Positions 1 through 64,000 of a stretch of 64,000 nucleotides of DNA are shown in pieces. The stretch comes from an uncultured delta proteobacterium. GTDB lineage: Bacteria; Desulfobacterota; Desulfobacteria; Desulfobacterales; SG8-13. The notes beneath the pieces are model-generated. The model was not told the origin of the DNA. It saw nothing but the letters and a program-made list of their open reading frames with translations, and did not search any database. The stretch spans positions 868,001-932,000 of the forward strand of contig CAWKCK010000003.1 of NCBI GenBank assembly GCA_963848135.1, given 5' to 3'. Within the stretch, counting starts at the first letter, position 1. Every line of letters starts with the position of its first letter. Position numbers and translations under genes: made by a program.

Positions 1-390
1 CGGGATCCGGACGGGGCTGAACGTTGTGTGGCCTGCTATCTTTGTTCGGCAGTCTGCCCGGTCAGTTGCATTTCCATGCAGTCGGCCGAAAAAGAGGATG
101 GCCGCCGCTTCGCCACCTGGTTCCGGATCAACTTTGCGCGCTGTATTTATTGCGGCCTGTGCGAAGAAGCCTGTCCGACATCGGCTATCCAGCTGACGCC
201 GGATTTCGAAAACTGCCGACGCGATATTTTGACCCTGGTCTTCGAGAAAGAAGACCTTCTGGTTGATTCCTGCGGGAAGGACACCGAATACAATTTTTAT
301 AAATACGCTGGAATTACCACAGCTCTCGGCGGAAAAGGAACCCATGCAAAGGAAGAACTGCCAGTGGATGTGAAAAGCAATATGCCCTAA
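1..390 (+). CDS. nuoI: NADH-quinone oxidoreductase subunit I (5' truncated by window edge)
   Basis: Frame open from base 1 ([20 protein letters not shown]...[12 protein letters not shown]): two 4Fe-4S motifs, directly upstream of nuoJ. Confidence 0.95.
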
Positions 391-450
391 AAGGCTGCTT
401 TACCCGAAAATTTCATCACTCAGAAGATACATTACAGCGGCAATGAGGCC

Positions 451-978
451 ATGACTCTCAGCGCAATTCTATTTTACATCTTATCGGCTATTATACTTGC
501 GGCAACCGTGCTGGCGGTGACGCGACGCAATCTGGTGCATGCCGTGGTGTATCTGGTCATTTCCTTCTTCGGCAGTGCGCTGCTATTTTATCTCTTCGGA
601 GCCCCGATGCTGGCGGCCCTGGAGGTCATCATCTACGCCGGGGCCATTATGGTGTTGTTTCTTTTTATCATCATGATGCTCAGGGAGGGACAGTTTAAGG
701 AAGAGATGTTTCCGCTCGGTCAGTGGCTGCCGGCAGCGGCGATGGCGACGGTTTATATTTTCGTCGGGGCCGTTCTGGTTTACACCGACCCCACCGGCCG
801 GGAGGTCTTGGTCAGTGCCGTGGCGACGCCGCAAGCGTTCGGTCGCTATGTTTTTGAGAATCACTGGCTGGCAATTGAACTGGTTTCCCTTTTGCTGCTG
901 ATCGCTCTGGTTGGTGCCTTATATCTGGGCAAATCGTCACCGCACCGTCAACCCCCTGAAAGCAGGAAAGAAACATGA
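451..978 (+). CDS. nuoJ: NADH-quinone oxidoreductase subunit J
   Basis: Hydrophobic, IIYAGAIMVLFLF motif, operon position. Confidence 0.93.
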   Translation: MTLSAILFYILSAIILAATVLAVTRRNLVHAVVYLVISFFGSALLFYLFGAPMLAALEVIIYAGAIMVLFLFIIMMLREGQFKEEMFPLGQWLPAAAMATVYIFVGAVLVYTDPTGREVLVSAVATPQAFGRYVFENHWLAIELVSLLLLIALVGALYLGKSSPHRQPPESRKET

Positions 979-1277
979 TCGTACCCTTCGGACACGTTCT
1001 TTTCCTGGCCGGCATTCTTTTTATGGTCGGAATGGTATGTGCGGTGGCCCGCAGAAATCTGGTCATGATCTTGCTGGGCGTCGAGATAATGCTCAACGCG
1101 GCCACCATCGCTTTTATCGGCGCCTCTTTACGCTGGCAGGAAATGGAAGGTCAGGTATTTGTCCTCTTCATATTTGCCGTGGCTGCCGCGGAAGTGTCGG
1201 TCGGACTGGCACTCATCATTAGTGCTTACAGGCGGACAGGCTCCATTGATCCAAACAATTACAACCTGCTGAAGTGA
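975..1277 (+). CDS. nuoK: NADH-quinone oxidoreductase subunit K
   Basis: 100 aa, RRNL...EIMLNA, AAAEVSVGLA. Confidence 0.95.
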   Translation: MIVPFGHVLFLAGILFMVGMVCAVARRNLVMILLGVEIMLNAATIAFIGASLRWQEMEGQVFVLFIFAVAAAEVSVGLALIISAYRRTGSIDPNNYNLLK

Positions 1278-1284
1278 ATTATAT

Positions 1285-3186
1285 ATGATCGATTCCGGAT
1301 TCGTGCTTCCAACCCTGGCATTGGTAATCTTGGTGACCGCGTTGCCCGCCGCCGCGTTCGCAGCCATCATCGTTTTCCTGCGGCCGTATCCGCGTTGGGC
1401 GGCCGGGGCATCGATCACTGCCATATCGGTTTCCCTGGTAAGCGCTCTCTGGCTGATGTTCAGGCATTGGCACATCGAGGTCCCGATCCAGTATACCGTG
1501 CGCTGGGTCGTGTCCGGAGATCTTTATATTCCATTCGGCTTTCTGCTCGATCCCGTCAGTCTGCTCATGCTGATGGTGGTTGTGGCCATCTGTTTTCTCG
1601 TTCAGGTCTACTCGATCGGTTACATGGCCGGTGATCCGGGATTTTCACGCTACTATGCCTTCATGTCTCTGTTTGCCTGGGCAATGACGTCTTTGACGGT
1701 TTCTCCGACTCTCATTCAACTCTACATATTCTGGGAACTTGTGGGGCTGGCCTCCTATCTGCTGATCGGATTCTGGTATGAAAAATTCAGCGCCAGCGAG
1801 GCGGGGAAAAAAGCCTTCGTTATGACCCGTTTCGGAGATGTGGCTTTTTTCCTCGGTGTGCTGCTGATTCTGCTTCATTTCGGAAACCTCAATATTATGG
1901 ATCTGAACGGGCCTGGTGTTGTCGAGCAAATGGCGCCCGGTATTCTTACCCTTTCGGTTTTGCTGGTATTCGGCGGTATTATCGGCAAAAGCGCTCAGTT
2001 TCCGTTATTGACCTGGTTACCGGACGCCATGGAAGGACCGACGCCGGTAAGTGCCTTGCTCCATTCCGCCACCATGGTGGCCGCCGGTGTCTACCTGTTT
2101 GCCCGGTTGTTCCCCTTTTTCAGCCAGTCCTCCGTTGCCATGGGCGTGATCCTGGCCATCGGGACCATCAGTATGCTGGCCGCTTCCACCATGGCCATGG
2201 TCAGCCGGGACATCAAGCGCGTATGGGCCTATTCTACGATCAGCCAGCTGGGTTACATGATTATGGCTCTGGCGGCGGGCGGCTATTTTGCCGGCGTCTT
2301 TCACCTGACAACCCATGCCGGGTTTAAAGCCCTGTTATTTCTCTGCTCAGGGGTTTTCATTCACCATTGCAACACCAACGATATGTTCGAGATCGGCCGA
2401 CGGGGCGGCAGACGCCAGGTGGTTCCGCTGATCTGCATGATCATCGGGGCGGCGGCGCTCGCCGGTGTGCCACCTCTGTCCGGTTTCTACAGCAAGGAGC
2501 TGATACTGGGGGTCCTGGCCGACCGGCACAATGCCATCTGGGTGGCAGCCGGACTGCTGGGGGTTTTCTTGACCGGCTATTACACCTTTCGATTGATATT
2601 TATTATCCTGTTTCCAGCATCCGTTTCAGAAGTCGACAGTGAACACGGGAAAGGCGACCATGACGACCGTCTGAATGAACGGGTCATGGTCTGGCCGCTG
2701 GTCGCGCTCGCGGCTATCACGCTGGTGCTCGGTTTTGTCGAGCAGCCTCTGGAACATTTTATCGGGTTTAATCGGACTGTTGATGCTGTGCCCCATTCGG
2801 GGCCCCACTGGACGTTATACATTTCACTCGGGCTGGCAGCCGCGGCAGTGGGACTGGCCTGGCTGGAATTTGGCCGCAGGGGGGCGGCACAGATTGGTTT
2901 TGTCGAGCGGATTCCGGTACTTAACGCGTTTTTCAGCGAGCGCTGGTATATCGACCGATTCTACCGGATGATTCTCGATCGGGTGATTTACAATGGTTTC
3001 GCCGCTCTTTGCGCCAAGAACGATGAAAAGGTCATCGACGGCAGCATCGATGGTTTCGGTCGGGGAACCGCCCAAACCGGACGGCTGATCGCCCGATTAC
3101 ACACTGGAATGATACAGTACCGGCTTTTGATCATCTTTGCGATCATTGTTCTGCTGGGGATATACGTCGCGTTCTCGGTCGGTTGA
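1285..3186 (+). CDS. nuoL: NADH-quinone oxidoreductase subunit L
   Basis: GKSAQFPL.TWLPDAMEGPTPVSALLHSATMV, AYSTISQLGY, HAGFKALLFL. Confidence 0.95.
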   Translation: MIDSGFVLPTLALVILVTALPAAAFAAIIVFLRPYPRWAAGASITAISVSLVSALWLMFRHWHIEVPIQYTVRWVVSGDLYIPFGFLLDPVSLLMLMVVVAICFLVQVYSIGYMAGDPGFSRYYAFMSLFAWAMTSLTVSPTLIQLYIFWELVGLASYLLIGFWYEKFSASEAGKKAFVMTRFGDVAFFLGVLLILLHFGNLNIMDLNGPGVVEQMAPGILTLSVLLVFGGIIGKSAQFPLLTWLPDAMEGPTPVSALLHSATMVAAGVYLFARLFPFFSQSSVAMGVILAIGTISMLAASTMAMVSRDIKRVWAYSTISQLGYMIMALAAGGYFAGVFHLTTHAGFKALLFLCSGVFIHHCNTNDMFEIGRRGGRRQVVPLICMIIGAAALAGVPPLSGFYSKELILGVLADRHNAIWVAAGLLGVFLTGYYTFRLIFIILFPASVSEVDSEHGKGDHDDRLNERVMVWPLVALAAITLVLGFVEQPLEHFIGFNRTVDAVPHSGPHWTLYISLGLAAAAVGLAWLEFGRRGAAQIGFVERIPVLNAFFSERWYIDRFYRMILDRVIYNGFAALCAKNDEKVIDGSIDGFGRGTAQTGRLIARLHTGMIQYRLLIIFAIIVLLGIYVAFSVG

Positions 3187-3272
3187 GATGGACCAAAGGC
3201 AAGTTAGAATCTAAACAAAAACGATACGTCAACGTTCAAAACGGTGCAACCGACTTACAGGATTGGGTTTAA

Positions 3273-4751
3273 ATGCCGATTTCACACACCGATTTTCCTT
3301 ACTTATCAGCCATCCTGCTAAGCTGCATCATCGGGCTATTCGTGATTCTTTTCATACCGGCCGAGCGCCGGTTAGCGATCAAGTGGGTCAGTGCGGTGTT
3401 TTCAGGAATCACGCTGGTGCTCTCTGTGTATCTCTTTTTCGCTTACGATAAAAACATCGGGGGCCTTCAGTTTGTGGAAGAATGGCCATGGGTGCCTTCC
3501 CTGGGAATCAGTTATTTCAATGCCGCCGATGGGTTCAACCTGCCCATGCTGCTGCTTACCGGCGTCGTGTTTTTCACCGGAGTGCTGACCATGTGGGAGC
3601 TGGAAAACCGCGTCAAGGAATTCTTCGCCCTTATCTTCCTGCTGGTGGCCGGGGTGTTCGGTCTGTTCATGAGCTTCGACCTTTTCTTTATTTTCATCTG
3701 GTACGATGTCTCTCTTTTTCCCATGTATTTACTCATCGTGGTTTGGGGGACCACCCGCAAGGAATACGGGGCCATGAAATTGACCCTGTACCTGCTGGCG
3801 GGCAGCGCCCTCATCCTGCCGGCCATCGTTTACCTGTCCGTGAGCTCAGGGTTGAATACATTCAACCTTATTACCCTGATGCAGTCGGGGACCTTCACAC
3901 CGTATCAGCAGAAAATTGCCTTCCTGCTTTTTTACCTCGGATTTGGCATACTGGCCGGTGTGTGGCCCTTTCACACTTGGTCACCGGTGGGGCACGTGGC
4001 CGCACCGACAGCGGTCAGCATGATCCACGCCGGGGTGTTGATGAAAATCGGGGCTTTCGGAGTGTTGCGGATCGGTATGTTTCTGTGCCCCGAGGGCTGG
4101 CAGTACTGGGCCCAGCTCATGGCATTTCTGGCCGCGGTCGGTATCGTTTACGGTGCATTGGTGGGATTGAAACAGAACGATCTCAAGTATGTGATCGGAT
4201 ACTCCAGTGTGTCCCACATGGGTATCGTGGGTCTCGGTCTGGCGACGGTGACCGTCGACGGGCTGAACGGCGCCGTCTTTCAAATGTTCGCCCACGGGGT
4301 GATGACCGCACTGCTCTTTTCTTCGGTCGGCTACATATATGATCGCACCCACACCCGCATGCTCGATGAACTTGGCGGGCTGAGCCGGATCATGCCAGTG
4401 GCGTCGGGGTTTTTCATCCTTGCCGCGCTGGCGGGTATCGGCGTCCCCTTTCTGGCCAGTTTCTGGGGCGAACTTTTGGTTTTTATATCATCCTTCAAAG
4501 TCTATCCGCTTTTCGGTACCATGGCCGTCGCCGCTCTGGTGATCAGTGCCTTATTCATGTTGCGGGTGATCCAAAAGGCATTTTACGGTCCGCGCAACGA
4601 TAAGTTCGAAAATCTATCGGACGTCACCCTCGGTCTGGGCATACCGCGGATCATTCTGGCGGCAGTGATCGTTATCTTCGGAATCTTTCCTTCGATCATG
4701 TTCGATATGATCGACACGGCATCGATTCCTTTTATCGGCGGTTTACCATGA
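3273..4751 (+). CDS. nuoM: NADH-quinone oxidoreductase subunit M
   Basis: PFHTW.P.GHVAAPT, YSSVSHMG, YDRTHTR. Confidence 0.93.
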   Translation: MPISHTDFPYLSAILLSCIIGLFVILFIPAERRLAIKWVSAVFSGITLVLSVYLFFAYDKNIGGLQFVEEWPWVPSLGISYFNAADGFNLPMLLLTGVVFFTGVLTMWELENRVKEFFALIFLLVAGVFGLFMSFDLFFIFIWYDVSLFPMYLLIVVWGTTRKEYGAMKLTLYLLAGSALILPAIVYLSVSSGLNTFNLITLMQSGTFTPYQQKIAFLLFYLGFGILAGVWPFHTWSPVGHVAAPTAVSMIHAGVLMKIGAFGVLRIGMFLCPEGWQYWAQLMAFLAAVGIVYGALVGLKQNDLKYVIGYSSVSHMGIVGLGLATVTVDGLNGAVFQMFAHGVMTALLFSSVGYIYDRTHTRMLDELGGLSRIMPVASGFFILAALAGIGVPFLASFWGELLVFISSFKVYPLFGTMAVAALVISALFMLRVIQKAFYGPRNDKFENLSDVTLGLGIPRIILAAVIVIFGIFPSIMFDMIDTASIPFIGGLP

Positions 4752-6169
4752 TGCATTGGCACCTCTTTAGTTCTGAGCTGTATTATTTCCTGGCGCTCAT
4801 CGTCTTCACCGTGATGGCCATGCTGCCACATCCCAACCCCCGGCGCGAGTTCACCGCGGCCCTCTTTCTGTCGGCTATTGGGATGGCCATTTGCATTGCC
4901 GGTGTTCGATCCGAAGGTCTGCTCTTTGCAGGGACTTACAGCGTGGAACTTTACTCCCAGGTTTTCAAAGTGATGCTCTCCATGGGGCTTTTTCTGATCA
5001 TTTGCATCTGCACCAGTCTCGACGGGGTCGCCAAAGAGCATCATGCCGAATTCTACCTTTGTCTCTTTACCTGCACCATGGCGATGATGATGCTGGCCAG
5101 TGCCGTCCACCTGTTGACCATCTATGTTGCCCTGGAGCTTTCCAGCTACTCGCTTTATATCCTGGTGGTGATGAACCGGCGCCAGGAATCCGGTCTCGAG
5201 GCGGGCCTGAAGTATTTTCTGGTGGGTGTTGTCGCTTCGGCCGTTATGCTTTTCGGTCTGGCCATCCTCTACGGTTCCATCCGGGCCACTTATTTGAGCG
5301 AAATTGTTCAGGTGATTCCGGCGGTGATCGATCAACCGCTGGTAATTATCGGTCTACTGCTGAGCCTCGGAGGATTCTTGTTCAAACTGGCTGTTTTTCC
5401 TTTCCATTTCTGGGCGCCGGATGTCTATCAGGGGGCACCCAACCAGGTGGCTGCATTTATCGCCTCTGCTTCCAAGGTGGCGGCCATCGCCATACTGGTG
5501 CGTTTCGTGGCCATGAGCGGCGGTGGCAGCGTCTACCTGGCACACGCCTTGGTGGCTTTGGCCATCGTTTCCATGACCGTGGGCAACCTGGCAGCCATTG
5601 CTCAGAGAGACTTCAATCGCCTGATGGCCTATTCGAGTATCGCCCACGCCGGGTACCTGCTCATCGGGATTTTGTGCATGGATACCGCCGGTTATGCTTC
5701 GGCGATTTTTTACGGGTTGTCCCTGATGCTGATGAAATTCACCTGCTTCCTCGTCCTGGTCAAGGTGTCCACCGGCGGCGACAGCCTGCCAATCGACCAA
5801 CTGGCCGGGTTGCACCGGCGATCACCGCTGCTGGCCATGGCCCTTATGCTGGCCCTTTTCGGGCTGGCCGGCATACCGCCGACCATCGGTTTCACCGGCA
5901 AGCTGTTGGTCTTCATCGCGGCCATGCAAAACGGCTACGGCATCCTTGTCCTGATTGCCATGATCAATGTCGTTATCTCTCTTTACTACTACCTGTTGGT
6001 TGTGAAGGCCGCCTACCTTCTTGAACCGACGCAGGAACAGCCGCCGCTTGCCGTCTCTCCTGCCGTCAAAGTCATGGCAGTCTTACTGGTAACCGCAATG
6101 ATCGTGATCGGCATTTACCCCACCCCTTTTCTTTCCCTGGTCCAAGAAGCGGCGCGATTGCTCGTCTGA
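4748..6169 (+). CDS. nuoN: NADH-quinone oxidoreductase subunit N
   Basis: EAGLKYFLVG, FKLAVFPFHFWAPDVYQGAP, AYSSIAHAGY. Confidence 0.95.
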   Translation: MMHWHLFSSELYYFLALIVFTVMAMLPHPNPRREFTAALFLSAIGMAICIAGVRSEGLLFAGTYSVELYSQVFKVMLSMGLFLIICICTSLDGVAKEHHAEFYLCLFTCTMAMMMLASAVHLLTIYVALELSSYSLYILVVMNRRQESGLEAGLKYFLVGVVASAVMLFGLAILYGSIRATYLSEIVQVIPAVIDQPLVIIGLLLSLGGFLFKLAVFPFHFWAPDVYQGAPNQVAAFIASASKVAAIAILVRFVAMSGGGSVYLAHALVALAIVSMTVGNLAAIAQRDFNRLMAYSSIAHAGYLLIGILCMDTAGYASAIFYGLSLMLMKFTCFLVLVKVSTGGDSLPIDQLAGLHRRSPLLAMALMLALFGLAGIPPTIGFTGKLLVFIAAMQNGYGILVLIAMINVVISLYYYLLVVKAAYLLEPTQEQPPLAVSPAVKVMAVLLVTAMIVIGIYPTPFLSLVQEAARLLV

Positions 6170-6360
6170 CAGCCATAAAGACGTATTGGCGTCAGACAAC
6201 AAGCGTCGACCGGAGTCGACCGGACGCGCGGTTTTTCATTAACGCCGGCTCATCTGCTCTGCAAATTTCATCTGGTAAACCACAGGACCTTTCTCCTGCT
6301 TGCATGCGTGTCTTTCATGGGTGCTTCATTTTTTCCGGTCCGTGCCTTAATCCATAGAGA

Positions 6361-6422
6361 CGGCATAAGTGGTTGGTGAAAAAACTTTCGAACTGCGATG
6401 TGTTTTTTTGGCAACCACCATA
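6361..6422 (+). repeat. Solo module-2 copy of the dispersed double-hairpin repeat
   Basis: ataagtggttggtgaaaaaactttcgaactgcgatgtgtttttttggcaaccaccata matches the second half of the copies at 46422 and 52746. Confidence 0.7.
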
Positions 6423-6710
6423 TAATTTTTCTAAGAATGATTTAGATCATTTTGATTGACACGGACGCACAGTTTTTTTAGTTTTAGAGTTCGAACAGGG
6501 GGAAAGAGTGTATTGCCACATCAACCGTATCGTTCAGCTTACCCGTGCGATACGGTCTCAGCCGATAAACGGGTGGCCATCGGTGATTCCATTTTCAAGC
6601 GCGAAAACACCGAAAGGCATCCGTTTGTCTATTTGCTACCTTTTTCCCTCAGCCATACGACCCGCGGGTGTCCAGCGATCTTGGCAAAAACCACAGACCG
6701 GAGTCAGCGC

Positions 6711-7877
6711 ATGCATTTGAGAACCGCTATCAGCCTGATCATGTTGTCGGTGACGGCATTCACTCAAGGTTGTGACAAGATCGGGCCGGGAAACGTCGCC
6801 AAATCGGCGGCCAGTACGGTCCATATTGCCGTTGCGCAGGGACGCCTCTCCCGCCAACCAGAGATTAACGAGGTCATGGGAACCGTTCGCGCGCAGACAA
6901 GCAGCGTCATTGCCAGTAAATTGATGGGTACCGTTAGAAGAATTCTCGTGGTGGAGGGACAGAAGGTCGATGCGGGAGAACTTCTGGTCGCGCTTGACCA
7001 GCGCCAGGTGTCCGCTCAACTGCAACAGGCCGAAGCGGCTTTGGCAGAGGCCCGCAAGGCCGAAGTCGCCGCGAATTCCGCTTTGGAATCCGCCCGGGCA
7101 GGGGCTGAATTGGCCCGTACCAACGACACCCGTTACTTGGCGATGCTCGCGGAGCAAGCGGTCGCGCAGCAAGAAGCCGATACAGTGAGTACCGGATACC
7201 GGCAAGCCCAGGCGGCCCTGAACCAGGCCAAAGCCATGGCGGCAGCAGCTCGGAGTCGTGTCGAACAGGCCCGTGCCGCTGTCGCCGGTGCCAAGGTGTC
7301 CAGCGGCGATGCGTCCGTTACGGCACCGTATAAAGGCATCATCACCGCGAAGCTGGTGGATGTCGGCGATCTGGCATCCCCGGGAATGCCGTTGTTGAAA
7401 ATCGAAAAGACCGGGGGGTACCAGGTGGAGCTGGAAATACCGGAGGCGCGCATTCAACACATTCGCATTGGCGAGACGGTTGTGGTTCAGATACCAGCTG
7501 CCGAGGGACCAGCGTTGGAAGGCAAAGTGGAGACGATCGCACCGTCAGCCGATACCCAGAGCCGTTCATTCCTGGTGAAAGCCAGGCTGCCGGATGCGCC
7601 TCACATCAAATCCGGCATGTTTGCCCGGGTTGCCATTCCCGCTGGTGTGGAAAGCATGATGTTGGTCCCGTTGACGGCAATTGTCCATCAAGGGCAACTG
7701 ACCGGCATCTTCACCCTCGATGACGAGCAGACGGCACGGTTCCGCTTGCTTCGCACCGGCCGGACGATCGGGGATTCCATTGAGGTCCTTTCCGGGCTGA
7801 TGGAAGGAACTCGGTATGTTGTTTCACCACCGCCGGGTTTCAAGGACGGGACCAAAGTGGAGGACACGCCTTCATGA
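6711..7877 (+). CDS. RND efflux periplasmic adaptor (membrane fusion protein), probable lipoprotein
   Basis: Start moved to ATG 6711 (ggag RBS; signal peptide ending TQGC); lipoyl-like halves and coiled coil; overlaps the RND permease start. Confidence 0.88.
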
Positions 7878-10800
7878 GTCAGAAATACGGGCCGGCCGGA
7901 AAAGTCGCCAAGTTTTTCATCGACTCGAAGCTCACTCCTCTGGTTATCGGTGCCGCCATGCTGCTCGGCGTGGCGGCGGTCATTGCCCTGCCCCGGGAAG
8001 AGGAACCCCAGATCATCGTTCCCATGATCGATGTCTTCGTTCAGATGCCCGGTGCCAGCGCTGAAGAAGTGGAACAGCGTGTCACCAGTCCCATGGAGAA
8101 GTTGCTGTGGGAAATACCGGGTGTTGAATATGTTTACTCCACGTCGAGTCCGGGCCTGTCGATGGTGGTGGTCCGATTCTTCGTCGGGGAGGACGAGGAA
8201 AGATCGATCGTTCGGTTGCAGTCGAAGCTGATGTCCAACATGGACCGCATTCCCTGTTGCGTGACACCGCCGCTGATAAAACCCCGTTATATTGACGATG
8301 TCCCCATACTGTCCCTGACTTTCTGGAGCGATAGCGCGGACCATTACATGCTTCGGCGGGTGGCGGCCGAGGTTGAAAACCTGATCAAACCCGAAAATAA
8401 TGTTTCCATAACCCATCTCATCGGCGGTTACCGTCGGCAAGTCGAAGTCAACCTGGATCCGACTCGCCTGGCAGCCTACGGCTTATCCGAACAGCAGGTT
8501 ACCGACCTGGTTTGGGCCACCAACCAGGAGGCCGATGCCGGAAGTTATCCCTCATCGACCGATGGCCAGGTCCTGGTCCATACCGGCAGATTTTTAAAGG
8601 ATGCGGACGATGTCGGCCGGGTGGTCGTCAGCGTTCGTAACGGGCGACCGGTCTACCTGCGGGATATTGCGGTTATATCGGACGGCCCGGCCGAACCGGA
8701 TCAGTACGTTTTCTACGGATCCGGTCCGGCCCTGCATGCAGAGGACAATTCCCGCGGAGCCACCGGCGAACGCGTTTTTCCGGCGGTGACGCTGACGGTG
8801 GCCAAACGCAAAGGGACCAATGCCATTAGTGTGGCCGGAAAAGTTCTCGATCGGGTGGCGGAGGTTCGCGGTTCGGTCATTCCGGACGATATCAACGTCA
8901 CGGTCACCCGCAATTATGGGGAAACGGCCGAGGAAAAGTCGAACGAACTTTTGTACCATATGCTAATTGCGATCGTGTCGGTCACTTTGCTCATCTGGCT
9001 CACTTTGGGTCGCAGGGAATCAGGAGTCGTCGCCCTGGCGATTCCCGTTACGCTGGCGCTGACCCTGGCGGTATTTTACATTTACGGGTACACCCTTAAC
9101 CGGATTACCCTTTTCGCCTTGATATTTTCCATCGGCATCCTTGTGGACGATGCCATTGTGGTCGTGGAGAATATCGTACGGCACTACCGCCTGCCCGAGA
9201 ACAAAGGACGGTCGCGATTCGAAGTGGTCCTGGAAGCGGTGGACGAGGTGGGCAACCCGACGATTCTGGCGACACTGACCGTCATCGCCGCCATTTTGCC
9301 GATGGCCTTTGTCGGCGGGCTCATGGGACCTTACATGCGTCCCATACCGGTGGGGGCTTCAGCCGCCATGGTGTTTTCACTGATCGTGGCCTTCATCGTC
9401 ACCCCCTGGGCTTCTGTGCGTTTGATCCGGCATGAAGCGCATCACGGGGAGGCTGTAGAAGGGCAGGGGCACAGTGAAGAAGATTGGGCGACACATCTCT
9501 ACCGGCGCGTCATGGACCCCTTGATCCACCGCCCCCTGTGGCGCTGGTCTTTTCTGATATCGGTGGTGGTTCTGTTGCTTCTGGCCTGTGCCCTTGTGGC
9601 TGTTGGTTTGGTGCGGGTCAAGATGCTTCCCTTTGACAACAAGAGCGAGTTTCAGGTTATCATAGACATGCCAGAAACGGCCACCCTGGAGCAGACAGCG
9701 GCCGCTGCCCTCGAGATGGGGGATCACCTCAAGACTGTCAACGAAGTTACGGATTACCAGATATACGTGGGTACGGCCGGTCCGTTCAATTTCAACGGTT
9801 TGGTGCGCCATTACGACCTGCGGCAAGGCCCCCAGGTCGCAGACATCCAGGTCAACTTGGCGGCAAAAGGAGATCGCAAAGAACAGAGCCATCAGATTGC
9901 CAAGCGGGTGCGACCGGCCCTCCAGAGGGTTGCCGATCGTTTCGGTGCCCGGGTCAAAGTGGCCGAGGTTCCTCCCGGCCCACCGGTTTTGTCGACCCTG
10001 GTGGCCGAAATCTATGGTCCGAATTATTCCCGCCAGCGCGACCTGGCTCTTCAAGTCCGTCAGGTTTTTGAAGATACCCCGGGGGTGGTGGATGTGGACT
10101 GGTTCATGGAAGACGGGCAGGTGCGCTATGTGTTGGCACCGGATGAAGGCAAAGCCGCTCTGAGCGGAATTCGGGTGTCCCAGATCAACCAGGTGCTCGA
10201 GACGGCCCTCAAGGGCAAGGCAGTGGGATTGCTGCACCAACCGGCTGAGAAAGAAGACGTACAGATCCTCTTTCGTTCTCCTCTGGCCGCGCGGGCCGGT
10301 ATCGGCCGACTGGAAGCGATCAAGATCCCCGCTGCCGACGGACGTCTTGTTTCCCTTGCGAGCCTGGTTGTCTCACGCAAAACAGACAGTGATCGCAGCA
10401 TCTATCACAAGAACCTCATGCCGGTCGTGTACGTTATCGGAGACGTTGCCGGCGCGAAAGAGAGTCCTGTTTATGCCATCCTTGAGATGTATCGTAAAAT
10501 TGAAGGCCTATCCGTGCCCGAAGGCTACCAGATCGTGCAGCATACCGCCGATCTACCCGCGAGTGACCGCCGCTACGCAATGAAATGGGACGGTGAATGG
10601 CACATCACTTATGAAGTTTTCAGGGATTTGGGACTTGCCTTCGGCGTGGTTCTGATTCTCATTTTCGTTCTCGTGGTCGGCTGGTTCCAGTCCTATTCCA
10701 CGCCCATGGTCATCATGGTTGCGATACCATTTTCATTAATCGGTATTCTGCCGGCCCATTGGATGTTCGGGGCCTTTTTTACGGCCACCTCCATGATCGG

Positions 10801-11140
10801 TTTCATTGCCGGTGCCGGCATCGTCGTGCGCAATTCGATCATCCTGGTCGACTTCATCGAGTTGAGGGTTCAGCAAGGCGTGCCTCTCGATCAGGCCGTA
10901 ATCGATGCCGGTGCGGTGCGTTTCCGTCCCATGATGCTCACGGCTGCTGCTGTGGTGGTCGGGGCCTCGGTCATCCTCTTCGATCCTATATTCCAAGGAT
11001 TGGCCATCTCCCTGATGGCGGGAGAAGTGGCTTCGCTGCTGTTTTCGCGTATGACCGTTCCGATCCTCTACTTTTTGGACAAGCGTTGGGAACAGGGCCA
11101 CTTTCATCACGGTGCAGACAAAGACCTGCCCCAGGAATAA
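7874..11140 (+). CDS. RND efflux permease (AcrB/AcrD/AcrF family)
   Basis: 1088 aa; [35 protein letters not shown]. Confidence 0.95.
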
Positions 11141-11176
11141 AAATAAAAACGACCCTTTAAGGAAATTCCATTACCA

Positions 11177-12115
11177 ATGCCGCGATCCAAATCACCGGAA
11201 CCCTATCGCCAGGCCAATCTCCGAAGAAATCTGCAACTCAGAGCGTCAGTTTTACAAAGCATCCGAGGCTATTTCACCGACAACTTCTATTTGGAGGTGG
11301 AAACGCCGGTCCGGATCTCGGCACCGGCACCCGAGGCTCACATCGATGCCCAACCAGCGGGAGAGTGGTATCTGCAAACCTCGCCCGAATTGTGCATGAA
11401 GCGGCTGCTGGCCGCGGGATACCAGCGGATTTTTCAGATCTGCAAATGCTTCCGCAACAATGAAAGAGGCCGACGCCATCTGCCGGAACTTACCATGCTG
11501 GAGTGGTACACGGCCGGCCATGACTATACCGACATGATGGCCCAGTGCGAGGCACTGTTAATCGATGTTGCCGGCCGTATGGGTTGCAAACGGGGCCTGC
11601 ACTACCGGGGGCGACGCATTGATTTGTCACTGCCTTGGCCGCGCATGACGGTGGCGGAAGCATTCGAACAATTGGCAGGCACATCCGTCGAACAAGCCAT
11701 GGACCACGATCGGTTTGAAGAAGTTCTTGCCCTGCAGATCGAACCGCAGCTCGGGAGCGATAAACCGGTGTTTCTTTATGACTATCCTGCCGCCCATGGG
11801 GCTCAGGCACGACTGAAGTCGTCGAATCGGCGCGTGGCCGAGCGTTTCGAGCTATACATAGGAGGGGTGGAACTCTGCAATGCCTTCACGGAACTCAGCG
11901 ATCCGAAGGAACAGCGCGCGCGGTTCGAAGTGGAAGGAGAACTACGTCGTAAAGCCGGGAACAGGGTCTACCCTATGCCGGATAGATTCCTGGAAGCCCT
12001 CAAGGACATGCCGGCCGCGGCCGGAAATGCTTTGGGTATCGACCGACTGGTGATGCTCTTCGCGGATACAGCAAAGATCGACGATGTGGTGGCTTTCGTT
12101 CCGGAGGAGCTTTAA
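11177..12115 (+). CDS. epmA: EF-P lysine aminoacylase (EpmA/GenX)
   Basis: LysRS catalytic domain only: YLQTSPELCMKRLL, FRNNE.GRRH.PE, ERFELY, ALGIDRLVM. Confidence 0.9.
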   Translation: MPRSKSPEPYRQANLRRNLQLRASVLQSIRGYFTDNFYLEVETPVRISAPAPEAHIDAQPAGEWYLQTSPELCMKRLLAAGYQRIFQICKCFRNNERGRRHLPELTMLEWYTAGHDYTDMMAQCEALLIDVAGRMGCKRGLHYRGRRIDLSLPWPRMTVAEAFEQLAGTSVEQAMDHDRFEEVLALQIEPQLGSDKPVFLYDYPAAHGAQARLKSSNRRVAERFELYIGGVELCNAFTELSDPKEQRARFEVEGELRRKAGNRVYPMPDRFLEALKDMPAAAGNALGIDRLVMLFADTAKIDDVVAFVPEEL

Positions 12116-12158
12116 TTTTTACCCGTGATATTTCTTTTTTCTCCATTTGGGACTGATG

Positions 12159-12740
12159 TCATTTGCCCTTTAACGCCTTGTACCTGAAGCAATGCACCAG
12201 ATGATCATTGACGATGCCGCCGGCCTGGAGGAAAGAATAGCAGATGGTGGTGCCAACAAAAGAAAACCCCTCGTTCTTCAGCGCTTGGCTGACACTGTCT
12301 GAAAGTGCGGTGTGCGCGGGAATTTCGTTCAAATCCCGCCAGTTGTTTTGAATGACCCGGCCGTCCGTGAAGGACCAGATATAGGCGTCGAAGGATCCGT
12401 GCTTTTTCTGCAGATTCAGAAACGATTTGGCATTATTTACCGCTGCAAGGATTTTGAGCCGGTTGCGAATGATAGCCGCATTTTGACGGGCTTTTTCGAT
12501 CGCTTTTTCCGACATTCGGGCCACCTTGAAAGGATCGAAGTCCCGGAAAACCTTCCGGAAGGCTTCGCGCTTGTGCAGCACCGTCTTCCATGACAGGCCG
12601 GCCTGAAACGCGTCGAGCACGATGTATTCAAACCATCGCCGATCGTCATGGACGGGCACGCCCCATTCCTCATCGTGGTATTGCCGCATCAATTCATCGT
12701 TGCCCATCCAACCACAGCGCAATTTGTCGTCGATGGTCAT
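12159..12740 (-). CDS. tag: DNA-3-methyladenine glycosylase I
   Basis: RC.W, YHDEEWG.P, FQAGLSW, IRNRLKI, NDHL..C; start moved to ATG 12740 because the ORF extension overlaps a repeat remnant. Confidence 0.92.
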   Translation of the reverse strand: MTIDDKLRCGWMGNDELMRQYHDEEWGVPVHDDRRWFEYIVLDAFQAGLSWKTVLHKREAFRKVFRDFDPFKVARMSEKAIEKARQNAAIIRNRLKILAAVNNAKSFLNLQKKHGSFDAYIWSFTDGRVIQNNWRDLNEIPAHTALSDSVSQALKNEGFSFVGTTICYSFLQAGGIVNDHLVHCFRYKALKGK

Positions 12741-12778
12741 CGGGTTGTCCTCTTTCCCCGTTTTTTTTCTTCGATTTT

Positions 12779-12846
12779 TAGCGGTTGTCAAAATAAAATT
12801 CCGCAATCCAAATTCTAAAATTTTGGAATTGTCCATCCATTGATAC
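12779..12846 (-). repeat. Degenerate module-2 copy of the dispersed repeat
   Basis: tagcggttgtcaaaataaaattccg resembles tagtggttgtcaaaaaaacgttccg at 52748. Confidence 0.45.
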
Positions 12847-12904
12847 TTATGTATGTTTCAAATGGAACGAAATTATGAAAATCACTTTGAAACTCCTGTT
12901 ACAC
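12844..12904 (-). repeat. attC site, degenerate R'
   Basis: Minus strand GTGTAAC(alkD stop)-AGGAG-TTTCAAAG...TTTGAAA-CATAC-ATAAGTA. Confidence 0.55.
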
Positions 12905-13603
12905 CATACCCAGTAGATATTTTTTTCTCTCTTTCCCGGGGAATTTCTCGATGGCATAGCGCAGCATCGTACGCGGCATTTCCCGGTAGTGATTCTTCAA
13001 AAAGTCCCTCTCTACCGATAGGTCGCGCTTGCCGATTTCCCTCAGCATCCAGCCCACCGCCTTGTGAATCAGGTCTTCTTCATCCTTTAATAGCATGCGA
13101 GAGATATCCAGAGCGGTATCGAAGTCATTCGCTTTGATCATCGGAAAGGTCGCAATGATGGCGATCCGTCGCTCCCAGAGGTTATTGGCGGCGGCCAAGC
13201 GGTAGAGCGGTTGTTTGTCTTTGTCGACCAGATACATACCGACAATGTGACCGGCAGAACTGTCAACCAGGTCCCAGTTGTTGATATAGTCCGTGTGCTT
13301 TAAATACTGTTCGCAAATTGTTTTTCTTTCGCTGACCTGTCCTTTTGAGTATTTTTCCATCAAAAGGAAGAGGGCCAACAGGCGCTCTTCATGAAAGGTA
13401 GACCTAAGAACACGCAGAACTTCCGTAAGCGGCGTGTCTCTGAATTCTTTGGCTTTTTTTCTTAACACCGGAACCCGAATGCCCAGAAACCTGTCACCTT
13501 CTCCATATTCACCGGGCCCGGTTTTGAAAAAACGTATCGAGTGAGCGGCGATGGCGGGATCGCCCAGCGCCGTGAGCGCAAGATGTATTTCCTTTGCGGT
13601 CAT
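12899..13603 (-). CDS. DNA alkylation repair protein (AlkD-like HEAT glycosylase), cassette
   Basis: FFKTGPGEYGEGD.FLG, INNWDLVD, LWERR, IHKAVGWMLREIGK; start could be 13639. Confidence 0.85.
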   Translation of the reverse strand: MTAKEIHLALTALGDPAIAAHSIRFFKTGPGEYGEGDRFLGIRVPVLRKKAKEFRDTPLTEVLRVLRSTFHEERLLALFLLMEKYSKGQVSERKTICEQYLKHTDYINNWDLVDSSAGHIVGMYLVDKDKQPLYRLAAANNLWERRIAIIATFPMIKANDFDTALDISRMLLKDEEDLIHKAVGWMLREIGKRDLSVERDFLKNHYREMPRTMLRYAIEKFPGKERKKYLLGMV

Positions 13604-13662
13604 GCAGACCTTCCGGGGGTCATTCTTGGGTGCTTCCATTTAATCAATACCAGGCAATGAGC

Positions 13663-13712
13663 GCGTAACTGGTTCCGCAACACCACTTCGTTAAGTCTAC
13701 CGAAGGTTCGGC
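13663..13712 (-). repeat. Possible eroded attC
   Basis: gcgtaac...gttcggc between two cassette-like genes; internal symmetry is poor. Confidence 0.3.
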
Positions 13713-13729
13713 TATCGAGAGTCGCTATT

Positions 13730-13972
13730 TCACCCGACGATGTGCAAAGCAAAATAGGGGATCAGGATAAAAAGCAATGTCCCCATTTTAAATATAGCCA
13801 TTCCCGCATAATGAATGCCGTCAAACGTTTCAACGGAGATATTAAACCACTTGCTGTGAAGGCGATAGACCCAATCATGGGCCAGGGCTATGAATATAAA
13901 CCACCACACCAGCAAGGCAATATTCATTACAGCGCACCAGGCCAGTACTTTTCTTATGATTTCAATTGTCAT
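13730..13972 (-). CDS. Small membrane protein (DUF6868-like)
   Basis: 80 aa, two TM segments, H..WF...E.FD..HY pattern; gagg RBS. Confidence 0.7.
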   Translation of the reverse strand: MTIEIIRKVLAWCAVMNIALLVWWFIFIALAHDWVYRLHSKWFNISVETFDGIHYAGMAIFKMGTLLFILIPYFALHIVG

Positions 13973-13993
13973 GGTTCCTCCTCGTTGATTATT

Positions 13994-14935
13994 CTATCTT
14001 ACAATTTCTTGAAAGCGGATAAACAATGCCAGTCCGCAGAATACCATAAAAATACCGATAAGGGCTACCGGGTTCGGCAGGGGAGCATTCAGAAGCAAAA
14101 TCTCGCCTGTCATCGCAAAGATAACCTCACTGGACTGGGTCGCATCGACAGCGGCCAGTTCGCTGGCTTTTTTGGATTTACTGCGTGCAAAAAGAAAAAG
14201 ACTGGTTGCGAATATTCCGGAAAAGAGCGCGACCAGGACTGTGTTGAACAGTTGCCCGCTTGACGGCAGGGGCGGTGCCGCGATCAGGATAAGCAAGCCC
14301 CAAAAAGGCAAAGATCCCATGGATAGCAGCAAAACTTTATTGAACGGATTGTCTATGCAGGCGCTCTGAATATCGGGCAGGTTCTTGTTGCCGTTCCGGG
14401 CTTCCCATACCAGTTGATTTCCGACCGGATAACAGAAAGCAGCGATGAAGACTGGTAAGCCGCCCATGAAGACCTCTTTTATATCGGTGGTGTCAATGTG
14501 GCTCAGATTGACCATTAGGACCCCGGCAAACACGATCAGTGAAAAAACCCAGGTCTTTTTGGGAAAAGACCTGCCGAAACAGATCAAAACGAAGAGGCTG
14601 GCAATGATCGTCAGCTGCCACGTCGTGGCGATGATCCACCCCGGCGCATGGTCCGCACTGAAGCAAATGAGGGCATAGAAACAGCCGAAGCCGATGCTTC
14701 CCGAAATTATCCAAAATTTCCAATGTTGGAAAAAGAGCCGGAAAACCTGGCATAGCGCGCCCCACCCTTGAAATAGGGGTAAGCTTAAGATCAGAAAAAG
14801 GACCATATACAGGTATCGAAGGCAGGCCGACCATACCCAGTGGCCCCCCTCTAAACTCATCACCCGGTTCAAGATGAACGTCGAACTGAAAAACATGCCG
14901 GAGAGAAGCCCGATGGCGATTAGCTTTGTCATCAA
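13994..14935 (-). CDS. DMT-superfamily putative multidrug efflux transporter (YjlA-like)
   Basis: ~10 TM; FF..TF.LNR.M, YP.GN, AVDATQS.EV. Confidence 0.8.
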   Translation of the reverse strand: MMTKLIAIGLLSGMFFSSTFILNRVMSLEGGHWVWSACLRYLYMVLFLILSLPLFQGWGALCQVFRLFFQHWKFWIISGSIGFGCFYALICFSADHAPGWIIATTWQLTIIASLFVLICFGRSFPKKTWVFSLIVFAGVLMVNLSHIDTTDIKEVFMGGLPVFIAAFCYPVGNQLVWEARNGNKNLPDIQSACIDNPFNKVLLLSMGSLPFWGLLILIAAPPLPSSGQLFNTVLVALFSGIFATSLFLFARSKSKKASELAAVDATQSSEVIFAMTGEILLLNAPLPNPVALIGIFMVFCGLALFIRFQEIVR

Positions 14936-14947
14936 TCTTCGATTTCA

Positions 14948-15928
14948 TTAAATCAATGTTGCGCCTTCAGCCAGGCCCGGTCGCGCCAACGTGTTAATGC
15001 GTTGCAGGTTCGCGGGATCGAGCTTGATCTTCGCCGCCCTGGCGTTTTCGTCAATTCGCGCTGTTTGCCGGGTGCCGGGTATCGGAAAGATGTCTTGCCC
15101 TTGATGCAGCAGCCAGGCCAGGGCCAGCTGCGCCGGGGTGATATCCATCTCTTGCGCCAAGTTCATGAACGGCGCGAAGCGGTCACGGTTGACCGCCAGG
15201 TTTTCGGCACTAAATCGCGGATTGTTTTGCCGAAAATCATCCTGATCCAGTTTTTCTACGGTTCCCGTGAGAAAGCCGCTGCCGAGCGGGGACCAGGGCA
15301 CCAGGGCAATTCCACGTTCTCTCAGGGTGGGCAATAGGTCTATTTCGGCCTCCCGGCGCCACAGTGAATACTCGTATTGTACGGCAGTAATCGGATGGAT
15401 CTTGTGCGTTTGCCGGACGTGCTCCGCCGTGACGTTGCTCAGGCCCAAATAGCGCACCTTTCCTGCGCTGACGGCTTCCGCCATGGCACCCACCGTGTCT
15501 TCGATCGGGGTGCCGGGATCCGGATAGTGAAGATACAACAAGTCGATGACATCACGGCCCAGTCGTTCGAGGCTGCCGTCAATAGCCTTGAGCACGTAGT
15601 CCGGCCGGCCGTTGAGCTTCAGTGAAAACCCCCATCCAGTCGGTGATTCCGTGCCGGTCTCCTTCTCGTCGAAAACGATACCGAATTTGGTGGCCACAAA
15701 GGTTTGGTTACCAAGGCCTTTAATGGCTCGGCCGATCAAGCGTTCATTGTGACCGCCGCCGTAGGCATCGGCCGAATCGATCATCATCCCAGCGTCAACG
15801 GCATGCCGGATCGTTTCAACCGCCTGGCTGTCGTCGGAAGAGCCGTAGTAGCCTTCGAGAACCATGGCGCCATAGCCGAGACAACCGATTTCTGGTCCCT
15901 TTTTTCCAAGGGGATATTTTTTGATCAT
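14948..15928 (-). CDS. Aldo/keto reductase
   Basis: DSADAYG, ATKFG, IDLLYLH, PWSPLG, PIPGT; start moved to ATG 15928 with ggagg RBS. Confidence 0.92.
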   Translation of the reverse strand: MIKKYPLGKKGPEIGCLGYGAMVLEGYYGSSDDSQAVETIRHAVDAGMMIDSADAYGGGHNERLIGRAIKGLGNQTFVATKFGIVFDEKETGTESPTGWGFSLKLNGRPDYVLKAIDGSLERLGRDVIDLLYLHYPDPGTPIEDTVGAMAEAVSAGKVRYLGLSNVTAEHVRQTHKIHPITAVQYEYSLWRREAEIDLLPTLRERGIALVPWSPLGSGFLTGTVEKLDQDDFRQNNPRFSAENLAVNRDRFAPFMNLAQEMDITPAQLALAWLLHQGQDIFPIPGTRQTARIDENARAAKIKLDPANLQRINTLARPGLAEGATLI

Positions 15929-16002
15929 TTTATTCCTCCAAACGGATATATACCGAATGACCTCCCGGCGATTATAGCCATTTGTCGAGCGATCCACCAG
16001 CC

Positions 16003-16422
16003 TCAGTTGTGGATCGAACTTTCAGGCAACCGTTTAAAGCCGATTTTCTGAGCGGCCTTAAGATTCGGTGCGGAGATTTCATAGATATTGATTTGGCCCG
16101 TTGGAGATCCACACACAGCGATACCCTCACGACCATCGAAGCCTTTGTGCATGGAAAGAACGTCAATGCCGGCGATCGTTAACTGTTGCTTCATCGCTAT
16201 CAAGTTAATGCCGGGAGCAATTTCACAGTGATTCGTTCCATCTAGCTTATACACAAAAAGAGAATTCTCCGGATGAACATCATCGGAGTGAACCAAAAAT
16301 GGCCAGCAGAGAATCCATATAAAAATAACCCCGTACATCCGAACACTCAATCCAGGATACCACGTTTGACGAGAGGATGGATTACTGGACCCGCTGTTGG
16401 GCTCAATACTGAAAAAGTTCAT
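16003..16422 (-). CDS. Hypothetical exported protein
   Basis: Hydrophobic N-terminal stretch, CE...CGSPTG motif; start uncertain. Confidence 0.55.
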   Translation of the reverse strand: MNFFSIEPNSGSSNPSSRQTWYPGLSVRMYGVIFIWILCWPFLVHSDDVHPENSLFVYKLDGTNHCEIAPGINLIAMKQQLTIAGIDVLSMHKGFDGREGIAVCGSPTGQINIYEISAPNLKAAQKIGFKRLPESSIHN

Positions 16423-16453
16423 TGGAACACCATCCGTTGGGTTATATATTAAC

Positions 16454-16984
16454 TCACTGGTGTTGACAATTCTTCAAACCGGCGTGCGCCATTCGCGAAA
16501 CCACTAAATGGTGAAAAGGTCGGATAAGATTAAAGTAAACCGGTCCGGTCCAATGCTTATAGAAAATGGTTGTGACGATGTAAAATCGATTGTTTGCATT
16601 GGCCAACGGTTCTGCGGCGACACCAAAGTATGCCTTCAGGTGTTTGTCGCGCGGTGTTTCAGAAATCCAATAAGCGCCCTCTTTGGCACACCGAACCTCA
16701 AAGAAGGTCACAATCTCGCCAGGGCTGAATGATACCTCTTCAGGGTGCAGATTCGGTGTTTTGTCAGGCTCGGGGTGATTGACGAGGCCGAGAAGGCTGG
16801 CCACAATTTTACGCGCTCCGTAAAGCAATACGAGCCAGGGCGGATAGTACGACAACAATGAGGCGATGAACTGGCGCAAGGTGACGTTGCCTTCATAAAT
16901 CTTGACATCCGTATAGTCGGATCCTTCGATGTATGGCAACCATTCTCTATTGTTGCGCAAATAAGTCATTTGGCCCGTCATCAC
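16454..16984 (-). CDS. DUF2867-like protein
   Basis: DKHL, HWTGPVYFNLIRPFHHLVV C-terminal motif. Confidence 0.75.
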   Translation of the reverse strand: MMTGQMTYLRNNREWLPYIEGSDYTDVKIYEGNVTLRQFIASLLSYYPPWLVLLYGARKIVASLLGLVNHPEPDKTPNLHPEEVSFSPGEIVTFFEVRCAKEGAYWISETPRDKHLKAYFGVAAEPLANANNRFYIVTTIFYKHWTGPVYFNLIRPFHHLVVSRMAHAGLKNCQHQ

Positions 16985-17007
16985 TGCCCCCTTCCATTAT
17001 GCACCGC

Positions 17008-17361
17008 TTAACCTGCCCGGGTCCCGGCAGGTACCGGTTTTTCGGGCGTTGCCAGCACAGGGGTGAGGCCGTCCGCATAACCGATGTCGAATAGCATTCC
17101 TTCAGATACCTCACCCATCATTTTTCGCGGGGCCAGGTTCACGACAAACAAGGCCTGTTTACCTTTGAGCGCTGCCAGATCTTCACGTTCCTGCTTGAGT
17201 CCGGCCAGTATTGTCCTTTTGTGATCCCCGACATCGACAATCAACTTTACGAGCTTATCTGCGCCTTGAATATCTTCAATGCGTTCAATCGTACCAATAC
17301 GAATATCGATTTTTTCGACAATTTCATATTGTACGATCGGTTTTATTGGTGCGATTTTCAT
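17008..17361 (-). CDS. tRNA-binding OB-fold protein (Trbp111/CsaA family)
   Basis: IDIRIGTI, NLAPRKMMGEVSEGM; aaggag RBS before ATG 17361. Confidence 0.85.
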   Translation of the reverse strand: MKIAPIKPIVQYEIVEKIDIRIGTIERIEDIQGADKLVKLIVDVGDHKRTILAGLKQEREDLAALKGKQALFVVNLAPRKMMGEVSEGMLFDIGYADGLTPVLATPEKPVPAGTRAG

Positions 17362-17423
17362 ATCTATTTTTCTCCTTGCGAGACATATCGGTGAGATCAA
17401 GCGTATTGTCGGAGAGAGCGACA

Positions 17424-17524
17424 CGGTAACAGTATTCGCCCGGACACCTCACAGAATAATATATCGTGGCACTTTCCTTTTGTATTGAAGATACGCCTTG
17501 CCGTCCGATGCATCCAGAGGTCTG
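17424..17524 (-). repeat. Possible eroded attC
   Basis: Minus strand GATGCATCGGACGG...CCGGGCGAATACT-GTTACCG after the nitrilase stop; R'' not recognisable. Confidence 0.35.
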
Positions 17525-18499
17525 CTATTCGATAATTGACAATGTACTCTGGCGCTTTCGGTTCAGCCTCAGTTGGGTTACGTCGGGCCTGGCATAATGT
17601 CCCACGGGGTCAAAGTTCTGGCGTTCCGCTCTTACACGCTGGTGATCGATGGTTGTGACAATCAGCCTTTCTTCTTCTACGATGGGTTCAATAACCCATT
17701 CGCCATCAGGTCCGGCAAGGCAGGAGCCGCCGTTGGCCAGCAAAGCGGAACTGTTGCAGAGTATCAAGTCAAGGTGAGGCGTTGCCGTATCGAAGTCGCT
17801 CTTGCGCATTAGACCCGAAGCTGAAAGAACGTAGGCGCGGGCTTCTTTGGCGATGAAACGCGTAATATCCGATGTGTTGTGCGCGCCGCCCGGCCAGACA
17901 GCCACGTGCAGGTCCTCGCCTTGAGCGTACATGGCCGCCCGGGCCAGAGGCATCCAGTTTTCCCAGCAATTCAGCCCGCCGACGGTAAACGGTCCTAATC
18001 GGTGAACGCGCAGGCCGTGGCCATCACCCGGCGCCCAGGTAAGCCGTTCTTCATATGTGGGCATCAGTTTGCGATGGATGGATTGGATGCCGCCTTTTCG
18101 ATCGATATAGACCAGCGAGCAGTACAAACTGTGTCCGCCTCTGTCCTTGGCCCGCTCGATACATCCCAGGTAAACTGCTAACTGCATCTCTCTCGCCGCG
18201 TCACATAAACCATCGAGGTGTCCGGCTTCAATCTGAACCGCCTGGTCCATATAGTGCGCGTGGATGTCCTTTTGGACGGGAGAGTTGAATCGGGCACCCT
18301 CAGTCAGTTCAATCCAAAACGGGTAGCCCGGCAATAATGCCTCTCCGAAAGCAACCAGGCGGCAATCGGCCTCCCCGGCCAATTTCGTATAACGTATTAT
18401 CTTGTCGAGCGTTGCCTCCCGATGGAGCCACACCGGCGCAATTTGCGCAATGCCGATGGTCAACCTGTCATTGGGCTTTATGATCGATTCGGTTTCCAT
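17525..18499 (-). CDS. Nitrilase (carbon-nitrogen hydrolase)
   Basis: E-K-C triad: FGEALLPGYP, HRKLMPT, LNCWEN. Confidence 0.9.
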   Translation of the reverse strand: METESIIKPNDRLTIGIAQIAPVWLHREATLDKIIRYTKLAGEADCRLVAFGEALLPGYPFWIELTEGARFNSPVQKDIHAHYMDQAVQIEAGHLDGLCDAAREMQLAVYLGCIERAKDRGGHSLYCSLVYIDRKGGIQSIHRKLMPTYEERLTWAPGDGHGLRVHRLGPFTVGGLNCWENWMPLARAAMYAQGEDLHVAVWPGGAHNTSDITRFIAKEARAYVLSASGLMRKSDFDTATPHLDLILCNSSALLANGGSCLAGPDGEWVIEPIVEEERLIVTTIDHQRVRAERQNFDPVGHYARPDVTQLRLNRKRQSTLSIIE

Positions 18500-18544
18500 G
18501 TTTTTATCCCCTCAGGCAAACACTGCAGTTCAACAGAGTTGTTA

Positions 18545-18687
18545 GAAGTTGTTTCAAAACCACATCTAACACACCATCGCGGTGTTGTGGTCCTTCTCAA
18601 AATTCTCACAGACGCCCATGCATGCGGCGTTTATTCATCGGTCCACGATTTGCACTTGGGTGTAATCTAAGGTTTCGAAAAAACTTC
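18545..18687. mobile_element. 143-bp MITE-like element
   Basis: 17-bp terminal inverted repeats with 2 mismatches (gaagttgtttcaaaacc / ggtttcgaaaaaacttc), TA on both flanks, no ORF. Confidence 0.75.
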
Positions 18688-19163
18688 TAATCGTTTCCCT
18701 TTGTTTCTATTGTTTCTCTTTGGTCGGCACTCATGGGTTCATTACTGGTAAGGCGTTTGCCCATGCTCAAAACCGGGTCTTTTGTAAACCCAATACTTTT
18801 GTAGAACCGAATGACGTCAGTATTGGTTTCTCTGATCTGCAGGTTGATTTTTGAACAACCGGCGGCACGCAGCACCTTTTCGGCTTCCCGTATCAATAGC
18901 GTGGCGATGCCGCGATGCCTGTATGCCGGTAAAACGGCTAAATAGTTGATCCACCCCCGATGCCCCTCATAGCCAACCATGCAGCTCGCAACGAGCTTAC
19001 CCTCGATTGCACCGATCAAGAACCATTCCGGATTGACCATTAGCTTTCTGGCAATGTCACGTACCGGATTGTTCTTTCGGGTAATCAGGTGACATTTGTC
19101 CCATAACTTTATGACATCATTTTCATCGTCGGGGTGGTATGGCCGAATCAGTAGGTTTTGCAT
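18687..19163 (-). CDS. GNAT acetyltransferase (YpeA-like)
   Basis: MVGYEGHRGWINYLAV, R.RGIA, KINLQIR..N. Confidence 0.88.
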   Translation of the reverse strand: MQNLLIRPYHPDDENDVIKLWDKCHLITRKNNPVRDIARKLMVNPEWFLIGAIEGKLVASCMVGYEGHRGWINYLAVLPAYRHRGIATLLIREAEKVLRAAGCSKINLQIRETNTDVIRFYKSIGFTKDPVLSMGKRLTSNEPMSADQRETIETKGND

Positions 19164-19397
19164 AATATTTATGTGTACCTGATTAACAGTTTTGCGAATA
19201 CCAGAAATGTTGGCCTTTATAGCAGGTTTAATATAGTAGTATCAGCCTTATGCCTGACGGGGTCAAATTTTTCCATTTTGTTAATAGAACCGCAACCAAA
19301 GATAGTTTACTTAGCGCACGAGCAATAGAGAAAGTTGACTTATCGTTAACGTGAGCGGGGGCAGAACACCGTAAAACATTCCACTTATAGAGATGGG

Positions 19398-19832
19398 TCA
19401 AATGGCCGAGGCAAGAGAGCGAAATACATGCCACATAACAAACGGGATTGCGGCCGCGCTAAAAAGCAACAGTAAAGATAGCAGCTGAATAACCCGACCG
19501 CGTTGGCATCCCTTCGAACCCTCTAAAATGTGTGTGTCAAGCACGACAGCCAACCCCGGGGGCGGAAACCTTTGCGTACGAACCGTTCGATTTCCTATCA
19601 ATAATAGATAGGTTCCTGCCCCAAGTATCGGAGATACAAGTATCCACGATGCGAGAAAGATGATAAGCGTATTCTCAATCAGGAAATCGATGTTCCTCTC
19701 GAGCCATGATTGGAATTCGTCCTGAAAAGACTCGAAAGCTAAAATCGCACAAACCCCAAGAAGAGTGGTGACACAGATTAACCAGATAACTTTCCGTCTG
19801 GCTCCAGGATCGGCTTTTTGTATTGTGCCCAT
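19398..19832 (-). CDS. Hypothetical membrane protein (3 TM)
   Basis: QKADP.ARR, RFPPPG; start moved to ATG 19832. Confidence 0.65.
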   Translation of the reverse strand: MGTIQKADPGARRKVIWLICVTTLLGVCAILAFESFQDEFQSWLERNIDFLIENTLIIFLASWILVSPILGAGTYLLLIGNRTVRTQRFPPPGLAVVLDTHILEGSKGCQRGRVIQLLSLLLLFSAAAIPFVMWHVFRSLASAI

Positions 19833-19887
19833 GTGTAGATTCAGCCACCTTACCATCCAGATACCATATGTGCGGCCTTCGGAATTG

Positions 19888-20370
19888 TCAAAAAAGCAGG
19901 TTCATTGAATGAGGCAGCAGTCTATTCGAAGTCGAGCATGAGGTTCCACTGGTCGGCGAACACGCCAATGTCGAGTGAAGAGTCACCCACTTCGGTTCCA
20001 ACAAGCAAGAAGGCATTCGCTCCCTGAGGAAATCCCGTAAATGGCGGTGCTCCTCCCCGGGATCGGAAGTTTTTGGCATTGAGTTCATAGCGCCCGCTGT
20101 AGAGAAGGGCATAGAATAGTAAAATCTCCCGCCATCGTATTGAATGTGAAGAGCGATCGTGTCTGGAGGAGAATCTGACTTGTCACGTTCACCAGGAAAT
20201 AGGAATCCCTTTGCATCGAGGATAATCGCATCGGTGGACTGGATTCTCAAGAAACCGCCGTTTGGGAACTTGAGAGTTTGGATGACAATAGTCCCTGATT
20301 CTGCTGCGGTTGAGTAATATGGATAATTGATACACGGTTTTTCCTCCCTATCAATTTGTTTTACATTCAC
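19888..20370 (-). CDS. Hypothetical protein, C-terminus possibly degraded
   Basis: ORF directly after the 20372 gene; no motif recognised. Confidence 0.4.
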   Translation of the reverse strand: MNVKQIDREEKPCINYPYYSTAAESGTIVIQTLKFPNGGFLRIQSTDAIILDAKGFLFPGERDKSDSPPDTIALHIQYDGGRFYYSMPFSTAGAMNSMPKTSDPGEEHRHLRDFLRERMPSCLLEPKWVTLHSTLACSPTSGTSCSTSNRLLPHSMNLLF

Positions 20371-20371
20371 G

Positions 20372-20986
20372 TCAGGTCAGTTCTTGTTGCATGCTCTTCG
20401 CAATACAGTATAAGGAGCTAACATCGTCCACTGTTTCCCCTCCGGTCAGCAGAGGTTCAAAATAAATTAACCCGTGCCCGTGAGCGAATGTCACCGACAG
20501 AGGGTGACGTGCATTACACGACGCTGCTATGCGCTTTGAGGTCCCTGCGATCTCGGAATTCGGAGGGTTTGATTTGGGCGGTCTTTGTATTGCCTGACCG
20601 GACTTGTCTACAAGAAAGAACTCATTATGGTCTGTCGAGACGTCGAAGAGAGCAACTATCCGGGGAAAGTGTGTTGAGTAAGACTGGGCGTGCGGGTTAA
20701 GGTCAAGGAGCTCGACGGCTTGAAAGACCAAGATTGGTCCTCCGTCGATGAGATTCGATAGCTGCCCGAAGCTTCGCACCAAGTTCGCAGTTTTAAGTGA
20801 AAAACTGGCGTCAAGCGTCTTCTGCAAATCTTCTTCGAGCTCCGGACTGATATGGAGTTGATGCTTATTCGCAAACGCTACGAGTTTTTTCTTTCGGTGT
20901 CGTGAGTACCAGACGAGATAAAGCCCGACGCCTGCAAAGAGTGGCACAAGAATCCAAAATACGAGAGCCCCTGAACCTTCGTTCAT
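20372..20986 (-). CDS. Hypothetical membrane-anchored protein
   Basis: N-terminal TM followed by a basic stretch; starts just after attC R' at 21019. Confidence 0.65.
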   Translation of the reverse strand: MNEGSGALVFWILVPLFAGVGLYLVWYSRHRKKKLVAFANKHQLHISPELEEDLQKTLDASFSLKTANLVRSFGQLSNLIDGGPILVFQAVELLDLNPHAQSYSTHFPRIVALFDVSTDHNEFFLVDKSGQAIQRPPKSNPPNSEIAGTSKRIAASCNARHPLSVTFAHGHGLIYFEPLLTGGETVDDVSSLYCIAKSMQQELT

Positions 20987-21018
20987 AGCTTATTCTACCG
21001 TGCTGTTCGATCCATGGC

Positions 21019-21219
21019 GTATAACGCCACTTTTCATTGGCTGTGCAAGTCGGTGACTGCCATAACGCCGCGCTTTGTTGTGTATACGCATCTGCCTTGT
21101 TTGTGAAACTGAGCCAAATGTGTAGAAAAATGAATTCGAAATACTATTCAGTTATGTAGCTTTGTGTCATTTTATCAGCGAGCATGCCTGATACGGCATC
21201 AGTGAGAACTTTGTCACAC
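21019..21219 (-). repeat. Long degenerate attC related to the 27619 site
   Basis: gtataac-gccac-ttttca...gagaacttt-gtcacac versus tgctaac-gccgc-ttttca...gagaacttt-gttagtg. Confidence 0.55.
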
Positions 21220-21345
21220 GAGACGACATATTTCCAGTCTACATTTTGGCCGACGAATTCGAAATGTTGCTTGTTTCTTGTATCAATGTTCAGATTTTCA
21301 GTTCATATAAAACCCCAGCCCCCAGCTGCAGGGAGATTCATTCGG

Positions 21346-21960
21346 TCATAATTCTGTTAGCCAAAGATAAATTAACAAAGCTAAAATAGCTAGGATTATT
21401 GACCACAAGAAAAAGGCTTTACGAGTTGCTCTCCTGGCTTTATCGACCTCCCACCAGGCTCGAGGACTGACGCCCTGAAGGAAGAATGTTATAACTCCGG
21501 CAAGATTAATGCAGATTATGTTGGTGATAAAAAGCAGCAGTGCAGCAATAGCTTTGGGGTAATTTCCTGCGCCAAACATCAAACCGCAAACTGTCAAGGG
21601 CGGCAAAAGAGCTACGGCTACCATAACACCAATGATAACGGCGATATTATTCCTCATCAAACCAATTGCTGCCACGACAGTAGATAGGGCAGTTAGCGAA
21701 ACATAAACTTTGGTTAACTTGGCACTGTCAGCTATATCAGAGTATAATTCTTCTCTGCTGATTCTAAGTGACGTAGTTTCCTCTTTTTCGGTATTTACTT
21801 GATCGAAAGGGGCGATATCTGAATCGCTTTTATTGATACGAGGAAGAGAAGCCTCTACGGGTAATAAAACAATTTGGAAACCACTCACGGAAGAGTACTT
21901 ATTTTCGAAAAGATCCATTATCTTTTCACTGTTTCCGGAATCAGTAAGGGCGCTTATCAC
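21346..21960 (-). pseudogene. TIGR00341/DUF389 membrane protein, internally deleted and 5' truncated
   Basis: RISREELY, AVIIG joined directly to VMVAVALLPPL, TNIICINLAG; central segment missing. Confidence 0.7.
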
Positions 21961-22325
21961 AGAATTGCCATCAGCTGATTCTTCTTGCCGAAAGTATTGC
22001 GGTATGCGGTGAGTGGCACAGATGGATTCGTGATAAGATGGTCGGGAACGATGATACCGGAGATACGCGTAAATTGGATTTGTAACATCAGTATCATCGG
22101 CATCGATTGGAACAGTCGTATACTAATTTGTACCCAACTCGGATTTGTATGATTCGTCTCTTTCGATGGTGCTCTATCGTTTAGTGATCGGTACACGCTA
22201 CGTTTTTGGCAGGTTTCAGAGCCTTGTCTGTATGTGTGGACTACCATTCAAGCTCAGCGTTGGCAGCCACCGCGTGTTACCGGCCGGATAATCTGGATAC
22301 GCGTCAGCCATTGCACTTCGACGCT

Positions 22326-22694
22326 CTATTCCGACAACCAGGCTTCAGCATCCTCCAACGTATAGAATACGGATACGGTTGTCTTTACATCCATCGAATA
22401 CGCTTCAAACATTCGCGATAGACCGTACTCCAACTCTCTGTTCGCTACAAACGCAACTTTGACATCATTTATTCCTGGTGGAAACTTAGCAGAATATTGG
22501 GCCATTTCGGCAATAATAGATGAATCCAATGCGGACAGGTCGACATCTCTGAAATCCCAGAGTCTACCCATTCCATTCCTATACTTCCTATCCGATACTG
22601 CCGCATCAAACGCGTCGAGGATGATTTCTCTGGTCAAGGGACCGGTAAGCTTAATATAGGCGATATTTTTTGCTTGATCCGCTCGCAGTTCCAT
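22326..22694 (-). CDS. Hypothetical protein (STAS/SpoIIAA-like)
   Basis: LWDFR, KVAFV, YGLSRMF, VF..LEDAEAWL; aaggag RBS. Confidence 0.7.
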   Translation of the reverse strand: MELRADQAKNIAYIKLTGPLTREIILDAFDAAVSDRKYRNGMGRLWDFRDVDLSALDSSIIAEMAQYSAKFPPGINDVKVAFVANRELEYGLSRMFEAYSMDVKTTVSVFYTLEDAEAWLSE

Positions 22695-22737
22695 TGTTTC
22701 TCCTTAAATGTTTCATGCCATTGAAATACTCTACGAC

Positions 22738-22814
22738 GCGTAATGTGCCATTCAGGGGCCGTGCCGTAAAGCAGCGTTGAGGTTTTAGTGATCCCCCTGC
22801 AAAACTGGTTATGT
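22738..22814 (-). repeat. attC site with mutated R' (ATT)
   Basis: Minus strand ACATAAC-CAGTT-TTGCAGGGG...CCCCTGAA-TGGCAC-ATTACGC. Confidence 0.65.
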
Positions 22815-22955
22815 TGATGCTCGTTTCCATACTTCCACGGATCCTGCAGTTCCAGGCTGGATGTTCCTTGGATCAAATTGGTTGATATCTTGTATTGGTG
22901 TTAAATTTCAATAGGGAAATTTTTAGTCGCTGAGGCTTCCATAGAGGGGATTCAG

Positions 22956-23260
22956 TTATTGACAGAATGCCGTCAGCAAAGCTATCGAGCTGATTTTTTT
23001 GTTACGAATAACAAAAAGCATCAATCCCGATAATAATATGGTTACTATAAATACAAGCACAGTATGACGAATACTTTCTGGCATACCGGCACCTAACCCG
23101 AGAAAAGCGCCTGTGTTTTCGGTGTAGCTTAGCCTCAGTAAATCGCCCATATAGTGCAGCGATTCTTTGCCTTCCAGGAAATGTTTGGCGGCGTATTTTG
23201 TACTCTGATCGCATCCAATAAAAGCGAACAATAAAAAAAAGAGGATGAGTGTTTTTTCAT
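22956..23260 (-). pseudogene. lspA: Truncated lipoprotein signal peptidase II homologue
   Basis: DQSTK and ENTGAFLGLG motifs; C-terminal half with the catalytic Asp motifs absent; apparent frameshift in the poly-T after ATG 23260. Confidence 0.7.
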
Positions 23261-23281
23261 AAGTAAAGTCAAAGATTTAGC

Positions 23282-23336
23282 GCATAACGCCGGTATCGGC
23301 AATGCCGATAGCGTTCGGCGATGGTTGGCGTTAGGA
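23282..23336 (-). repeat. attC site (short, 55 bp)
   Basis: gcataacgcc...ggcgttagga with internal tatcggc/gccgata palindrome. Confidence 0.65.
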
Positions 23337-23354
23337 CTTTGAATTAATTAAGCT

Positions 23355-24308
23355 TTACGGCTCTAAATGAATTTGGAAGAATGAGCCACTCTCTAAACGA
23401 AAGATCCAGCGGTTGCCATTTAAGGGTACAAGGGATGATCCTAAGTAACCGCGTAATTCTGTGCGCGCTATTTCCTTCCATCCGTTGGGTGTCCATTCCA
23501 GCAACATGATTTCTTGTCGTGTCTGATTTGGCACCAGCAATCGATCACGCGGAACCGAGTGTATAACCTGCCCGAGACCTATATGGGTGCTTCCAAGTCG
23601 GTGTGTACTTACCCCGGGAAATTCCGCGAACAAAGATAATTTGGCGCCTTTAATTCGATAAAGGCGCAAGACACCGCCGATATGTGGTGTCGCGACGAGG
23701 GCGATATCGGCTTGACCGTCTCCATCAAAATCACCCACGCCTACTGGGTTAAGCCAGCGGTTAGGCTGTCCAAGAAAAGGCGTTGCAGCTATTCGAACAA
23801 TCCGACCGGCTTCAATGCCGTACACGGCCAGAGACGCCCCGAGTTCCGTGTCACTTTCTACAACAATAACTTCATCTTTGTTGTCTCCATTGACATCGGC
23901 AAGACGTGGTTCTAAACCCTCGAAGACTCGATTAATTGGCAAATTGAATTGTAAGCGTTTTCTATCAAAGGTATTAACGACAAGCGTTGATGCTTCCAGT
24001 TGATCGCCAAGAACACCATGCCGATACCGATCGGTCGCGCCAGCGAACCATGCGGTGCTGATGTTTCTATTTCCCACAGCGATATGACTATGGGGTAGTT
24101 GATCTGGTTGCTTTATCTCTAACCTGTCGATAGGGGCCGGAACACTGGGTCTTAGCTTTAGTTCAACGGGAAAAGCAGTGTCGGCGATTGGAAAGAATAG
24201 CATTGTAATGAGCACCGTTATGAAAATAGAACAATACCGGCAGGGGGGATGAGTGACCTCAACTTCCCATTTCCCCAATTTCAGATTTCGGTATAATTTG
24301 CCTTTCAA
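23355..24308 (-). CDS. FG-GAP/VCBS repeat exported protein
   Basis: DVNGDNKDEV and DFDGDGQADIA repeats, RYRHGVLGD, TPHIGG; start uncertain. Confidence 0.75.
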   Translation of the reverse strand: MKGKLYRNLKLGKWEVEVTHPPCRYCSIFITVLITMLFFPIADTAFPVELKLRPSVPAPIDRLEIKQPDQLPHSHIAVGNRNISTAWFAGATDRYRHGVLGDQLEASTLVVNTFDRKRLQFNLPINRVFEGLEPRLADVNGDNKDEVIVVESDTELGASLAVYGIEAGRIVRIAATPFLGQPNRWLNPVGVGDFDGDGQADIALVATPHIGGVLRLYRIKGAKLSLFAEFPGVSTHRLGSTHIGLGQVIHSVPRDRLLVPNQTRQEIMLLEWTPNGWKEIARTELRGYLGSSLVPLNGNRWIFRLESGSFFQIHLEP

Positions 24309-24437
24309 AATGGCACGGCTTTTTCTGGTTTCTCTTAAGTGGCTGGTGGTAATATCGATGCCGCTACGAATAGTAATAAGGCTGCATAAAGGTTAATATG
24401 AAAACATAGTTATTTTAACCTAATTTGAGCGATTGTC

Positions 24438-24535
24438 GAGGTTGCCGCAGCTACAAGGAAGATGTCGTTCCGTCCCGCCGCTGGCGGTATCGGCTATGCG
24501 GGACGGCATATGACGCCGTAGATGCGGCAACCCTC
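24438..24535. repeat. ~98-bp imperfect palindrome (MITE-like)
   Basis: gaggttgccgcagctac / gtagatgcggcaaccctc outer arms, ccgtcccgc / gcgggacgg inner arms. Confidence 0.6.
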
Positions 24536-24742
24536 CAGAGGCGAATAAAGATCGGCAATCCCGACGGGTTTCAAATTTTAAAATCAAACGATGATAGAAT
24601 TCCTTAAAAATAAAGCAGTTCCCCCTCCATCTAAAATTTGAAACGCTCACTTCAGGTTTAATATACTGTAATTATCAAATATAACACTATAATCTTGTTC
24701 CCGAGCCCGGATGAATGCATTGGCTCAGATTGTAAAAAAGAC

Positions 24743-25033
24743 TTAAATTCCGCAGCATTTTTTATACTTTTTACCGCTTCCGCAGGGGCAGGGTTCATTG
24801 CGGCCCACCTTTTCTTCAGCCACCCTTGTTTTTATGGGATTCAGCAAAATTTCCAAGTCTGTAATATCCTCGGGATTATCCGGTGCTAATTCTATTGTAT
24901 ATTTCCAACCGTTTTCTTCAAATATCGATTCTAATTCTTTCACCCGTTCTTCTGTTTGTACACTTACAACAGCGGGGTGCTTTTCAGTGCCCAATTTTGT
25001 CGTCTTTTTACCATCAAATATTTTTTTCATCAT
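24743..25033 (-). CDS. SEC-C zinc-motif protein
   Basis: C-terminal [19 protein letters not shown]. Confidence 0.85.
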
Positions 25034-25352
25034 TTCACCATTAAGATATTATTAGGTTCATCAACTGCACAATCGTTAGGCTCCGTGCCAGTTCAAAACA
25101 CCGCGAGTCCCCAAAAATAATCACCATTACCGGCCTGACAAATATTTGTGCCAGGAGATCAATAGTATTTTTTTATCTGGTCTCCGACTATTTTCATTAA
25201 AATATGACAATTATACGGAAAACATGCGTAATTCACAAAGATATTTATCAATGGGGCAATCAGGTTCTTGCGATTAATAGCTGTAGCTCTCGCCAAAGAG
25301 CACTAGAGGCCACATATATCTGTGGTCCGGTTGACCCGATTTTTCTATGTCA

Positions 25353-25751
25353 TCAGACCGCTTCAGATACCCAATTTATATCCCGGATATCGGGATTTGA
25401 TTCGAGCACTTTATTCAAAGCATCTGCGACACGCCGGATCTTTGCAATTGTATGTATTTTCTTGAAAAACTTTCTGATGAACGGTTTTGATGGTTCGATA
25501 AAGCATAAGAATTCATCATTATCACCATCGTGATGACCACATCCGATCCATAGAGGAAACTCATCGTTTTCCAATTCGACCATCCAACCCCAGTCCTCAG
25601 CGCCAATGGCGGTCACTTTAACTCCATAATGCGGTAAGTTTTTTTGAAGATACTCCGCAAGTCTTTTTCCCCATAGTCCTGGGTTTATTTCATCTTCTTC
25701 ACCATTGTAGGGAGGGAATTTGTCGGATCTAAATTCAACTTGGGTCATCAT
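25353..25751 (-). CDS. Hypothetical protein
   Basis: INPGLWGKRLA, EDWGW motifs; clean ORF. Confidence 0.7.
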   Translation of the reverse strand: MMTQVEFRSDKFPPYNGEEDEINPGLWGKRLAEYLQKNLPHYGVKVTAIGAEDWGWMVELENDEFPLWIGCGHHDGDNDEFLCFIEPSKPFIRKFFKKIHTIAKIRRVADALNKVLESNPDIRDINWVSEAV

Positions 25752-25909
25752 CTAATTTCTCTCTTCATTGAACGGTTGTGTCGTAACGCGTTGGATGCAC
25801 CAATATTTTAGATGTGGAACGTGGCTCGATGCTCGGTATAGCGACGCGTTGCGCCAATAGTTGAACAAATTTTTTTCACTCTCAGAAGGCGGGGTGCGCA
25901 GCGATGGCT

Positions 25910-26617
25910 CTATTGTATCTTAAGAGCCTTTACAAAATAGCCGTTGGTTTCTCCTGCGTGGTTGTACACATATTCATCAAGGACAAAACCGACTACTGGA
26001 ATAAACAGTCTAAACCACAATGACAATACCAGCTTAAACGGAGCAAAAATTATGCGTTTAATTTTTCCTTTCGGTGTCAGTTTTCTAAGAAATTGCTGTG
26101 AAATTGCACCGTAGTATCTGAAAAATTTTCCGTTCTCCTGAATAGAAACAATTTCGAAGCCATACTTTGGCAGGAAATGCTCATACCAGTAGCGTGTAAA
26201 ACCGCCATAGAAATGGTAAGGTGCCATATGGATACCCGCACGCATCGGCGCGGTCAATATCAATTCTCCACCGGCGGAGAGGATGCGGGAAAATTCCTTT
26301 ACCGCCAGATCAGGTCTAGGCAAGTGCTCCAGCACTTCAGTAGACATTAAATAATCGAAGGATGCGTTTTTTACAGGGATATCGGTTACGTCGGAGACGT
26401 AATCCAACCCACCATATATGTGATGATCCTCGCCATCGTAGGCACCAAAATCCTGTGCCTTATAATCGCAATGTGAAAAAAACGGTTTGTATTTACAGGA
26501 ACCCGCACCGGCATCCAGAATTTTCGCTCCTTTAGGGAGGGTTTTGGCCCAGTCATTGATGAACATTTTTCGTTCGTATGTCCAAGGCCTAAAAATTCGT
26601 TTGAAAGTATTTTTCAT
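25910..26617 (-). CDS. Class I SAM-dependent methyltransferase
   Basis: ILDAGAG, FD.....EVLEH.P.P, RIL..GG. Confidence 0.88.
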   Translation of the reverse strand: MKNTFKRIFRPWTYERKMFINDWAKTLPKGAKILDAGAGSCKYKPFFSHCDYKAQDFGAYDGEDHHIYGGLDYVSDVTDIPVKNASFDYLMSTEVLEHLPRPDLAVKEFSRILSAGGELILTAPMRAGIHMAPYHFYGGFTRYWYEHFLPKYGFEIVSIQENGKFFRYYGAISQQFLRKLTPKGKIKRIIFAPFKLVLSLWFRLFIPVVGFVLDEYVYNHAGETNGYFVKALKIQ

Positions 26618-26667
26618 CTATCGATAATCTCCGATTATCATATTGTTACCATTGTCTTTCTCAATCA

Positions 26668-26780
26668 GGCTAACGGCAATCTCAGTGGCGCGAGGCTTCC
26701 ACAGCAGGGATTCGTTAGCGGCCACGTATTAGAAACATGCCAAATCGATCCGACCCAGACATCTGCTTCAGCGGTTCGAC
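26668..26780 (-). repeat. attC site, partly eroded
   Basis: R' ggctaac intact at 26668; R''-like gttcgac overlaps the end of the upstream gene. Confidence 0.45.
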
Positions 26781-27472
26781 TGGTAGCGTTCTTCTTTCCA
26801 TGGATCGGCGGAGTTACTGTATCCTTTCGATTCCCAGAATCCTGGCTCATCGCGAGAGGTGACTTTGACAGCCTCCAACCACTTGGCACTTTTGTAGAAG
26901 TAGCGATCGGGAATCACGACGCGCACAGGGGCGCCGTGCTCTTGCGGTAGTTTCTCACCAAAAAAACTGTGGGCAAGGATCACATTCTCCTTTCGGGTTT
27001 CGTTTATGGGCACGTTGCTCGTGTAACCTCCGGAGGCTTCAAAAATTATAAAACCTCCTCTCCCGCGAGGTCTGACTCTATCCATGATTGTTGTCAGACG
27101 AATGCCACTCCACTCGGAATCCAGAAGAGTCCAACCCGTAACACAGTGAATATCGCAGGTGATATGCACTTGTTCCAGGCTGAACAGCTCTTGGTAGGAA
27201 AGGATGGCCGGTCTTTCCACCTCACCGTAGATGCGTATGCTCCAGTTCGCAACAGTAGCAGTCCCAGGCGTACCACCCATATCCCGAATCTTTTCGACCG
27301 CGAGCTGCCCGGGAGGGAGACGAGGCCTTCTGTCCTGTCTGGTGTCAGCGGCCAGAGCGCGTTGCTCCGCGTCCGAGAGTTTAATGAAAGCTCCGGGCAA
27401 CCCTATGCTCACTATGGTGCTGCCCGCTGCGGCCAGGAAGGTGCGCCTGGTGATCTTCTGGTCTTTTTGCAT
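26768..27472 (-). CDS. Molybdopterin-dependent oxidoreductase (sulfite oxidase/MsrP-YuiH family) with Tat signal
   Basis: TRRTFL, RLPPGQ, DIHCVTGW, HGAPVR, YKSAKW, GFWE..GY. Confidence 0.88.
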   Translation of the reverse strand: MQKDQKITRRTFLAAAGSTIVSIGLPGAFIKLSDAEQRALAADTRQDRRPRLPPGQLAVEKIRDMGGTPGTATVANWSIRIYGEVERPAILSYQELFSLEQVHITCDIHCVTGWTLLDSEWSGIRLTTIMDRVRPRGRGGFIIFEASGGYTSNVPINETRKENVILAHSFFGEKLPQEHGAPVRVVIPDRYFYKSAKWLEAVKVTSRDEPGFWESKGYSNSADPWKEERYQSNR

Positions 27473-27618
27473 GGCCCTTCTTTCGTCAGTTGAGTGGTCC
27501 CCGCCGCCTCGGCCAGGCCACGGCGTGAAAGGCGATAGTGAGATGCAACGAGAAACTTGTGCTATTCATGGTATCTCTGTCCCCCTTCTATATGAGGGGC
27601 GTCGTATTCTTCAGAACC

Positions 27619-27747
27619 TGCTAACGCCGCTTTTCACCGGGCGGGTGGCGCATAACGAAAGCCTCCGGTAAGAGAAAAAGTTTGAACAAAACACAGTTCA
27701 AAAGTGCGCCGCTGTGGCCCGACCCGTGTGCGAGAACTTTGTTAGTG
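27619..27747 (-). repeat. attC site (129 bp)
   Basis: tgctaac...gttagtg; internal gggcgggtggc / gtggcccgaccc symmetry. Confidence 0.75.
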
Positions 27748-27790
27748 TTTTTTAAATAATTACGAATGGTTAAGTTTACAATACTTGATA

Positions 27791-28114
27791 TTATTTATAG
27801 TGATACCACCAATTACCATTATTTTCTCTATCTACCGATTCTTGTGATTCTATATCAAAAAGAACATATTTTCTGGCTTCAATTGGCCAATTATATTTCA
27901 CCAATAAGTCCTTCATTTGGTTTTGTATACTTTGTTTAGAGTTCAATTCCATTTTTTCTTTGTCAGTTTGAACGCCAGCAACGAAAACCATATGTTTAGG
28001 ATCAATATAGTAAGCTCCAAACGACCATATTATAGGCTTTATCCCTAAATTCTTAATCAGTGCCTTTAAATCTGATTCTAATCTCCAAATTTTCCATTTG
28101 AGTAAGATTTTCAT
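27791..28114 (-). CDS. Hypothetical cassette protein
   Basis: ATG 28114 directly after attC R'; ESQESVDRENNGNWWY C-terminus; AT-rich. Confidence 0.7.
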   Translation of the reverse strand: MKILLKWKIWRLESDLKALIKNLGIKPIIWSFGAYYIDPKHMVFVAGVQTDKEKMELNSKQSIQNQMKDLLVKYNWPIEARKYVLFDIESQESVDRENNGNWWYHYK

Positions 28115-28117
28115 GAG

Positions 28118-28187
28118 CACTAATGTCTTAGCTGAGACGCCGGTACCGCTTGAGCGGTTCGCGTTGTTCCCAAGCGATTGGTTAGGC
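28118..28187 (-). repeat. attC site with mutated R' (ATT)
   Basis: Minus strand GCCTAAC-CAATC-GCTTGGGA...CCGCTCAAGCGG...TCTCAGC-TAAGAC-ATTAGTG. Confidence 0.7.
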
Positions 28188-28203
28188 AGGTTTCTCGAAG
28201 CCT

Positions 28204-28785
28204 TTAAGCACCGCAATATAGGCAATGTGGCTTATGAACACAAATAATTTCACCGCAATCTGGGCAGGTCCATCGTTCTTTTTCGTTTTTAAAAAAATGC
28301 CTAATCCCATATTTCTTTATTGTATTAAGATTGTCGATCATGCTCATTCCATATTTAGTTCGACACCGCTTGTCCAAATGATTCAGCCAGTCACAGGGAT
28401 AGCTTTCACATTGAAAACAATATTTGTCATCATTTTCAGCTATATTTTCGCAATTCTTGATTCTGCACTCGACCCTTGTTTTAGTTTTTAAATAGTCCTC
28501 TCCTCGGCATCCTGGGCATGAACGCTCGTTTCTAATGTGCGCTTGGCACAATCGGCAATTCATTCCACATGGTGCAATCAGAGTTACTTTAAAATCTTTG
28601 TTTTTTTTAGGCATTTTTGGCATCAAGGATACATTACTGTCGAAATAGGATATATAGAGCTGCCTACCCGAGATTTTAGCAACCCTTTTAGGAAGAGCAT
28701 GTACCGATATACCTTTTGACCTTAACGGTTCTCCTGCAAAAGAGAAGGAAGTGACAAAAAAGCAAATGACTATGTTCAAAAACAA
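28204..28785 (-). CDS. DUF3795-like Cys-rich protein (native start ~28623) fused in frame to an unrelated N-terminal fragment
   Basis: IAPCGMNC.LC, CPGCR, C.IKNC, C.QC..YPC, WTCPDCG; signal-peptide-like 5' part. Confidence 0.75.
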   Translation of the reverse strand: MFLNIVICFFVTSFSFAGEPLRSKGISVHALPKRVAKISGRQLYISYFDSNVSLMPKMPKKNKDFKVTLIAPCGMNCRLCQAHIRNERSCPGCRGEDYLKTKTRVECRIKNCENIAENDDKYCFQCESYPCDWLNHLDKRCRTKYGMSMIDNLNTIKKYGIRHFFKNEKERWTCPDCGEIICVHKPHCLYCGA

Positions 28786-28803
28786 TGTTTTTTTATTTGT
28801 TAC

Positions 28804-28867
28804 CCATAAAGCTTGGATTCAGGTGCGTACAGCGAAGCTGAGCGTCCCTTGTAACCTGTTGTTATGC
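28804..28867 (-). repeat. attC site with mutated R' (TTT)
   Basis: Minus strand GCATAAC-AACAG-GTTACAAG...CAGCTTCGCTG...TTTATGG. Confidence 0.65.
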
Positions 28868-28880
28868 TATGAATTTAGCT

Positions 28881-29933
28881 TTAAATTGATAAGTCAATTA
28901 CCAGCTTTCCGACATGTTTTTTTAATTCAAATTGTTTTTGTGCTTCGGCAACTTGTGACAGAGCAAACGTGTTTGCAACAATGGGTTTGATTTCGTCTGC
29001 TTCAATTCGTTTTATCAGATTCCCAAATACCTCTTCGTCCAGAACAGTGCAACCGAACAGACTTAGATCTTTCAGGTAAAGTGTTCTTACGTCCAATTCC
29101 ACGAGCGGCCCGGCTATAGCACCTGCCGCAGCATATCTTCCAAACGATTTCAACACTTCTAGATGATCGGACCATTGCTTCCCAGCCACTAAATCAATAA
29201 CAACATCAACACTATTTTTGCCAAGTGTTTGAACAACGTTTTCGTTTCTAAAGAGTGTTCGTTCAGCGCCCAGACTAAGCACATCGGCTGATTTCAATGG
29301 GCTGGTGATACCAATTACTTTCGCGCCTCGCGCCTTGGCGAGTTGAATCGCTGCTGAACCTACGCCACCAGATGCACCAGTTACCAAAACGGTGTCGCTG
29401 GCTGTGACATTGGCTCGGGTTAACAGGTTTTCAGCCGTCGAGTAGGAACAGGGGAATGATGCAAGTTCAACGTCACTGCGTGAACTATTAATTTTATAGG
29501 CATGTCTAGCTGCGACAACCGTGTATTCCGCGAAGCCACCGTCGCATTCCGAACCAAAATACCACGGCGATTCCAATACCGAGCCGCCGGCTTCCCGTAT
29601 GCATGGCTCTACAAGTACACGTTCATTTAAGAGGTTTTTTTCAACGTGCTCGCCAACAGCATCGACTCGGCCGCAAACATCAGCGCCTTGTATTCTGGGA
29701 AATTGAATAGCGTTTCCAAGCCAACTCGCATCACTGCTATTTCCGTCAGATTTTGAGTACCAAGCGGTACGAGTATTGATATCCGTGTTGTTTACACCGG
29801 CAGCGCCTACTTTTATGAGAACATCACGAGGCCCAGGGTTTGGTACTGGAATATCTTTGCGCAGCGTCAGTTTATCCAGATCGCCGTGGCCTGTAAGTTG
29901 GATGCCCGACATGATGTTTGGTATGTCGTTCAT
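28881..29933 (-). CDS. Zn-binding/MDR alcohol dehydrogenase family (quinone oxidoreductase-like)
   Basis: VNNTDINTR, QGADVCG, VTGASGGVG; start moved to ATG 29933 (aaggag RBS, after attC). Confidence 0.88.
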   Translation of the reverse strand: MNDIPNIMSGIQLTGHGDLDKLTLRKDIPVPNPGPRDVLIKVGAAGVNNTDINTRTAWYSKSDGNSSDASWLGNAIQFPRIQGADVCGRVDAVGEHVEKNLLNERVLVEPCIREAGGSVLESPWYFGSECDGGFAEYTVVAARHAYKINSSRSDVELASFPCSYSTAENLLTRANVTASDTVLVTGASGGVGSAAIQLAKARGAKVIGITSPLKSADVLSLGAERTLFRNENVVQTLGKNSVDVVIDLVAGKQWSDHLEVLKSFGRYAAAGAIAGPLVELDVRTLYLKDLSLFGCTVLDEEVFGNLIKRIEADEIKPIVANTFALSQVAEAQKQFELKKHVGKLVIDLSI

Positions 29934-29950
29934 TAATAGCTCCTTTTTTA

Positions 29951-30012
29951 GCATAACGTTGCTAATCACCGCGCTTTTTTTTGCGTCGGATGAATTAGCC
30001 TTGATGTTATGT
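29951..30012 (-). repeat. attC site
   Basis: gcataac-gttgctaatcacc...gaattagcc...gttatgt. Confidence 0.75.
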
Positions 30013-30018
30013 GATGTC

Positions 30019-30837
30019 TTAATTCAGAAGAAAAGGACGAATCTTTTCGATAAGCCGATCGGGCTGCTCTTCGATAACTAAATGCCCAGCATCTGGAATT
30101 ACATGTAATAGTGAGCCCGGGATCATTTCGTGCAAAACCTCACCTCGGTCCAACGGTATCCAAGTATCCTCGTGTCCCCAAAGGATTAAAACAGGCCTGT
30201 CAATCTGAGCGTACAAGGGTTGCACCTCATCCGTGTAACCTGAATTTGCCTGTGCAATTTGTCGGTAAAAAGCTGCTTTCCCGTTTGGCTCTGTCCACGG
30301 AAGGACAATCATATCCAGTGTCGCATCATCTATGGGTTTGAATGCTGCTGTTTTGACGTAAGCACGAACAATTGCTTCATGAATATAGTCTGGAACACCC
30401 GCAAAAGCAGCCTCGTGCGCATTGACATGCTTGAAGAAAGGCGAGCCCCAAGGGGAAACCGCCACCGGATCAATAAGTACGATCTTGTCGAAATCGCATC
30501 CACTGATGAGGTGGGTTCGAAGTACCGTCGTACCGCCGAAGTCGTGGCCAACGATGGCGGGCTTCTCAAGTCCCCAGTGATCCAGAAGATGATCTAACAC
30601 CTGGTTCTGAATGCCCAGTGAAACATCACCAGGTGATTTATCCGACTGGCCGTAACCCATAAGATCATAGTAGTATACAGTGAAACCTTGAGAAATTGAT
30701 TCAATAAGATGTCGCAAGTTGAACGAAGACCAGGGTGTACCGTGAACCACGACCACAGGAGGGCCATCGCCACTCACCCCATATCTTACTGTGCGCCCAT
30801 CGAAAACATAGGCCTCGGGTAGCTTCCAATCAGTCAT
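30019..30837 (-). CDS. Alpha/beta hydrolase
   Basis: HGTPWS, GYGQS, GHDFGG (Asp nucleophile), WG..D, AGH. Confidence 0.9.
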   Translation of the reverse strand: MTDWKLPEAYVFDGRTVRYGVSGDGPPVVVVHGTPWSSFNLRHLIESISQGFTVYYYDLMGYGQSDKSPGDVSLGIQNQVLDHLLDHWGLEKPAIVGHDFGGTTVLRTHLISGCDFDKIVLIDPVAVSPWGSPFFKHVNAHEAAFAGVPDYIHEAIVRAYVKTAAFKPIDDATLDMIVLPWTEPNGKAAFYRQIAQANSGYTDEVQPLYAQIDRPVLILWGHEDTWIPLDRGEVLHEMIPGSLLHVIPDAGHLVIEEQPDRLIEKIRPFLLN

Positions 30838-30856
30838 CTATTGAACTCCTATTTAT

Positions 30857-30962
30857 ACATAACGTGGAAGTAAGCTGCGGCCTTGATGAGTCGCGAGCCT
30901 GCACGGTCTTTTCGCGATAAACCGACGAACTACACGCCGTCAGCTCCACTGGGTTGTCAGGT
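30857..30962 (-). repeat. attC site (106 bp)
   Basis: Minus strand ACCTGAC-AACCC-AGTGGAGC...GCTTACT-TCCAC-GTTATGT; extrahelical base in L''. Confidence 0.8.
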
Positions 30963-30974
30963 ATTCAATCATAA

Positions 30975-31334
30975 TCACATCTCAAATCTTATATTTTTTC
31001 TTCCTTCACTCCAGAGAGTAGATAAGCCAATTTCTCTAAGTCTAACCAAATCAGAAACAATAGTCGCAAAGTGATATCCCGCAAGAGCCCCTGCCGCAGA
31101 ACCAAACCGGACGCTACCGTAAGCTATCAGTATTTCGGTTTCGCTTTTGCCCTTGGGATACAGCAAAATATGACCGGGTGCAGGATAGGAGGTGGCATCT
31201 TCATAGCCCACTTTAAAATCCATATCGCTAAAGGGTATCCACATTCCTTCACCACTCCAGCGAACATGAGCAACTTCACCTACAAAAGGCATCACAGGTT
31301 TTAGGTGATTTAGCATTTTCAAAGACAGCATCAA
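30975..31334 (-). CDS. DUF3830 family protein (possibly 5' truncated)
   Basis: HVRWSGE..W.P, TSYPAPG.IL.YP...SETEIL..YG. Confidence 0.75.
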   Translation of the reverse strand: MMLSLKMLNHLKPVMPFVGEVAHVRWSGEGMWIPFSDMDFKVGYEDATSYPAPGHILLYPKGKSETEILIAYGSVRFGSAAGALAGYHFATIVSDLVRLREIGLSTLWSEGRKNIRFEM

Positions 31335-31373
31335 ATTTAAAATTGTCTATTTCGATTATCATTTATCATATAT

Positions 31374-31432
31374 ACCTAACATTGAAGATCACCTGCACGC
31401 TTTACCGTGTCCGGTGTATTGTCTTGTTAGGG
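31374..31432 (-). repeat. attC site (59 bp)
   Basis: acctaac...gatcacc...ggtgtatt...gttaggg; the upstream ORF reads into it. Confidence 0.8.
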
Positions 31433-32070
31433 GCAACGAGGTACTTTACACCGTTTGGCGTTTCAATTATTGCCTTCAGATATGGTTGAACCAATGGTTC
31501 AGTGCGTTTAGCCGACACCGGCCCTTCAAAATTAATAGACTCCAACATTGCATGCACTCGCTCTGTATCGGGGTGATGTAATTCTAACCCAATTAACGTC
31601 ATACCATTTTCACTCAGGCCTTCTGTTGGGTGTTTATCCGTTTGCCACTGAATAAGTGCTGGAATCACTCCTTTCATTATAAGGCCACCATTATTCGGTA
31701 TAGTTATCAACCAATCGAGGTTCCCTCGAGTCATAGGCTCGACGCTACCGATACTCTCAGAGCAAGATTCAATGCTTGAATATATATCCTGCGTTCGAGC
31801 AACCCAAGTAGCCAATACTGGCTTTGAAGTTGATTCTACTTTATCGAGTGCGAACCAACGAGGGCGACTTGGTGTAGGAGCGCTGGGGTCTTTTGCGATA
31901 ACCTCCAGGTAAACTGCATGTCCTATGCGTAGAAGTAGATTATGCGTTCCCATCTTTGGGTGTTTTCCTCCTTCCTGAGGACATACACCTAAAGCCTCGT
32001 TTAAATATGCGGATCCAATATCGAGTGTTGGGGCCGTAATCGTAAGGTGGTCAATGTAAGAGCGATTCAT
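31402..32070 (-). CDS. VOC/glyoxalase-like protein
   Basis: IDHL, GGKHPKMGTHN, YLEVIA, RPRWF, PALIQW. Confidence 0.85.
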   Translation of the reverse strand: MNRSYIDHLTITAPTLDIGSAYLNEALGVCPQEGGKHPKMGTHNLLLRIGHAVYLEVIAKDPSAPTPSRPRWFALDKVESTSKPVLATWVARTQDIYSSIESCSESIGSVEPMTRGNLDWLITIPNNGGLIMKGVIPALIQWQTDKHPTEGLSENGMTLIGLELHHPDTERVHAMLESINFEGPVSAKRTEPLVQPYLKAIIETPNGVKYLVAPNKTIHRTR

Positions 32071-32079
32071 CTTCCTTAA

Positions 32080-32183
32080 CCCTAACGTTTGAGGTGAGCA
32101 GCTGCCTAAATTAATCTCAAACTTGCACGGCCTTTACGTAAAACCGCGGTATTCACGCTGTCTGCTCCACCGATTGGTTAGCC
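32080..32183 (-). repeat. attC site (104 bp), canonical
   Basis: Minus strand GGCTAAC(stop codon)-CAATC-GGTGGAGC...GCTCACC-TCAAAC-GTTAGGG. Confidence 0.88.
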
Positions 32184-32441
32184 GGTTTTTTCTTTGAGCT
32201 CCCGCTTCCTTTTCTCACCGATATCATCCCAATGCTTATCGGACAATGCGCCCTCAAACGAATAAAGATAATAGCAGACAGGAAGGGTTTCGGTAGGGTA
32301 CTTTTGTTTTATCATTTTGTGTGCGCCAACCGGACCAACTTTTCGCAGCCTGTCCTCAGAGAAAATTCCTACTTCGTTTAAACGACCGGCTATCTTTTTG
32401 CCGATATTTTTTAATTCAGTCAGTTCCCTATTCTGTTTCAT
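32178..32441 (-). CDS. TfoX C-terminal domain protein
   Basis: LTELKNIG, L..VGI, LY..EGAL...HW. Confidence 0.8.
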   Translation of the reverse strand: MKQNRELTELKNIGKKIAGRLNEVGIFSEDRLRKVGPVGAHKMIKQKYPTETLPVCYYLYSFEGALSDKHWDDIGEKRKRELKEKTG

Positions 32442-32844
32442 AGCCCTGTTGATATTCCTCCGTTGACTCTATTGCCTGAACAATATCCAAATAAATACCA
32501 TTGGGATCTTTTATACAAAAATGGTACTGCCCCCAATCCTCGGAACGAAGCTCAAGAACGATATCAAGCGAATGTTTCTTTGCCTCGATATACGCAAAAT
32601 CCGCATCATCCACCTCAAGACTGAAGATGATTCCATTTCCATCATGGGCTTTATGAAATATGTCCGGTTGTGTGGGTTGACTGGGCAGCATAAATCCAAC
32701 TTGAATGCCAGATTCAGATACAAGATGAAGATACCATTCATTTTCGAAAGCGGCATCAAAGCCCAAGTAGCTTGAATAGAATGATTTAGCTTCATCAATC
32801 TTCTCAATAATAAATACTGGAAAAGAACTATTAGGTTTAATCAT
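32428..32844 (-). CDS. VOC/glyoxalase/bleomycin-resistance family protein (first cassette)
   Basis: FY...LGF, EVDDAD, EDWGQ.HF...DPNG; aaggag RBS. Confidence 0.85.
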   Translation of the reverse strand: MIKPNSSFPVFIIEKIDEAKSFYSSYLGFDAAFENEWYLHLVSESGIQVGFMLPSQPTQPDIFHKAHDGNGIIFSLEVDDADFAYIEAKKHSLDIVLELRSEDWGQYHFCIKDPNGIYLDIVQAIESTEEYQQGYETE

Positions 32845-32859
32845 TTCATTCTCCTTGTA

Positions 32860-32882
32860 GGCTAACAGGTATTAGGCGGAAT
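32860..32882 (-). promoter_or_regulatory. Putative attI recombination site
   Basis: Minus strand CGCCTAATACCTG/TTAGCC between intI and the first cassette; resembles the attI1 core CCCTAAAACAAAG/TT; no long attC palindrome. Confidence 0.65.
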
Positions 32883-33012
32883 CTATTATCTTCAATATGA
32901 CCGAATCGTCTAATTTCAATAAGATAGAATTAAGTATTTGACAAACCCCGGCACTGTGAAAAATGATTTTAGTTTTGTAAATTCATCCTAAATCTTTAAT
33001 ATTAAAACGCAA

Positions 33013-33469
33013 ATGCCACAAAGAGTCAAAAATTTTTGGGCCGCCTACCGTGATGTCGTTCTGTCGGGAAAAATCCTCGAAAGATTCGCAGACTGGTATG
33101 TCCGCTGGGGTGAAGGTTTTGCTAAGTTCATCAAGGGCAAACCGCTAAAAAACGAACCAGCCGCGATGTTGAAGAATACCTGAGATCGAATGTCGAACAT
33201 ACGTATTTCTGTCAATCCCCGCAGCCGCATGATTCGCCGACACCATCTGCATGCCAGCACCATCCAGAAAGCGGTCAAACGGGCCGCCAGAAGCGCCGGT
33301 CAGCCCGCACACCCTCCGGTATTCATTTGCCACGCACCTGCTGGAAAACGGATATGATATCCGCACCGTGCAGGAATTGCTGGGCCATGCCGACGTTGTC
33401 ACCACCATGATTTACACCCATGTGTTCAACCGCCCCGGCATCGCAGTCAAGAGCCCGGCCGACTTTTAG
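33013..33469 (+). pseudogene. intI: Integron integrase remnant
   Basis: Three frames: N-terminal FW..Y...WYVRW, IntI patch [22 protein letters not shown], then [36 protein letters not shown]; box I region missing. Confidence 0.9.
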
Positions 33470-33656
33470 CCGTCAACGACATGATCCGGATGTTACTGGA
33501 AGGTAAATGAGGCATTCGTTTTTCAACCCATTGCCATTCAATATGGGTTGAGGAATTTGTTCAGACCGATTATGGTATCCTGCATCACCAAAAGAGGATC
33601 GGCCGCACTTCAGAGTCAGGGCCGTGGAATCGCAACCCTTAAGACGGTTAGCACCG

Positions 33657-36236
33657 ATGGCGACCTCCGAGTTTACCAAATCCAACCGTAAAAAACAGCC
33701 GACCGGCACGCTCGGGACTTTCGCCGGCGTGTTTACCCCCAGCATCCTGACCATCCTCGGCATCATTCTCTTTTTAAGGCTCGGCTACGTGGTGGGCAGC
33801 GCCGGGCTGGGGCGGGCACTGTTGATCCTGGCTGTGGCCAACGGCATATCGGTGCTGACCTCGTTTTCCCTGTCGGCCATCGCCACCAACCTGCGGGTCA
33901 AGGGCGGCGGGGATTACTACCTGATATCCCGCACCCTCGGGTTGCAGTTCGGCGGCTCGATCGGTATCGTGCTCTACCTTGCCCAGTCGGTGTCGATTGC
34001 GTTTTACTGCATCGGCTTCGGGGAAGTCGTTGCCGAACTGACCGGCAGCCGTTTGACATACATGCCCCAGATCATTGCCGCCGCCGCGGTGGCCTTTTTG
34101 TTCATCTTCGCCTGGTTGGGCGCGGATTGGGCCACCCGTTTTCAGTTTGTTGTGATGGCAATTCTGGGGGCGGCTCTGGCTTCCTTTTTTATCGGCGGCA
34201 TCGGGCGCTGGGACGGAACCCTTCTGGCCGCCAACTGGTCGGCGCCGACAAACGGTCCAGGCTTCTGGGTGATCTTTGCCATTTTCTTCCCCGCGGTTAC
34301 CGGCTTCACTCAAGGGGTGAGCATGTCCGGTGACTTAAAAGACCCCGGGCGCAGTTTACCGCTGGGCACATTTGCGGCCGTGGGACTTTCTATCGTCGTT
34401 TACTTCCTCGCGGCAATTTTGCTGGCCGCCACCTTGCCCCAGGTCACCCTGAGTCGGGAATACGGCGCTATGGGCAGCGTGGCTCTCTTCCGCGGACTGA
34501 TTACCGCTGGCGTTGTTGCCGCTACGCTTTCCTCGGCCATGGCTTCTTATCTCGGTGCCCCCCGAATTTTGCAGTCTCTGGCCTCCGACCGTATCTTTCC
34601 GTTTTTGAACCCGTTTGCCAAAGGTTCTGGCCCGGCGAACAATCCCCGCCGCGGCGTGCTCCTGTCGACTGTGATTGCCTTCGGTACCGTCGGTATCGGG
34701 CAACTGAACCTTATCGCCCCCCTGGTCTCGATGTTCTTTCTCATTTCATACGGCCTGCTCAACTACGCCACTTTTTACGAAGCCCGATCGGAAAGCCCCT
34801 CCTTTCGCCCTCGGTTTCGCTGGTTCGATGCCCGCGCCAGCCTGGTAGGGGCCCTGGCCTGCCTGGGCGCCATGCTGGCCATCGATCCACTGCCCGGCGT
34901 TGCGGCTCTGGCCATCCTGTACGCCATTTATCTTTACCTGAAGCAAAAAGCGAGGTCTCCGCGCTGGGCCGACAGCCGGCGATCGTATCACATGCAGAGA
35001 ATTCGAGGACACCTTCTCGAAGCGGCTGCAGAACCGGAACACCCCCGGTACTGGCGGCCCCAGATGCTGATTTTTGCCGATGAACCCATCCAGCGGCAAT
35101 CCCTGCTGCGTTTTGCCGCCTGGATACAGGGCCGTAGCGGGTTTACTGCTGCGGTGAGAATACTTACCGGTCAAACGGCCCGGCTTCGCAGGGAGAAGCA
35201 AACCGCCGAAGATGAATTGAGGGACGACATTCGCAAAAGCGGCCTCGAGGCTTTTCCACTGGTTGTATTGGCCGGTGACCGCAAAGATGCCGTTCAGGTG
35301 CTGGTGCAGTCTTTCGGAATTGGCCCACTGCATGCCAATACAGTGATGGTCAACTGGATCAACGATACCTCCGATTCCCCGCAACATTACATGGCAGCGG
35401 TCTACGGGCGCAGCCTCAGAGAAGCGTATCGCTTCGGGTGCAACCTGATCATAATGGATGCGACAAACGAGGAATGGGATGAATTAATTGAAATACCAGC
35501 CGGAAAGCGTCGGATCGATGTCTGGTGGCAGGATGACGCCACCGGCAATCTCATGCTTCTTCTGGCTTATCTGATCACCCGCAACGCGGAATGGGAAGGG
35601 GCGACGATCCGGATGCTGGTGGCGCAGGACGGCAGCAAAACTGATGAGCTTACTCAAGAGGCATTGCAGCAGAGACTGGATGATGTGCGCATCGACGCCG
35701 TACCTACGGTCGTCGACAAGCTCGATTCGTATACGGTGATCGAATCCTCCCGGGATGCGTCCCTCGTTTTTCTGCCCATGCGGATTCAAGATTTAAGTAC
35801 GATCACCGCATTCGGCTCTTCCCCGGAAGACCTTTTCGGGCATCTGCCATTGACGGCCCTGGTGCTGGCAGCTGAAACCATTGAGTTGGATGCCGAGCCG
35901 GAAGAAGGCGAGGCCGCCGAGCGTGCCAATGCCCTCGACGCTCTTTCCGATGCAGAAAAGAGAGCGAAAAAGGCCCTAAAGGAGGCCGAAAAAGCCGCTA
36001 CGACAGCTCAAGTTCTGACCGAAAAACTCAACACTGTCCAGTCATCCGTCGCATTGCAGGAGAACGAATCAGCATTGGTCGAGCTCATGGCTGATATCCG
36101 CAAAGCCGAGGACGAGCTGGAGGCAAAAAAACGCCGGTTGGCAAAGGAGAAGGCCAAAGCGGAGACGGCGGCCCGGGAGGCGGAGGCACTGGGTGCAAAG
36201 GAACCGGAGGAGCCACCCGACCAGGAGGAAGAGTGA
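33657..36236 (+). CDS. Cation-chloride cotransporter-like APC permease with C-terminal coiled coil
   Basis: GTFAGVFTP..L.ILG.I.FLR, GGGDYYLISRTLG, FFPAVTG, WRPQ; start 33624 or 33657. Confidence 0.85.
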   Translation: MATSEFTKSNRKKQPTGTLGTFAGVFTPSILTILGIILFLRLGYVVGSAGLGRALLILAVANGISVLTSFSLSAIATNLRVKGGGDYYLISRTLGLQFGGSIGIVLYLAQSVSIAFYCIGFGEVVAELTGSRLTYMPQIIAAAAVAFLFIFAWLGADWATRFQFVVMAILGAALASFFIGGIGRWDGTLLAANWSAPTNGPGFWVIFAIFFPAVTGFTQGVSMSGDLKDPGRSLPLGTFAAVGLSIVVYFLAAILLAATLPQVTLSREYGAMGSVALFRGLITAGVVAATLSSAMASYLGAPRILQSLASDRIFPFLNPFAKGSGPANNPRRGVLLSTVIAFGTVGIGQLNLIAPLVSMFFLISYGLLNYATFYEARSESPSFRPRFRWFDARASLVGALACLGAMLAIDPLPGVAALAILYAIYLYLKQKARSPRWADSRRSYHMQRIRGHLLEAAAEPEHPRYWRPQMLIFADEPIQRQSLLRFAAWIQGRSGFTAAVRILTGQTARLRREKQTAEDELRDDIRKSGLEAFPLVVLAGDRKDAVQVLVQSFGIGPLHANTVMVNWINDTSDSPQHYMAAVYGRSLREAYRFGCNLIIMDATNEEWDELIEIPAGKRRIDVWWQDDATGNLMLLLAYLITRNAEWEGATIRMLVAQDGSKTDELTQEALQQRLDDVRIDAVPTVVDKLDSYTVIESSRDASLVFLPMRIQDLSTITAFGSSPEDLFGHLPLTALVLAAETIELDAEPEEGEAAERANALDALSDAEKRAKKALKEAEKAATTAQVLTEKLNTVQSSVALQENESALVELMADIRKAEDELEAKKRRLAKEKAKAETAAREAEALGAKEPEEPPDQEEE

Positions 36237-36361
36237 CCTGCACTTTTCATGAAAATTTTCAGCAGATCGTAAAATTAACACAACGACATCGCGTGAAATA
36301 GGAAAGTTAATCCCCCAAAAAGCGCATTGCCCCTCTTCTCGTATCATTGGCTATTGTCACT

Positions 36362-37483
36362 CTATAGCCATTTTTTTCGTTTGAACCAAACCAGCATCCC
36401 GATAAAGACCAGAATAAGCAGTGCCCAGAGGACAGGGTAGGCATAGTGCCACTTGAGCTCCGGCATATACTCGAAGTTCATCCCGTATATTCCGGCAATA
36501 AAACTGAGCGGGATGAAAATCGTGGCCATGATGGTGAGAACCTTCATGACTTCGTTCATCTTGTTGCTGGTTGTCGACAGGTAGATATCCAGCAGGCCGG
36601 AAAGAACGTCGCGAAAAGACTCGATGGTCTCGATGACATGAATCGTGTGGTCGTAAATATCGTTAAAGAAAATGCGCACGGCGCTGTCAATAAGGGGAGA
36701 TTCTTCTTTGATCAACCGGTTCAACAGTTCCCGAATCGGCCACACCTGTTTCCTCATGAAGATGATATCCCGCTTGAGGGCATACAGGAGCTGCAGGCTG
36801 ACCGGCGTGGGGTCGGTAAGCAGTTCCTGTTCCAGCAATTCAATTTTTTCTCCGAACGCCTCGAGGATGATGAAGTAGTGGTCGACCACTGCATCGATCA
36901 GGGCATAGGCCAGATAGTCACCGCCGGAATTGCGGATACGTCCTTTACCCTTTTTGATCCGTTCGCGCACCGGCGTCAGAACGTCCCCGGGAATTTCCTG
37001 AAAAGAGATCAGAAAATTTGTTCCCAAAACCAGGCTGACCTGTTCGGATTCGATATGCTCTGATTTCGTATCGTAATAGAGCATTTTGAAAACAATGAAG
37101 GTGTAGTCATCGAATTCCTCGATTTTGGGCCGATGGCCGGTGTTGACGATATCTTCGAGGGTCAAGGGGTGGATGCCAAAGTGCCGGCCGACGGCTGCGA
37201 TCAATTCGAGGTCATGCAGCCCGTCGATATTGATCCAGGTGACTGTGGGCAACGCCTTGAGCGGCAGGGCCTCCTCCATGGTCGTGATTTCTTTCTCGAG
37301 ATAACGTTCGGGGGCATAATCGATGATTGTGATGCGGCTTTTTTCGGCTTTTCTATCGCCGATGGAAACGAGAGTGCCCGGGGATGTCCCCGGTTTCTTG
37401 GAAGGCCTTTTGACGAACCGCCTGAGCGTTCGCGATCCTTTTTTTACATCACGCGCCGGGCGTCCACTTGGTTTTATGTCCAT
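36362..37483 (-). CDS. corA: Magnesium/cobalt transporter CorA
   Basis: HPLTLEDI, RPKIEE, YGMNF..MPEL; ggagg RBS before ATG 37483. Confidence 0.95.
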   Translation of the reverse strand: MDIKPSGRPARDVKKGSRTLRRFVKRPSKKPGTSPGTLVSIGDRKAEKSRITIIDYAPERYLEKEITTMEEALPLKALPTVTWINIDGLHDLELIAAVGRHFGIHPLTLEDIVNTGHRPKIEEFDDYTFIVFKMLYYDTKSEHIESEQVSLVLGTNFLISFQEIPGDVLTPVRERIKKGKGRIRNSGGDYLAYALIDAVVDHYFIILEAFGEKIELLEQELLTDPTPVSLQLLYALKRDIIFMRKQVWPIRELLNRLIKEESPLIDSAVRIFFNDIYDHTIHVIETIESFRDVLSGLLDIYLSTTSNKMNEVMKVLTIMATIFIPLSFIAGIYGMNFEYMPELKWHYAYPVLWALLILVFIGMLVWFKRKKWL

Positions 37484-37543
37484 TGCCCCTCCGATGCTTT
37501 TGTTCCCTCGATCACACATGGGCCCGTGGATTGTTGAAAGTAT

Positions 37544-38063
37544 TTACGGATGCAGTAAATTTATTACATCAAGACTTTGCCGCAACAGGCTGATAGAGGA
37601 GAGAATCAATTCCTTTTCAGCGCTGATGAATTTTTGTTCTTTCGCTACATGAGTGATCAGCGCATGATTGATTTCGATTTGGCGGTTCATGATGGTAATT
37701 TGTTGAATCGAGGTTTCGAGGCTCATTCTTCTCACATCGTAGAAATGCTTGCGGTTCTTTTCTTTGAGTTCCATGTATAGAGTCAGCAGGTCATTCTCGT
37801 ATTCACAGATGGCACCGATCGCCGACAGAGACAGCATCGCTGACAACCAGATGTTCATAGTTTGCATTGGCCTGTCCGAGGGCCATCAGGCGGTTCTTGA
37901 TGTCTTCAAACCGGTCGACGTTTCGACTCAACGCGGCTGTAATCTCGTACATTTGTTGCTGAGCTGCGGCAAAGTTCGCCCCTGAATCCTCGGAAAAGGC
38001 CGCCGTAGAAAAAAGAAGACCTGAGGTGAGGAGCAAAATGAGAAGCGATAGGAATTTATTCAT
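37544..38063 (-). pseudogene. Exported helical protein split by a frameshift
   Basis: Signal-peptide ORF (MNKFLSLLILLL) overlaps the 37544-37867 ORF in another frame near 37845. Confidence 0.55.
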
Positions 38064-38136
38064 ATTCAGTTTTTGATACAGCGAATACGAAATGGGGATA
38101 AAGTTGTTGAAAGGGCGCCTTTTTGATATCTCTATA
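38063..38136 (+). repeat. Highly degenerate, shortened copy of the dispersed repeat
   Basis: gaatacgaaatggggataaagttgttgaaa...tttttgatatctctata. Confidence 0.35.
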
Positions 38137-38296
38137 TCCGGCAGGTCCGTTCGAATTGAAATGGACCGAGTGCATCCATCCAGCGGACAGAACCCAAAAA
38201 TCATATACGCAATCCTCCCGACTGTCAAATCCGGCCAGGTTGTTGTTTCCGCCCGGCGGTTTGTTCGGGCGGATGTGCGGAGAGGTTGTTCTTGCC

Positions 38297-40825
38297 ATGA
38301 AAAATAAAGACCTTCCGGTCGTTAAACGGCCGCTATTCTGGTGGGTATTCGCGGGTGATTTGAGGTTGCAGATCCTGCTGATCATTGTCATCCTGATAAC
38401 CGTTTTTGTCAGGATCGTGCCGCTCGAGATGCAGAAGCGAATCATCAATGATACCATCAAGCTGCAGCAGATTGAACTGCTTTTTGTCTATTGCGGAATC
38501 TACCTTTTAGGTGTTGTGATTGCCGGCGGCCTCAAGTATCTGATCAACATCATTCAGACAAAAATCGGCCAGCAAGCCACGATGGAGATGCGCCGCCAGC
38601 TGTACGATCACATTCTCAGGCTACCGTTGAGCTTTTTCAAGAAAACACAGCCGGGAATGGTCGTTACGTCCCTTCTGAACGAGGTGGCCGCTGCCGGGGA
38701 TTTCATTGGCCAAGCCATCGCCGTTCCGATCACCAACATTCTTTCATTGCTGGTTCTTTCGGTTTATCTTTTCTGGCTCAACCCGCTGCTGGCTGCAGCA
38801 TCCTTGATCATTTATCCGGTTGTCCTGTTTGTTCTCCCTCGACTGCAGAAGGGAGCCAACGCAGCCAACCAACAGCGGGTGGACAAATCACGGGAACTGT
38901 CCAACTCCATTGCAGAAACTGTCAGCGGGCTGCATGAAATACATGCGCATGGTGCCCACCAGACAGAGGCCCGTAAATTTCTCGCCGGCATACAGGATTT
39001 ACAAAAAATCCGCGTCACTTGGAACCTTTTCCGTTTCGGCATTAAAGCCAGCACCAATTTCTTCAACAACTTGAGTCCGTTTTTCATTTTTATCCTTGGC
39101 GGTTATCTGTCGATCAATGGTCATATCGATCTGGGTGCTCTGGTCGCCTTCATATCCGCTCAGGAAAAAATTTTTAACCCGTGGAAAGAGATGATCGATT
39201 TTTATCAGGATTACCAGGATGCATCGGTGAGTTACTATCGCACGATGGGTTACTTCGATGCCCTTTCCGAGCATCGGTTCGACCCCGAAAACCGTTTCCC
39301 TTTCCAACTGGAAAATCGGATCGAGGTGGACGAACTTTCCCTGGTCGCCGATGGCGGGCTAAAGTTATTGGAAAAAATTTCTTTTCGGGTATATCCTGGC
39401 CAATCGCTGGCTCTGGTGGGTCCTTCGGGCAGCGGAAAAAGTACGTTGGTTCACTGCATCAGCCAGCTTATCAGATACTCCGGAGGGAGTATTCGTGTGG
39501 GTGGAGAGGAAGTTGCTGAATTGACAAAAAAAGATGTGGCCCACAACTTGGGATTTGTCTCCCAGAACCCATACATATTCAACGGCACGTTTCAGGAAAA
39601 CTTGCTTTACGCTTGCAATGCCGAGATTAATTCGAAAGATGAAGGCGTCGTATCGAGCGGGCCGACTCTCGACGATATGATCGAGGTTGTCCAGCAAACC
39701 GGTATGTTCGCAGATGTTCTGCGGTTTGGCCTCAATACCACGTTGGATCCGGAACGCCACAAGGAACTGGTGCCGGGTATTTTGAATATACGAAAGAAAT
39801 TACAGCGTCTGAGTTCAGGCGAGATTGGCGATCATATCGAGTTTTTCATAAAAGAGCGCTATCTCTACTATGATAGCGTTGCCAGCAATCTTACTTTCGG
39901 TTTTGCTCAGCACCAGGATCTCAAGGAAGAATTTCTGTCGGATAATGAGTATTTTAAAAAATTCCTACGTGAGACTGGTCTGTATGGGCTGTTGCTGGAT
40001 TTGGGGGCGAAAATCTGCCGCCGCACCATGGATATCTTTGGAAACATATTACCGGATGCCTTTTTCCTCGAGGCTGTCCCCTTCGCGCCGGCAGAATTCG
40101 ATGATGTCAGACGGATAGCCGAACGCCTTGGAGAGTCATTTACCGCACCCCTCACAGATGCGGACCAACGAAAATTGCTTCAACTTGCGCTGCGGTTTGT
40201 ACCCAAGAAGCACAAGATGGTCGGTATGCCCAGGCCGCTTATACGCTTGATTCTCTCGCAGAGGCCTCTATTTAAAAAGAAAATATCTGAGGAAAAACCG
40301 GGTGCGTTTACCTTTTTTCACAAGCGTATCTATATGCATTCGTTGTCGGTTTTGAATAATGTTATCTTTGGGCGCTTGAAAGACGTGAGCCCCAAGGTCG
40401 ATGAAATCATCAATGAGCGGATCGTTCACCTTATGGTTGAAGAGGGGGTTTTGGAGGCGGTGCTCGAGATTGGTTTGCAGTTCCAAGTCGGCTCGAGAGG
40501 TGACCGGCTTTCGGGCGGTCAGCGTCAGAAATTGGCGATTGCCCGGGTGCTCCTCAAAAAGCCACGAATTCTTATCCTGGATGAGGTAACTTCGGCCTTG
40601 GACAACAAATCCCAAACCCGGATTCAGGTGTTGTTGGAATCGCGTTTGAAAGGACAAACGACCGTGATTTCAGTCATTCACCGGTTGGACACTGTTAAGA
40701 ACTACGACAAAATCGTGGTGTTGCGGTCCGGCCAGGTATACGAATCAGGAACTTACGCCGAGCTCATGGAAAACCGCGGTTTATTCTATGAACTCGCCAT
40801 GAGCGAACCAACCACCAAGCCGTAG
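38297..40825 (+). CDS. ABC exporter (TMD-NBD fusion) with ~245-aa insertion in the NBD
   Basis: 6 TM; Walker A GPSGSGKS, Q-loop VSQNP, signature LSGGQRQ, Walker B ILILDE, H-switch; start moved to ATG 38297. Confidence 0.88.
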   Translation: MKNKDLPVVKRPLFWWVFAGDLRLQILLIIVILITVFVRIVPLEMQKRIINDTIKLQQIELLFVYCGIYLLGVVIAGGLKYLINIIQTKIGQQATMEMRRQLYDHILRLPLSFFKKTQPGMVVTSLLNEVAAAGDFIGQAIAVPITNILSLLVLSVYLFWLNPLLAAASLIIYPVVLFVLPRLQKGANAANQQRVDKSRELSNSIAETVSGLHEIHAHGAHQTEARKFLAGIQDLQKIRVTWNLFRFGIKASTNFFNNLSPFFIFILGGYLSINGHIDLGALVAFISAQEKIFNPWKEMIDFYQDYQDASVSYYRTMGYFDALSEHRFDPENRFPFQLENRIEVDELSLVADGGLKLLEKISFRVYPGQSLALVGPSGSGKSTLVHCISQLIRYSGGSIRVGGEEVAELTKKDVAHNLGFVSQNPYIFNGTFQENLLYACNAEINSKDEGVVSSGPTLDDMIEVVQQTGMFADVLRFGLNTTLDPERHKELVPGILNIRKKLQRLSSGEIGDHIEFFIKERYLYYDSVASNLTFGFAQHQDLKEEFLSDNEYFKKFLRETGLYGLLLDLGAKICRRTMDIFGNILPDAFFLEAVPFAPAEFDDVRRIAERLGESFTAPLTDADQRKLLQLALRFVPKKHKMVGMPRPLIRLILSQRPLFKKKISEEKPGAFTFFHKRIYMHSLSVLNNVIFGRLKDVSPKVDEIINERIVHLMVEEGVLEAVLEIGLQFQVGSRGDRLSGGQRQKLAIARVLLKKPRILILDEVTSALDNKSQTRIQVLLESRLKGQTTVISVIHRLDTVKNYDKIVVLRSGQVYESGTYAELMENRGLFYELAMSEPTTKP

Positions 40826-40859
40826 CTGTTTGGAGATTGGAGCCCGTGTTGATTCGATC

Positions 40860-41828
40860 TCAAGGACCTACGAATCGATAGAAAATATAGACAGCATAGA
40901 CAATAACTGCCAGGGCGCCTTCCCAGCGATCCACTCGGGCCTTGCCCCCGCTGAACATGAAGGCAAACAGGAGCAGGCCGGTGAATATCGTCATAAGGAC
41001 GTCGATATTGTTGCCTAAATTGAAAGGCAATGGTGTGATCGTCGCCGTGACCCCTAGGACAAAGAATATGTTGAAGATGTTGGAACCGACGATGTTGCCA
41101 ACAGCGATATCGGCCTTGCCCCTGTAGGCGGCCGTGGCCGATGTGGCCAATTCCGGCAGTGACGTTCCCACGGCCACGATACTGAGCCCCACCACCGATT
41201 CACTCAATCCGATGTGGGTGGCGATGGCGACCGCGCCACTTACAATCCATCTGCCGCCCAGGCACAGACCCACCAGGCCTCCGACCAGGCGAAACAACGC
41301 CGCCGGCGTGTTATGGGTTTTTGAAGGTACCTGTTCGGTGATTGTCCCGATACCGTTCGCGGCCGTAAATGCATAGTAGAGAAAAACGATGAAAAAGCAG
41401 AGAAGCACCAGACCATCGCCACGGGAGATGGCTGATACGCTTTGCTGGTCGATGAGCCAGTCATTGGCCAGCAAAGCGAACACGATTGCCGCCAACAGAC
41501 TGAAAGGTATCTCCCGCCATACCGTTCCCTTTGTCACGGCCATGGGGCGGATAACGGATGCCACTCCCAGTACCAGCAGTGTGTTGGCGATGTTGCTTCC
41601 CAGGATATTTCCGATGGCAAGATCGCTGTTGCCTTTGATTGCTGCGGTAATATTTACGAAAAGTTCCGGGGCGGAAGTACCGAAGGCCACCACCGTCATT
41701 CCGATGACCAGATCGGAAATTCTGAGGCGGCGGGCGATTGACACGGCGCCCTCGACCAGTATATCTGCGCCTTTAATCAACAAAACGAAACCGAAGATCA
41801 GTTCGGCATATGGCCAGATAGCGGTCAC
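40860..41828 (-). CDS. Calcium/sodium antiporter (YrbG family)
   Basis: Two alpha repeats: GTSAPE...GNILGSN and GTSLPE...GNIVGSN. Confidence 0.92.
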   Translation of the reverse strand: MTAIWPYAELIFGFVLLIKGADILVEGAVSIARRLRISDLVIGMTVVAFGTSAPELFVNITAAIKGNSDLAIGNILGSNIANTLLVLGVASVIRPMAVTKGTVWREIPFSLLAAIVFALLANDWLIDQQSVSAISRGDGLVLLCFFIVFLYYAFTAANGIGTITEQVPSKTHNTPAALFRLVGGLVGLCLGGRWIVSGAVAIATHIGLSESVVGLSIVAVGTSLPELATSATAAYRGKADIAVGNIVGSNIFNIFFVLGVTATITPLPFNLGNNIDVLMTIFTGLLLFAFMFSGGKARVDRWEGALAVIVYAVYIFYRFVGP

Positions 41829-42088
41829 TGTATTTCTCCGGTAGCGATTTTATCGGGGCCGGCTGTGGCAAGGCGGTTGTTGCGCTGGGGGTGCCGCTGC
41901 TTAGCTGGGTGTTTAAAAACCATTGTGTTTGGCAATACGGCGGTAAAATCCGCCTCAAGATGCTCATAAATCACACATAGACGCCGTTTTTTCGTTAGAT
42001 ACTGCTCTGTCCCGCCGGCGTTCATGACGATTTTCAACGCCCTGTCAATGAGCTTAAATATGTGCTGTTTCGTCGAGTTAGGATTCAT
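41825..42088 (-). CDS. Hypothetical protein
   Basis: GTGA overlap with the antiporter start; no motif. Confidence 0.3.
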   Translation of the reverse strand: MNPNSTKQHIFKLIDRALKIVMNAGGTEQYLTKKRRLCVIYEHLEADFTAVLPNTMVFKHPAKQRHPQRNNRLATAGPDKIATGEIQ

Positions 42089-42357
42089 ACCGTAAATTCA
42101 AAGAAGAATCGTTGTTTCAAATAATTATAAAAAAACGCGCAGTCAACCGCCTGTGCGTCATGGTTGTCGTCGGTGCGGGTAATGGTCCAAAAAACTATTT
42201 TTAATTAGGACCGACATTTTTGTCAACTGCCACTCAATATTGCCTGGGTATAATTGCTTCCGCCAATGTGATAGGATCAAGCCAAAACAGCCGATGGTTC
42301 CATACCGCTTTGGACCAGCTGAATCTCCGACACCCTGGAGTTCCTTGCGCCCCTGTT

Positions 42358-42458
42358 TATACCGTTTCTCAAGCATAAATTCCGAACTACAGATATGGTA
42401 TATGTGGTTGCCGAAAAAAACGTTCGAATAACAGAATGTTTTTTAGACATCCACCATA
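42358..42458 (+). repeat. Dispersed double-hairpin repeat, copy A
   Basis: tataccgtttctc...ttccgaa...tggtata-tgtggttg...aaaaaaacgttcgaataacagaatgttttt...ccaccata. Confidence 0.85.
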
Positions 42459-42563
42459 ACGAGAATTCGAATGAAAGGGTCAACACCTCGGCGATCAGAT
42501 CGATATTTCAACTTGATTTTGACGCCTGCTGCGGCTAAGAATTAATAATGCAGCTTTGGTCAG

Positions 42564-43049
42564 ATGGCCAAGGGGCAACCAACGGATAAGGGGAACGGTA
42601 ATATGGAACTGATTAAAATACGATTTGGTAATGAACCGGATTCCAATGAGACCTCAATCGGGAGGAACTTGTCGGATGTTTTTCGGACATCAAACCCATT
42701 ATTCAGATGCTCCGACTGTCTGTGGGTTCCCCCGATGGACATGATCGAAACGCCGCAGGAAATAGTGATCGTCGCAGAGATTGCGGGTGCCGAGAAAGAG
42801 GATATGCGGGTTGAGATCACCCGCAAGGCTGTGAAAATAAGTGGTCGGCGACACACCACGACCCCGTTGTCTTCGGCTACCTATCGACTGGCGGAAATTC
42901 ATTACGGCAATTTTGAACGGATTCTCTATCTGCCGGAACCGGTCGATGCGGATAAAATCGAGGCATCCTATTCCAAAGGATTGTTATCGATACGGCTCGC
43001 CAAGCTGCCGGAGGATAAGCTTCACAAGGTCCCAATAGCAGAGGAATAG
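42564..43049 (+). CDS. Small heat-shock protein (Hsp20)
   Basis: W.PPMD..E, AEIAG, EI.YG.FER...LP, ASY.KGLL.I; start may be 42603. Confidence 0.9.
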   Translation: MAKGQPTDKGNGNMELIKIRFGNEPDSNETSIGRNLSDVFRTSNPLFRCSDCLWVPPMDMIETPQEIVIVAEIAGAEKEDMRVEITRKAVKISGRRHTTTPLSSATYRLAEIHYGNFERILYLPEPVDADKIEASYSKGLLSIRLAKLPEDKLHKVPIAEE

Positions 43050-43127
43050 CCCCCCGTAAAGTTCATGATTACTTTTGAGCCGTTCTGAGAAAATATAATA
43101 TCCGGCAGATATGATATGTTCTGCCCC

Positions 43128-43228
43128 TATCCCGCTTTTTAAAATTACATCTGAAATTCGGAAGGGTGATATAAGTGGCTTGTGAATTAAATGTTTAAAT
43201 GACGGAACGTTTTTTACAACCACGATTA
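43128..43228 (+). repeat. Dispersed double-hairpin repeat, copy B
   Basis: tatcccgctttt...gaaattcggaagggtgata-taagtggc...gacggaacgttttttacaaccacga. Confidence 0.8.
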
Positions 43229-43248
43229 TTTCTACCACCCTACCGGAC

Positions 43249-44652
43249 TCAGACCTTGAAATCTTCTTTACGGATATCGTATTTAAGCATCAGTTTGTTT
43301 AGCTGGCGGGGTGTGATGCCGGCTTCTGCTGCCGATTTTTTCACCTTTCCCCGATTGCGCGCAAAGAGCACTTTCAAGTATTGTTGTTCGAAGTTTTCTA
43401 CAACCGCTCTTCTGGCCTCCGCCAAGGTCGTGTGGGCACTCAATGGGACGGCGGATGTTTCGCTGCCGCCCGTGCCGAATAATTCTTCCGGGAAGCTACC
43501 CGGGGTTAACACGGTTGAATGCTCCAGAATGTTGGCACGCTCTACGAGGTTTTCGAGCTCACGAATATTTCCCGGCCAGGAGTAATTCATCAGCATTTTT
43601 AACACTTGAGGATGGACGGTCGTTATGCTTTTTCCGTATTCCCGATTGAATTTTTTTAGGAATACCATAGTCAGAAATGAAATGTCTTCTTTTCTTTCCC
43701 GCAGCGGCGGGAGGTAAATCGGGAACACATTAAGTCGGTAGTAAAGATCACGCCGGAACGTACCATCTTCGCTCATTTTTTTGAGGTCGGCATTGCTGGC
43801 CGTAATTATTCTCGCATTGGTTTCGATGGTTTCCTCACCGCCGACGCGACTGAACGTGCCGTCCTGAAGGACCTGCAACAGTTTGATCTGTGATGCGGCA
43901 GTAATCGTTCCGACCTCATCCAGGAAAATAGTGCCGCCTCTTGCGATTTCAAATTTCCCCAACTTCTTGCGGTGTGCACCCGTAAAGGCGCCTTTCTCGT
44001 GTCCGAACAATTCGCTTTCCAGCAGAGTATCCGGTATCGCACCGCAATGGACGCTGATGAACTGTTCGTTTCGCCGGTTGCTGTGCTGGTGTATCAGCCT
44101 GGCAACCACGCCCTTCCCGGTGCCGGTTTCTCCGGCCAGCATAACGGTGGCCTTGGTTCGGGCAACCGATTGAATTCTTTTGAAGACGTTCTGCATGGCC
44201 GCATTTTCGGTATGAACGAGCTCCCGCGATTCAGACTGCCAGAATTGGTCTCTAAGGTATTTCAGTTCCAGGTTCTTGAGCGAGCTACTGACGGCGGTTC
44301 TGGCCACGAGTCGAACTTCGTCAGGATTCGGGGGGTAGGTGATGTAGTTGGTGGCGCCGGCTTTCAAGATTGTAATCGCCTGCCGGATTCTATCCGCAGG
44401 AACCATGACAACCAAATCGGATGACGGGTATTGGGCGGTCTGCAGTACTGAAATTTGTTGGAGATCTTGCGATGGTGACATTTCTGAAAGAATATCGATG
44501 TCTATGTAGACCAGGAAGTGATGTCTGCTACTCAGGTGCTCCAGCGCATCATTACCGCTGACAGCCCTGTCGGCCCGGTAATCTGGTCCAAGGGATCGAG
44601 CGACAAGCTCATAGTCATCATCTTTGCGGGTCACAACCAGAACAGTATACAT
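43249..44652 (-). CDS. Sigma-54-dependent activator (NtrC family) with degenerate receiver domain
   Basis: GETGTGK, ESELFGHEKGAFTGA, GTIFLDE, WPGNIREL, C-terminal Fis HTH. Confidence 0.92.
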   Translation of the reverse strand: MYTVLVVTRKDDDYELVARSLGPDYRADRAVSGNDALEHLSSRHHFLVYIDIDILSEMSPSQDLQQISVLQTAQYPSSDLVVMVPADRIRQAITILKAGATNYITYPPNPDEVRLVARTAVSSSLKNLELKYLRDQFWQSESRELVHTENAAMQNVFKRIQSVARTKATVMLAGETGTGKGVVARLIHQHSNRRNEQFISVHCGAIPDTLLESELFGHEKGAFTGAHRKKLGKFEIARGGTIFLDEVGTITAASQIKLLQVLQDGTFSRVGGEETIETNARIITASNADLKKMSEDGTFRRDLYYRLNVFPIYLPPLRERKEDISFLTMVFLKKFNREYGKSITTVHPQVLKMLMNYSWPGNIRELENLVERANILEHSTVLTPGSFPEELFGTGGSETSAVPLSAHTTLAEARRAVVENFEQQYLKVLFARNRGKVKKSAAEAGITPRQLNKLMLKYDIRKEDFKV

Positions 44653-44841
44653 GACATTATCTTGGAATCAGTATTGGTGTTGATTCTGCTTGTGAGAGCT
44701 TCGAACTGCAGTCCGCGCGATATCTCATTCATGCGAAACATGTCCGCCCAGTCAATTCTAATTCAATATGGATCGGACACTCAATGGGGCCATCGCGAAT
44801 TCTCGGCTGGGCACAAAACCGTTTTTGATTATTTGCCGAAA

Positions 44842-46359
44842 TCAATACGGTATAACCAGGGGCCGCTGCAACATTTTTTCATATAGCCTGATGTATGTAC
44901 CGGCAGTGACAGTGTGGTTGAAGCGATCGAGGCTTTGAGCCATTATTCGGCTTATCTGACGTTCTCTGATGGAATCCGGCAACGCAAAAAACTTCATGGC
45001 TTCATTGATGGCCCATGATAATCCCTTGGCATCGAAAATTTCGAACAGAAACCCGTTGCCTTTGTTCTCTTTAATATTGATGTGATCCACCGTGTCGTGA
45101 ATTCCGCCGGTGTCGTGGGCTACAGGCAGGGAACCGTAAATAGAACCGATCATCTGTGGCAGGCCGCACGGTTCGAACCGTGACGGCATCAACACGAAAT
45201 CAGACGCAGCATAGGCCAACCGGGAGAGCTTTTCATCGAACGGACGCACGGCCACACGATTTTCCAGACCATGGAAGGAAGCGATATTCTGGAAATGTTC
45301 TTGGTATTCACCATTCGCCACAAAGACGAACTGCACATTTCTGCCCCAGTAGCGTGAGACGGTCGTGTAAAGGATATCAGCCAAGAGTTGGCATCCTTTT
45401 TGGTAGTTGTCAAGGCGGTGTGGCCAGAAAAACAGGGGCGCATTCGGGTTGGCGGTCAGACCGAGGGCCTGTTGCAGATGCCGCTTGTTTTTCGGTTTGC
45501 CGTCCTTGTGGTTCATCGGATTGTAATTGACCTTCAGCGCAGTGTCCGTGGCCGGATTGTACGAAGGATCAGGAGAATTGAGGATTCCTCCTGCACAGCC
45601 GGCAGACAATTTACCGGCAAATTCCCGGCGCAGGGACTCGCCGACGAAAGCATGTCGGCCGTCCACGATTTCCGACAGAAATGTCGGGCTCACCGTATTC
45701 ACATAGTGCGCCGCAAACAGGCCGCTGGCCAGGAAATCGACCCGATTGTGATCCCTGGTTTCTTCATAGTAGGCGGGCGGGTGTTCATAAAAAAGGTGGT
45801 CCCAGAATTCAGCCGCGTCGATACCGCGATCTTCTATGGTGGCCAGGTTGGTCTTGACGGTGTGGATGTTATGAACGGTAAACAGGCTGGGGATGCCCAT
45901 GTGAAGCGCGGCACCCGGGATCAGACCGGTCATCCAGTCGTTGCAGTGAATAAGATCCGGCGCCACCTCGGGAATGATTTTGTTGATGATTTCCCTTTGA
46001 AAAGCCAGGGCAATTTTTAGATTTTCCCATTCGATATTGGAATACACGTTCTGCTGATAAAAAAATGCCCGGTCTTCGGCCAGATGAAAACGATCCTGGG
46101 GAAGTACTTTTCTTATCATCCGCATTTCCTCGTTCAGCAGGAGCGAAAAATGATCATTGAACAGTGTGCGGTAATCGGGCAGGGCGATATGAACGTCTGC
46201 GCCTTGGTCAAGCAAGGCGGTAACGAGGGCTGCAGAGACATCAGCCAGGCCGCCGGCCTTGGCGGTCAGGTAATTGGCGGCGTTACCCATGCCTGACGGC
46301 AAGTAGGTAACTTCCGGGGTGACGATGAGAACGGTTGGGTTATCGGTGGACTTGGCCAT
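44842..46359 (-). CDS. glgA: Glycogen/starch synthase (GT5)
   Basis: KAGGLADV, HCNDW, FTVHN, NTVSP, RL...QKG, PSRFEPCGL. Confidence 0.85.
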   Translation of the reverse strand: MAKSTDNPTVLIVTPEVTYLPSGMGNAANYLTAKAGGLADVSAALVTALLDQGADVHIALPDYRTLFNDHFSLLLNEEMRMIRKVLPQDRFHLAEDRAFFYQQNVYSNIEWENLKIALAFQREIINKIIPEVAPDLIHCNDWMTGLIPGAALHMGIPSLFTVHNIHTVKTNLATIEDRGIDAAEFWDHLFYEHPPAYYEETRDHNRVDFLASGLFAAHYVNTVSPTFLSEIVDGRHAFVGESLRREFAGKLSAGCAGGILNSPDPSYNPATDTALKVNYNPMNHKDGKPKNKRHLQQALGLTANPNAPLFFWPHRLDNYQKGCQLLADILYTTVSRYWGRNVQFVFVANGEYQEHFQNIASFHGLENRVAVRPFDEKLSRLAYAASDFVLMPSRFEPCGLPQMIGSIYGSLPVAHDTGGIHDTVDHINIKENKGNGFLFEIFDAKGLSWAINEAMKFFALPDSIRERQISRIMAQSLDRFNHTVTAGTYIRLYEKMLQRPLVIPY

Positions 46360-46421
46360 TATGCTTTTCCATGATTGCGGTTTATTCTCGAGCGCCTGCT
46401 GCTAAATAGTGTCCATCCACT

Positions 46422-46521
46422 TATACCGCTTTTCAATCATGAATTTCGAAATACGGAAGTGGTATCAGTGGTTGTGGAAAAAAACGTTCGAATAACGGAA
46501 CGGATTTTTGCAACCACTATA
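46422..46521 (+). repeat. Dispersed double-hairpin repeat, copy C
   Basis: tataccgcttttc...ggaagtggtatc-agtggttg...aaaaaaacgttcgaataacggaacg...caaccactata. Confidence 0.88.
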
Positions 46522-46553
46522 TAGCATATTTTTCGGGTTTCAGAGCCTGTGAA

Positions 46554-49500
46554 TTAAAAATCGGTTTTCCAAATCAAATCGACGCCGCTAGACTGTTCGT
46601 TACCCACCTCGGCTTCGATGCTGAAATTGCGATTGAGTTCATATTCGATTCCCACACTGCCGAAACTCGAGGAGCTAAATCCCATGCGATAGGTCATGAA
46701 TATGTTCCGGGTGACATATTTCCCCAATGTCAGAGAGCCCGAACGCCAGTCTTCTTCGCCCGGATCGATCCTGATTTCATCCACCGCCAGGGTATCTCCC
46801 AGAATACTCTTGAGTTCCCTGGCGGCGGCCCGACCGGCGAAATTGAGGGCCGCCGCCTGGGCATCGGTCGCCTGTTCTGATCGCAGTTCGTTGGTTGGGC
46901 GTCCGAAAACCAGGTAGGAGATGATGTCGGCCTGGTCCATCATCGGTTCGCTTTCAAGAGTCAGCTCGATCATACGGGCACTTCCGGTGATGCGAATGAT
47001 GATCGTTGCGTCACGGATCTTGGCTTCGGCCCGAATGTCGAGCTCGGGGTCCGGCTCCTCAAGGCCCTGGAACTCCACATTTCCCCGGGTGATTTCGAAA
47101 CGGCGGCTCTGAAACTGGTAATTGCCTCTGATAGTGTTCAGGGCCCCGATTAAAAGGAAAGGGCCATGGGGTTTTTTGTTCAATTCAATCGTCCCGGAAA
47201 TTTCGGCATTCAGATCCTGACCCCTCAGCCAGACATTGCGTGGCACTTCTATTGTGAGCTTGGCCGTCAGGGTTGAAAGAAAGTCATCCTGGGGTTGGGC
47301 AAGAACGATCGTTTGATTTTCGCCCGATTGTTCTCCCAAAACTTGAATATCGGCGGGTCCTCCGGCTATCATCCGGTCCAGGTTGACCCGGCCTTCCGGA
47401 ATCCGAAGATGGCCCGTGAGCACCAGCGAGGAAAGTTCTCCGGTGAGCGAGATGTCGGGATCAATTCGGGCCGTTATCTTACGTTTCCACGCAATAGGGG
47501 CCTGATGACCTGTCAAATGCAGATTGAGCGAGGACGGGGCAAAACCGGTGAGCAAAATGTCACCCGTCAAATTCAACGCCCCTTCACGGTCTCCACGGAG
47601 TTCTATTTTGTCAATCGTAATCTTCCCCGGCAGCAGGCTCAGGTTGGCCTGAACGGATTCATAGGTTAAATTGGCCTGCGGTAACGCCAGGGAGCCGTTT
47701 TGAAGGGTCAGAAAACCGGTCAGTTGCGGCCGCTGAAGGTCCCCGGTGGCCAGCAACTGAAGTGCAACGGTCCCGTCGATCGCTACTTGGCGATGCAGGG
47801 GATTCGGTAAATCGGATAGTTTTAGATCATTGGCAACGAGTTTTGCTTGCAAACTTCCGGGAACTGGTGTGAGCTCGAAGGGCAGCAACCGCAGCGTTAG
47901 TCCGCTTTGTCCTTGTATATTGAAAATTTTGCGCCCTTTAAGAAAACCCTGACCCGCTAGAGATGCGGTACTGTCTCGATAGGTCAGCCGAAGGTCTAGA
48001 TCCGAAAGCGAAACCTCGTAACCACTGGCATTCTTGACCGTCACCTGTGCGTCTATTGTCGGCGATTCACCTGTACCTCCCAATTCAACTTCGGCTGTCA
48101 GCACACCCTGCAACGCCGGTTCCTCCTGCCAGAGAGCCGCGAATTGATTCAGGTCAAGTCCTGTGAGAGACAGTCGAAGTCCTTGGGATCCCTCGCGTGA
48201 TAATCTACCGTCAGCGCGAAATAACATCGGTCCGGCAACCAGTTTGAAAACGTCGATGTCGATGCTGTCTGGGTGGGTTTCTATTATAATTGGCTCAGGG
48301 TTGCTGATTTCCGTTACCAAACGACTGAGCGGGTCAGTGATGCCGGTTACTTTTAGCCTGTCGATCCGGATGCGTCGGTTTTCTTGCTTCCATTGTGCTA
48401 CTTGTCCGGCCAATTGAAGCTGTTCGCCCGTATCCTTGGCCAGTTTAAGATCGGCCGTCACATCCGCCGGACTAAGCTGAACGTTGATGTCGAGTTTAGA
48501 AAACAGCATGTCTGCGTAGACGATATCGGTCAAGTAGCCCTCGGTCCGGCCGGTAACAGCGGTTCCTGAAATTTGCCAGTCACCATCCAGTTGGGCTGAC
48601 GCCACGGTCACATCATTATGGGTCAGATCCTCGACATTCAGCGTGGCGCGGATATCAGCCCTATCATTGTTTCCTTGTGCGGCGCCTTTGATTTGAAAAC
48701 GCCCGTTTGGGAGCTGATCTACCGGTAATTGGGGCGCAAGAACCGACAGCAATGGAGCAATTTTTTTCAGTTCCACTACCGCTGCCTCACCCTCGATCAG
48801 GTAGTCGAGAGGTTGCGGTGATACGTGGCCTTTAAGAACCGCGTAACCGGCGTCGGTCTGCAGGTCGAAGACCTCCACTTGAAGCAATTTTCCATCCCAA
48901 GTTCCGTTTATATCCAGGCGCCCGTCTGGCAAGTTATCTTCCGGTATTCGGGGCACATGGTCCCTCAGCAGCAGGACGGTTTCTTTCAATTTTTCAACCA
49001 CGATCTTGCCGCCAACTTTGTAAGTCAGCGGTTGGAAAGTTGCGTGACCCTGAAGTGCTGCACGGCCCACCGCGGATTGAAGGTTGAGGGCCTTTAACTG
49101 CAAGGTCTTACCATTCCACCCGGCCCGTAAGTTTCCCCCATGGACCTCTTTAGCCAGCAGAGCAGAAGGGAGCAGGCGAAGATCCGCGTTGCCCGTCCAG
49201 TCGGCAGGATCGAATGGGCCGGTAGCACTGAGCCGTCCAGCGGCGTCTGCTTGCAGGTCGATATTTATCATACCCCCCAATTTCAGGTCTGGAAATAAGG
49301 TATCCGTATCAAGATTCCGTATTTCCCCGCCGATCACGGCTTTCAATCCCGCGGTCGTTTCGCTGACCCCCTCCAACCGCCCCGCTATACGGACGCTGCC
49401 GCCCGGTCCGGTCAGGTGAGCCTCCGAGACGACAATGGTCCCGTTTTCAGCGGTCAGGTTAAAAACGCCTTCATCGGCCCGATATCCGGCCAGCCCGGAT

Positions 49501-50681
49501 GCCATCAATTGCACATTAAGCCGGCCTTGCCGCTCGGGTGTGTCTATATTCTTTCCAACGAGAGAGAAATCTGCGTTGATATCACCGTCCCAGACAGCCA
49601 TGTTGTCAAGCGGCCAGACGGCCGGGTTCAGGTTGCGTATGGTGCCCTTCGTCTCCACTCCCATGCCAGTGCCGCCAAGGCCTGTCAGAAACCCCTCGGC
49701 TGTCAGGGACTGGCCTTCCAGTCCGAGTTTCAACCGGTGCTGCAACCGACTCTGTGTCCCCTGAAGATGGATATTGCCGGCGATACGGCCACTGTCAAAT
49801 GTCGAAAGTGAAAGCAGGCGCCCCAGTTCCGCCAGGGAGAGCGTTTTCATATTGACATCCAGGGTGATTTCAGGCTCCGGGCGATCCTGCAGCAGCTGTG
49901 CGTCCACAAGCAGCCGGGAGAACTCGGTCTCGATATTGACACCGCTTATTGTCAGGCGCTCATCAGTTTGATCGTAACTGATCCGCCCTTTGAGGCGAGT
50001 GAGTGTCAATCGGGGGTCATCCAGACGAAAAGCGAGGTGCCTGACATCGGCTTTAAGTACCTGGTCGGCCTCTATTGAGATGTCGAGTGCGATGTCATCG
50101 AATTGGCGGACCTGGGGCGGCTGTGCACTCGAATCGTCGATCCTCACAGATCCGTCCGTCACCGACAAACCTTTGACCAAAACCTTAAATGGCGTGCCGG
50201 TCTGTGGTTCTTCGGCAGGGGGGGGGGCCGAGGGGAAGATGTCGGCAATATTCCAGTTGCCGGCCGGTTTCCGGACGAGGTTGAGATGGAGTCCTTCGAT
50301 ACTTAGCCGGGTGATGACCACCATCCTTCTCAGCAGCATCGGCAGCTGATAGCCGATCGAAATCCTGTCGGCAGACAAAATAGTGCTTGCCGGGTCACCC
50401 AGGCGGACCTCTGCGATGGTCAGCGTGCTTAAGAGATTGCCTGAAATCTCTCCCAATTCGAGCGTAACACCCCATTGTCGTTCCAGCGTTTCGATGGCCA
50501 AGGTTTTAATGCGATATTGTACATACGGAACCCGAAGAATCGCATAACCGGCCAGGATCGATAATAAGATTGCGGCCGATCCGAAAAGTGCGATGCGAAT
50601 CATCGTTCCCTTGAGTCGAGGCCTCCCCGAAAGATCTTTTCGGTTCGGTCGGCCGGATTCGGCTTTGTTTCCATTGTCCAT
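46554..50681 (-). CDS. tamB: Translocation/assembly module TamB-like protein
   Basis: N-terminal TM anchor, beta-rich body, DUF490-type C-terminus (DPELDI.A, IISYLVFGR, GKYV, EYEL); follows an Omp85 gene. Confidence 0.85.
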   Translation of the reverse strand: MDNGNKAESGRPNRKDLSGRPRLKGTMIRIALFGSAAILLSILAGYAILRVPYVQYRIKTLAIETLERQWGVTLELGEISGNLLSTLTIAEVRLGDPASTILSADRISIGYQLPMLLRRMVVITRLSIEGLHLNLVRKPAGNWNIADIFPSAPPPAEEPQTGTPFKVLVKGLSVTDGSVRIDDSSAQPPQVRQFDDIALDISIEADQVLKADVRHLAFRLDDPRLTLTRLKGRISYDQTDERLTISGVNIETEFSRLLVDAQLLQDRPEPEITLDVNMKTLSLAELGRLLSLSTFDSGRIAGNIHLQGTQSRLQHRLKLGLEGQSLTAEGFLTGLGGTGMGVETKGTIRNLNPAVWPLDNMAVWDGDINADFSLVGKNIDTPERQGRLNVQLMASGLAGYRADEGVFNLTAENGTIVVSEAHLTGPGGSVRIAGRLEGVSETTAGLKAVIGGEIRNLDTDTLFPDLKLGGMINIDLQADAAGRLSATGPFDPADWTGNADLRLLPSALLAKEVHGGNLRAGWNGKTLQLKALNLQSAVGRAALQGHATFQPLTYKVGGKIVVEKLKETVLLLRDHVPRIPEDNLPDGRLDINGTWDGKLLQVEVFDLQTDAGYAVLKGHVSPQPLDYLIEGEAAVVELKKIAPLLSVLAPQLPVDQLPNGRFQIKGAAQGNNDRADIRATLNVEDLTHNDVTVASAQLDGDWQISGTAVTGRTEGYLTDIVYADMLFSKLDINVQLSPADVTADLKLAKDTGEQLQLAGQVAQWKQENRRIRIDRLKVTGITDPLSRLVTEISNPEPIIIETHPDSIDIDVFKLVAGPMLFRADGRLSREGSQGLRLSLTGLDLNQFAALWQEEPALQGVLTAEVELGGTGESPTIDAQVTVKNASGYEVSLSDLDLRLTYRDSTASLAGQGFLKGRKIFNIQGQSGLTLRLLPFELTPVPGSLQAKLVANDLKLSDLPNPLHRQVAIDGTVALQLLATGDLQRPQLTGFLTLQNGSLALPQANLTYESVQANLSLLPGKITIDKIELRGDREGALNLTGDILLTGFAPSSLNLHLTGHQAPIAWKRKITARIDPDISLTGELSSLVLTGHLRIPEGRVNLDRMIAGGPADIQVLGEQSGENQTIVLAQPQDDFLSTLTAKLTIEVPRNVWLRGQDLNAEISGTIELNKKPHGPFLLIGALNTIRGNYQFQSRRFEITRGNVEFQGLEEPDPELDIRAEAKIRDATIIIRITGSARMIELTLESEPMMDQADIISYLVFGRPTNELRSEQATDAQAAALNFAGRAAARELKSILGDTLAVDEIRIDPGEEDWRSGSLTLGKYVTRNIFMTYRMGFSSSSFGSVGIEYELNRNFSIEAEVGNEQSSGVDLIWKTDF

Positions 50682-50773
50682 GGTTGAAGGCTATCTATGG
50701 TTGTTCGATATATAGATCGTGATGGCCACCGGATATTGTCTTGACGGCGCTTATGACTTTTTTCAACGAATTG

Positions 50774-52735
50774 TTAAAATGCCTGCCCGATGTTCAGATA
50801 CACGCGCCAGCGGCCACCGACGATCTTATCCGGTTGTCCGATATCGCCGATGTCCTTTCCGGTCTGCGGATTGAGCTTATAGCCGAAGTCCACCCGAATG
50901 GGCCCAATGACCGTGTCGTATCGCAACCCGACGCCACAGGTGTATCGCGTGTCTGCGAAATCGAGCTGAAACGGCTCCATATCGAGCAATCCGGCGTCCA
51001 GGAAGGTGACGCCGGTTAATTCTTTGTACAAGGGAAATCTTGCTTCAAAGCTGGCATTGAAACCGGTTTGGCCGCCGATAGGATCGTCGTTTCTGTCCAC
51101 TGGCGGAAGTTTCTGGAAGTCGTATCCGCGTACCGTATCGCTGCCCCCCAGATAGAGGCGCTTGAAGGCCGGAATGTATGACGTGCCTTGAATTCCCTGG
51201 ATTGTTTCCAGTTTGATCCGTCCAGCCAAAACGATACTTTTAAATACTTGCTGGTACACTTTGGCTTCGATCGCGGGCTGGTAGTAGGCGAGTTCTGAAC
51301 CGAGAAATTCCGGGGATAGCTCAATTTTCGCTCCAAGATAAGACCCGGTTTTCGGGTTCAACAAGTCATTGCGGGAATCCCGGGCGATCTCCAGACCGAC
51401 AGAGGATATGCGCGTCGTTTGATCCAGGAATGGCAGTTCCCCGAGGTCCAGCGGTGCAGACGCCGCAACACTGTCCTCTTTATTAAAGGACAGACCGTAC
51501 TTCCCTTGCACGTACCAGTTGCGCGTGAGTTTACGGCTCAGGGCCGCTTCGACAAAAATTTTGTTATTTTTATAGGCCGGCGGTTCTTCCAGTTCGTTTC
51601 CGGCCCGGGCGGTCAGTGTGTTTTTAGCGTCTAAAAAATAGGGTTGAACGTACGTCAACTGGATGTTTCGCAGAATAGCGGAAATCCGTCCGCTCAAGCT
51701 CAGCCGTCCGCCTTGACCGGCCAGGTTTCGGTACGTCAACGCGGCTTGGAACCGTAGCTTGTCCTCGGTGCCGTAGCCGGCGCCGAAACGGACACTCCGG
51801 CGTTCTTTCGATCGAAGCCGGATGCTCATCGGAACCGGGTCGCCGCCTGTGGTCGGCGGTCTTTCGGGTTGAATGAGGGCGGTCCTGAAAACATCGAGCC
51901 TGATGAGATTGCGACGGCTGGTTTCGACCTTGCCGGTATTGTATCTCTCCCCCTCGCTGAATACCAGTGCCCGTCGGATGACTTTTTCAGAGACCTTGGT
52001 TCCGTCCTGGTTGATCGTGATCGGTCCGAAAACCGATAATGGACCCGTGTTGACACGAAATATTAGTTTGGCCTGATGGACCGTCGGATCGATAACGGCC
52101 TGGCCGGAAACCTCGGCAAAAGGATAGCCCCGGTTGCCAAGGCCACGGGTAAGGAATCTTTTCGCGTCCTCATAATCGGCAGTCCGGAATACCTGGCCCG
52201 GCTTCAGCGGCAATTCGGCCTCAAGGGTCGCCGGCAGCGTTTCATCTGAAGGTGGGCTGACATCGATATCGATCGATTCGACGATTACCGGTGGCCCTTC
52301 TACTACTGAGAATGATAGCTTCACACGGGGAAGATCGGGCGTCGGTGATTGATCCTCCTTTCTGCTGGCAGCAGTGTTTTGGCCGGATGGCCCCTCTTTT
52401 ACTGTTGCCCGGTCGGTCGGCTGGCTGATGATCGTGACCGATACCGCGGCCTCGGTACTGAAGTAGCCGTTATTGCGGTAGAATTGGCGGATGCGGTTAA
52501 GGTCGTCTTCAATATCTTCTTTTTCCAGACGGGGGCTGGGTTCCCAGAATTTCCAAATCGGTGGCGGCTGAGCGGCCAGCGTTTTGGCCAACTCCTTTTG
52601 CGATACAGAATCTACCCCGCTGAAATCAACCCCGATTAATTCAAATTTGTCAGGGATGTCGGTTCCATACAACATTTGGACCGGTAGAATCAGCAGGATC
52701 AACAACAGTAGGGCTGTTTTTGCAGTATGGGTCAT
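50774..52735 (-). CDS. tamA: Omp85-family outer membrane protein (TamA-like)
   Basis: Signal peptide, 3 POTRA-like units, GGSDTVRGY, GPIRVDFG, terminal IGQAF. Confidence 0.85.
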   Translation of the reverse strand: MTHTAKTALLLLILLILPVQMLYGTDIPDKFELIGVDFSGVDSVSQKELAKTLAAQPPPIWKFWEPSPRLEKEDIEDDLNRIRQFYRNNGYFSTEAAVSVTIISQPTDRATVKEGPSGQNTAASRKEDQSPTPDLPRVKLSFSVVEGPPVIVESIDIDVSPPSDETLPATLEAELPLKPGQVFRTADYEDAKRFLTRGLGNRGYPFAEVSGQAVIDPTVHQAKLIFRVNTGPLSVFGPITINQDGTKVSEKVIRRALVFSEGERYNTGKVETSRRNLIRLDVFRTALIQPERPPTTGGDPVPMSIRLRSKERRSVRFGAGYGTEDKLRFQAALTYRNLAGQGGRLSLSGRISAILRNIQLTYVQPYFLDAKNTLTARAGNELEEPPAYKNNKIFVEAALSRKLTRNWYVQGKYGLSFNKEDSVAASAPLDLGELPFLDQTTRISSVGLEIARDSRNDLLNPKTGSYLGAKIELSPEFLGSELAYYQPAIEAKVYQQVFKSIVLAGRIKLETIQGIQGTSYIPAFKRLYLGGSDTVRGYDFQKLPPVDRNDDPIGGQTGFNASFEARFPLYKELTGVTFLDAGLLDMEPFQLDFADTRYTCGVGLRYDTVIGPIRVDFGYKLNPQTGKDIGDIGQPDKIVGGRWRVYLNIGQAF

Positions 52736-52745
52736 CAGCCACTCT

Positions 52746-52849
52746 TATAGTGGTTGTCAAAAAAACGTTCCGTTATTAGAACGTTTTTTTATAACAATCA
52801 CTGATACCACCCTTTCGAATTTCGGAATGTATTATTAAAAAACGGTATA
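52746..52849 (-). repeat. Dispersed double-hairpin repeat, copy D (inverted)
   Basis: Reverse complement: tataccgtttt...ttccgaaattcgaaagggtggtatc-agtgattg...cgttctaataacggaacgtttttttgacaaccactata. Confidence 0.88.
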
Positions 52850-52908
52850 AACCGGTTTGAATCAGTCAACCGCCGACAAATGAGAACTTTGCATGGTTGG
52901 TGAGGGTA

Positions 52909-54282
52909 TTATCCCCGCGTGCGTGCTTTCCACCGCAGGATGTCGTAATAGGTTACAATTCGATCGACGTAGCGGACCGGTTCGTTTCCCCTTGCGTAGC
53001 CATAATTTGTCTGTCGATAGCACGCGGATTGACTTAGAAGCGGAAGTGCTCGCCTGAGAGCGATCCAGGTGTTGGGCTCAAAGCCTTTTTTCCGGGCGAT
53101 CTCCTGGGCGTCGCGCACGTGCCCGTAGCCGATGTTGTAGCTGGCCAGTGCGAAGAGCATGCGGTCGCTTCCGGGAATGTCTGCAAACAGATCATAAAGC
53201 CACTTGAGATACTTGATGCCGCCCGCAATGCTTTCAACCGGGTCTCGCCGGTCTTCGACGCCAATATCGCCGGCCGTTTCCAATGTCAGTTGCATGAGAC
53301 CCCGCACGCCAGTGTAGCTTATGGCTTCCGGGTCGAAATGGGATTCCTGGTAAATGAGTGCCGCTATAAGACGCCAGTCGAAATCATGGTAACGGGATTC
53401 GCGCATGATGACAGACCTGTAGGCCGGCAGCCGGGAGTCGACGCGTTCATGAAACTTTTTGAGGTCGAAGTAGTCAAACCGATCCCTGCCAGCATTATAC
53501 CTGTCTCGGATTTGGGCGAATTTCCCCTCTCTGGTGATTCGATCAAAAAACCCATTGATTATTCCGGCCAGCTCCCCGTCCCCCTTGCGTACAGCCCATC
53601 CCAAATGCTGGGGACCCGATATGGCAAAGGACTTTCGAATAACCGGGAAATACCGTCGGTTCAAATATGCCACATGAGAATCGGCGATGGTTATATCGAT
53701 ATCTTTTTCGGCCACACGGCGAAGCAACTCTTCAATCGTGACGTTTTTATGCGGTACGATCCGAATGTCGTAGCCCTCGTCATTCAACGCCAAAAGCCGT
53801 TGGTGGCCGGGTGTGCCCCAACCGATGTGGACTTTTTTGCCATTAAGGTCATCCACTGCCCGAATCGTGTGGTTGTCCATGTGGACGATCACATGTTTTG
53901 CCGTTTCCAGGTAGGCATCTGAAAAATCGACAAATTCCCGCCAATCGGTCAGCTGGGGAAGGCCGGCGGCGATGAAATCGCCTTTGCCGTCGTTCAGGGC
54001 GCCCAGCATCTTATCCCATCCCGGTGTGACCACCTGCAGGTCGACACCCAGATAGTCGGCAAACGCTTGGGCCAACTCATACTCGAAACCCGCCGGTCGC
54101 CGCCGATACTGGTAATAATTGTGGGCAGTGGTATCGGTGATCATGACAATTTGACCGGTATCCCATATCTGCTCCAGACGGCTCCGGGGTTTATCGCTGC
54201 AAGCCGTTGTGACAACGAACCATGCAAGCAGCAGTACCACCGGGGTTCGGTGAATGAAGTTATAATGACTTCGGCGTTTCAT
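52909..54282 (-). CDS. mltF: Membrane-bound lytic murein transglycosylase F
   Basis: SBP-3 domain (GFEYELA..FA) plus SLT domain (YQESHF, GLMQLT, ASYNIG.GH, GYARG.EP..YV). Confidence 0.92.
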   Translation of the reverse strand: MKRRSHYNFIHRTPVVLLLAWFVVTTACSDKPRSRLEQIWDTGQIVMITDTTAHNYYQYRRRPAGFEYELAQAFADYLGVDLQVVTPGWDKMLGALNDGKGDFIAAGLPQLTDWREFVDFSDAYLETAKHVIVHMDNHTIRAVDDLNGKKVHIGWGTPGHQRLLALNDEGYDIRIVPHKNVTIEELLRRVAEKDIDITIADSHVAYLNRRYFPVIRKSFAISGPQHLGWAVRKGDGELAGIINGFFDRITREGKFAQIRDRYNAGRDRFDYFDLKKFHERVDSRLPAYRSVIMRESRYHDFDWRLIAALIYQESHFDPEAISYTGVRGLMQLTLETAGDIGVEDRRDPVESIAGGIKYLKWLYDLFADIPGSDRMLFALASYNIGYGHVRDAQEIARKKGFEPNTWIALRRALPLLSQSACYRQTNYGYARGNEPVRYVDRIVTYYDILRWKARTRG

Positions 54283-54308
54283 CGCTAATCCGTGGATTCA
54301 GGGGGGGA

Positions 54309-55742
54309 CTATTCCGGCGGGGTTCTTTCTTTGACCGTGTAGAATACGGTAACAATGCGCTTTTCCCCGGATGCCAGCCTGAGTTTTGCCGGGTTGATCG
54401 CAAGCCCGACCTCGACAGAGCCGGAACGTTTAATCCCCTCTACCGAAACCTTTTCGGTATATATCGTTGTCTGGCTGTCGAGGTATTGACTGGCTCCGAT
54501 AACCTTGACGGCGGTTGGATCCGGACGGGCCTGGGTCAGAATCAATTTGTCGGACAGTGTACCCACCCAATCCACCTGCACGGGGAGCACTCTTTCAGTG
54601 GTGACATCGAGGGAAACCTCAATGAAAGACGGTTGGACGTCTTTCAGAATCACTCCCGGTGGCAGTGAGATGTCGTCCCTGGTTATGCTGAATGAATTCG
54701 GGCCAATAGATGCTCTGTTGAGATCCAGGCGGACGCGCAGCTGGTCGGGGCTGATGGATCTGAGCAGGGACCGCGAACCGCTGAGCTGCAGCTTGACGGT
54801 ATTGTCCGATGTTTCGACGATTTCCTGAGCAGAATCGCGGTTCCTGTATTCTACCGGCACGTCATAGGTTGCGAGTGTATCGAAGCCTCGTGTGATGCTG
54901 AACCATATTCCCAGGGTGAAGGCAATTGACAGAACAGACGCTAGGACGATTTCGATCCTATCATCCAACAGGTTTGAACGACTCCCCAGCCGCAGGCTGG
55001 TGTGATCCCGCAGCCTTTTTTCCAGGGTGGCCTGATTCTGAATGCCTTTGAGGCGACCGTTTTGGGCGATTGTTACGGTACCCCGTTCCTCGGATACGAG
55101 AATGATCAAGGCATCGGAGATTTCTGCCAGACCCAGGGCGGCGCGGTGGCGCGTCCCGTAATTTGACGGCAGGTCATCACGCATGGACAGAGGCAGAATA
55201 CATCCCACCTCTTCAATACGGCGGCCCCGAACGATGGCGGCGCCGTCATGAACCGGATTGTCGGGCCAGAATATGCTTAAAAGCATTTCCTTTGAAACCA
55301 TCCCCTGCCATTGCACGCCGTGCTGGACAATATCGCCCAGGTCGTCTTTTCCGGGGATAATGATCAGGGCACCGATATGGCGACGGGCCATTTCAAAGGC
55401 ACTGTCGGCAATATTTTCTATCGGCGTGGTTGTCTGCTTTTTCGGCAATTCCCACAGGATACCGCGAATATTCTTCGTCTGTAGTACGGCACGGATTTCG
55501 TTTCTGAAGACAACCACCACGATCAGAGCCGCGGCGGCGGTAACGCCCTGGGAGATCCAGCTTGAGACGATTAAGCCCATAGAGGTTGCCAGCCGCTGGG
55601 CAAACCAGATTAACGCCAGACCGAAGAGTACCCGCAAAACATTGGTTCCCCTGAACAGGATGTAGAACCGGAACAGCACATAGCTGTTCAGACCGATATC
55701 GATCACGTCCTGCCAGCGGATGTTGGCGAGAAAACCGTTCAT
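54309..55742 (-). CDS. dacA: Diadenylate cyclase CdaA fused to YbbR (CdaR-like) domains
   Basis: 3 N-terminal TM, HDGA and GTRHRAA catalytic motifs, VSEERG, extra TM, then YbbR-like repeats; start moved to ATG 55742. Confidence 0.88.
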   Translation of the reverse strand: MNGFLANIRWQDVIDIGLNSYVLFRFYILFRGTNVLRVLFGLALIWFAQRLATSMGLIVSSWISQGVTAAAALIVVVVFRNEIRAVLQTKNIRGILWELPKKQTTTPIENIADSAFEMARRHIGALIIIPGKDDLGDIVQHGVQWQGMVSKEMLLSIFWPDNPVHDGAAIVRGRRIEEVGCILPLSMRDDLPSNYGTRHRAALGLAEISDALIILVSEERGTVTIAQNGRLKGIQNQATLEKRLRDHTSLRLGSRSNLLDDRIEIVLASVLSIAFTLGIWFSITRGFDTLATYDVPVEYRNRDSAQEIVETSDNTVKLQLSGSRSLLRSISPDQLRVRLDLNRASIGPNSFSITRDDISLPPGVILKDVQPSFIEVSLDVTTERVLPVQVDWVGTLSDKLILTQARPDPTAVKVIGASQYLDSQTTIYTEKVSVEGIKRSGSVEVGLAINPAKLRLASGEKRIVTVFYTVKERTPPE

Positions 55743-55756
55743 TGAATTCACATAGC

Positions 55757-56218
55757 CTAATCGATGATGCTGAAACGCTGCGTACTCAGAATATTGCCTT
55801 CCTCGTCGGTCACCTCGACCCGCCAAGGTCCTTTGTCCGAACTGCGGAGCTCCATGGCGCTGTATGTTGACCATCGTGACGGTCGTAGCACCAGTTTTAT
55901 GCTCGCCTTGAGATTGTCCCTGAAGTACCAATTGTGAAAGGTAAACGTCTTTTCCGGCACACTGGTGAAGTTGGTGTAACAGTAGACCCGTTTTAGGGAA
56001 ATCGAAAAGGCCTCGGCCTTGTTTTCCGGAATCCCGCTCACGACGTTTTCGCAGATCGCCGTGGCGCCAAGAGCCAATTTCTTGGGTGCCGCCGGCGGTA
56101 CTACTGGTGGCTCTTGGGCTGCCTGGCCCAGGGCGATAGCGGGCAGGAGAAACATAATGAGAAGAATGACCGCGTATAATCTACTGAAATATTTCACGGC
56201 AATGACCCTCTCGAACAC
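55757..56218 (-). CDS. DUF2914-like exported protein
   Basis: Signal peptide; VYCYT, H.WY, RW.TYS, GPWRVEV. Confidence 0.75.
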   Translation of the reverse strand: MFERVIAVKYFSRLYAVILLIMFLLPAIALGQAAQEPPVVPPAAPKKLALGATAICENVVSGIPENKAEAFSISLKRVYCYTNFTSVPEKTFTFHNWYFRDNLKASIKLVLRPSRWSTYSAMELRSSDKGPWRVEVTDEEGNILSTQRFSIID

Positions 56219-56328
56219 TTGCAGGATTGGCTTTTATGAGCATCGTTGACAGGCATCAATACATCACGAAACCCGGTTTCGATCAAGGAGATTCAGTCGC
56301 TAAACAATTGATATGCCTGGGCCAGTAT

Positions 56329-57180
56329 CTACCAGTGAGGCTGGTTGCCGATCCGGTAGCCCATAACCTCCAGGGTTTCGGTTATCACGACAAATGCGCT
56401 GGGGTCGATTTTCCGGATGATTCCCTTGAGTCGAGCGAGTTCTCGTAAGGTAATTACCGTATAAATTATCTGGGTCTCCTTGCCTGAATAACCGCCCTTG
56501 CCGGTGACGACCGTCACACCTCTCAGCAGTTTTGAAATGATCTGTCGGTTGATTTCGGCCCAATGAGTTGAAATGATCATAACGGCCTTGCGTTGGCTCA
56601 ATCCAGTGACCACCAGGTTGAGGATCTGAGAAGTGACGTACATGAAAACCAGGGAATACAAGGCTATTTCCAGGGAAAACCGGGAGGCAGCGAAAAAAAG
56701 TAGACAGATGTTGAAGGACAGGATGGTGGAACCAAGGCGGATTGAATAACGTTTCAAAATCATAACTGACAGAATGTCCAAGCCACCGGCCGATCCTTTC
56801 GAGCGAAGAATCAGGCCCGATCCGATGCCGGTAAGAATCCCGGCGAATAGAGCGGCGAGGAGGTTGTCTTGAATGTGAAATTTTGGAATCGGCAGCATCA
56901 AGGCCAGAGATAATGCGGCCATTCCCGCCAGACTGTACCAGAAGAATCGCCGGCCGATCGCCAGCCATCCCAAGGCAAACAACGGTATATTCATCAGAAA
57001 ATAGAGCACCCCCACCGGCAGAGCCGGAAACAAGTAAGAGACTATGAGAGCCAGACCGGTGATCCCGCCGCTGATAAATTCGTTGGGAATCAAGATGCCG
57101 TTAATCGCTGCTGCGCAGATGACACTGCCGATGCTGATCAGGATCAGGTTGAGGCCGATCTCTTTAAACAATTTTTTCAT
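56329..57180 (-). CDS. YitT family membrane protein (C-terminal DUF2179)
   Basis: GGITGLA, NIPLF, GS.GGLDI, RGVT...G.G.YSG, IDP.AF. Confidence 0.9.
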   Translation of the reverse strand: MKKLFKEIGLNLILISIGSVICAAAINGILIPNEFISGGITGLALIVSYLFPALPVGVLYFLMNIPLFALGWLAIGRRFFWYSLAGMAALSLALMLPIPKFHIQDNLLAALFAGILTGIGSGLILRSKGSAGGLDILSVMILKRYSIRLGSTILSFNICLLFFAASRFSLEIALYSLVFMYVTSQILNLVVTGLSQRKAVMIISTHWAEINRQIISKLLRGVTVVTGKGGYSGKETQIIYTVITLRELARLKGIIRKIDPSAFVVITETLEVMGYRIGNQPHW

Positions 57181-57187
57181 TGTGTTT

Positions 57188-57290
57188 TCTACCGCTTTTC
57201 AGAGATATATTCCGAAATATGGAAGGGTGGTATAAGTTGTTGTAAAAAATAACCTTCGAATAGCGGAACGTTATTTTGAAAACTACTATA
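57188..57290 (+). repeat. Dispersed double-hairpin repeat, copy E
   Basis: taccgcttttc...ttccgaaatatggaagggtggtata-agttgttg...aaaataac...gttatttt...aactactata. Confidence 0.85.
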
Positions 57291-57301
57291 ACATTGTATG
57301 G

Positions 57302-58372
57302 TCATGGTCGATTGACCCGGGCGCCCAGGCCCGGATTATTATTTGGGTACAGAATACCGTTTCGCAGAACCACAGATCCGGCCGCCGGATCGGCTATCAA
57401 ATCCAGGTGGCCGTCAAGGTCGGCATAAACCACGTTGGGCCGCGCGAGAGCGAAGTGCAGTCCGGCGGCAATGGCGAGCGCGGACTCGTCCATGCAACCC
57501 ACCATCACTTCCAGATTCGCGGCGCTTGCAATGGCATTGATTTTCATGGCTTCATAAATCCCACCGACCTTCATCAGCTTGATATTGGCCATGTCTACCA
57601 CATCGTTCTTGGCCAGGCGAAAAGCATCCCCAACATTCATCAGACTTTCGTCGGCCATTACGGGTATCGGCACCTTTTCGGTGATTCGTCCAAGGATGGC
57701 ATGACTCGCCTTCGGCGTCGGCTGTTCCAGTAGCGCCAGCTTGGCCTTGCGTGTTTCCGCCACGAACGTTAGGGTATCTCTTTCGTTAAAGCCTTGATTG
57801 GCGTCAAAACGCAGTTCGACGGCACTGCCGACGGCCTCGCGGATTTTCAATATTTTTTCGATATCGACGGCAACGTCGATACCCCCTTTGATCTTCAGAG
57901 TCCTGAAACCCGCAGCGACGTGTTTGCGGGCTTTTTCAACCGTCTGTTCGATGGGCAGAATCCCGATGGTGATGCTGGTCTTTATCCGGGTACGGTAACC
58001 GCCGAGAAGACGATAAAGCGGGATGCCGGCGATCTGGCCGAGCAGGTCGTAAAGCGCCATATCCACCATAGCCAGGGCGGCCGGCTGCTGGCCGAGACCG
58101 GCGCGCAGTCGCTCGAGGATCAATGCATAACGCAGCGGATCGATCCCGGACAACATCGGCGCAATAGTGGCATCGAATGCGGTCATGACCGACGCGGGCG
58201 TTTCCCCGGTGACTTGAAAATCCGGAGCCGCACAGCCATGACCGATCAGGCCCTGGTTGGTTTCGATCCGTAGAAAAATATTGGTCACCGCGTCGGTGGT
58301 TTCGTAGGCAATGGTGTATGGCTCGGACAGGCGCATCTCCACCGGCCAGGCGTAGACCTGTTGGATTTTCAT
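57302..58372 (-). CDS. Enolase-superfamily dipeptide epimerase / N-acyl amino acid racemase (AEE/DgcA-like)
   Basis: KIK, DANQG, EQP, DES, NIKLMK, GCM.ES, DLD motifs. Confidence 0.88.
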   Translation of the reverse strand: MKIQQVYAWPVEMRLSEPYTIAYETTDAVTNIFLRIETNQGLIGHGCAAPDFQVTGETPASVMTAFDATIAPMLSGIDPLRYALILERLRAGLGQQPAALAMVDMALYDLLGQIAGIPLYRLLGGYRTRIKTSITIGILPIEQTVEKARKHVAAGFRTLKIKGGIDVAVDIEKILKIREAVGSAVELRFDANQGFNERDTLTFVAETRKAKLALLEQPTPKASHAILGRITEKVPIPVMADESLMNVGDAFRLAKNDVVDMANIKLMKVGGIYEAMKINAIASAANLEVMVGCMDESALAIAAGLHFALARPNVVYADLDGHLDLIADPAAGSVVLRNGILYPNNNPGLGARVNRP

Positions 58373-58373
58373 T

Positions 58374-60863
58374 TTAGTATCGCCGATGATAGATATCGTC
58401 CAGGGTCATGTTTTTAAGATCTTCCACCAGAGCCACCAAATGGGCCACCATGGTTTCCCAGATGCGCTCACCCTTTACCGCACTGGCTTTGGTCGGGTCT
58501 CCCATGACGCCGCTGGTCGATATTTTCTGCGTATGGGCGTACCAGAGTATGCCCCTTTTGCCGGTGAAGTTCAGATAGCGACTGGAAAACTCCGGAACCG
58601 AGCGGACGGCCCGGTCCATTTTAACCAGATTGGCGCGGACGGCCAGTGAAGTGCTGGTCTCGATTTCGCCGGCATGGACATCGTTGGGGGTATCCGTCAA
58701 CCGGCTGATGTCCACATCGCTGGTTTCGCCGGTGTCAACGCAGACAAAGATGTGCGCGTCGCGGTTGATCATCTGGGCGGCATAGTTCAATGCCGGGCTG
58801 TTACCGCCGTGACCGTTGATGATCACCAGTTTTTTAATCCCGTTGTGGGCCGCACTGAGACCGACCTCGTAGACCAGGCGGGAGAGGACATCGTTGCTGA
58901 TACTGATGGTCCCCTTGAAATCTTCATGATGGTATGACACCCCGTAAGGAATAAGGGGTAGAACAACCGGTACCGGAGAACTGCATGCCATCGCCACCCG
59001 TCGTGCCAGGTAATCGGCATCGAATGCATCGGTATCCAGTGGCAAGTGGGGACCGTGCTGTTCGATGGCCCCCACCGGCAGCAGCGCAATGTCCATTTCA
59101 CCCAAGCGCTTTTCGGCTTCCTGCCACGTGAGTTCTCCCCAAAGAAAACTGACCGCCGGGGAAGAGCTCGAGGTGTCGTCCTTGTGTCGGTGGTTCGAGT
59201 TGAAATCGAGTTCAAAAGGATACGGGGTCAGAATCTCGGCCGATACTGACGGTATGAATTCCTGCCACGCTTTTCCCTTACGGGTGACTGCGCCGATACC
59301 ATGGGAGCGAAGAAGACTGTAGAGAGGCAGACGCAGGTCAACCGGGATCGCATCCATGGGTGAATACTTCGGATCGAAGCGCATACTCATGATTTCCTGG
59401 TGCGGTTTGAATTCGGGTGCCGGTGCACCGGCCTTACCGATCAACCCTTTGGTCAGCAGCAGATGACCAAGGTGTTCCGCGCCCGCCGGTTCCTGGTGTA
59501 TCCCGGATGTATCGAAAGCCTCCAGGCAGGCCTGTATCTGACGGTCGTTATATCCACAGTGCTGGGGGGCGGCGTCGATAGCCATCAGCATACTGATGAT
59601 GCGGCGGCATTTTTCACATTTACCGCAGGGCTTGATCCGATCGTCTTCCTTGTGGGCGGAATGGCAGGATACCTGGTGTTCCTGAAGTTGAGGGTATCGC
59701 TCGGTCAGAACTTTCTGAATCAACAGTTCGGAAAGGGGACGCAGAACCGAGAATTGGCTCAGTGACCATCCTTTACGCATGTAGTAGCGGGAAAGGGACG
59801 TGTCAAAAAAAACGCTTTGATCGTATAAACCGGAATAGTGCCGGATACCTTTAAATGAGGTTCGGACCGAGGTATCGAATTCGTCTCCGATGAGGATGCG
59901 CCCTATTTTCCTTTTCCTGACCAGTGGAAGGATTCCGAACAGGAAGACAGCGACGGTCCAAAGTCGAATGGGGTACATGTCCGAGCGGATACTGGCGTGG
60001 TTCTGCCGGACAAAAGGCAGGTGTTGCAGCATCCAGTTAAAAACACGGTCCGAATTGACCCAGACCCGGGCCGTGTTGGGCACATGCTCGCGGAAATGAC
60101 GGTAGGTGTTGAGCGCCGTAAACCAGTGGCGGCCGGATTCATTGACGAACACCGGGTGAACTTCGTGTTCGATTTCGTTCAGGAGGCCATAGGTCAAAAG
60201 GCTGTCTTTGCCGCCGCTGGAAAGGATGCAGTGCCGGTGCTTCTCGCTTGGCCACAGATTCCAGGCTGTTTTCGGTGCTTTTTCGGGTGCTGCGACGAAC
60301 GCAATCGATGCCCGGCAGTATTTACTCTTTTTCTCCGGCGGCATCCGGGCGGTTTCTCCCCTTAGAAACGGGTTGGGGCTCAATATCTTATTGACATAGA
60401 TCTCCCGGGCCGTGTTTTCGGCCATATCCCGCAGGAACTGCCGGTCAATATCGTCATAGGTCCCCCGAAAAACGATGGAGCGGCAGAAGAGACCGTAATT
60501 CAAGGCCACCTGGGCAGCCACCAAACTCGCCAGGTTCCATGATTCGGGCTCCGCTGGATCGAAAACATTTTCTTCATAGGAATAGATCAACTCGGTGCGG
60601 TTTTCGGTGCCGTTACAAACCACTGTGTATGCTGCCGTCAATCGACGCGGTTCAAGTTTAATCGGCCCGACGACCAGCTTGTCGATGACTTTAAGGGCGG
60701 AGAGGGTGTCGGTCGAGGAAGAGGCCGACGGCACAGATTTCTCATTTTGGGATGGGGGCTGTTTTGGGGGCATTAATTTATCCGAAAGTCCGTTAATTTT
60801 GATTAATCGGGTGGTGTTCGGCACCATGGGTACGAGAACTTGAATCCGGGAAGACACGGTCAA
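58374..60863 (-). CDS. Fusion: MurL/QueC-like PP-loop ATPase plus creatininase-family amidohydrolase
   Basis: N-terminal SSGGKDS, FSVLRPLSEL, SCH, CGKCEKC; C-terminal GAIEQHGPHLP..TD, NGHGGN, HAGEIETS; start may be 60773. Confidence 0.8.
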   Translation of the reverse strand: MTVSSRIQVLVPMVPNTTRLIKINGLSDKLMPPKQPPSQNEKSVPSASSSTDTLSALKVIDKLVVGPIKLEPRRLTAAYTVVCNGTENRTELIYSYEENVFDPAEPESWNLASLVAAQVALNYGLFCRSIVFRGTYDDIDRQFLRDMAENTAREIYVNKILSPNPFLRGETARMPPEKKSKYCRASIAFVAAPEKAPKTAWNLWPSEKHRHCILSSGGKDSLLTYGLLNEIEHEVHPVFVNESGRHWFTALNTYRHFREHVPNTARVWVNSDRVFNWMLQHLPFVRQNHASIRSDMYPIRLWTVAVFLFGILPLVRKRKIGRILIGDEFDTSVRTSFKGIRHYSGLYDQSVFFDTSLSRYYMRKGWSLSQFSVLRPLSELLIQKVLTERYPQLQEHQVSCHSAHKEDDRIKPCGKCEKCRRIISMLMAIDAAPQHCGYNDRQIQACLEAFDTSGIHQEPAGAEHLGHLLLTKGLIGKAGAPAPEFKPHQEIMSMRFDPKYSPMDAIPVDLRLPLYSLLRSHGIGAVTRKGKAWQEFIPSVSAEILTPYPFELDFNSNHRHKDDTSSSSPAVSFLWGELTWQEAEKRLGEMDIALLPVGAIEQHGPHLPLDTDAFDADYLARRVAMACSSPVPVVLPLIPYGVSYHHEDFKGTISISNDVLSRLVYEVGLSAAHNGIKKLVIINGHGGNSPALNYAAQMINRDAHIFVCVDTGETSDVDISRLTDTPNDVHAGEIETSTSLAVRANLVKMDRAVRSVPEFSSRYLNFTGKRGILWYAHTQKISTSGVMGDPTKASAVKGERIWETMVAHLVALVEDLKNMTLDDIYHRRY

Positions 60864-60899
60864 GCGGGATGGCAGACACAGGTCAACTGTCTCAACCGT

Positions 60900-61976
60900 C
60901 TACGCTTTGAGGTGAGCGTTGAGAATCCGGACAAGACCCTCGGGCCCACCCCGCAGCACGTCGAAGGTCGGCAATCCGATCGCTTTCTCAAAGGCTGAGC
61001 AAACCGGGCCGATTTCGTCCGGTTTGAGGTCCTCGTGGTTGACCGTTACGGCAACGACAGGTTTTCCGCTAAGCATTTCGATGACCTGAATCTGGCGGCC
61101 CAGGGGGTGGATCCGGTATCCGGGGAATCCGTCATATTCGCGGCGGGCCGGTGCATGTTGAAGGACAACCAGATCCGGTCGGCCGGCGGCCAGGATTTCA
61201 AATCCGCCCGGATAGGCCGGGTTCATCAGGCTGCCCTGGCCCTCAATAATGATAACCTCCGGGTGCGCATCCGTCCATGCCGTGCATATCGCATGTTCGA
61301 TCTCACCGGAAACGAAGTCGTTGATCAGTGAATCCATAATGATACCATACTTCGCCCCTTGCATCCAGGCTGTTTGACCGGTGCCGATCATCAGTGCGTT
61401 GATGTTCATATCCGTAAATCCCTGGACGATGCGCCAGGCGGTGGTGCGTTTGCCGACTGCGGAATCGGTACCCAGAACCGCTATTTTCAAGGACGTTACG
61501 GTTTCGATTTTGCCACTGAAAAAATGGAGCGATCTGCGATCTGGCGGTCGACGGATATCCCGGATCAAAGCGCCAGTATTAGTGGCAATATCAGATAGTT
61601 CTGTGTCATCTGACAAGAAGTCGTGCAAGCCGCTGTCGACATTGAGCCCCAGTTCCAGGGCCCTTTTTATGTCCAATCGGGCCGTGGGTGCCAGACGACC
61701 GCCGTCCGGCGCGAGGCCGACCACCAGATGGGTTGCCGGCGTTCCGGTAGAATTCGCTGAATTCACAGCCTCTTCGATGGATGCCTCGACGGGTATTCCG
61801 TTGGGTTTGCCGTCTATAATTTCCCCGGCGTCCTGGCCGGTATAGCGGGAATCGATGACTGCGATGACCCGGTAGCGGTTGGTGAACCGGACAAGGCCAT
61901 GGGCGGTTTTACCGTTTGGGGTGTTGAGTGCACCTTCGCAGTAGACAATGGCAGTGCCGTCAATAGGGCTCGTCAT
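60900..61976 (-). CDS. DUF1611 family protein (DgcN-like)
   Basis: KTAHGLVR, GLHDFL, GTDSAVGKRTT, TGQT, DFVSG..E, EGQGSL..PAY. Confidence 0.85.
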   Translation of the reverse strand: MTSPIDGTAIVYCEGALNTPNGKTAHGLVRFTNRYRVIAVIDSRYTGQDAGEIIDGKPNGIPVEASIEEAVNSANSTGTPATHLVVGLAPDGGRLAPTARLDIKRALELGLNVDSGLHDFLSDDTELSDIATNTGALIRDIRRPPDRRSLHFFSGKIETVTSLKIAVLGTDSAVGKRTTAWRIVQGFTDMNINALMIGTGQTAWMQGAKYGIIMDSLINDFVSGEIEHAICTAWTDAHPEVIIIEGQGSLMNPAYPGGFEILAAGRPDLVVLQHAPARREYDGFPGYRIHPLGRQIQVIEMLSGKPVVAVTVNHEDLKPDEIGPVCSAFEKAIGLPTFDVLRGGPEGLVRILNAHLKA

Positions 61977-63091
61977 GATTTTCTCCCGGTGAGTACAACG
62001 ACATAGCGGTCGTTGGAAAGCGGTTCTTGCCGGTGCTGTTCAATCAAAGCGATCAAGCCGGCAGTTGATGCCGGCAAAACCTGTAAACCTTCTTTGTCGC
62101 GGATGAGCTTCGTGAAGGTCAGCATGTTTTTGTCGGTGGCATCGCTGGCCCAACCGTTGGTGGATCGAATGGCCTCCAGGGCATATTCGCCGTCAACGGA
62201 ATGCCAGTTGATCAGCGGTTCGTTGACGACGGTTTCCCGGATTTTCTGCGGATTGAGATCTTCACAGGATGCGGCTTTTTTCACGAACGCCTGAATAATG
62301 GGGTTTTTCTTGTGGGAAGATCCCGCGACAATTCTCGGCATGCGGGAGGTTTTCCCTCGGCGATAGAGGCTCAGAAACCCCTTGTAAATGCCGGTAATGG
62401 TTGTTCCGTTGGAGACCGGTACGGCCACCACAAGCGGTGCGTCCCTCAGGTCGTCATAGATTTCTTGAGCAATCTGGCCATAAGCCCGCAGCTGCAGGAC
62501 AACGTTGTCCCCACCGGGGTTGGCGTCATATATCTCTTCTTGCTGGGCCCGCTGTCTGGAGTATTCCACCGCGTTTTCATAGGAGCCGGGAACACGAATG
62601 ATCTCGGCGCCCATGCCCGTCATCTCCTCGATACGCTTGGTGTGGAACGAATCGGGTATGTAAATCAGACAGTGTAAACCGGCCAATGAACAGGCCAAAG
62701 CCATGGCAGCGCCGTAGTTCCCACAAGTCGCGACCGTGATGGCATCATATCCACGTCGAAGCGCATCCATGGCCTGAGCGAAAGCGATCCGGTCCTTCTG
62801 TGTACCGGTGGGGTTGCCGCCTTCAAACTTGAGATAGATTTGGCGCAGGCCCATTTCTCGTTCAATATTGCGGGCCCGAACCATGGCGGTGTCTCCGACC
62901 TCCGAGTCGATAATGTCTTCGTAAGCCTCGAGCCTCTCTTCGACGGGTCTGCCGGGATCTTCTGCGATTTTTCTCAGCTCTTCGACCGCCCGGGCAACAT
63001 CGAACGCCTCGCCCGTCGCCCCGTCCAGGATATTGCGGGGGCGATCACTTATCGGGACTTCCTGCATATCGTGGGCTTGTTCGTCTTTCAT
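61973..63091 (-). CDS. PLP-dependent fold-type II enzyme (threonine synthase-like)
   Basis: K.EG.NPTGTQKDR, ATCGNYG, VPVSNGTT, C-terminal VVVLTG; aggag RBS. Confidence 0.85.
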   Translation of the reverse strand: MKDEQAHDMQEVPISDRPRNILDGATGEAFDVARAVEELRKIAEDPGRPVEERLEAYEDIIDSEVGDTAMVRARNIEREMGLRQIYLKFEGGNPTGTQKDRIAFAQAMDALRRGYDAITVATCGNYGAAMALACSLAGLHCLIYIPDSFHTKRIEEMTGMGAEIIRVPGSYENAVEYSRQRAQQEEIYDANPGGDNVVLQLRAYGQIAQEIYDDLRDAPLVVAVPVSNGTTITGIYKGFLSLYRRGKTSRMPRIVAGSSHKKNPIIQAFVKKAASCEDLNPQKIRETVVNEPLINWHSVDGEYALEAIRSTNGWASDATDKNMLTFTKLIRDKEGLQVLPASTAGLIALIEQHRQEPLSNDRYVVVLTGRKS

Positions 63092-63157
63092 GGGACTCCT
63101 TACCCGGTTTCTCCTTATCGTTCGGCTGTTCGGTCCCGCCGGCCGCAGGATGTTTTA

Positions 63158-63261
63158 TATCGTGGTTGTTAAAAAAACGTTCCGTTATGCGGACATTTTT
63201 TTCCTGACATCACTTATACCACCTTACCATATTTCGGAATTTATTTTTGATAAGTGGATAA
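63158..63261 (-). repeat. Dispersed double-hairpin repeat, copy F (inverted)
   Basis: Reverse complement: ttatccactt...ttccgaaatatggtaaggtggtata-agtgatg...taacggaacgtttttttaacaaccacgata. Confidence 0.85.
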
Positions 63262-63383
63262 ACGCCGCTCGGGTCGACACCTACTCCCAGGACCGATATT
63301 CGGCCGATTCATACACGCGTCACCCAAAGGGCTGACATGGTTGGATCTGATATCAAATTATGCTGAAAAAGGCTATCGGATGA

Positions 63384-63398
63384 TGGCATGCATTTTGC
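63384..63398 (+). promoter_or_regulatory. Putative sigma-54 (-24/-12) promoter
   Basis: TGGCAT-GCATT-TTGC with exact GG-N10-GC spacing. Confidence 0.55.
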
Positions 63399-63509
63399 CT
63401 TATATTTAAATGCGGTCACCGAATTGCAACGGCAGCGACAATGTCAGGTTGACCGGTCGTATGCGCAATATAATTGTTTTCCGAACTTCTGGGACGCCCT
63501 TAGCGTGAA

Positions 63510-63718
63510 ATGGTCCATATTCATGGCATCATCGTACCGGTGAAGTGGGACGAAAGGGGTAAAATCGCCGGTCTCGGTATCGAAACTTTCTGATCGACCA
63601 ACAGTCGTAGAGTTACGACCTGACAGTACTGATTCAGGAATCGGTGGAACTTGGCGGTGAACTCGCGCGGGAATCCGTAAACAAAATTATCAGTGTGATA
63701 GAGGTGCGAAGACTTTAA
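63510..63718 (+). pseudogene. Small hypothetical protein, frameshifted with an internal stop
   Basis: MVHIHGIIVPVKWDERGKIAGLGIETF*, continues in another frame LIDQQS*...LIQESVELGG. Confidence 0.4.
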
Positions 63719-63828
63719 GCCGCCGGTTGAGACTTCGGCCCGCTATCTCGGGTCACTGGCCCCACCTAATTTTATAGGCTGCTGTTCGTCGCGCCCTTGC
63801 AGCCGTCCGCGTTTTGCCAAGCCCCTTA

Positions 63829-63874
63829 TATACCGCGTTTCAAAAATAATTTCCGCAATAGGCAAGGATGGTAA
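63829..63874 (+). repeat. Solo module-1 copy of the dispersed repeat
   Basis: tataccgcgtttcaaaaataatttccgcaataggcaaggatggtaa. Confidence 0.65.
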
Positions 63875-64000
63875 TGGACGTGTTTTTGACGGGTGCCAAC
63901 GTACTGGCGGTAAAAGAAATACTTGAAAAACCTGTCCGCTGCATGGAAATGGTCGATTATAATTATCGGCTGGCTTTGCGGCATTTCGCCGATATCGGCC

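Follow-up and report, generated by a model that had tools for sequence, protein, structure and literature searches.

A set of enzymes is encoded together in the window analysed here, a 64,000-nucleotide stretch of a contig from an uncultured delta proteobacterium: a PLP enzyme labelled as a threonine synthase, a DUF1611 protein, a fusion of a PP-loop domain with a creatininase-family domain, and a homologue of dipeptide epimerases. The question raised by this cassette is what such enzymes would make, or unmake, in concert.

Organization of the locus

The four minus-strand ORFs (Table 1) belong to the families assigned to them in a preliminary description, with coordinates and Pfam matches in agreement. 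The ATGA overlap between the PLP-enzyme and DUF1611 genes, at 61976-61973, and the 1-bp gap between the fusion and the epimerase gene are likewise as described. By contrast, the gap of 36 bp reported between the DUF1611 gene and the fusion applies to a TTG start only. Close homologues of the fusion are mostly about 799 amino acids long and start at the position equivalent to ATG 60773; judging from this alignment, that ATG is likely the true start, which makes the preceding gap 126 bp. The four genes are real and under purifying selection. Values of dN/dS across the five modules were 0.08–0.20 in a comparison with one congener (for the fusion they were computed against L205, the comparison with L022 being void owing to an indel) and, together with a gene order kept across phyla, they place the cassette beyond chance.

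Table 1. Features of the cassette and its flanks, in window coordinates
Feature	Position	Strand	Remarks
PLP fold-type II enzyme, family PRK06381 ('threonine synthase' label)	61973..63091	-	372 aa; Pfam PALP
DUF1611 protein (Rossmann-like and P-loop domains)	60900..61976	-	358 aa; DUF1611 N and C; distant DgcN homologue
Two-domain fusion	58374..60773	-	799 aa from ATG 60773; in-frame TTG at 60863 gives 829 aa (60863-58374)
Fusion, N-terminal part: unmodelled MurL/QueC-like PP-loop adenylating domain (predicted)	59205..60773	-	
SGGxDS loop, PP-loop domain	~60218-60201	-	
Four-Cys Zn motif, PP-loop domain	~59666-59607	-	
Fusion, C-terminal creatininase-family binuclear-metal amidohydrolase domain	58425..59135	-	residues 577-813
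Enolase-superfamily dipeptide-epimerase homologue	57302..58372	-	356 aa; MR_MLE N and C
Dispersed intergenic repeat copy, ~110 nt	57181..57294	+	incidental to cassette
Second copy of the same dispersed repeat, opposite orientation	63151..63265	-	incidental to cassette

The cassette had also been described as bracketed by repeats. Both copies exist and are inverted, but the family is genome-wide, matching this genome 148 times in a first pass and 193 times in a second, and it gave no match in the cassette loci of the other genomes examined; a mobile or regulatory frame was rejected on these grounds. Promoter and terminator counts were at chance level, positions 56000-64000 contained no Rfam match, and a plasmid search returned no match.

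Conservation and distribution

Homologous loci were collected in two groups, bacterial ones and ones that look archaeal. Out of 80 bacterial loci fetched, 51 had at least 3.5 kb of upstream and at least 3 kb of downstream flank, and all five modules were found in order in 43 of them. Among 80 archaeal-type loci fetched, 28 had enough flank and 24 of these carried the PLP-DUF1611-PP core. The PRK06381 model tracked the cassette across 301 genomes of the phylum, sampled without bias: PRK06381 was detected in 8 genomes, the PP family in 9 and DUF1611 in 9, and the 8 PRK06381 genomes included the PP family in 8/8 and DUF1611 in 7/8 cases. The genes therefore do co-occur in other genomes (43/51; 8/8), the test on which the preliminary description had made its proposal depend. 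No characterized cluster of the same composition was found in the literature either, in a search of the main texts of largely open-access papers. Order and co-occurrence support the proposal that the genes encode a conserved pathway, so far undescribed, that involves D-amino-acid chemistry.

One search of species genomes returned at least 584 related stretches, commonly from uncultured sediment lineages, and cultured species of Desulfosarcina carry the cassette (L052, L057, L067). The hosts are mostly sediment heterotrophs and comprise bacteria of many phyla and Thermoplasmatota, the three-gene core being present in archaea that likely have no wall. Archaeal-type loci carry an M14-like hydrolase and a GNAT and lack the creatininase. 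Their epimerase gene adjoins the M14-like gene in 11/11 cases; 13 of the 28 loci have PLP-DUF1611-PP with neither an epimerase nor an M14-like gene nearby, and a further 4 lack the PLP gene too. The GNAT, which is RimI-like, was detected in 19/28, and 13 archaeal-type loci have, close to the epimerase gene, a small ORF for a zinc-ribbon protein with an acidic tail; these small ORFs may reflect plain synteny in one clade. No conserved transporter, regulator or carrier peptide was found around the bacterial cassette, whose commonest neighbour was a YitT-type membrane gene (13/80 loci). A carrier or precursor peptide was rejected as a component, there being no small ORF conserved in or beside the bacterial cassette.

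The PLP enzyme

The PLP enzyme scores 438 bits against the PRK06381 model (cut-off 266), and 112 against the ThrC model TIGR00260 (cut-off 167), a model on which another gene of contig C3 scores 190. The nearest folds of its structure model are threonine synthases (Z 36.8, rmsd 2.3, 304 aligned), above maize serine racemase (Z 31.4). The PLP-binding lysine is Lys99. Cys123, kept in 102/103 sequences, aligns through L188 with Ser84 of human serine racemase, the re-face base; serine racemase and threonine synthase have Ser or Thr here. The enzyme resembles serine and aspartate racemases in its re-face nucleophile, whereas its overall fold is nearer to threonine synthases. A protic residue on the re-face, across from the PLP lysine and present here by alignment, is necessary for a racemase but not sufficient. 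Cysteine synthase has Ser at this position and threonine synthase has Thr, and neither is a racemase. Positions aligned to Thr88 and Arg160 of Thermus thermophilus threonine synthase, which we take to be the ligands of the substrate phosphate, are Tyr126 and Gln200. Identity with the ornithine thiolase OrtB was rejected: a GNYG motif is common to both, but local identity is only 27–33%. Between bacterial and archaeal-type loci, the identity of the PLP enzymes is mostly 63–72%, which fits one fixed substrate.

The PP-loop domain

On the evidence of sequence and of a structure model (pLDDT 91), the N-terminal domain of the fusion is an unmodelled QueC-fold relative of MurL. It carries SGGxDS at residues 216-221 of the fusion (P0003) and a four-Cys motif at 400-419, C-x12-C-x2-C-x2-C, which is of the QueC zinc type with a spacing of 12 instead of 8. 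The top fold match of the model was QatC (E 3e-6, TM 0.38). Comparison with Cap9 gave Z 13.0 (rmsd 2.6, 178 aligned) and with QueC Z 12.8 (rmsd 3.0, 189 aligned); the next matches were the sulfur-inserting PP-loop enzymes NcsA, TtuA, YcfA and LarE (Z 8.9–9.3). The domain shares its fold, the SGGxDS loop and the four-Cys zinc motif with QueC, QatC and Cap9, from which the cassette protein differs by extra N- and C-terminal domains. A profile of the PP domain found no solved structure better than E 0.09. The protein gave no PF06508 (QueC) match at E 0.1, the QueC substrate motifs YxQxHxxE, VPxRN and YPDC were not found in it, and no deazaguanine or defence genes are conserved near the cassette in bacterial or archaeal-type loci. 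QueC, Cap9 and QatC form amides, the latter two by ligation onto protein N-termini.

The link to MurL suggested earlier was borne out, MurL being the nearest named family both by HMM (matched by 12/24 PP-family members, best E 7e-10) and by language-model features (0.96 for homologue P0169). MurL catalyses a one-way epimerization of a C-terminal residue that depends on the conversion of ATP to AMP; it inverts a terminal Glu and, according to PMC8788868, is paired with MurD2 where another source of D-Glu is missing. An ATP-binding loop and a Cys cluster are shared with MurL. Unlike MurL, the PP domain is fused to creatininase or, in P0128, to DUF1611, is found both in MurI-bearing genomes and in loci of the archaeal type, and scores only 18–19 bits on the MurL model NF041275 (cut-off 700). 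No Mur ligase (MurD2) was found among conserved cassette neighbours. A true MurL for residue comparison was sought among the 301 genomes and none was detected, the control likewise matching nowhere.

One genome (G200) has a divergent gene of the PP family within a run of KamA-like, ATP-grasp, PP and GNAT genes that all point the same way, a context that, from its gene content, looks biosynthetic and lysine-linked. This context is a single locus: no second KamA-linked case was found among 21 genomes of that order, the genome of this window has no homologue of the ATP-grasp genes of the run, and a weak search for longer fusions of this branch scored none.

The DUF1611, creatininase and epimerase components

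The DUF1611 protein scores 143 bits against the DgcN equivalog (cut-off 480), and an archaeal-type homologue 171; 7XRJ aligns with both its Rossmann and its P-loop domain (E 2e-28). The DgcN-DgcA system, in which the DUF1611 protein DgcN uses acetyl-CoA to N-acetylate D-Glu and the N-acetyl-D-Glu is then racemized, is presented in PMC12363236 and PMC10845958 as a catabolic D-to-L route. As there, a DUF1611 protein and an enolase-family isomerase are encoded in one locus; here, however, their genes are non-adjacent, two further enzymes make a tighter core, both proteins fall far below the equivalog cut-offs, and an acidic pocket takes the place of Arg24 of the epimerase. DUF1611 and epimerase genes are lost together in 5/51 bacterial loci, in one of them (L042) by a clean in-frame deletion; the acylation step is therefore not always encoded in place. 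Another DUF1611-epimerase pair, with 39–42% identity, was present in only two of four tested genomes without the cassette copy.

The creatininase domain matches PF02633 (E 6e-71), yet it falls under the cut-offs of creatininase (101 bits versus 235), MftE (the best NCBIfam model, 160 versus 172), ArfB and IolN, and it is fused behind an adenylating domain. It keeps the EQHG, Asp, NGH and HxGxxET motifs of the family, with Gly-Gly in place of the Tyr-Glu that follows NGH in creatininase. Glu601, His603, Asp612, His685, His730 and Glu735, presumably metal ligands, are each at least 95% kept (n=74). The deacylase role first assigned to this domain is plausible, but the domain lies outside the core, being found in 0/80 archaeal-type loci.

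All 77 epimerases have Lys162, Lys265, Asp190, Glu216, Asp241, Asp318 and Asp320, the set expected of dipeptide epimerases, in which the two lysines are catalytic, three acidic residues are metal ligands and the Asp318-x-Asp320 positions bind the alpha-ammonium group. Position 24, where an arginine binds the side-chain carboxylate of Glu in the L-Ala-D/L-Glu epimerase of Bacillus subtilis, is Glu in 70/77 and Arg in none; Asp51 is present in 75/77, and position 295 is Asp in 57/57 bacterial and Asn in 20/20 archaeal-type enzymes. The score on the DgcA model was 154 bits (cut-off 400). In comparison with B. subtilis YkfB, Enterococcus faecalis 3JVA and Methylococcus capsulatus 3RIT, the Lys pair, metal ligands and DxD are invariant, while the cassette enzyme has Glu for Arg24 and no peptidoglycan-peptidase neighbours. 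The second-best solved relative is 3RIT, which has the MDES and DLDG motifs in common with it and which we assume to be a cationic-dipeptide epimerase. Arg24 is retained in 3RIT; therefore, charge preference must depend on more than position 24.

A proposed pathway and its alternatives

The gene set, its order and co-occurrence, the folds and the conserved motifs lead us to propose, tentatively, that the cassette builds and recycles a small cytoplasmic dipeptide-like amide with a D-configured, probably basic residue of the lysine, ornithine or diaminobutyrate type. An amino acid X would be made or racemized by the PLP enzyme, whose Lys99 and Cys123 would lie on opposite faces, and the DUF1611 protein would transfer an acyl group to the amine of D-X, in the way that DgcN acts on D-Glu. 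The MurL/QueC-like domain would then adenylate a carboxylate (ATP to AMP and PPi), which an amine would trap as an amide; alternatively, it might invert the centre as MurL does. Removal of the acyl group, or cleavage of the amide, would fall to the creatininase domain or, in archaeal-type loci, to the M14-like hydrolase. The final step, by the epimerase, would take place on a dipeptide whose alpha-amine is free and whose C-terminal side chain is basic. The first three steps would form the core and the last two would be accessory, likely serving maturation or turnover. By analogy, the likeliest role of the product would be that of a protective or osmotic solute.

Salvage of D-amino acids is a possible, though unlikely, alternative. 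DUF1611 would acetylate a free D-amino acid, the MurL-like domain would invert the N-acyl-D-residue via an adenylate, and the creatininase or M14-like enzyme would deacetylate it to the L-form, the epimerase taking L-D dipeptides and the PLP enzyme racemizing or deaminating a D-amino acid. The catabolic direction of DgcN-DgcA, as far as those sources present it, is in keeping with this, as are the ATP-driven inversion by MurL, a hydrolase fused to or beside the pathway, and hosts (sediment bacteria and Thermoplasmatota) whose heterotrophy fits salvage equally well. However, no transporter or regulator is conserved around the cassette, and an epimerase that consumes ATP beside another that does not would be partly redundant. 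In addition, it is PLP and PP that are linked most tightly (8/8), not DUF1611 and a hydrolase, and one branch has a KamA/ATP-grasp context of biosynthetic appearance.

We consider it improbable that Cys123 of the PLP enzyme carries cysteine sulfur to the PP-loop enzyme, yielding a thiocarboxylate or thioamide. The near-invariance of this residue, the co-occurrence of PLP and PP genes and the fold matches to NcsA, TtuA, YcfA and LarE speak for such a pair, for which there is a precedent in the PLP/PP-loop sulfur pair that makes thioguanine. But the four Cys residues follow the zinc motif of QueC, whereas LarE has a three-Cys Fe-S motif; structural scores are clearly higher for QueC-type folds, and DUF1611 and the epimerase would be left unexplained.

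Modification of a protein or peptide is, in our estimate, quite improbable too: the terminus of a protein, or a carrier peptide, would receive an activated acid by ligation through the PP domain, the GNAT would acetylate, and the hydrolase would release the product, as MftE and LysK do. The ligation onto N-termini by QatC and Cap9, the best structural matches, the peptidase MftE as best creatininase model, the RimI-like GNAT and the zinc-ribbon ORF of 13 archaeal-type loci point this way; against it, dipeptide epimerases act on free dipeptides, bacterial cassettes have no conserved small ORF, and the archaeal ones may be a clade-specific synteny.

The D-glutamate or muropeptide centre of the preliminary description, whether in synthesis, modification or recycling (for instance as a replacement for MurI), did not stand and is very unlikely, because the epimerases lack Arg24 (77/77), the cut-offs of DgcN, DgcA and MurL were all missed by far and MurI is present in 18/30 carrier genomes; in addition, the core occurs in archaeal-type loci and mur genes are not among the conserved neighbours. 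In its favour, the PP domain has MurL as its nearest named family, no MurI over the cut-off was found in this genome and, among 61 relatives, MurI was detected in 4/15 carriers versus 33/46 non-carriers. This skew, tested descriptively among kin that are not independent, comes mostly from one genus (0/7 versus 4/9 inside it, 4/8 versus 29/37 outside). Moreover, a D-amino-acid aminotransferase homologue (262–270 bits, cut-off 277) is encoded in this genome and also in MurI-less genomes without the cassette. MurI replacement was rejected on the strength of the 18/30 carriers, the aminotransferase homologue and the single-genus origin of most of the skew.

Returning to the dipeptide-like amide, a bolder and doubtful extension of the proposal is that an ancient pathway, common to sediment bacteria and Thermoplasmatota, may make a D-configured lysine-type dipeptide solute by means of a new cysteine-dependent PLP racemase, misnamed in PRK06381, and a new MurL/QueC-fold peptide-bond ligase that could also serve alongside a beta-amino-acid aminomutase and an ATP-grasp enzyme. 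The cassette consists of four soluble cytoplasmic enzymes without a described product and is directly testable. Solving it would assign a function to an unmodelled family with the MurL/QueC fold, put right the 'threonine synthase' name given to PRK06381, and extend DUF1611 beyond D-glutamate and D-amino-acid chemistry to archaea without peptidoglycan.

Organization and surroundings of the cassette

The four minus-strand ORFs of the preliminary description, with their ATGA overlap and 1-bp gap, were all found, and Pfam matches were to PALP, DUF1611, creatininase and two enolase domains, the creatininase match of the fusion protein being confined to residues 577-813. The 36-bp gap also described holds for a TTG start alone. 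Most of the 120 best listed fusion homologues are 785-810 aa long, with starts aligned with the ATG at window position 60773, and congeners carry 799-aa fusion ORFs from the same ATG; these starts point to an upstream gap that is likely 126 bp long. Compared with one congener, the five modules showed dN/dS values of 0.13, 0.18, 0.20, 0.08 and 0.20. Fusion genes of two congeners are frame-broken, once in locus L207 (genome G006) and several times in L208 (G007), through decay or assembly errors.

The two repeats flanking the cassette are inverted copies of one family with 148-193 matches in the window's genome and, among the fetched loci, matches solely in that genome's own. The repeat is ca. 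110 nt long, AT-rich, intergenic, present in both orientations and MITE- or REP-like; an Rfam scan of window 56000-64000 gave no match. Parts of the gene run downstream are found again next to the cassette, but only within Desulfobacterales.

Coordinates of the cassette-associated features (L, locus; G, genome; C, contig)
Feature	Location	Remarks
Dispersed repeat copies	window 6356-6425, 42347-42466, 43126-43228, 46414-46525, 52739-52856, 57181-57294, 63151-63265, 63822-63873	
Downstream run	window 43252-57180	YitT-type membrane protein, DUF2914, diadenylate cyclase with YbbR domains, MltF-like lytic transglycosylase, TamA/TamB-like pair, starch-synthase-like glycosyltransferase, sigma-54 regulator
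D-amino-acid aminotransferase homologue	G000 (window's genome) C17:742555-743367	also G363, G001, G056
In-frame deletion of DUF1611	L042:4558-4600	
KamA-like run	L197:2-3717 (G200:C89)	one strand
KamA/ATP-grasp/deacetylase cluster	L028:10456-16426, L086:1-4139	adjoins cassette
Small zinc-ribbon ORF	L108:5787-5948	also 12 other archaeal-type loci

Conservation in bacterial genomes

A scan of species genomes gave at least 584 related stretches, the best 80 of which were taken; by title, the hosts of these 80 were Desulfobacterales and other deltaproteobacteria, Ignavibacteria, Bacteroidales, Gemmatimonadota, Aminicenantes, Zixibacteria, Planctomycetota, Calditrichota, Acidobacteriota, Krumholzibacteriales and Clostridia. 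Gene order was counted in the 51 loci with enough flank, 29 being too short. The order PLP-DUF1611-PP-creatininase-epimerase was kept in 43/51. The set consists of the closest relatives, with three loci from one assembly, and its counts overstate independence. DUF1611 and the epimerase were jointly absent from five loci, creatininase and epimerase were each missing from one, and PP-creatininase stood alone in one, the PLP and DUF1611 genes of that genome sitting on another contig. At one locus DUF1611 was removed by an in-frame deletion, so that its first residues now begin the PP-creatininase gene, and another epimerase-DUF1611 pair was present in 2 of 4 tested genomes with reduced loci. No conserved transporter, regulator or small peptide was found around the bacterial cassette in the fetched loci. 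An unbiased test on 301 genomes of the phylum detected PRK06381, the family model matched by the PLP enzyme, in 8 genomes, and the PP family and DUF1611 in 9 each; the PRK06381 genomes carried the PP family in 8/8 cases and DUF1611 in 7/8.

Properties of the encoded proteins

The PLP enzyme passed the cut-off for PRK06381 only, the threonine synthase cut-off (TIGR00260) being passed by a different gene of the genome; in fold, threonine synthases are its closest matches. Cys123, conserved in 102/103 homologues, aligns with Ser84 of human serine racemase via L188, a serine-racemase-like protein of the window's genome (E 3e-95 against the S. pombe enzyme). Ser84 is the base on the re-face, and the enzyme no longer racemises when it is lost (PMC6424897). 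Because this position is also Ser in cysteine synthase and Thr in threonine synthase, Cys123 may be taken as a lead towards racemase or D-specific chemistry, not as proof; the alternative is a sulfur-carrying role.

No Pfam model matched the PP domain. The NCBIfam MurL model weakly matched 12/24 family members, MurL was the nearest family in the Atlas for the PP homologue P0169, and the predicted structure (pLDDT 91) matched QatC, Cap9 and QueC. Like QueC, the domain carries an SGGxDS loop and a four-Cys motif; unlike QueC, it lacks the QueC substrate motifs listed in PMC13329287, whose main text mentions creatininase, MurL, epimerase and threonine synthase 0 times each. Two family members, P0136 and P0229, have lost the loop along with some of the Cys motif and are possibly inactive paralogues. 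MurL uses ATP, releases AMP and epimerises in one direction (PMC8788868, PMC5808125). We infer that the PP domain adenylates a carboxylate, which may then form an amide or undergo inversion of a centre.

The DUF1611 protein aligned with the solved structures 2G0T, 2OBN and 7XRJ and scored 143 against a DgcN cut-off of 480; DgcN-DgcA converts D-Glu to L-Glu (PMC12363236, PMC10845958). The creatininase domain keeps the metal motifs of its family, MftE being the nearest-scoring model.

The closest solved relatives of the epimerase are the dipeptide epimerases 3JVA, 3RIT, which acts on Arg-Lys, and 1JPM. Catalytic residues and the DxD motif were conserved in 77/77 full-length homologues, in which position 24 was Glu (70), Gln (3), Asp (2) or Gly (2), and never Arg. 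According to a simulation study that cites the crystal structure of the B. subtilis enzyme (bioRxiv 2022.05.01.490185), Arg24 holds the carboxylate of the substrate, and Asp321/Asp323 hold its alpha-ammonium group. Given the retained DxD and the absence of Arg24, the alpha-amine of the substrate is likely free and its side chain likely non-acidic, probably basic. However, 3RIT keeps Arg24, which cautions against over-reading this position.

Distant forms and a second context

A profile-free search of 50% representatives gave 437 matches, including stand-alone proteins (457-523 aa, 25-48% identity) and DUF1611-PP and PP-methyltransferase fusions; P0127, a PP-SAM methyltransferase fusion, is a single record on a 3.4-kb contig. 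Several distant members were named as Thermoplasmatota, which lack peptidoglycan, or NC10. A metagenome scan with this group gave 80 loci, with creatininase in 0/80. These loci have no stated taxonomy, and we call them archaeal-type on the basis of named homologues, archaeal housekeeping neighbours, a tree (83 of the sequences, with a single distant one as root and support values from FastTree only) and an Atlas cluster that is 67% Archaea; one, L131, is bacterial-looking. The 28 with enough flank comprised PLP-DUF1611-PP (24), DUF1611-PP (3) and PP alone (1), with a convergent RimI-like GNAT in 19/28 and an M14-like hydrolase together with the epimerase in 11/28. Upstream of the epimerase, 13 archaeal-type loci carry a small ORF for a zinc-ribbon protein whose C-terminal tail is acidic. 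It loosely recalls carrier proteins such as LysW; its presence may be plain synteny.

In genome G200, a KamA-like aminomutase gene (cut by the contig end), an ATP-grasp ligase, a divergent PP gene and a GNAT form a run without PLP and DUF1611 genes, with no second case among 21 genomes of its order. At two loci an uncharacterised cluster of a KamA-family radical SAM gene, two D-Ala-D-Ala-ligase-like genes and a deacetylase-GNAT fusion adjoins the cassette, and single ATP-grasp genes lie beside it in L068 and L201. The G200 run is possibly a second pathway built on the same enzyme family, and this second context hints that the PP family acts on peptide-like products derived from basic amino acids.

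Proposed function

Our best, tentative reading is that the cassette would make and turn over a dipeptide-like amide containing a D residue, probably basic, through five putative reactions taken in gene order. Salvage of D-amino acids is a rather unlikely alternative, sulfur insertion an improbable one, and modification of a protein or carrier somewhat less probable again.

The D-glutamate or muropeptide route at the centre of the preliminary description was initially favoured by the window's genome having no MurI over the cut-off. It is now the least probable reading: MurI was present in 18/30 tested carrier genomes, several non-carriers were likewise without it, and a D-amino-acid aminotransferase homologue, just below the cut-off, occurred in the window's genome and in 2/3 tested MurI-less non-carriers. 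MurI was found in 4/15 carriers versus 33/46 non-carriers, an apparent skew that comes mostly from one genus. Many members of the window's genus share its profile of aminotransferase homologue and no MurI over cut-off, and this homologue is the likely D-Glu source in all these genomes; genome G049 had neither enzyme at the scores used.

Literature searches at the level of listings and abstract openings, in a collection with few subscription journals, found no paper on the cassette. Its components belong to known superfamilies; to the extent of the searches, their combination and the PP family are undescribed.
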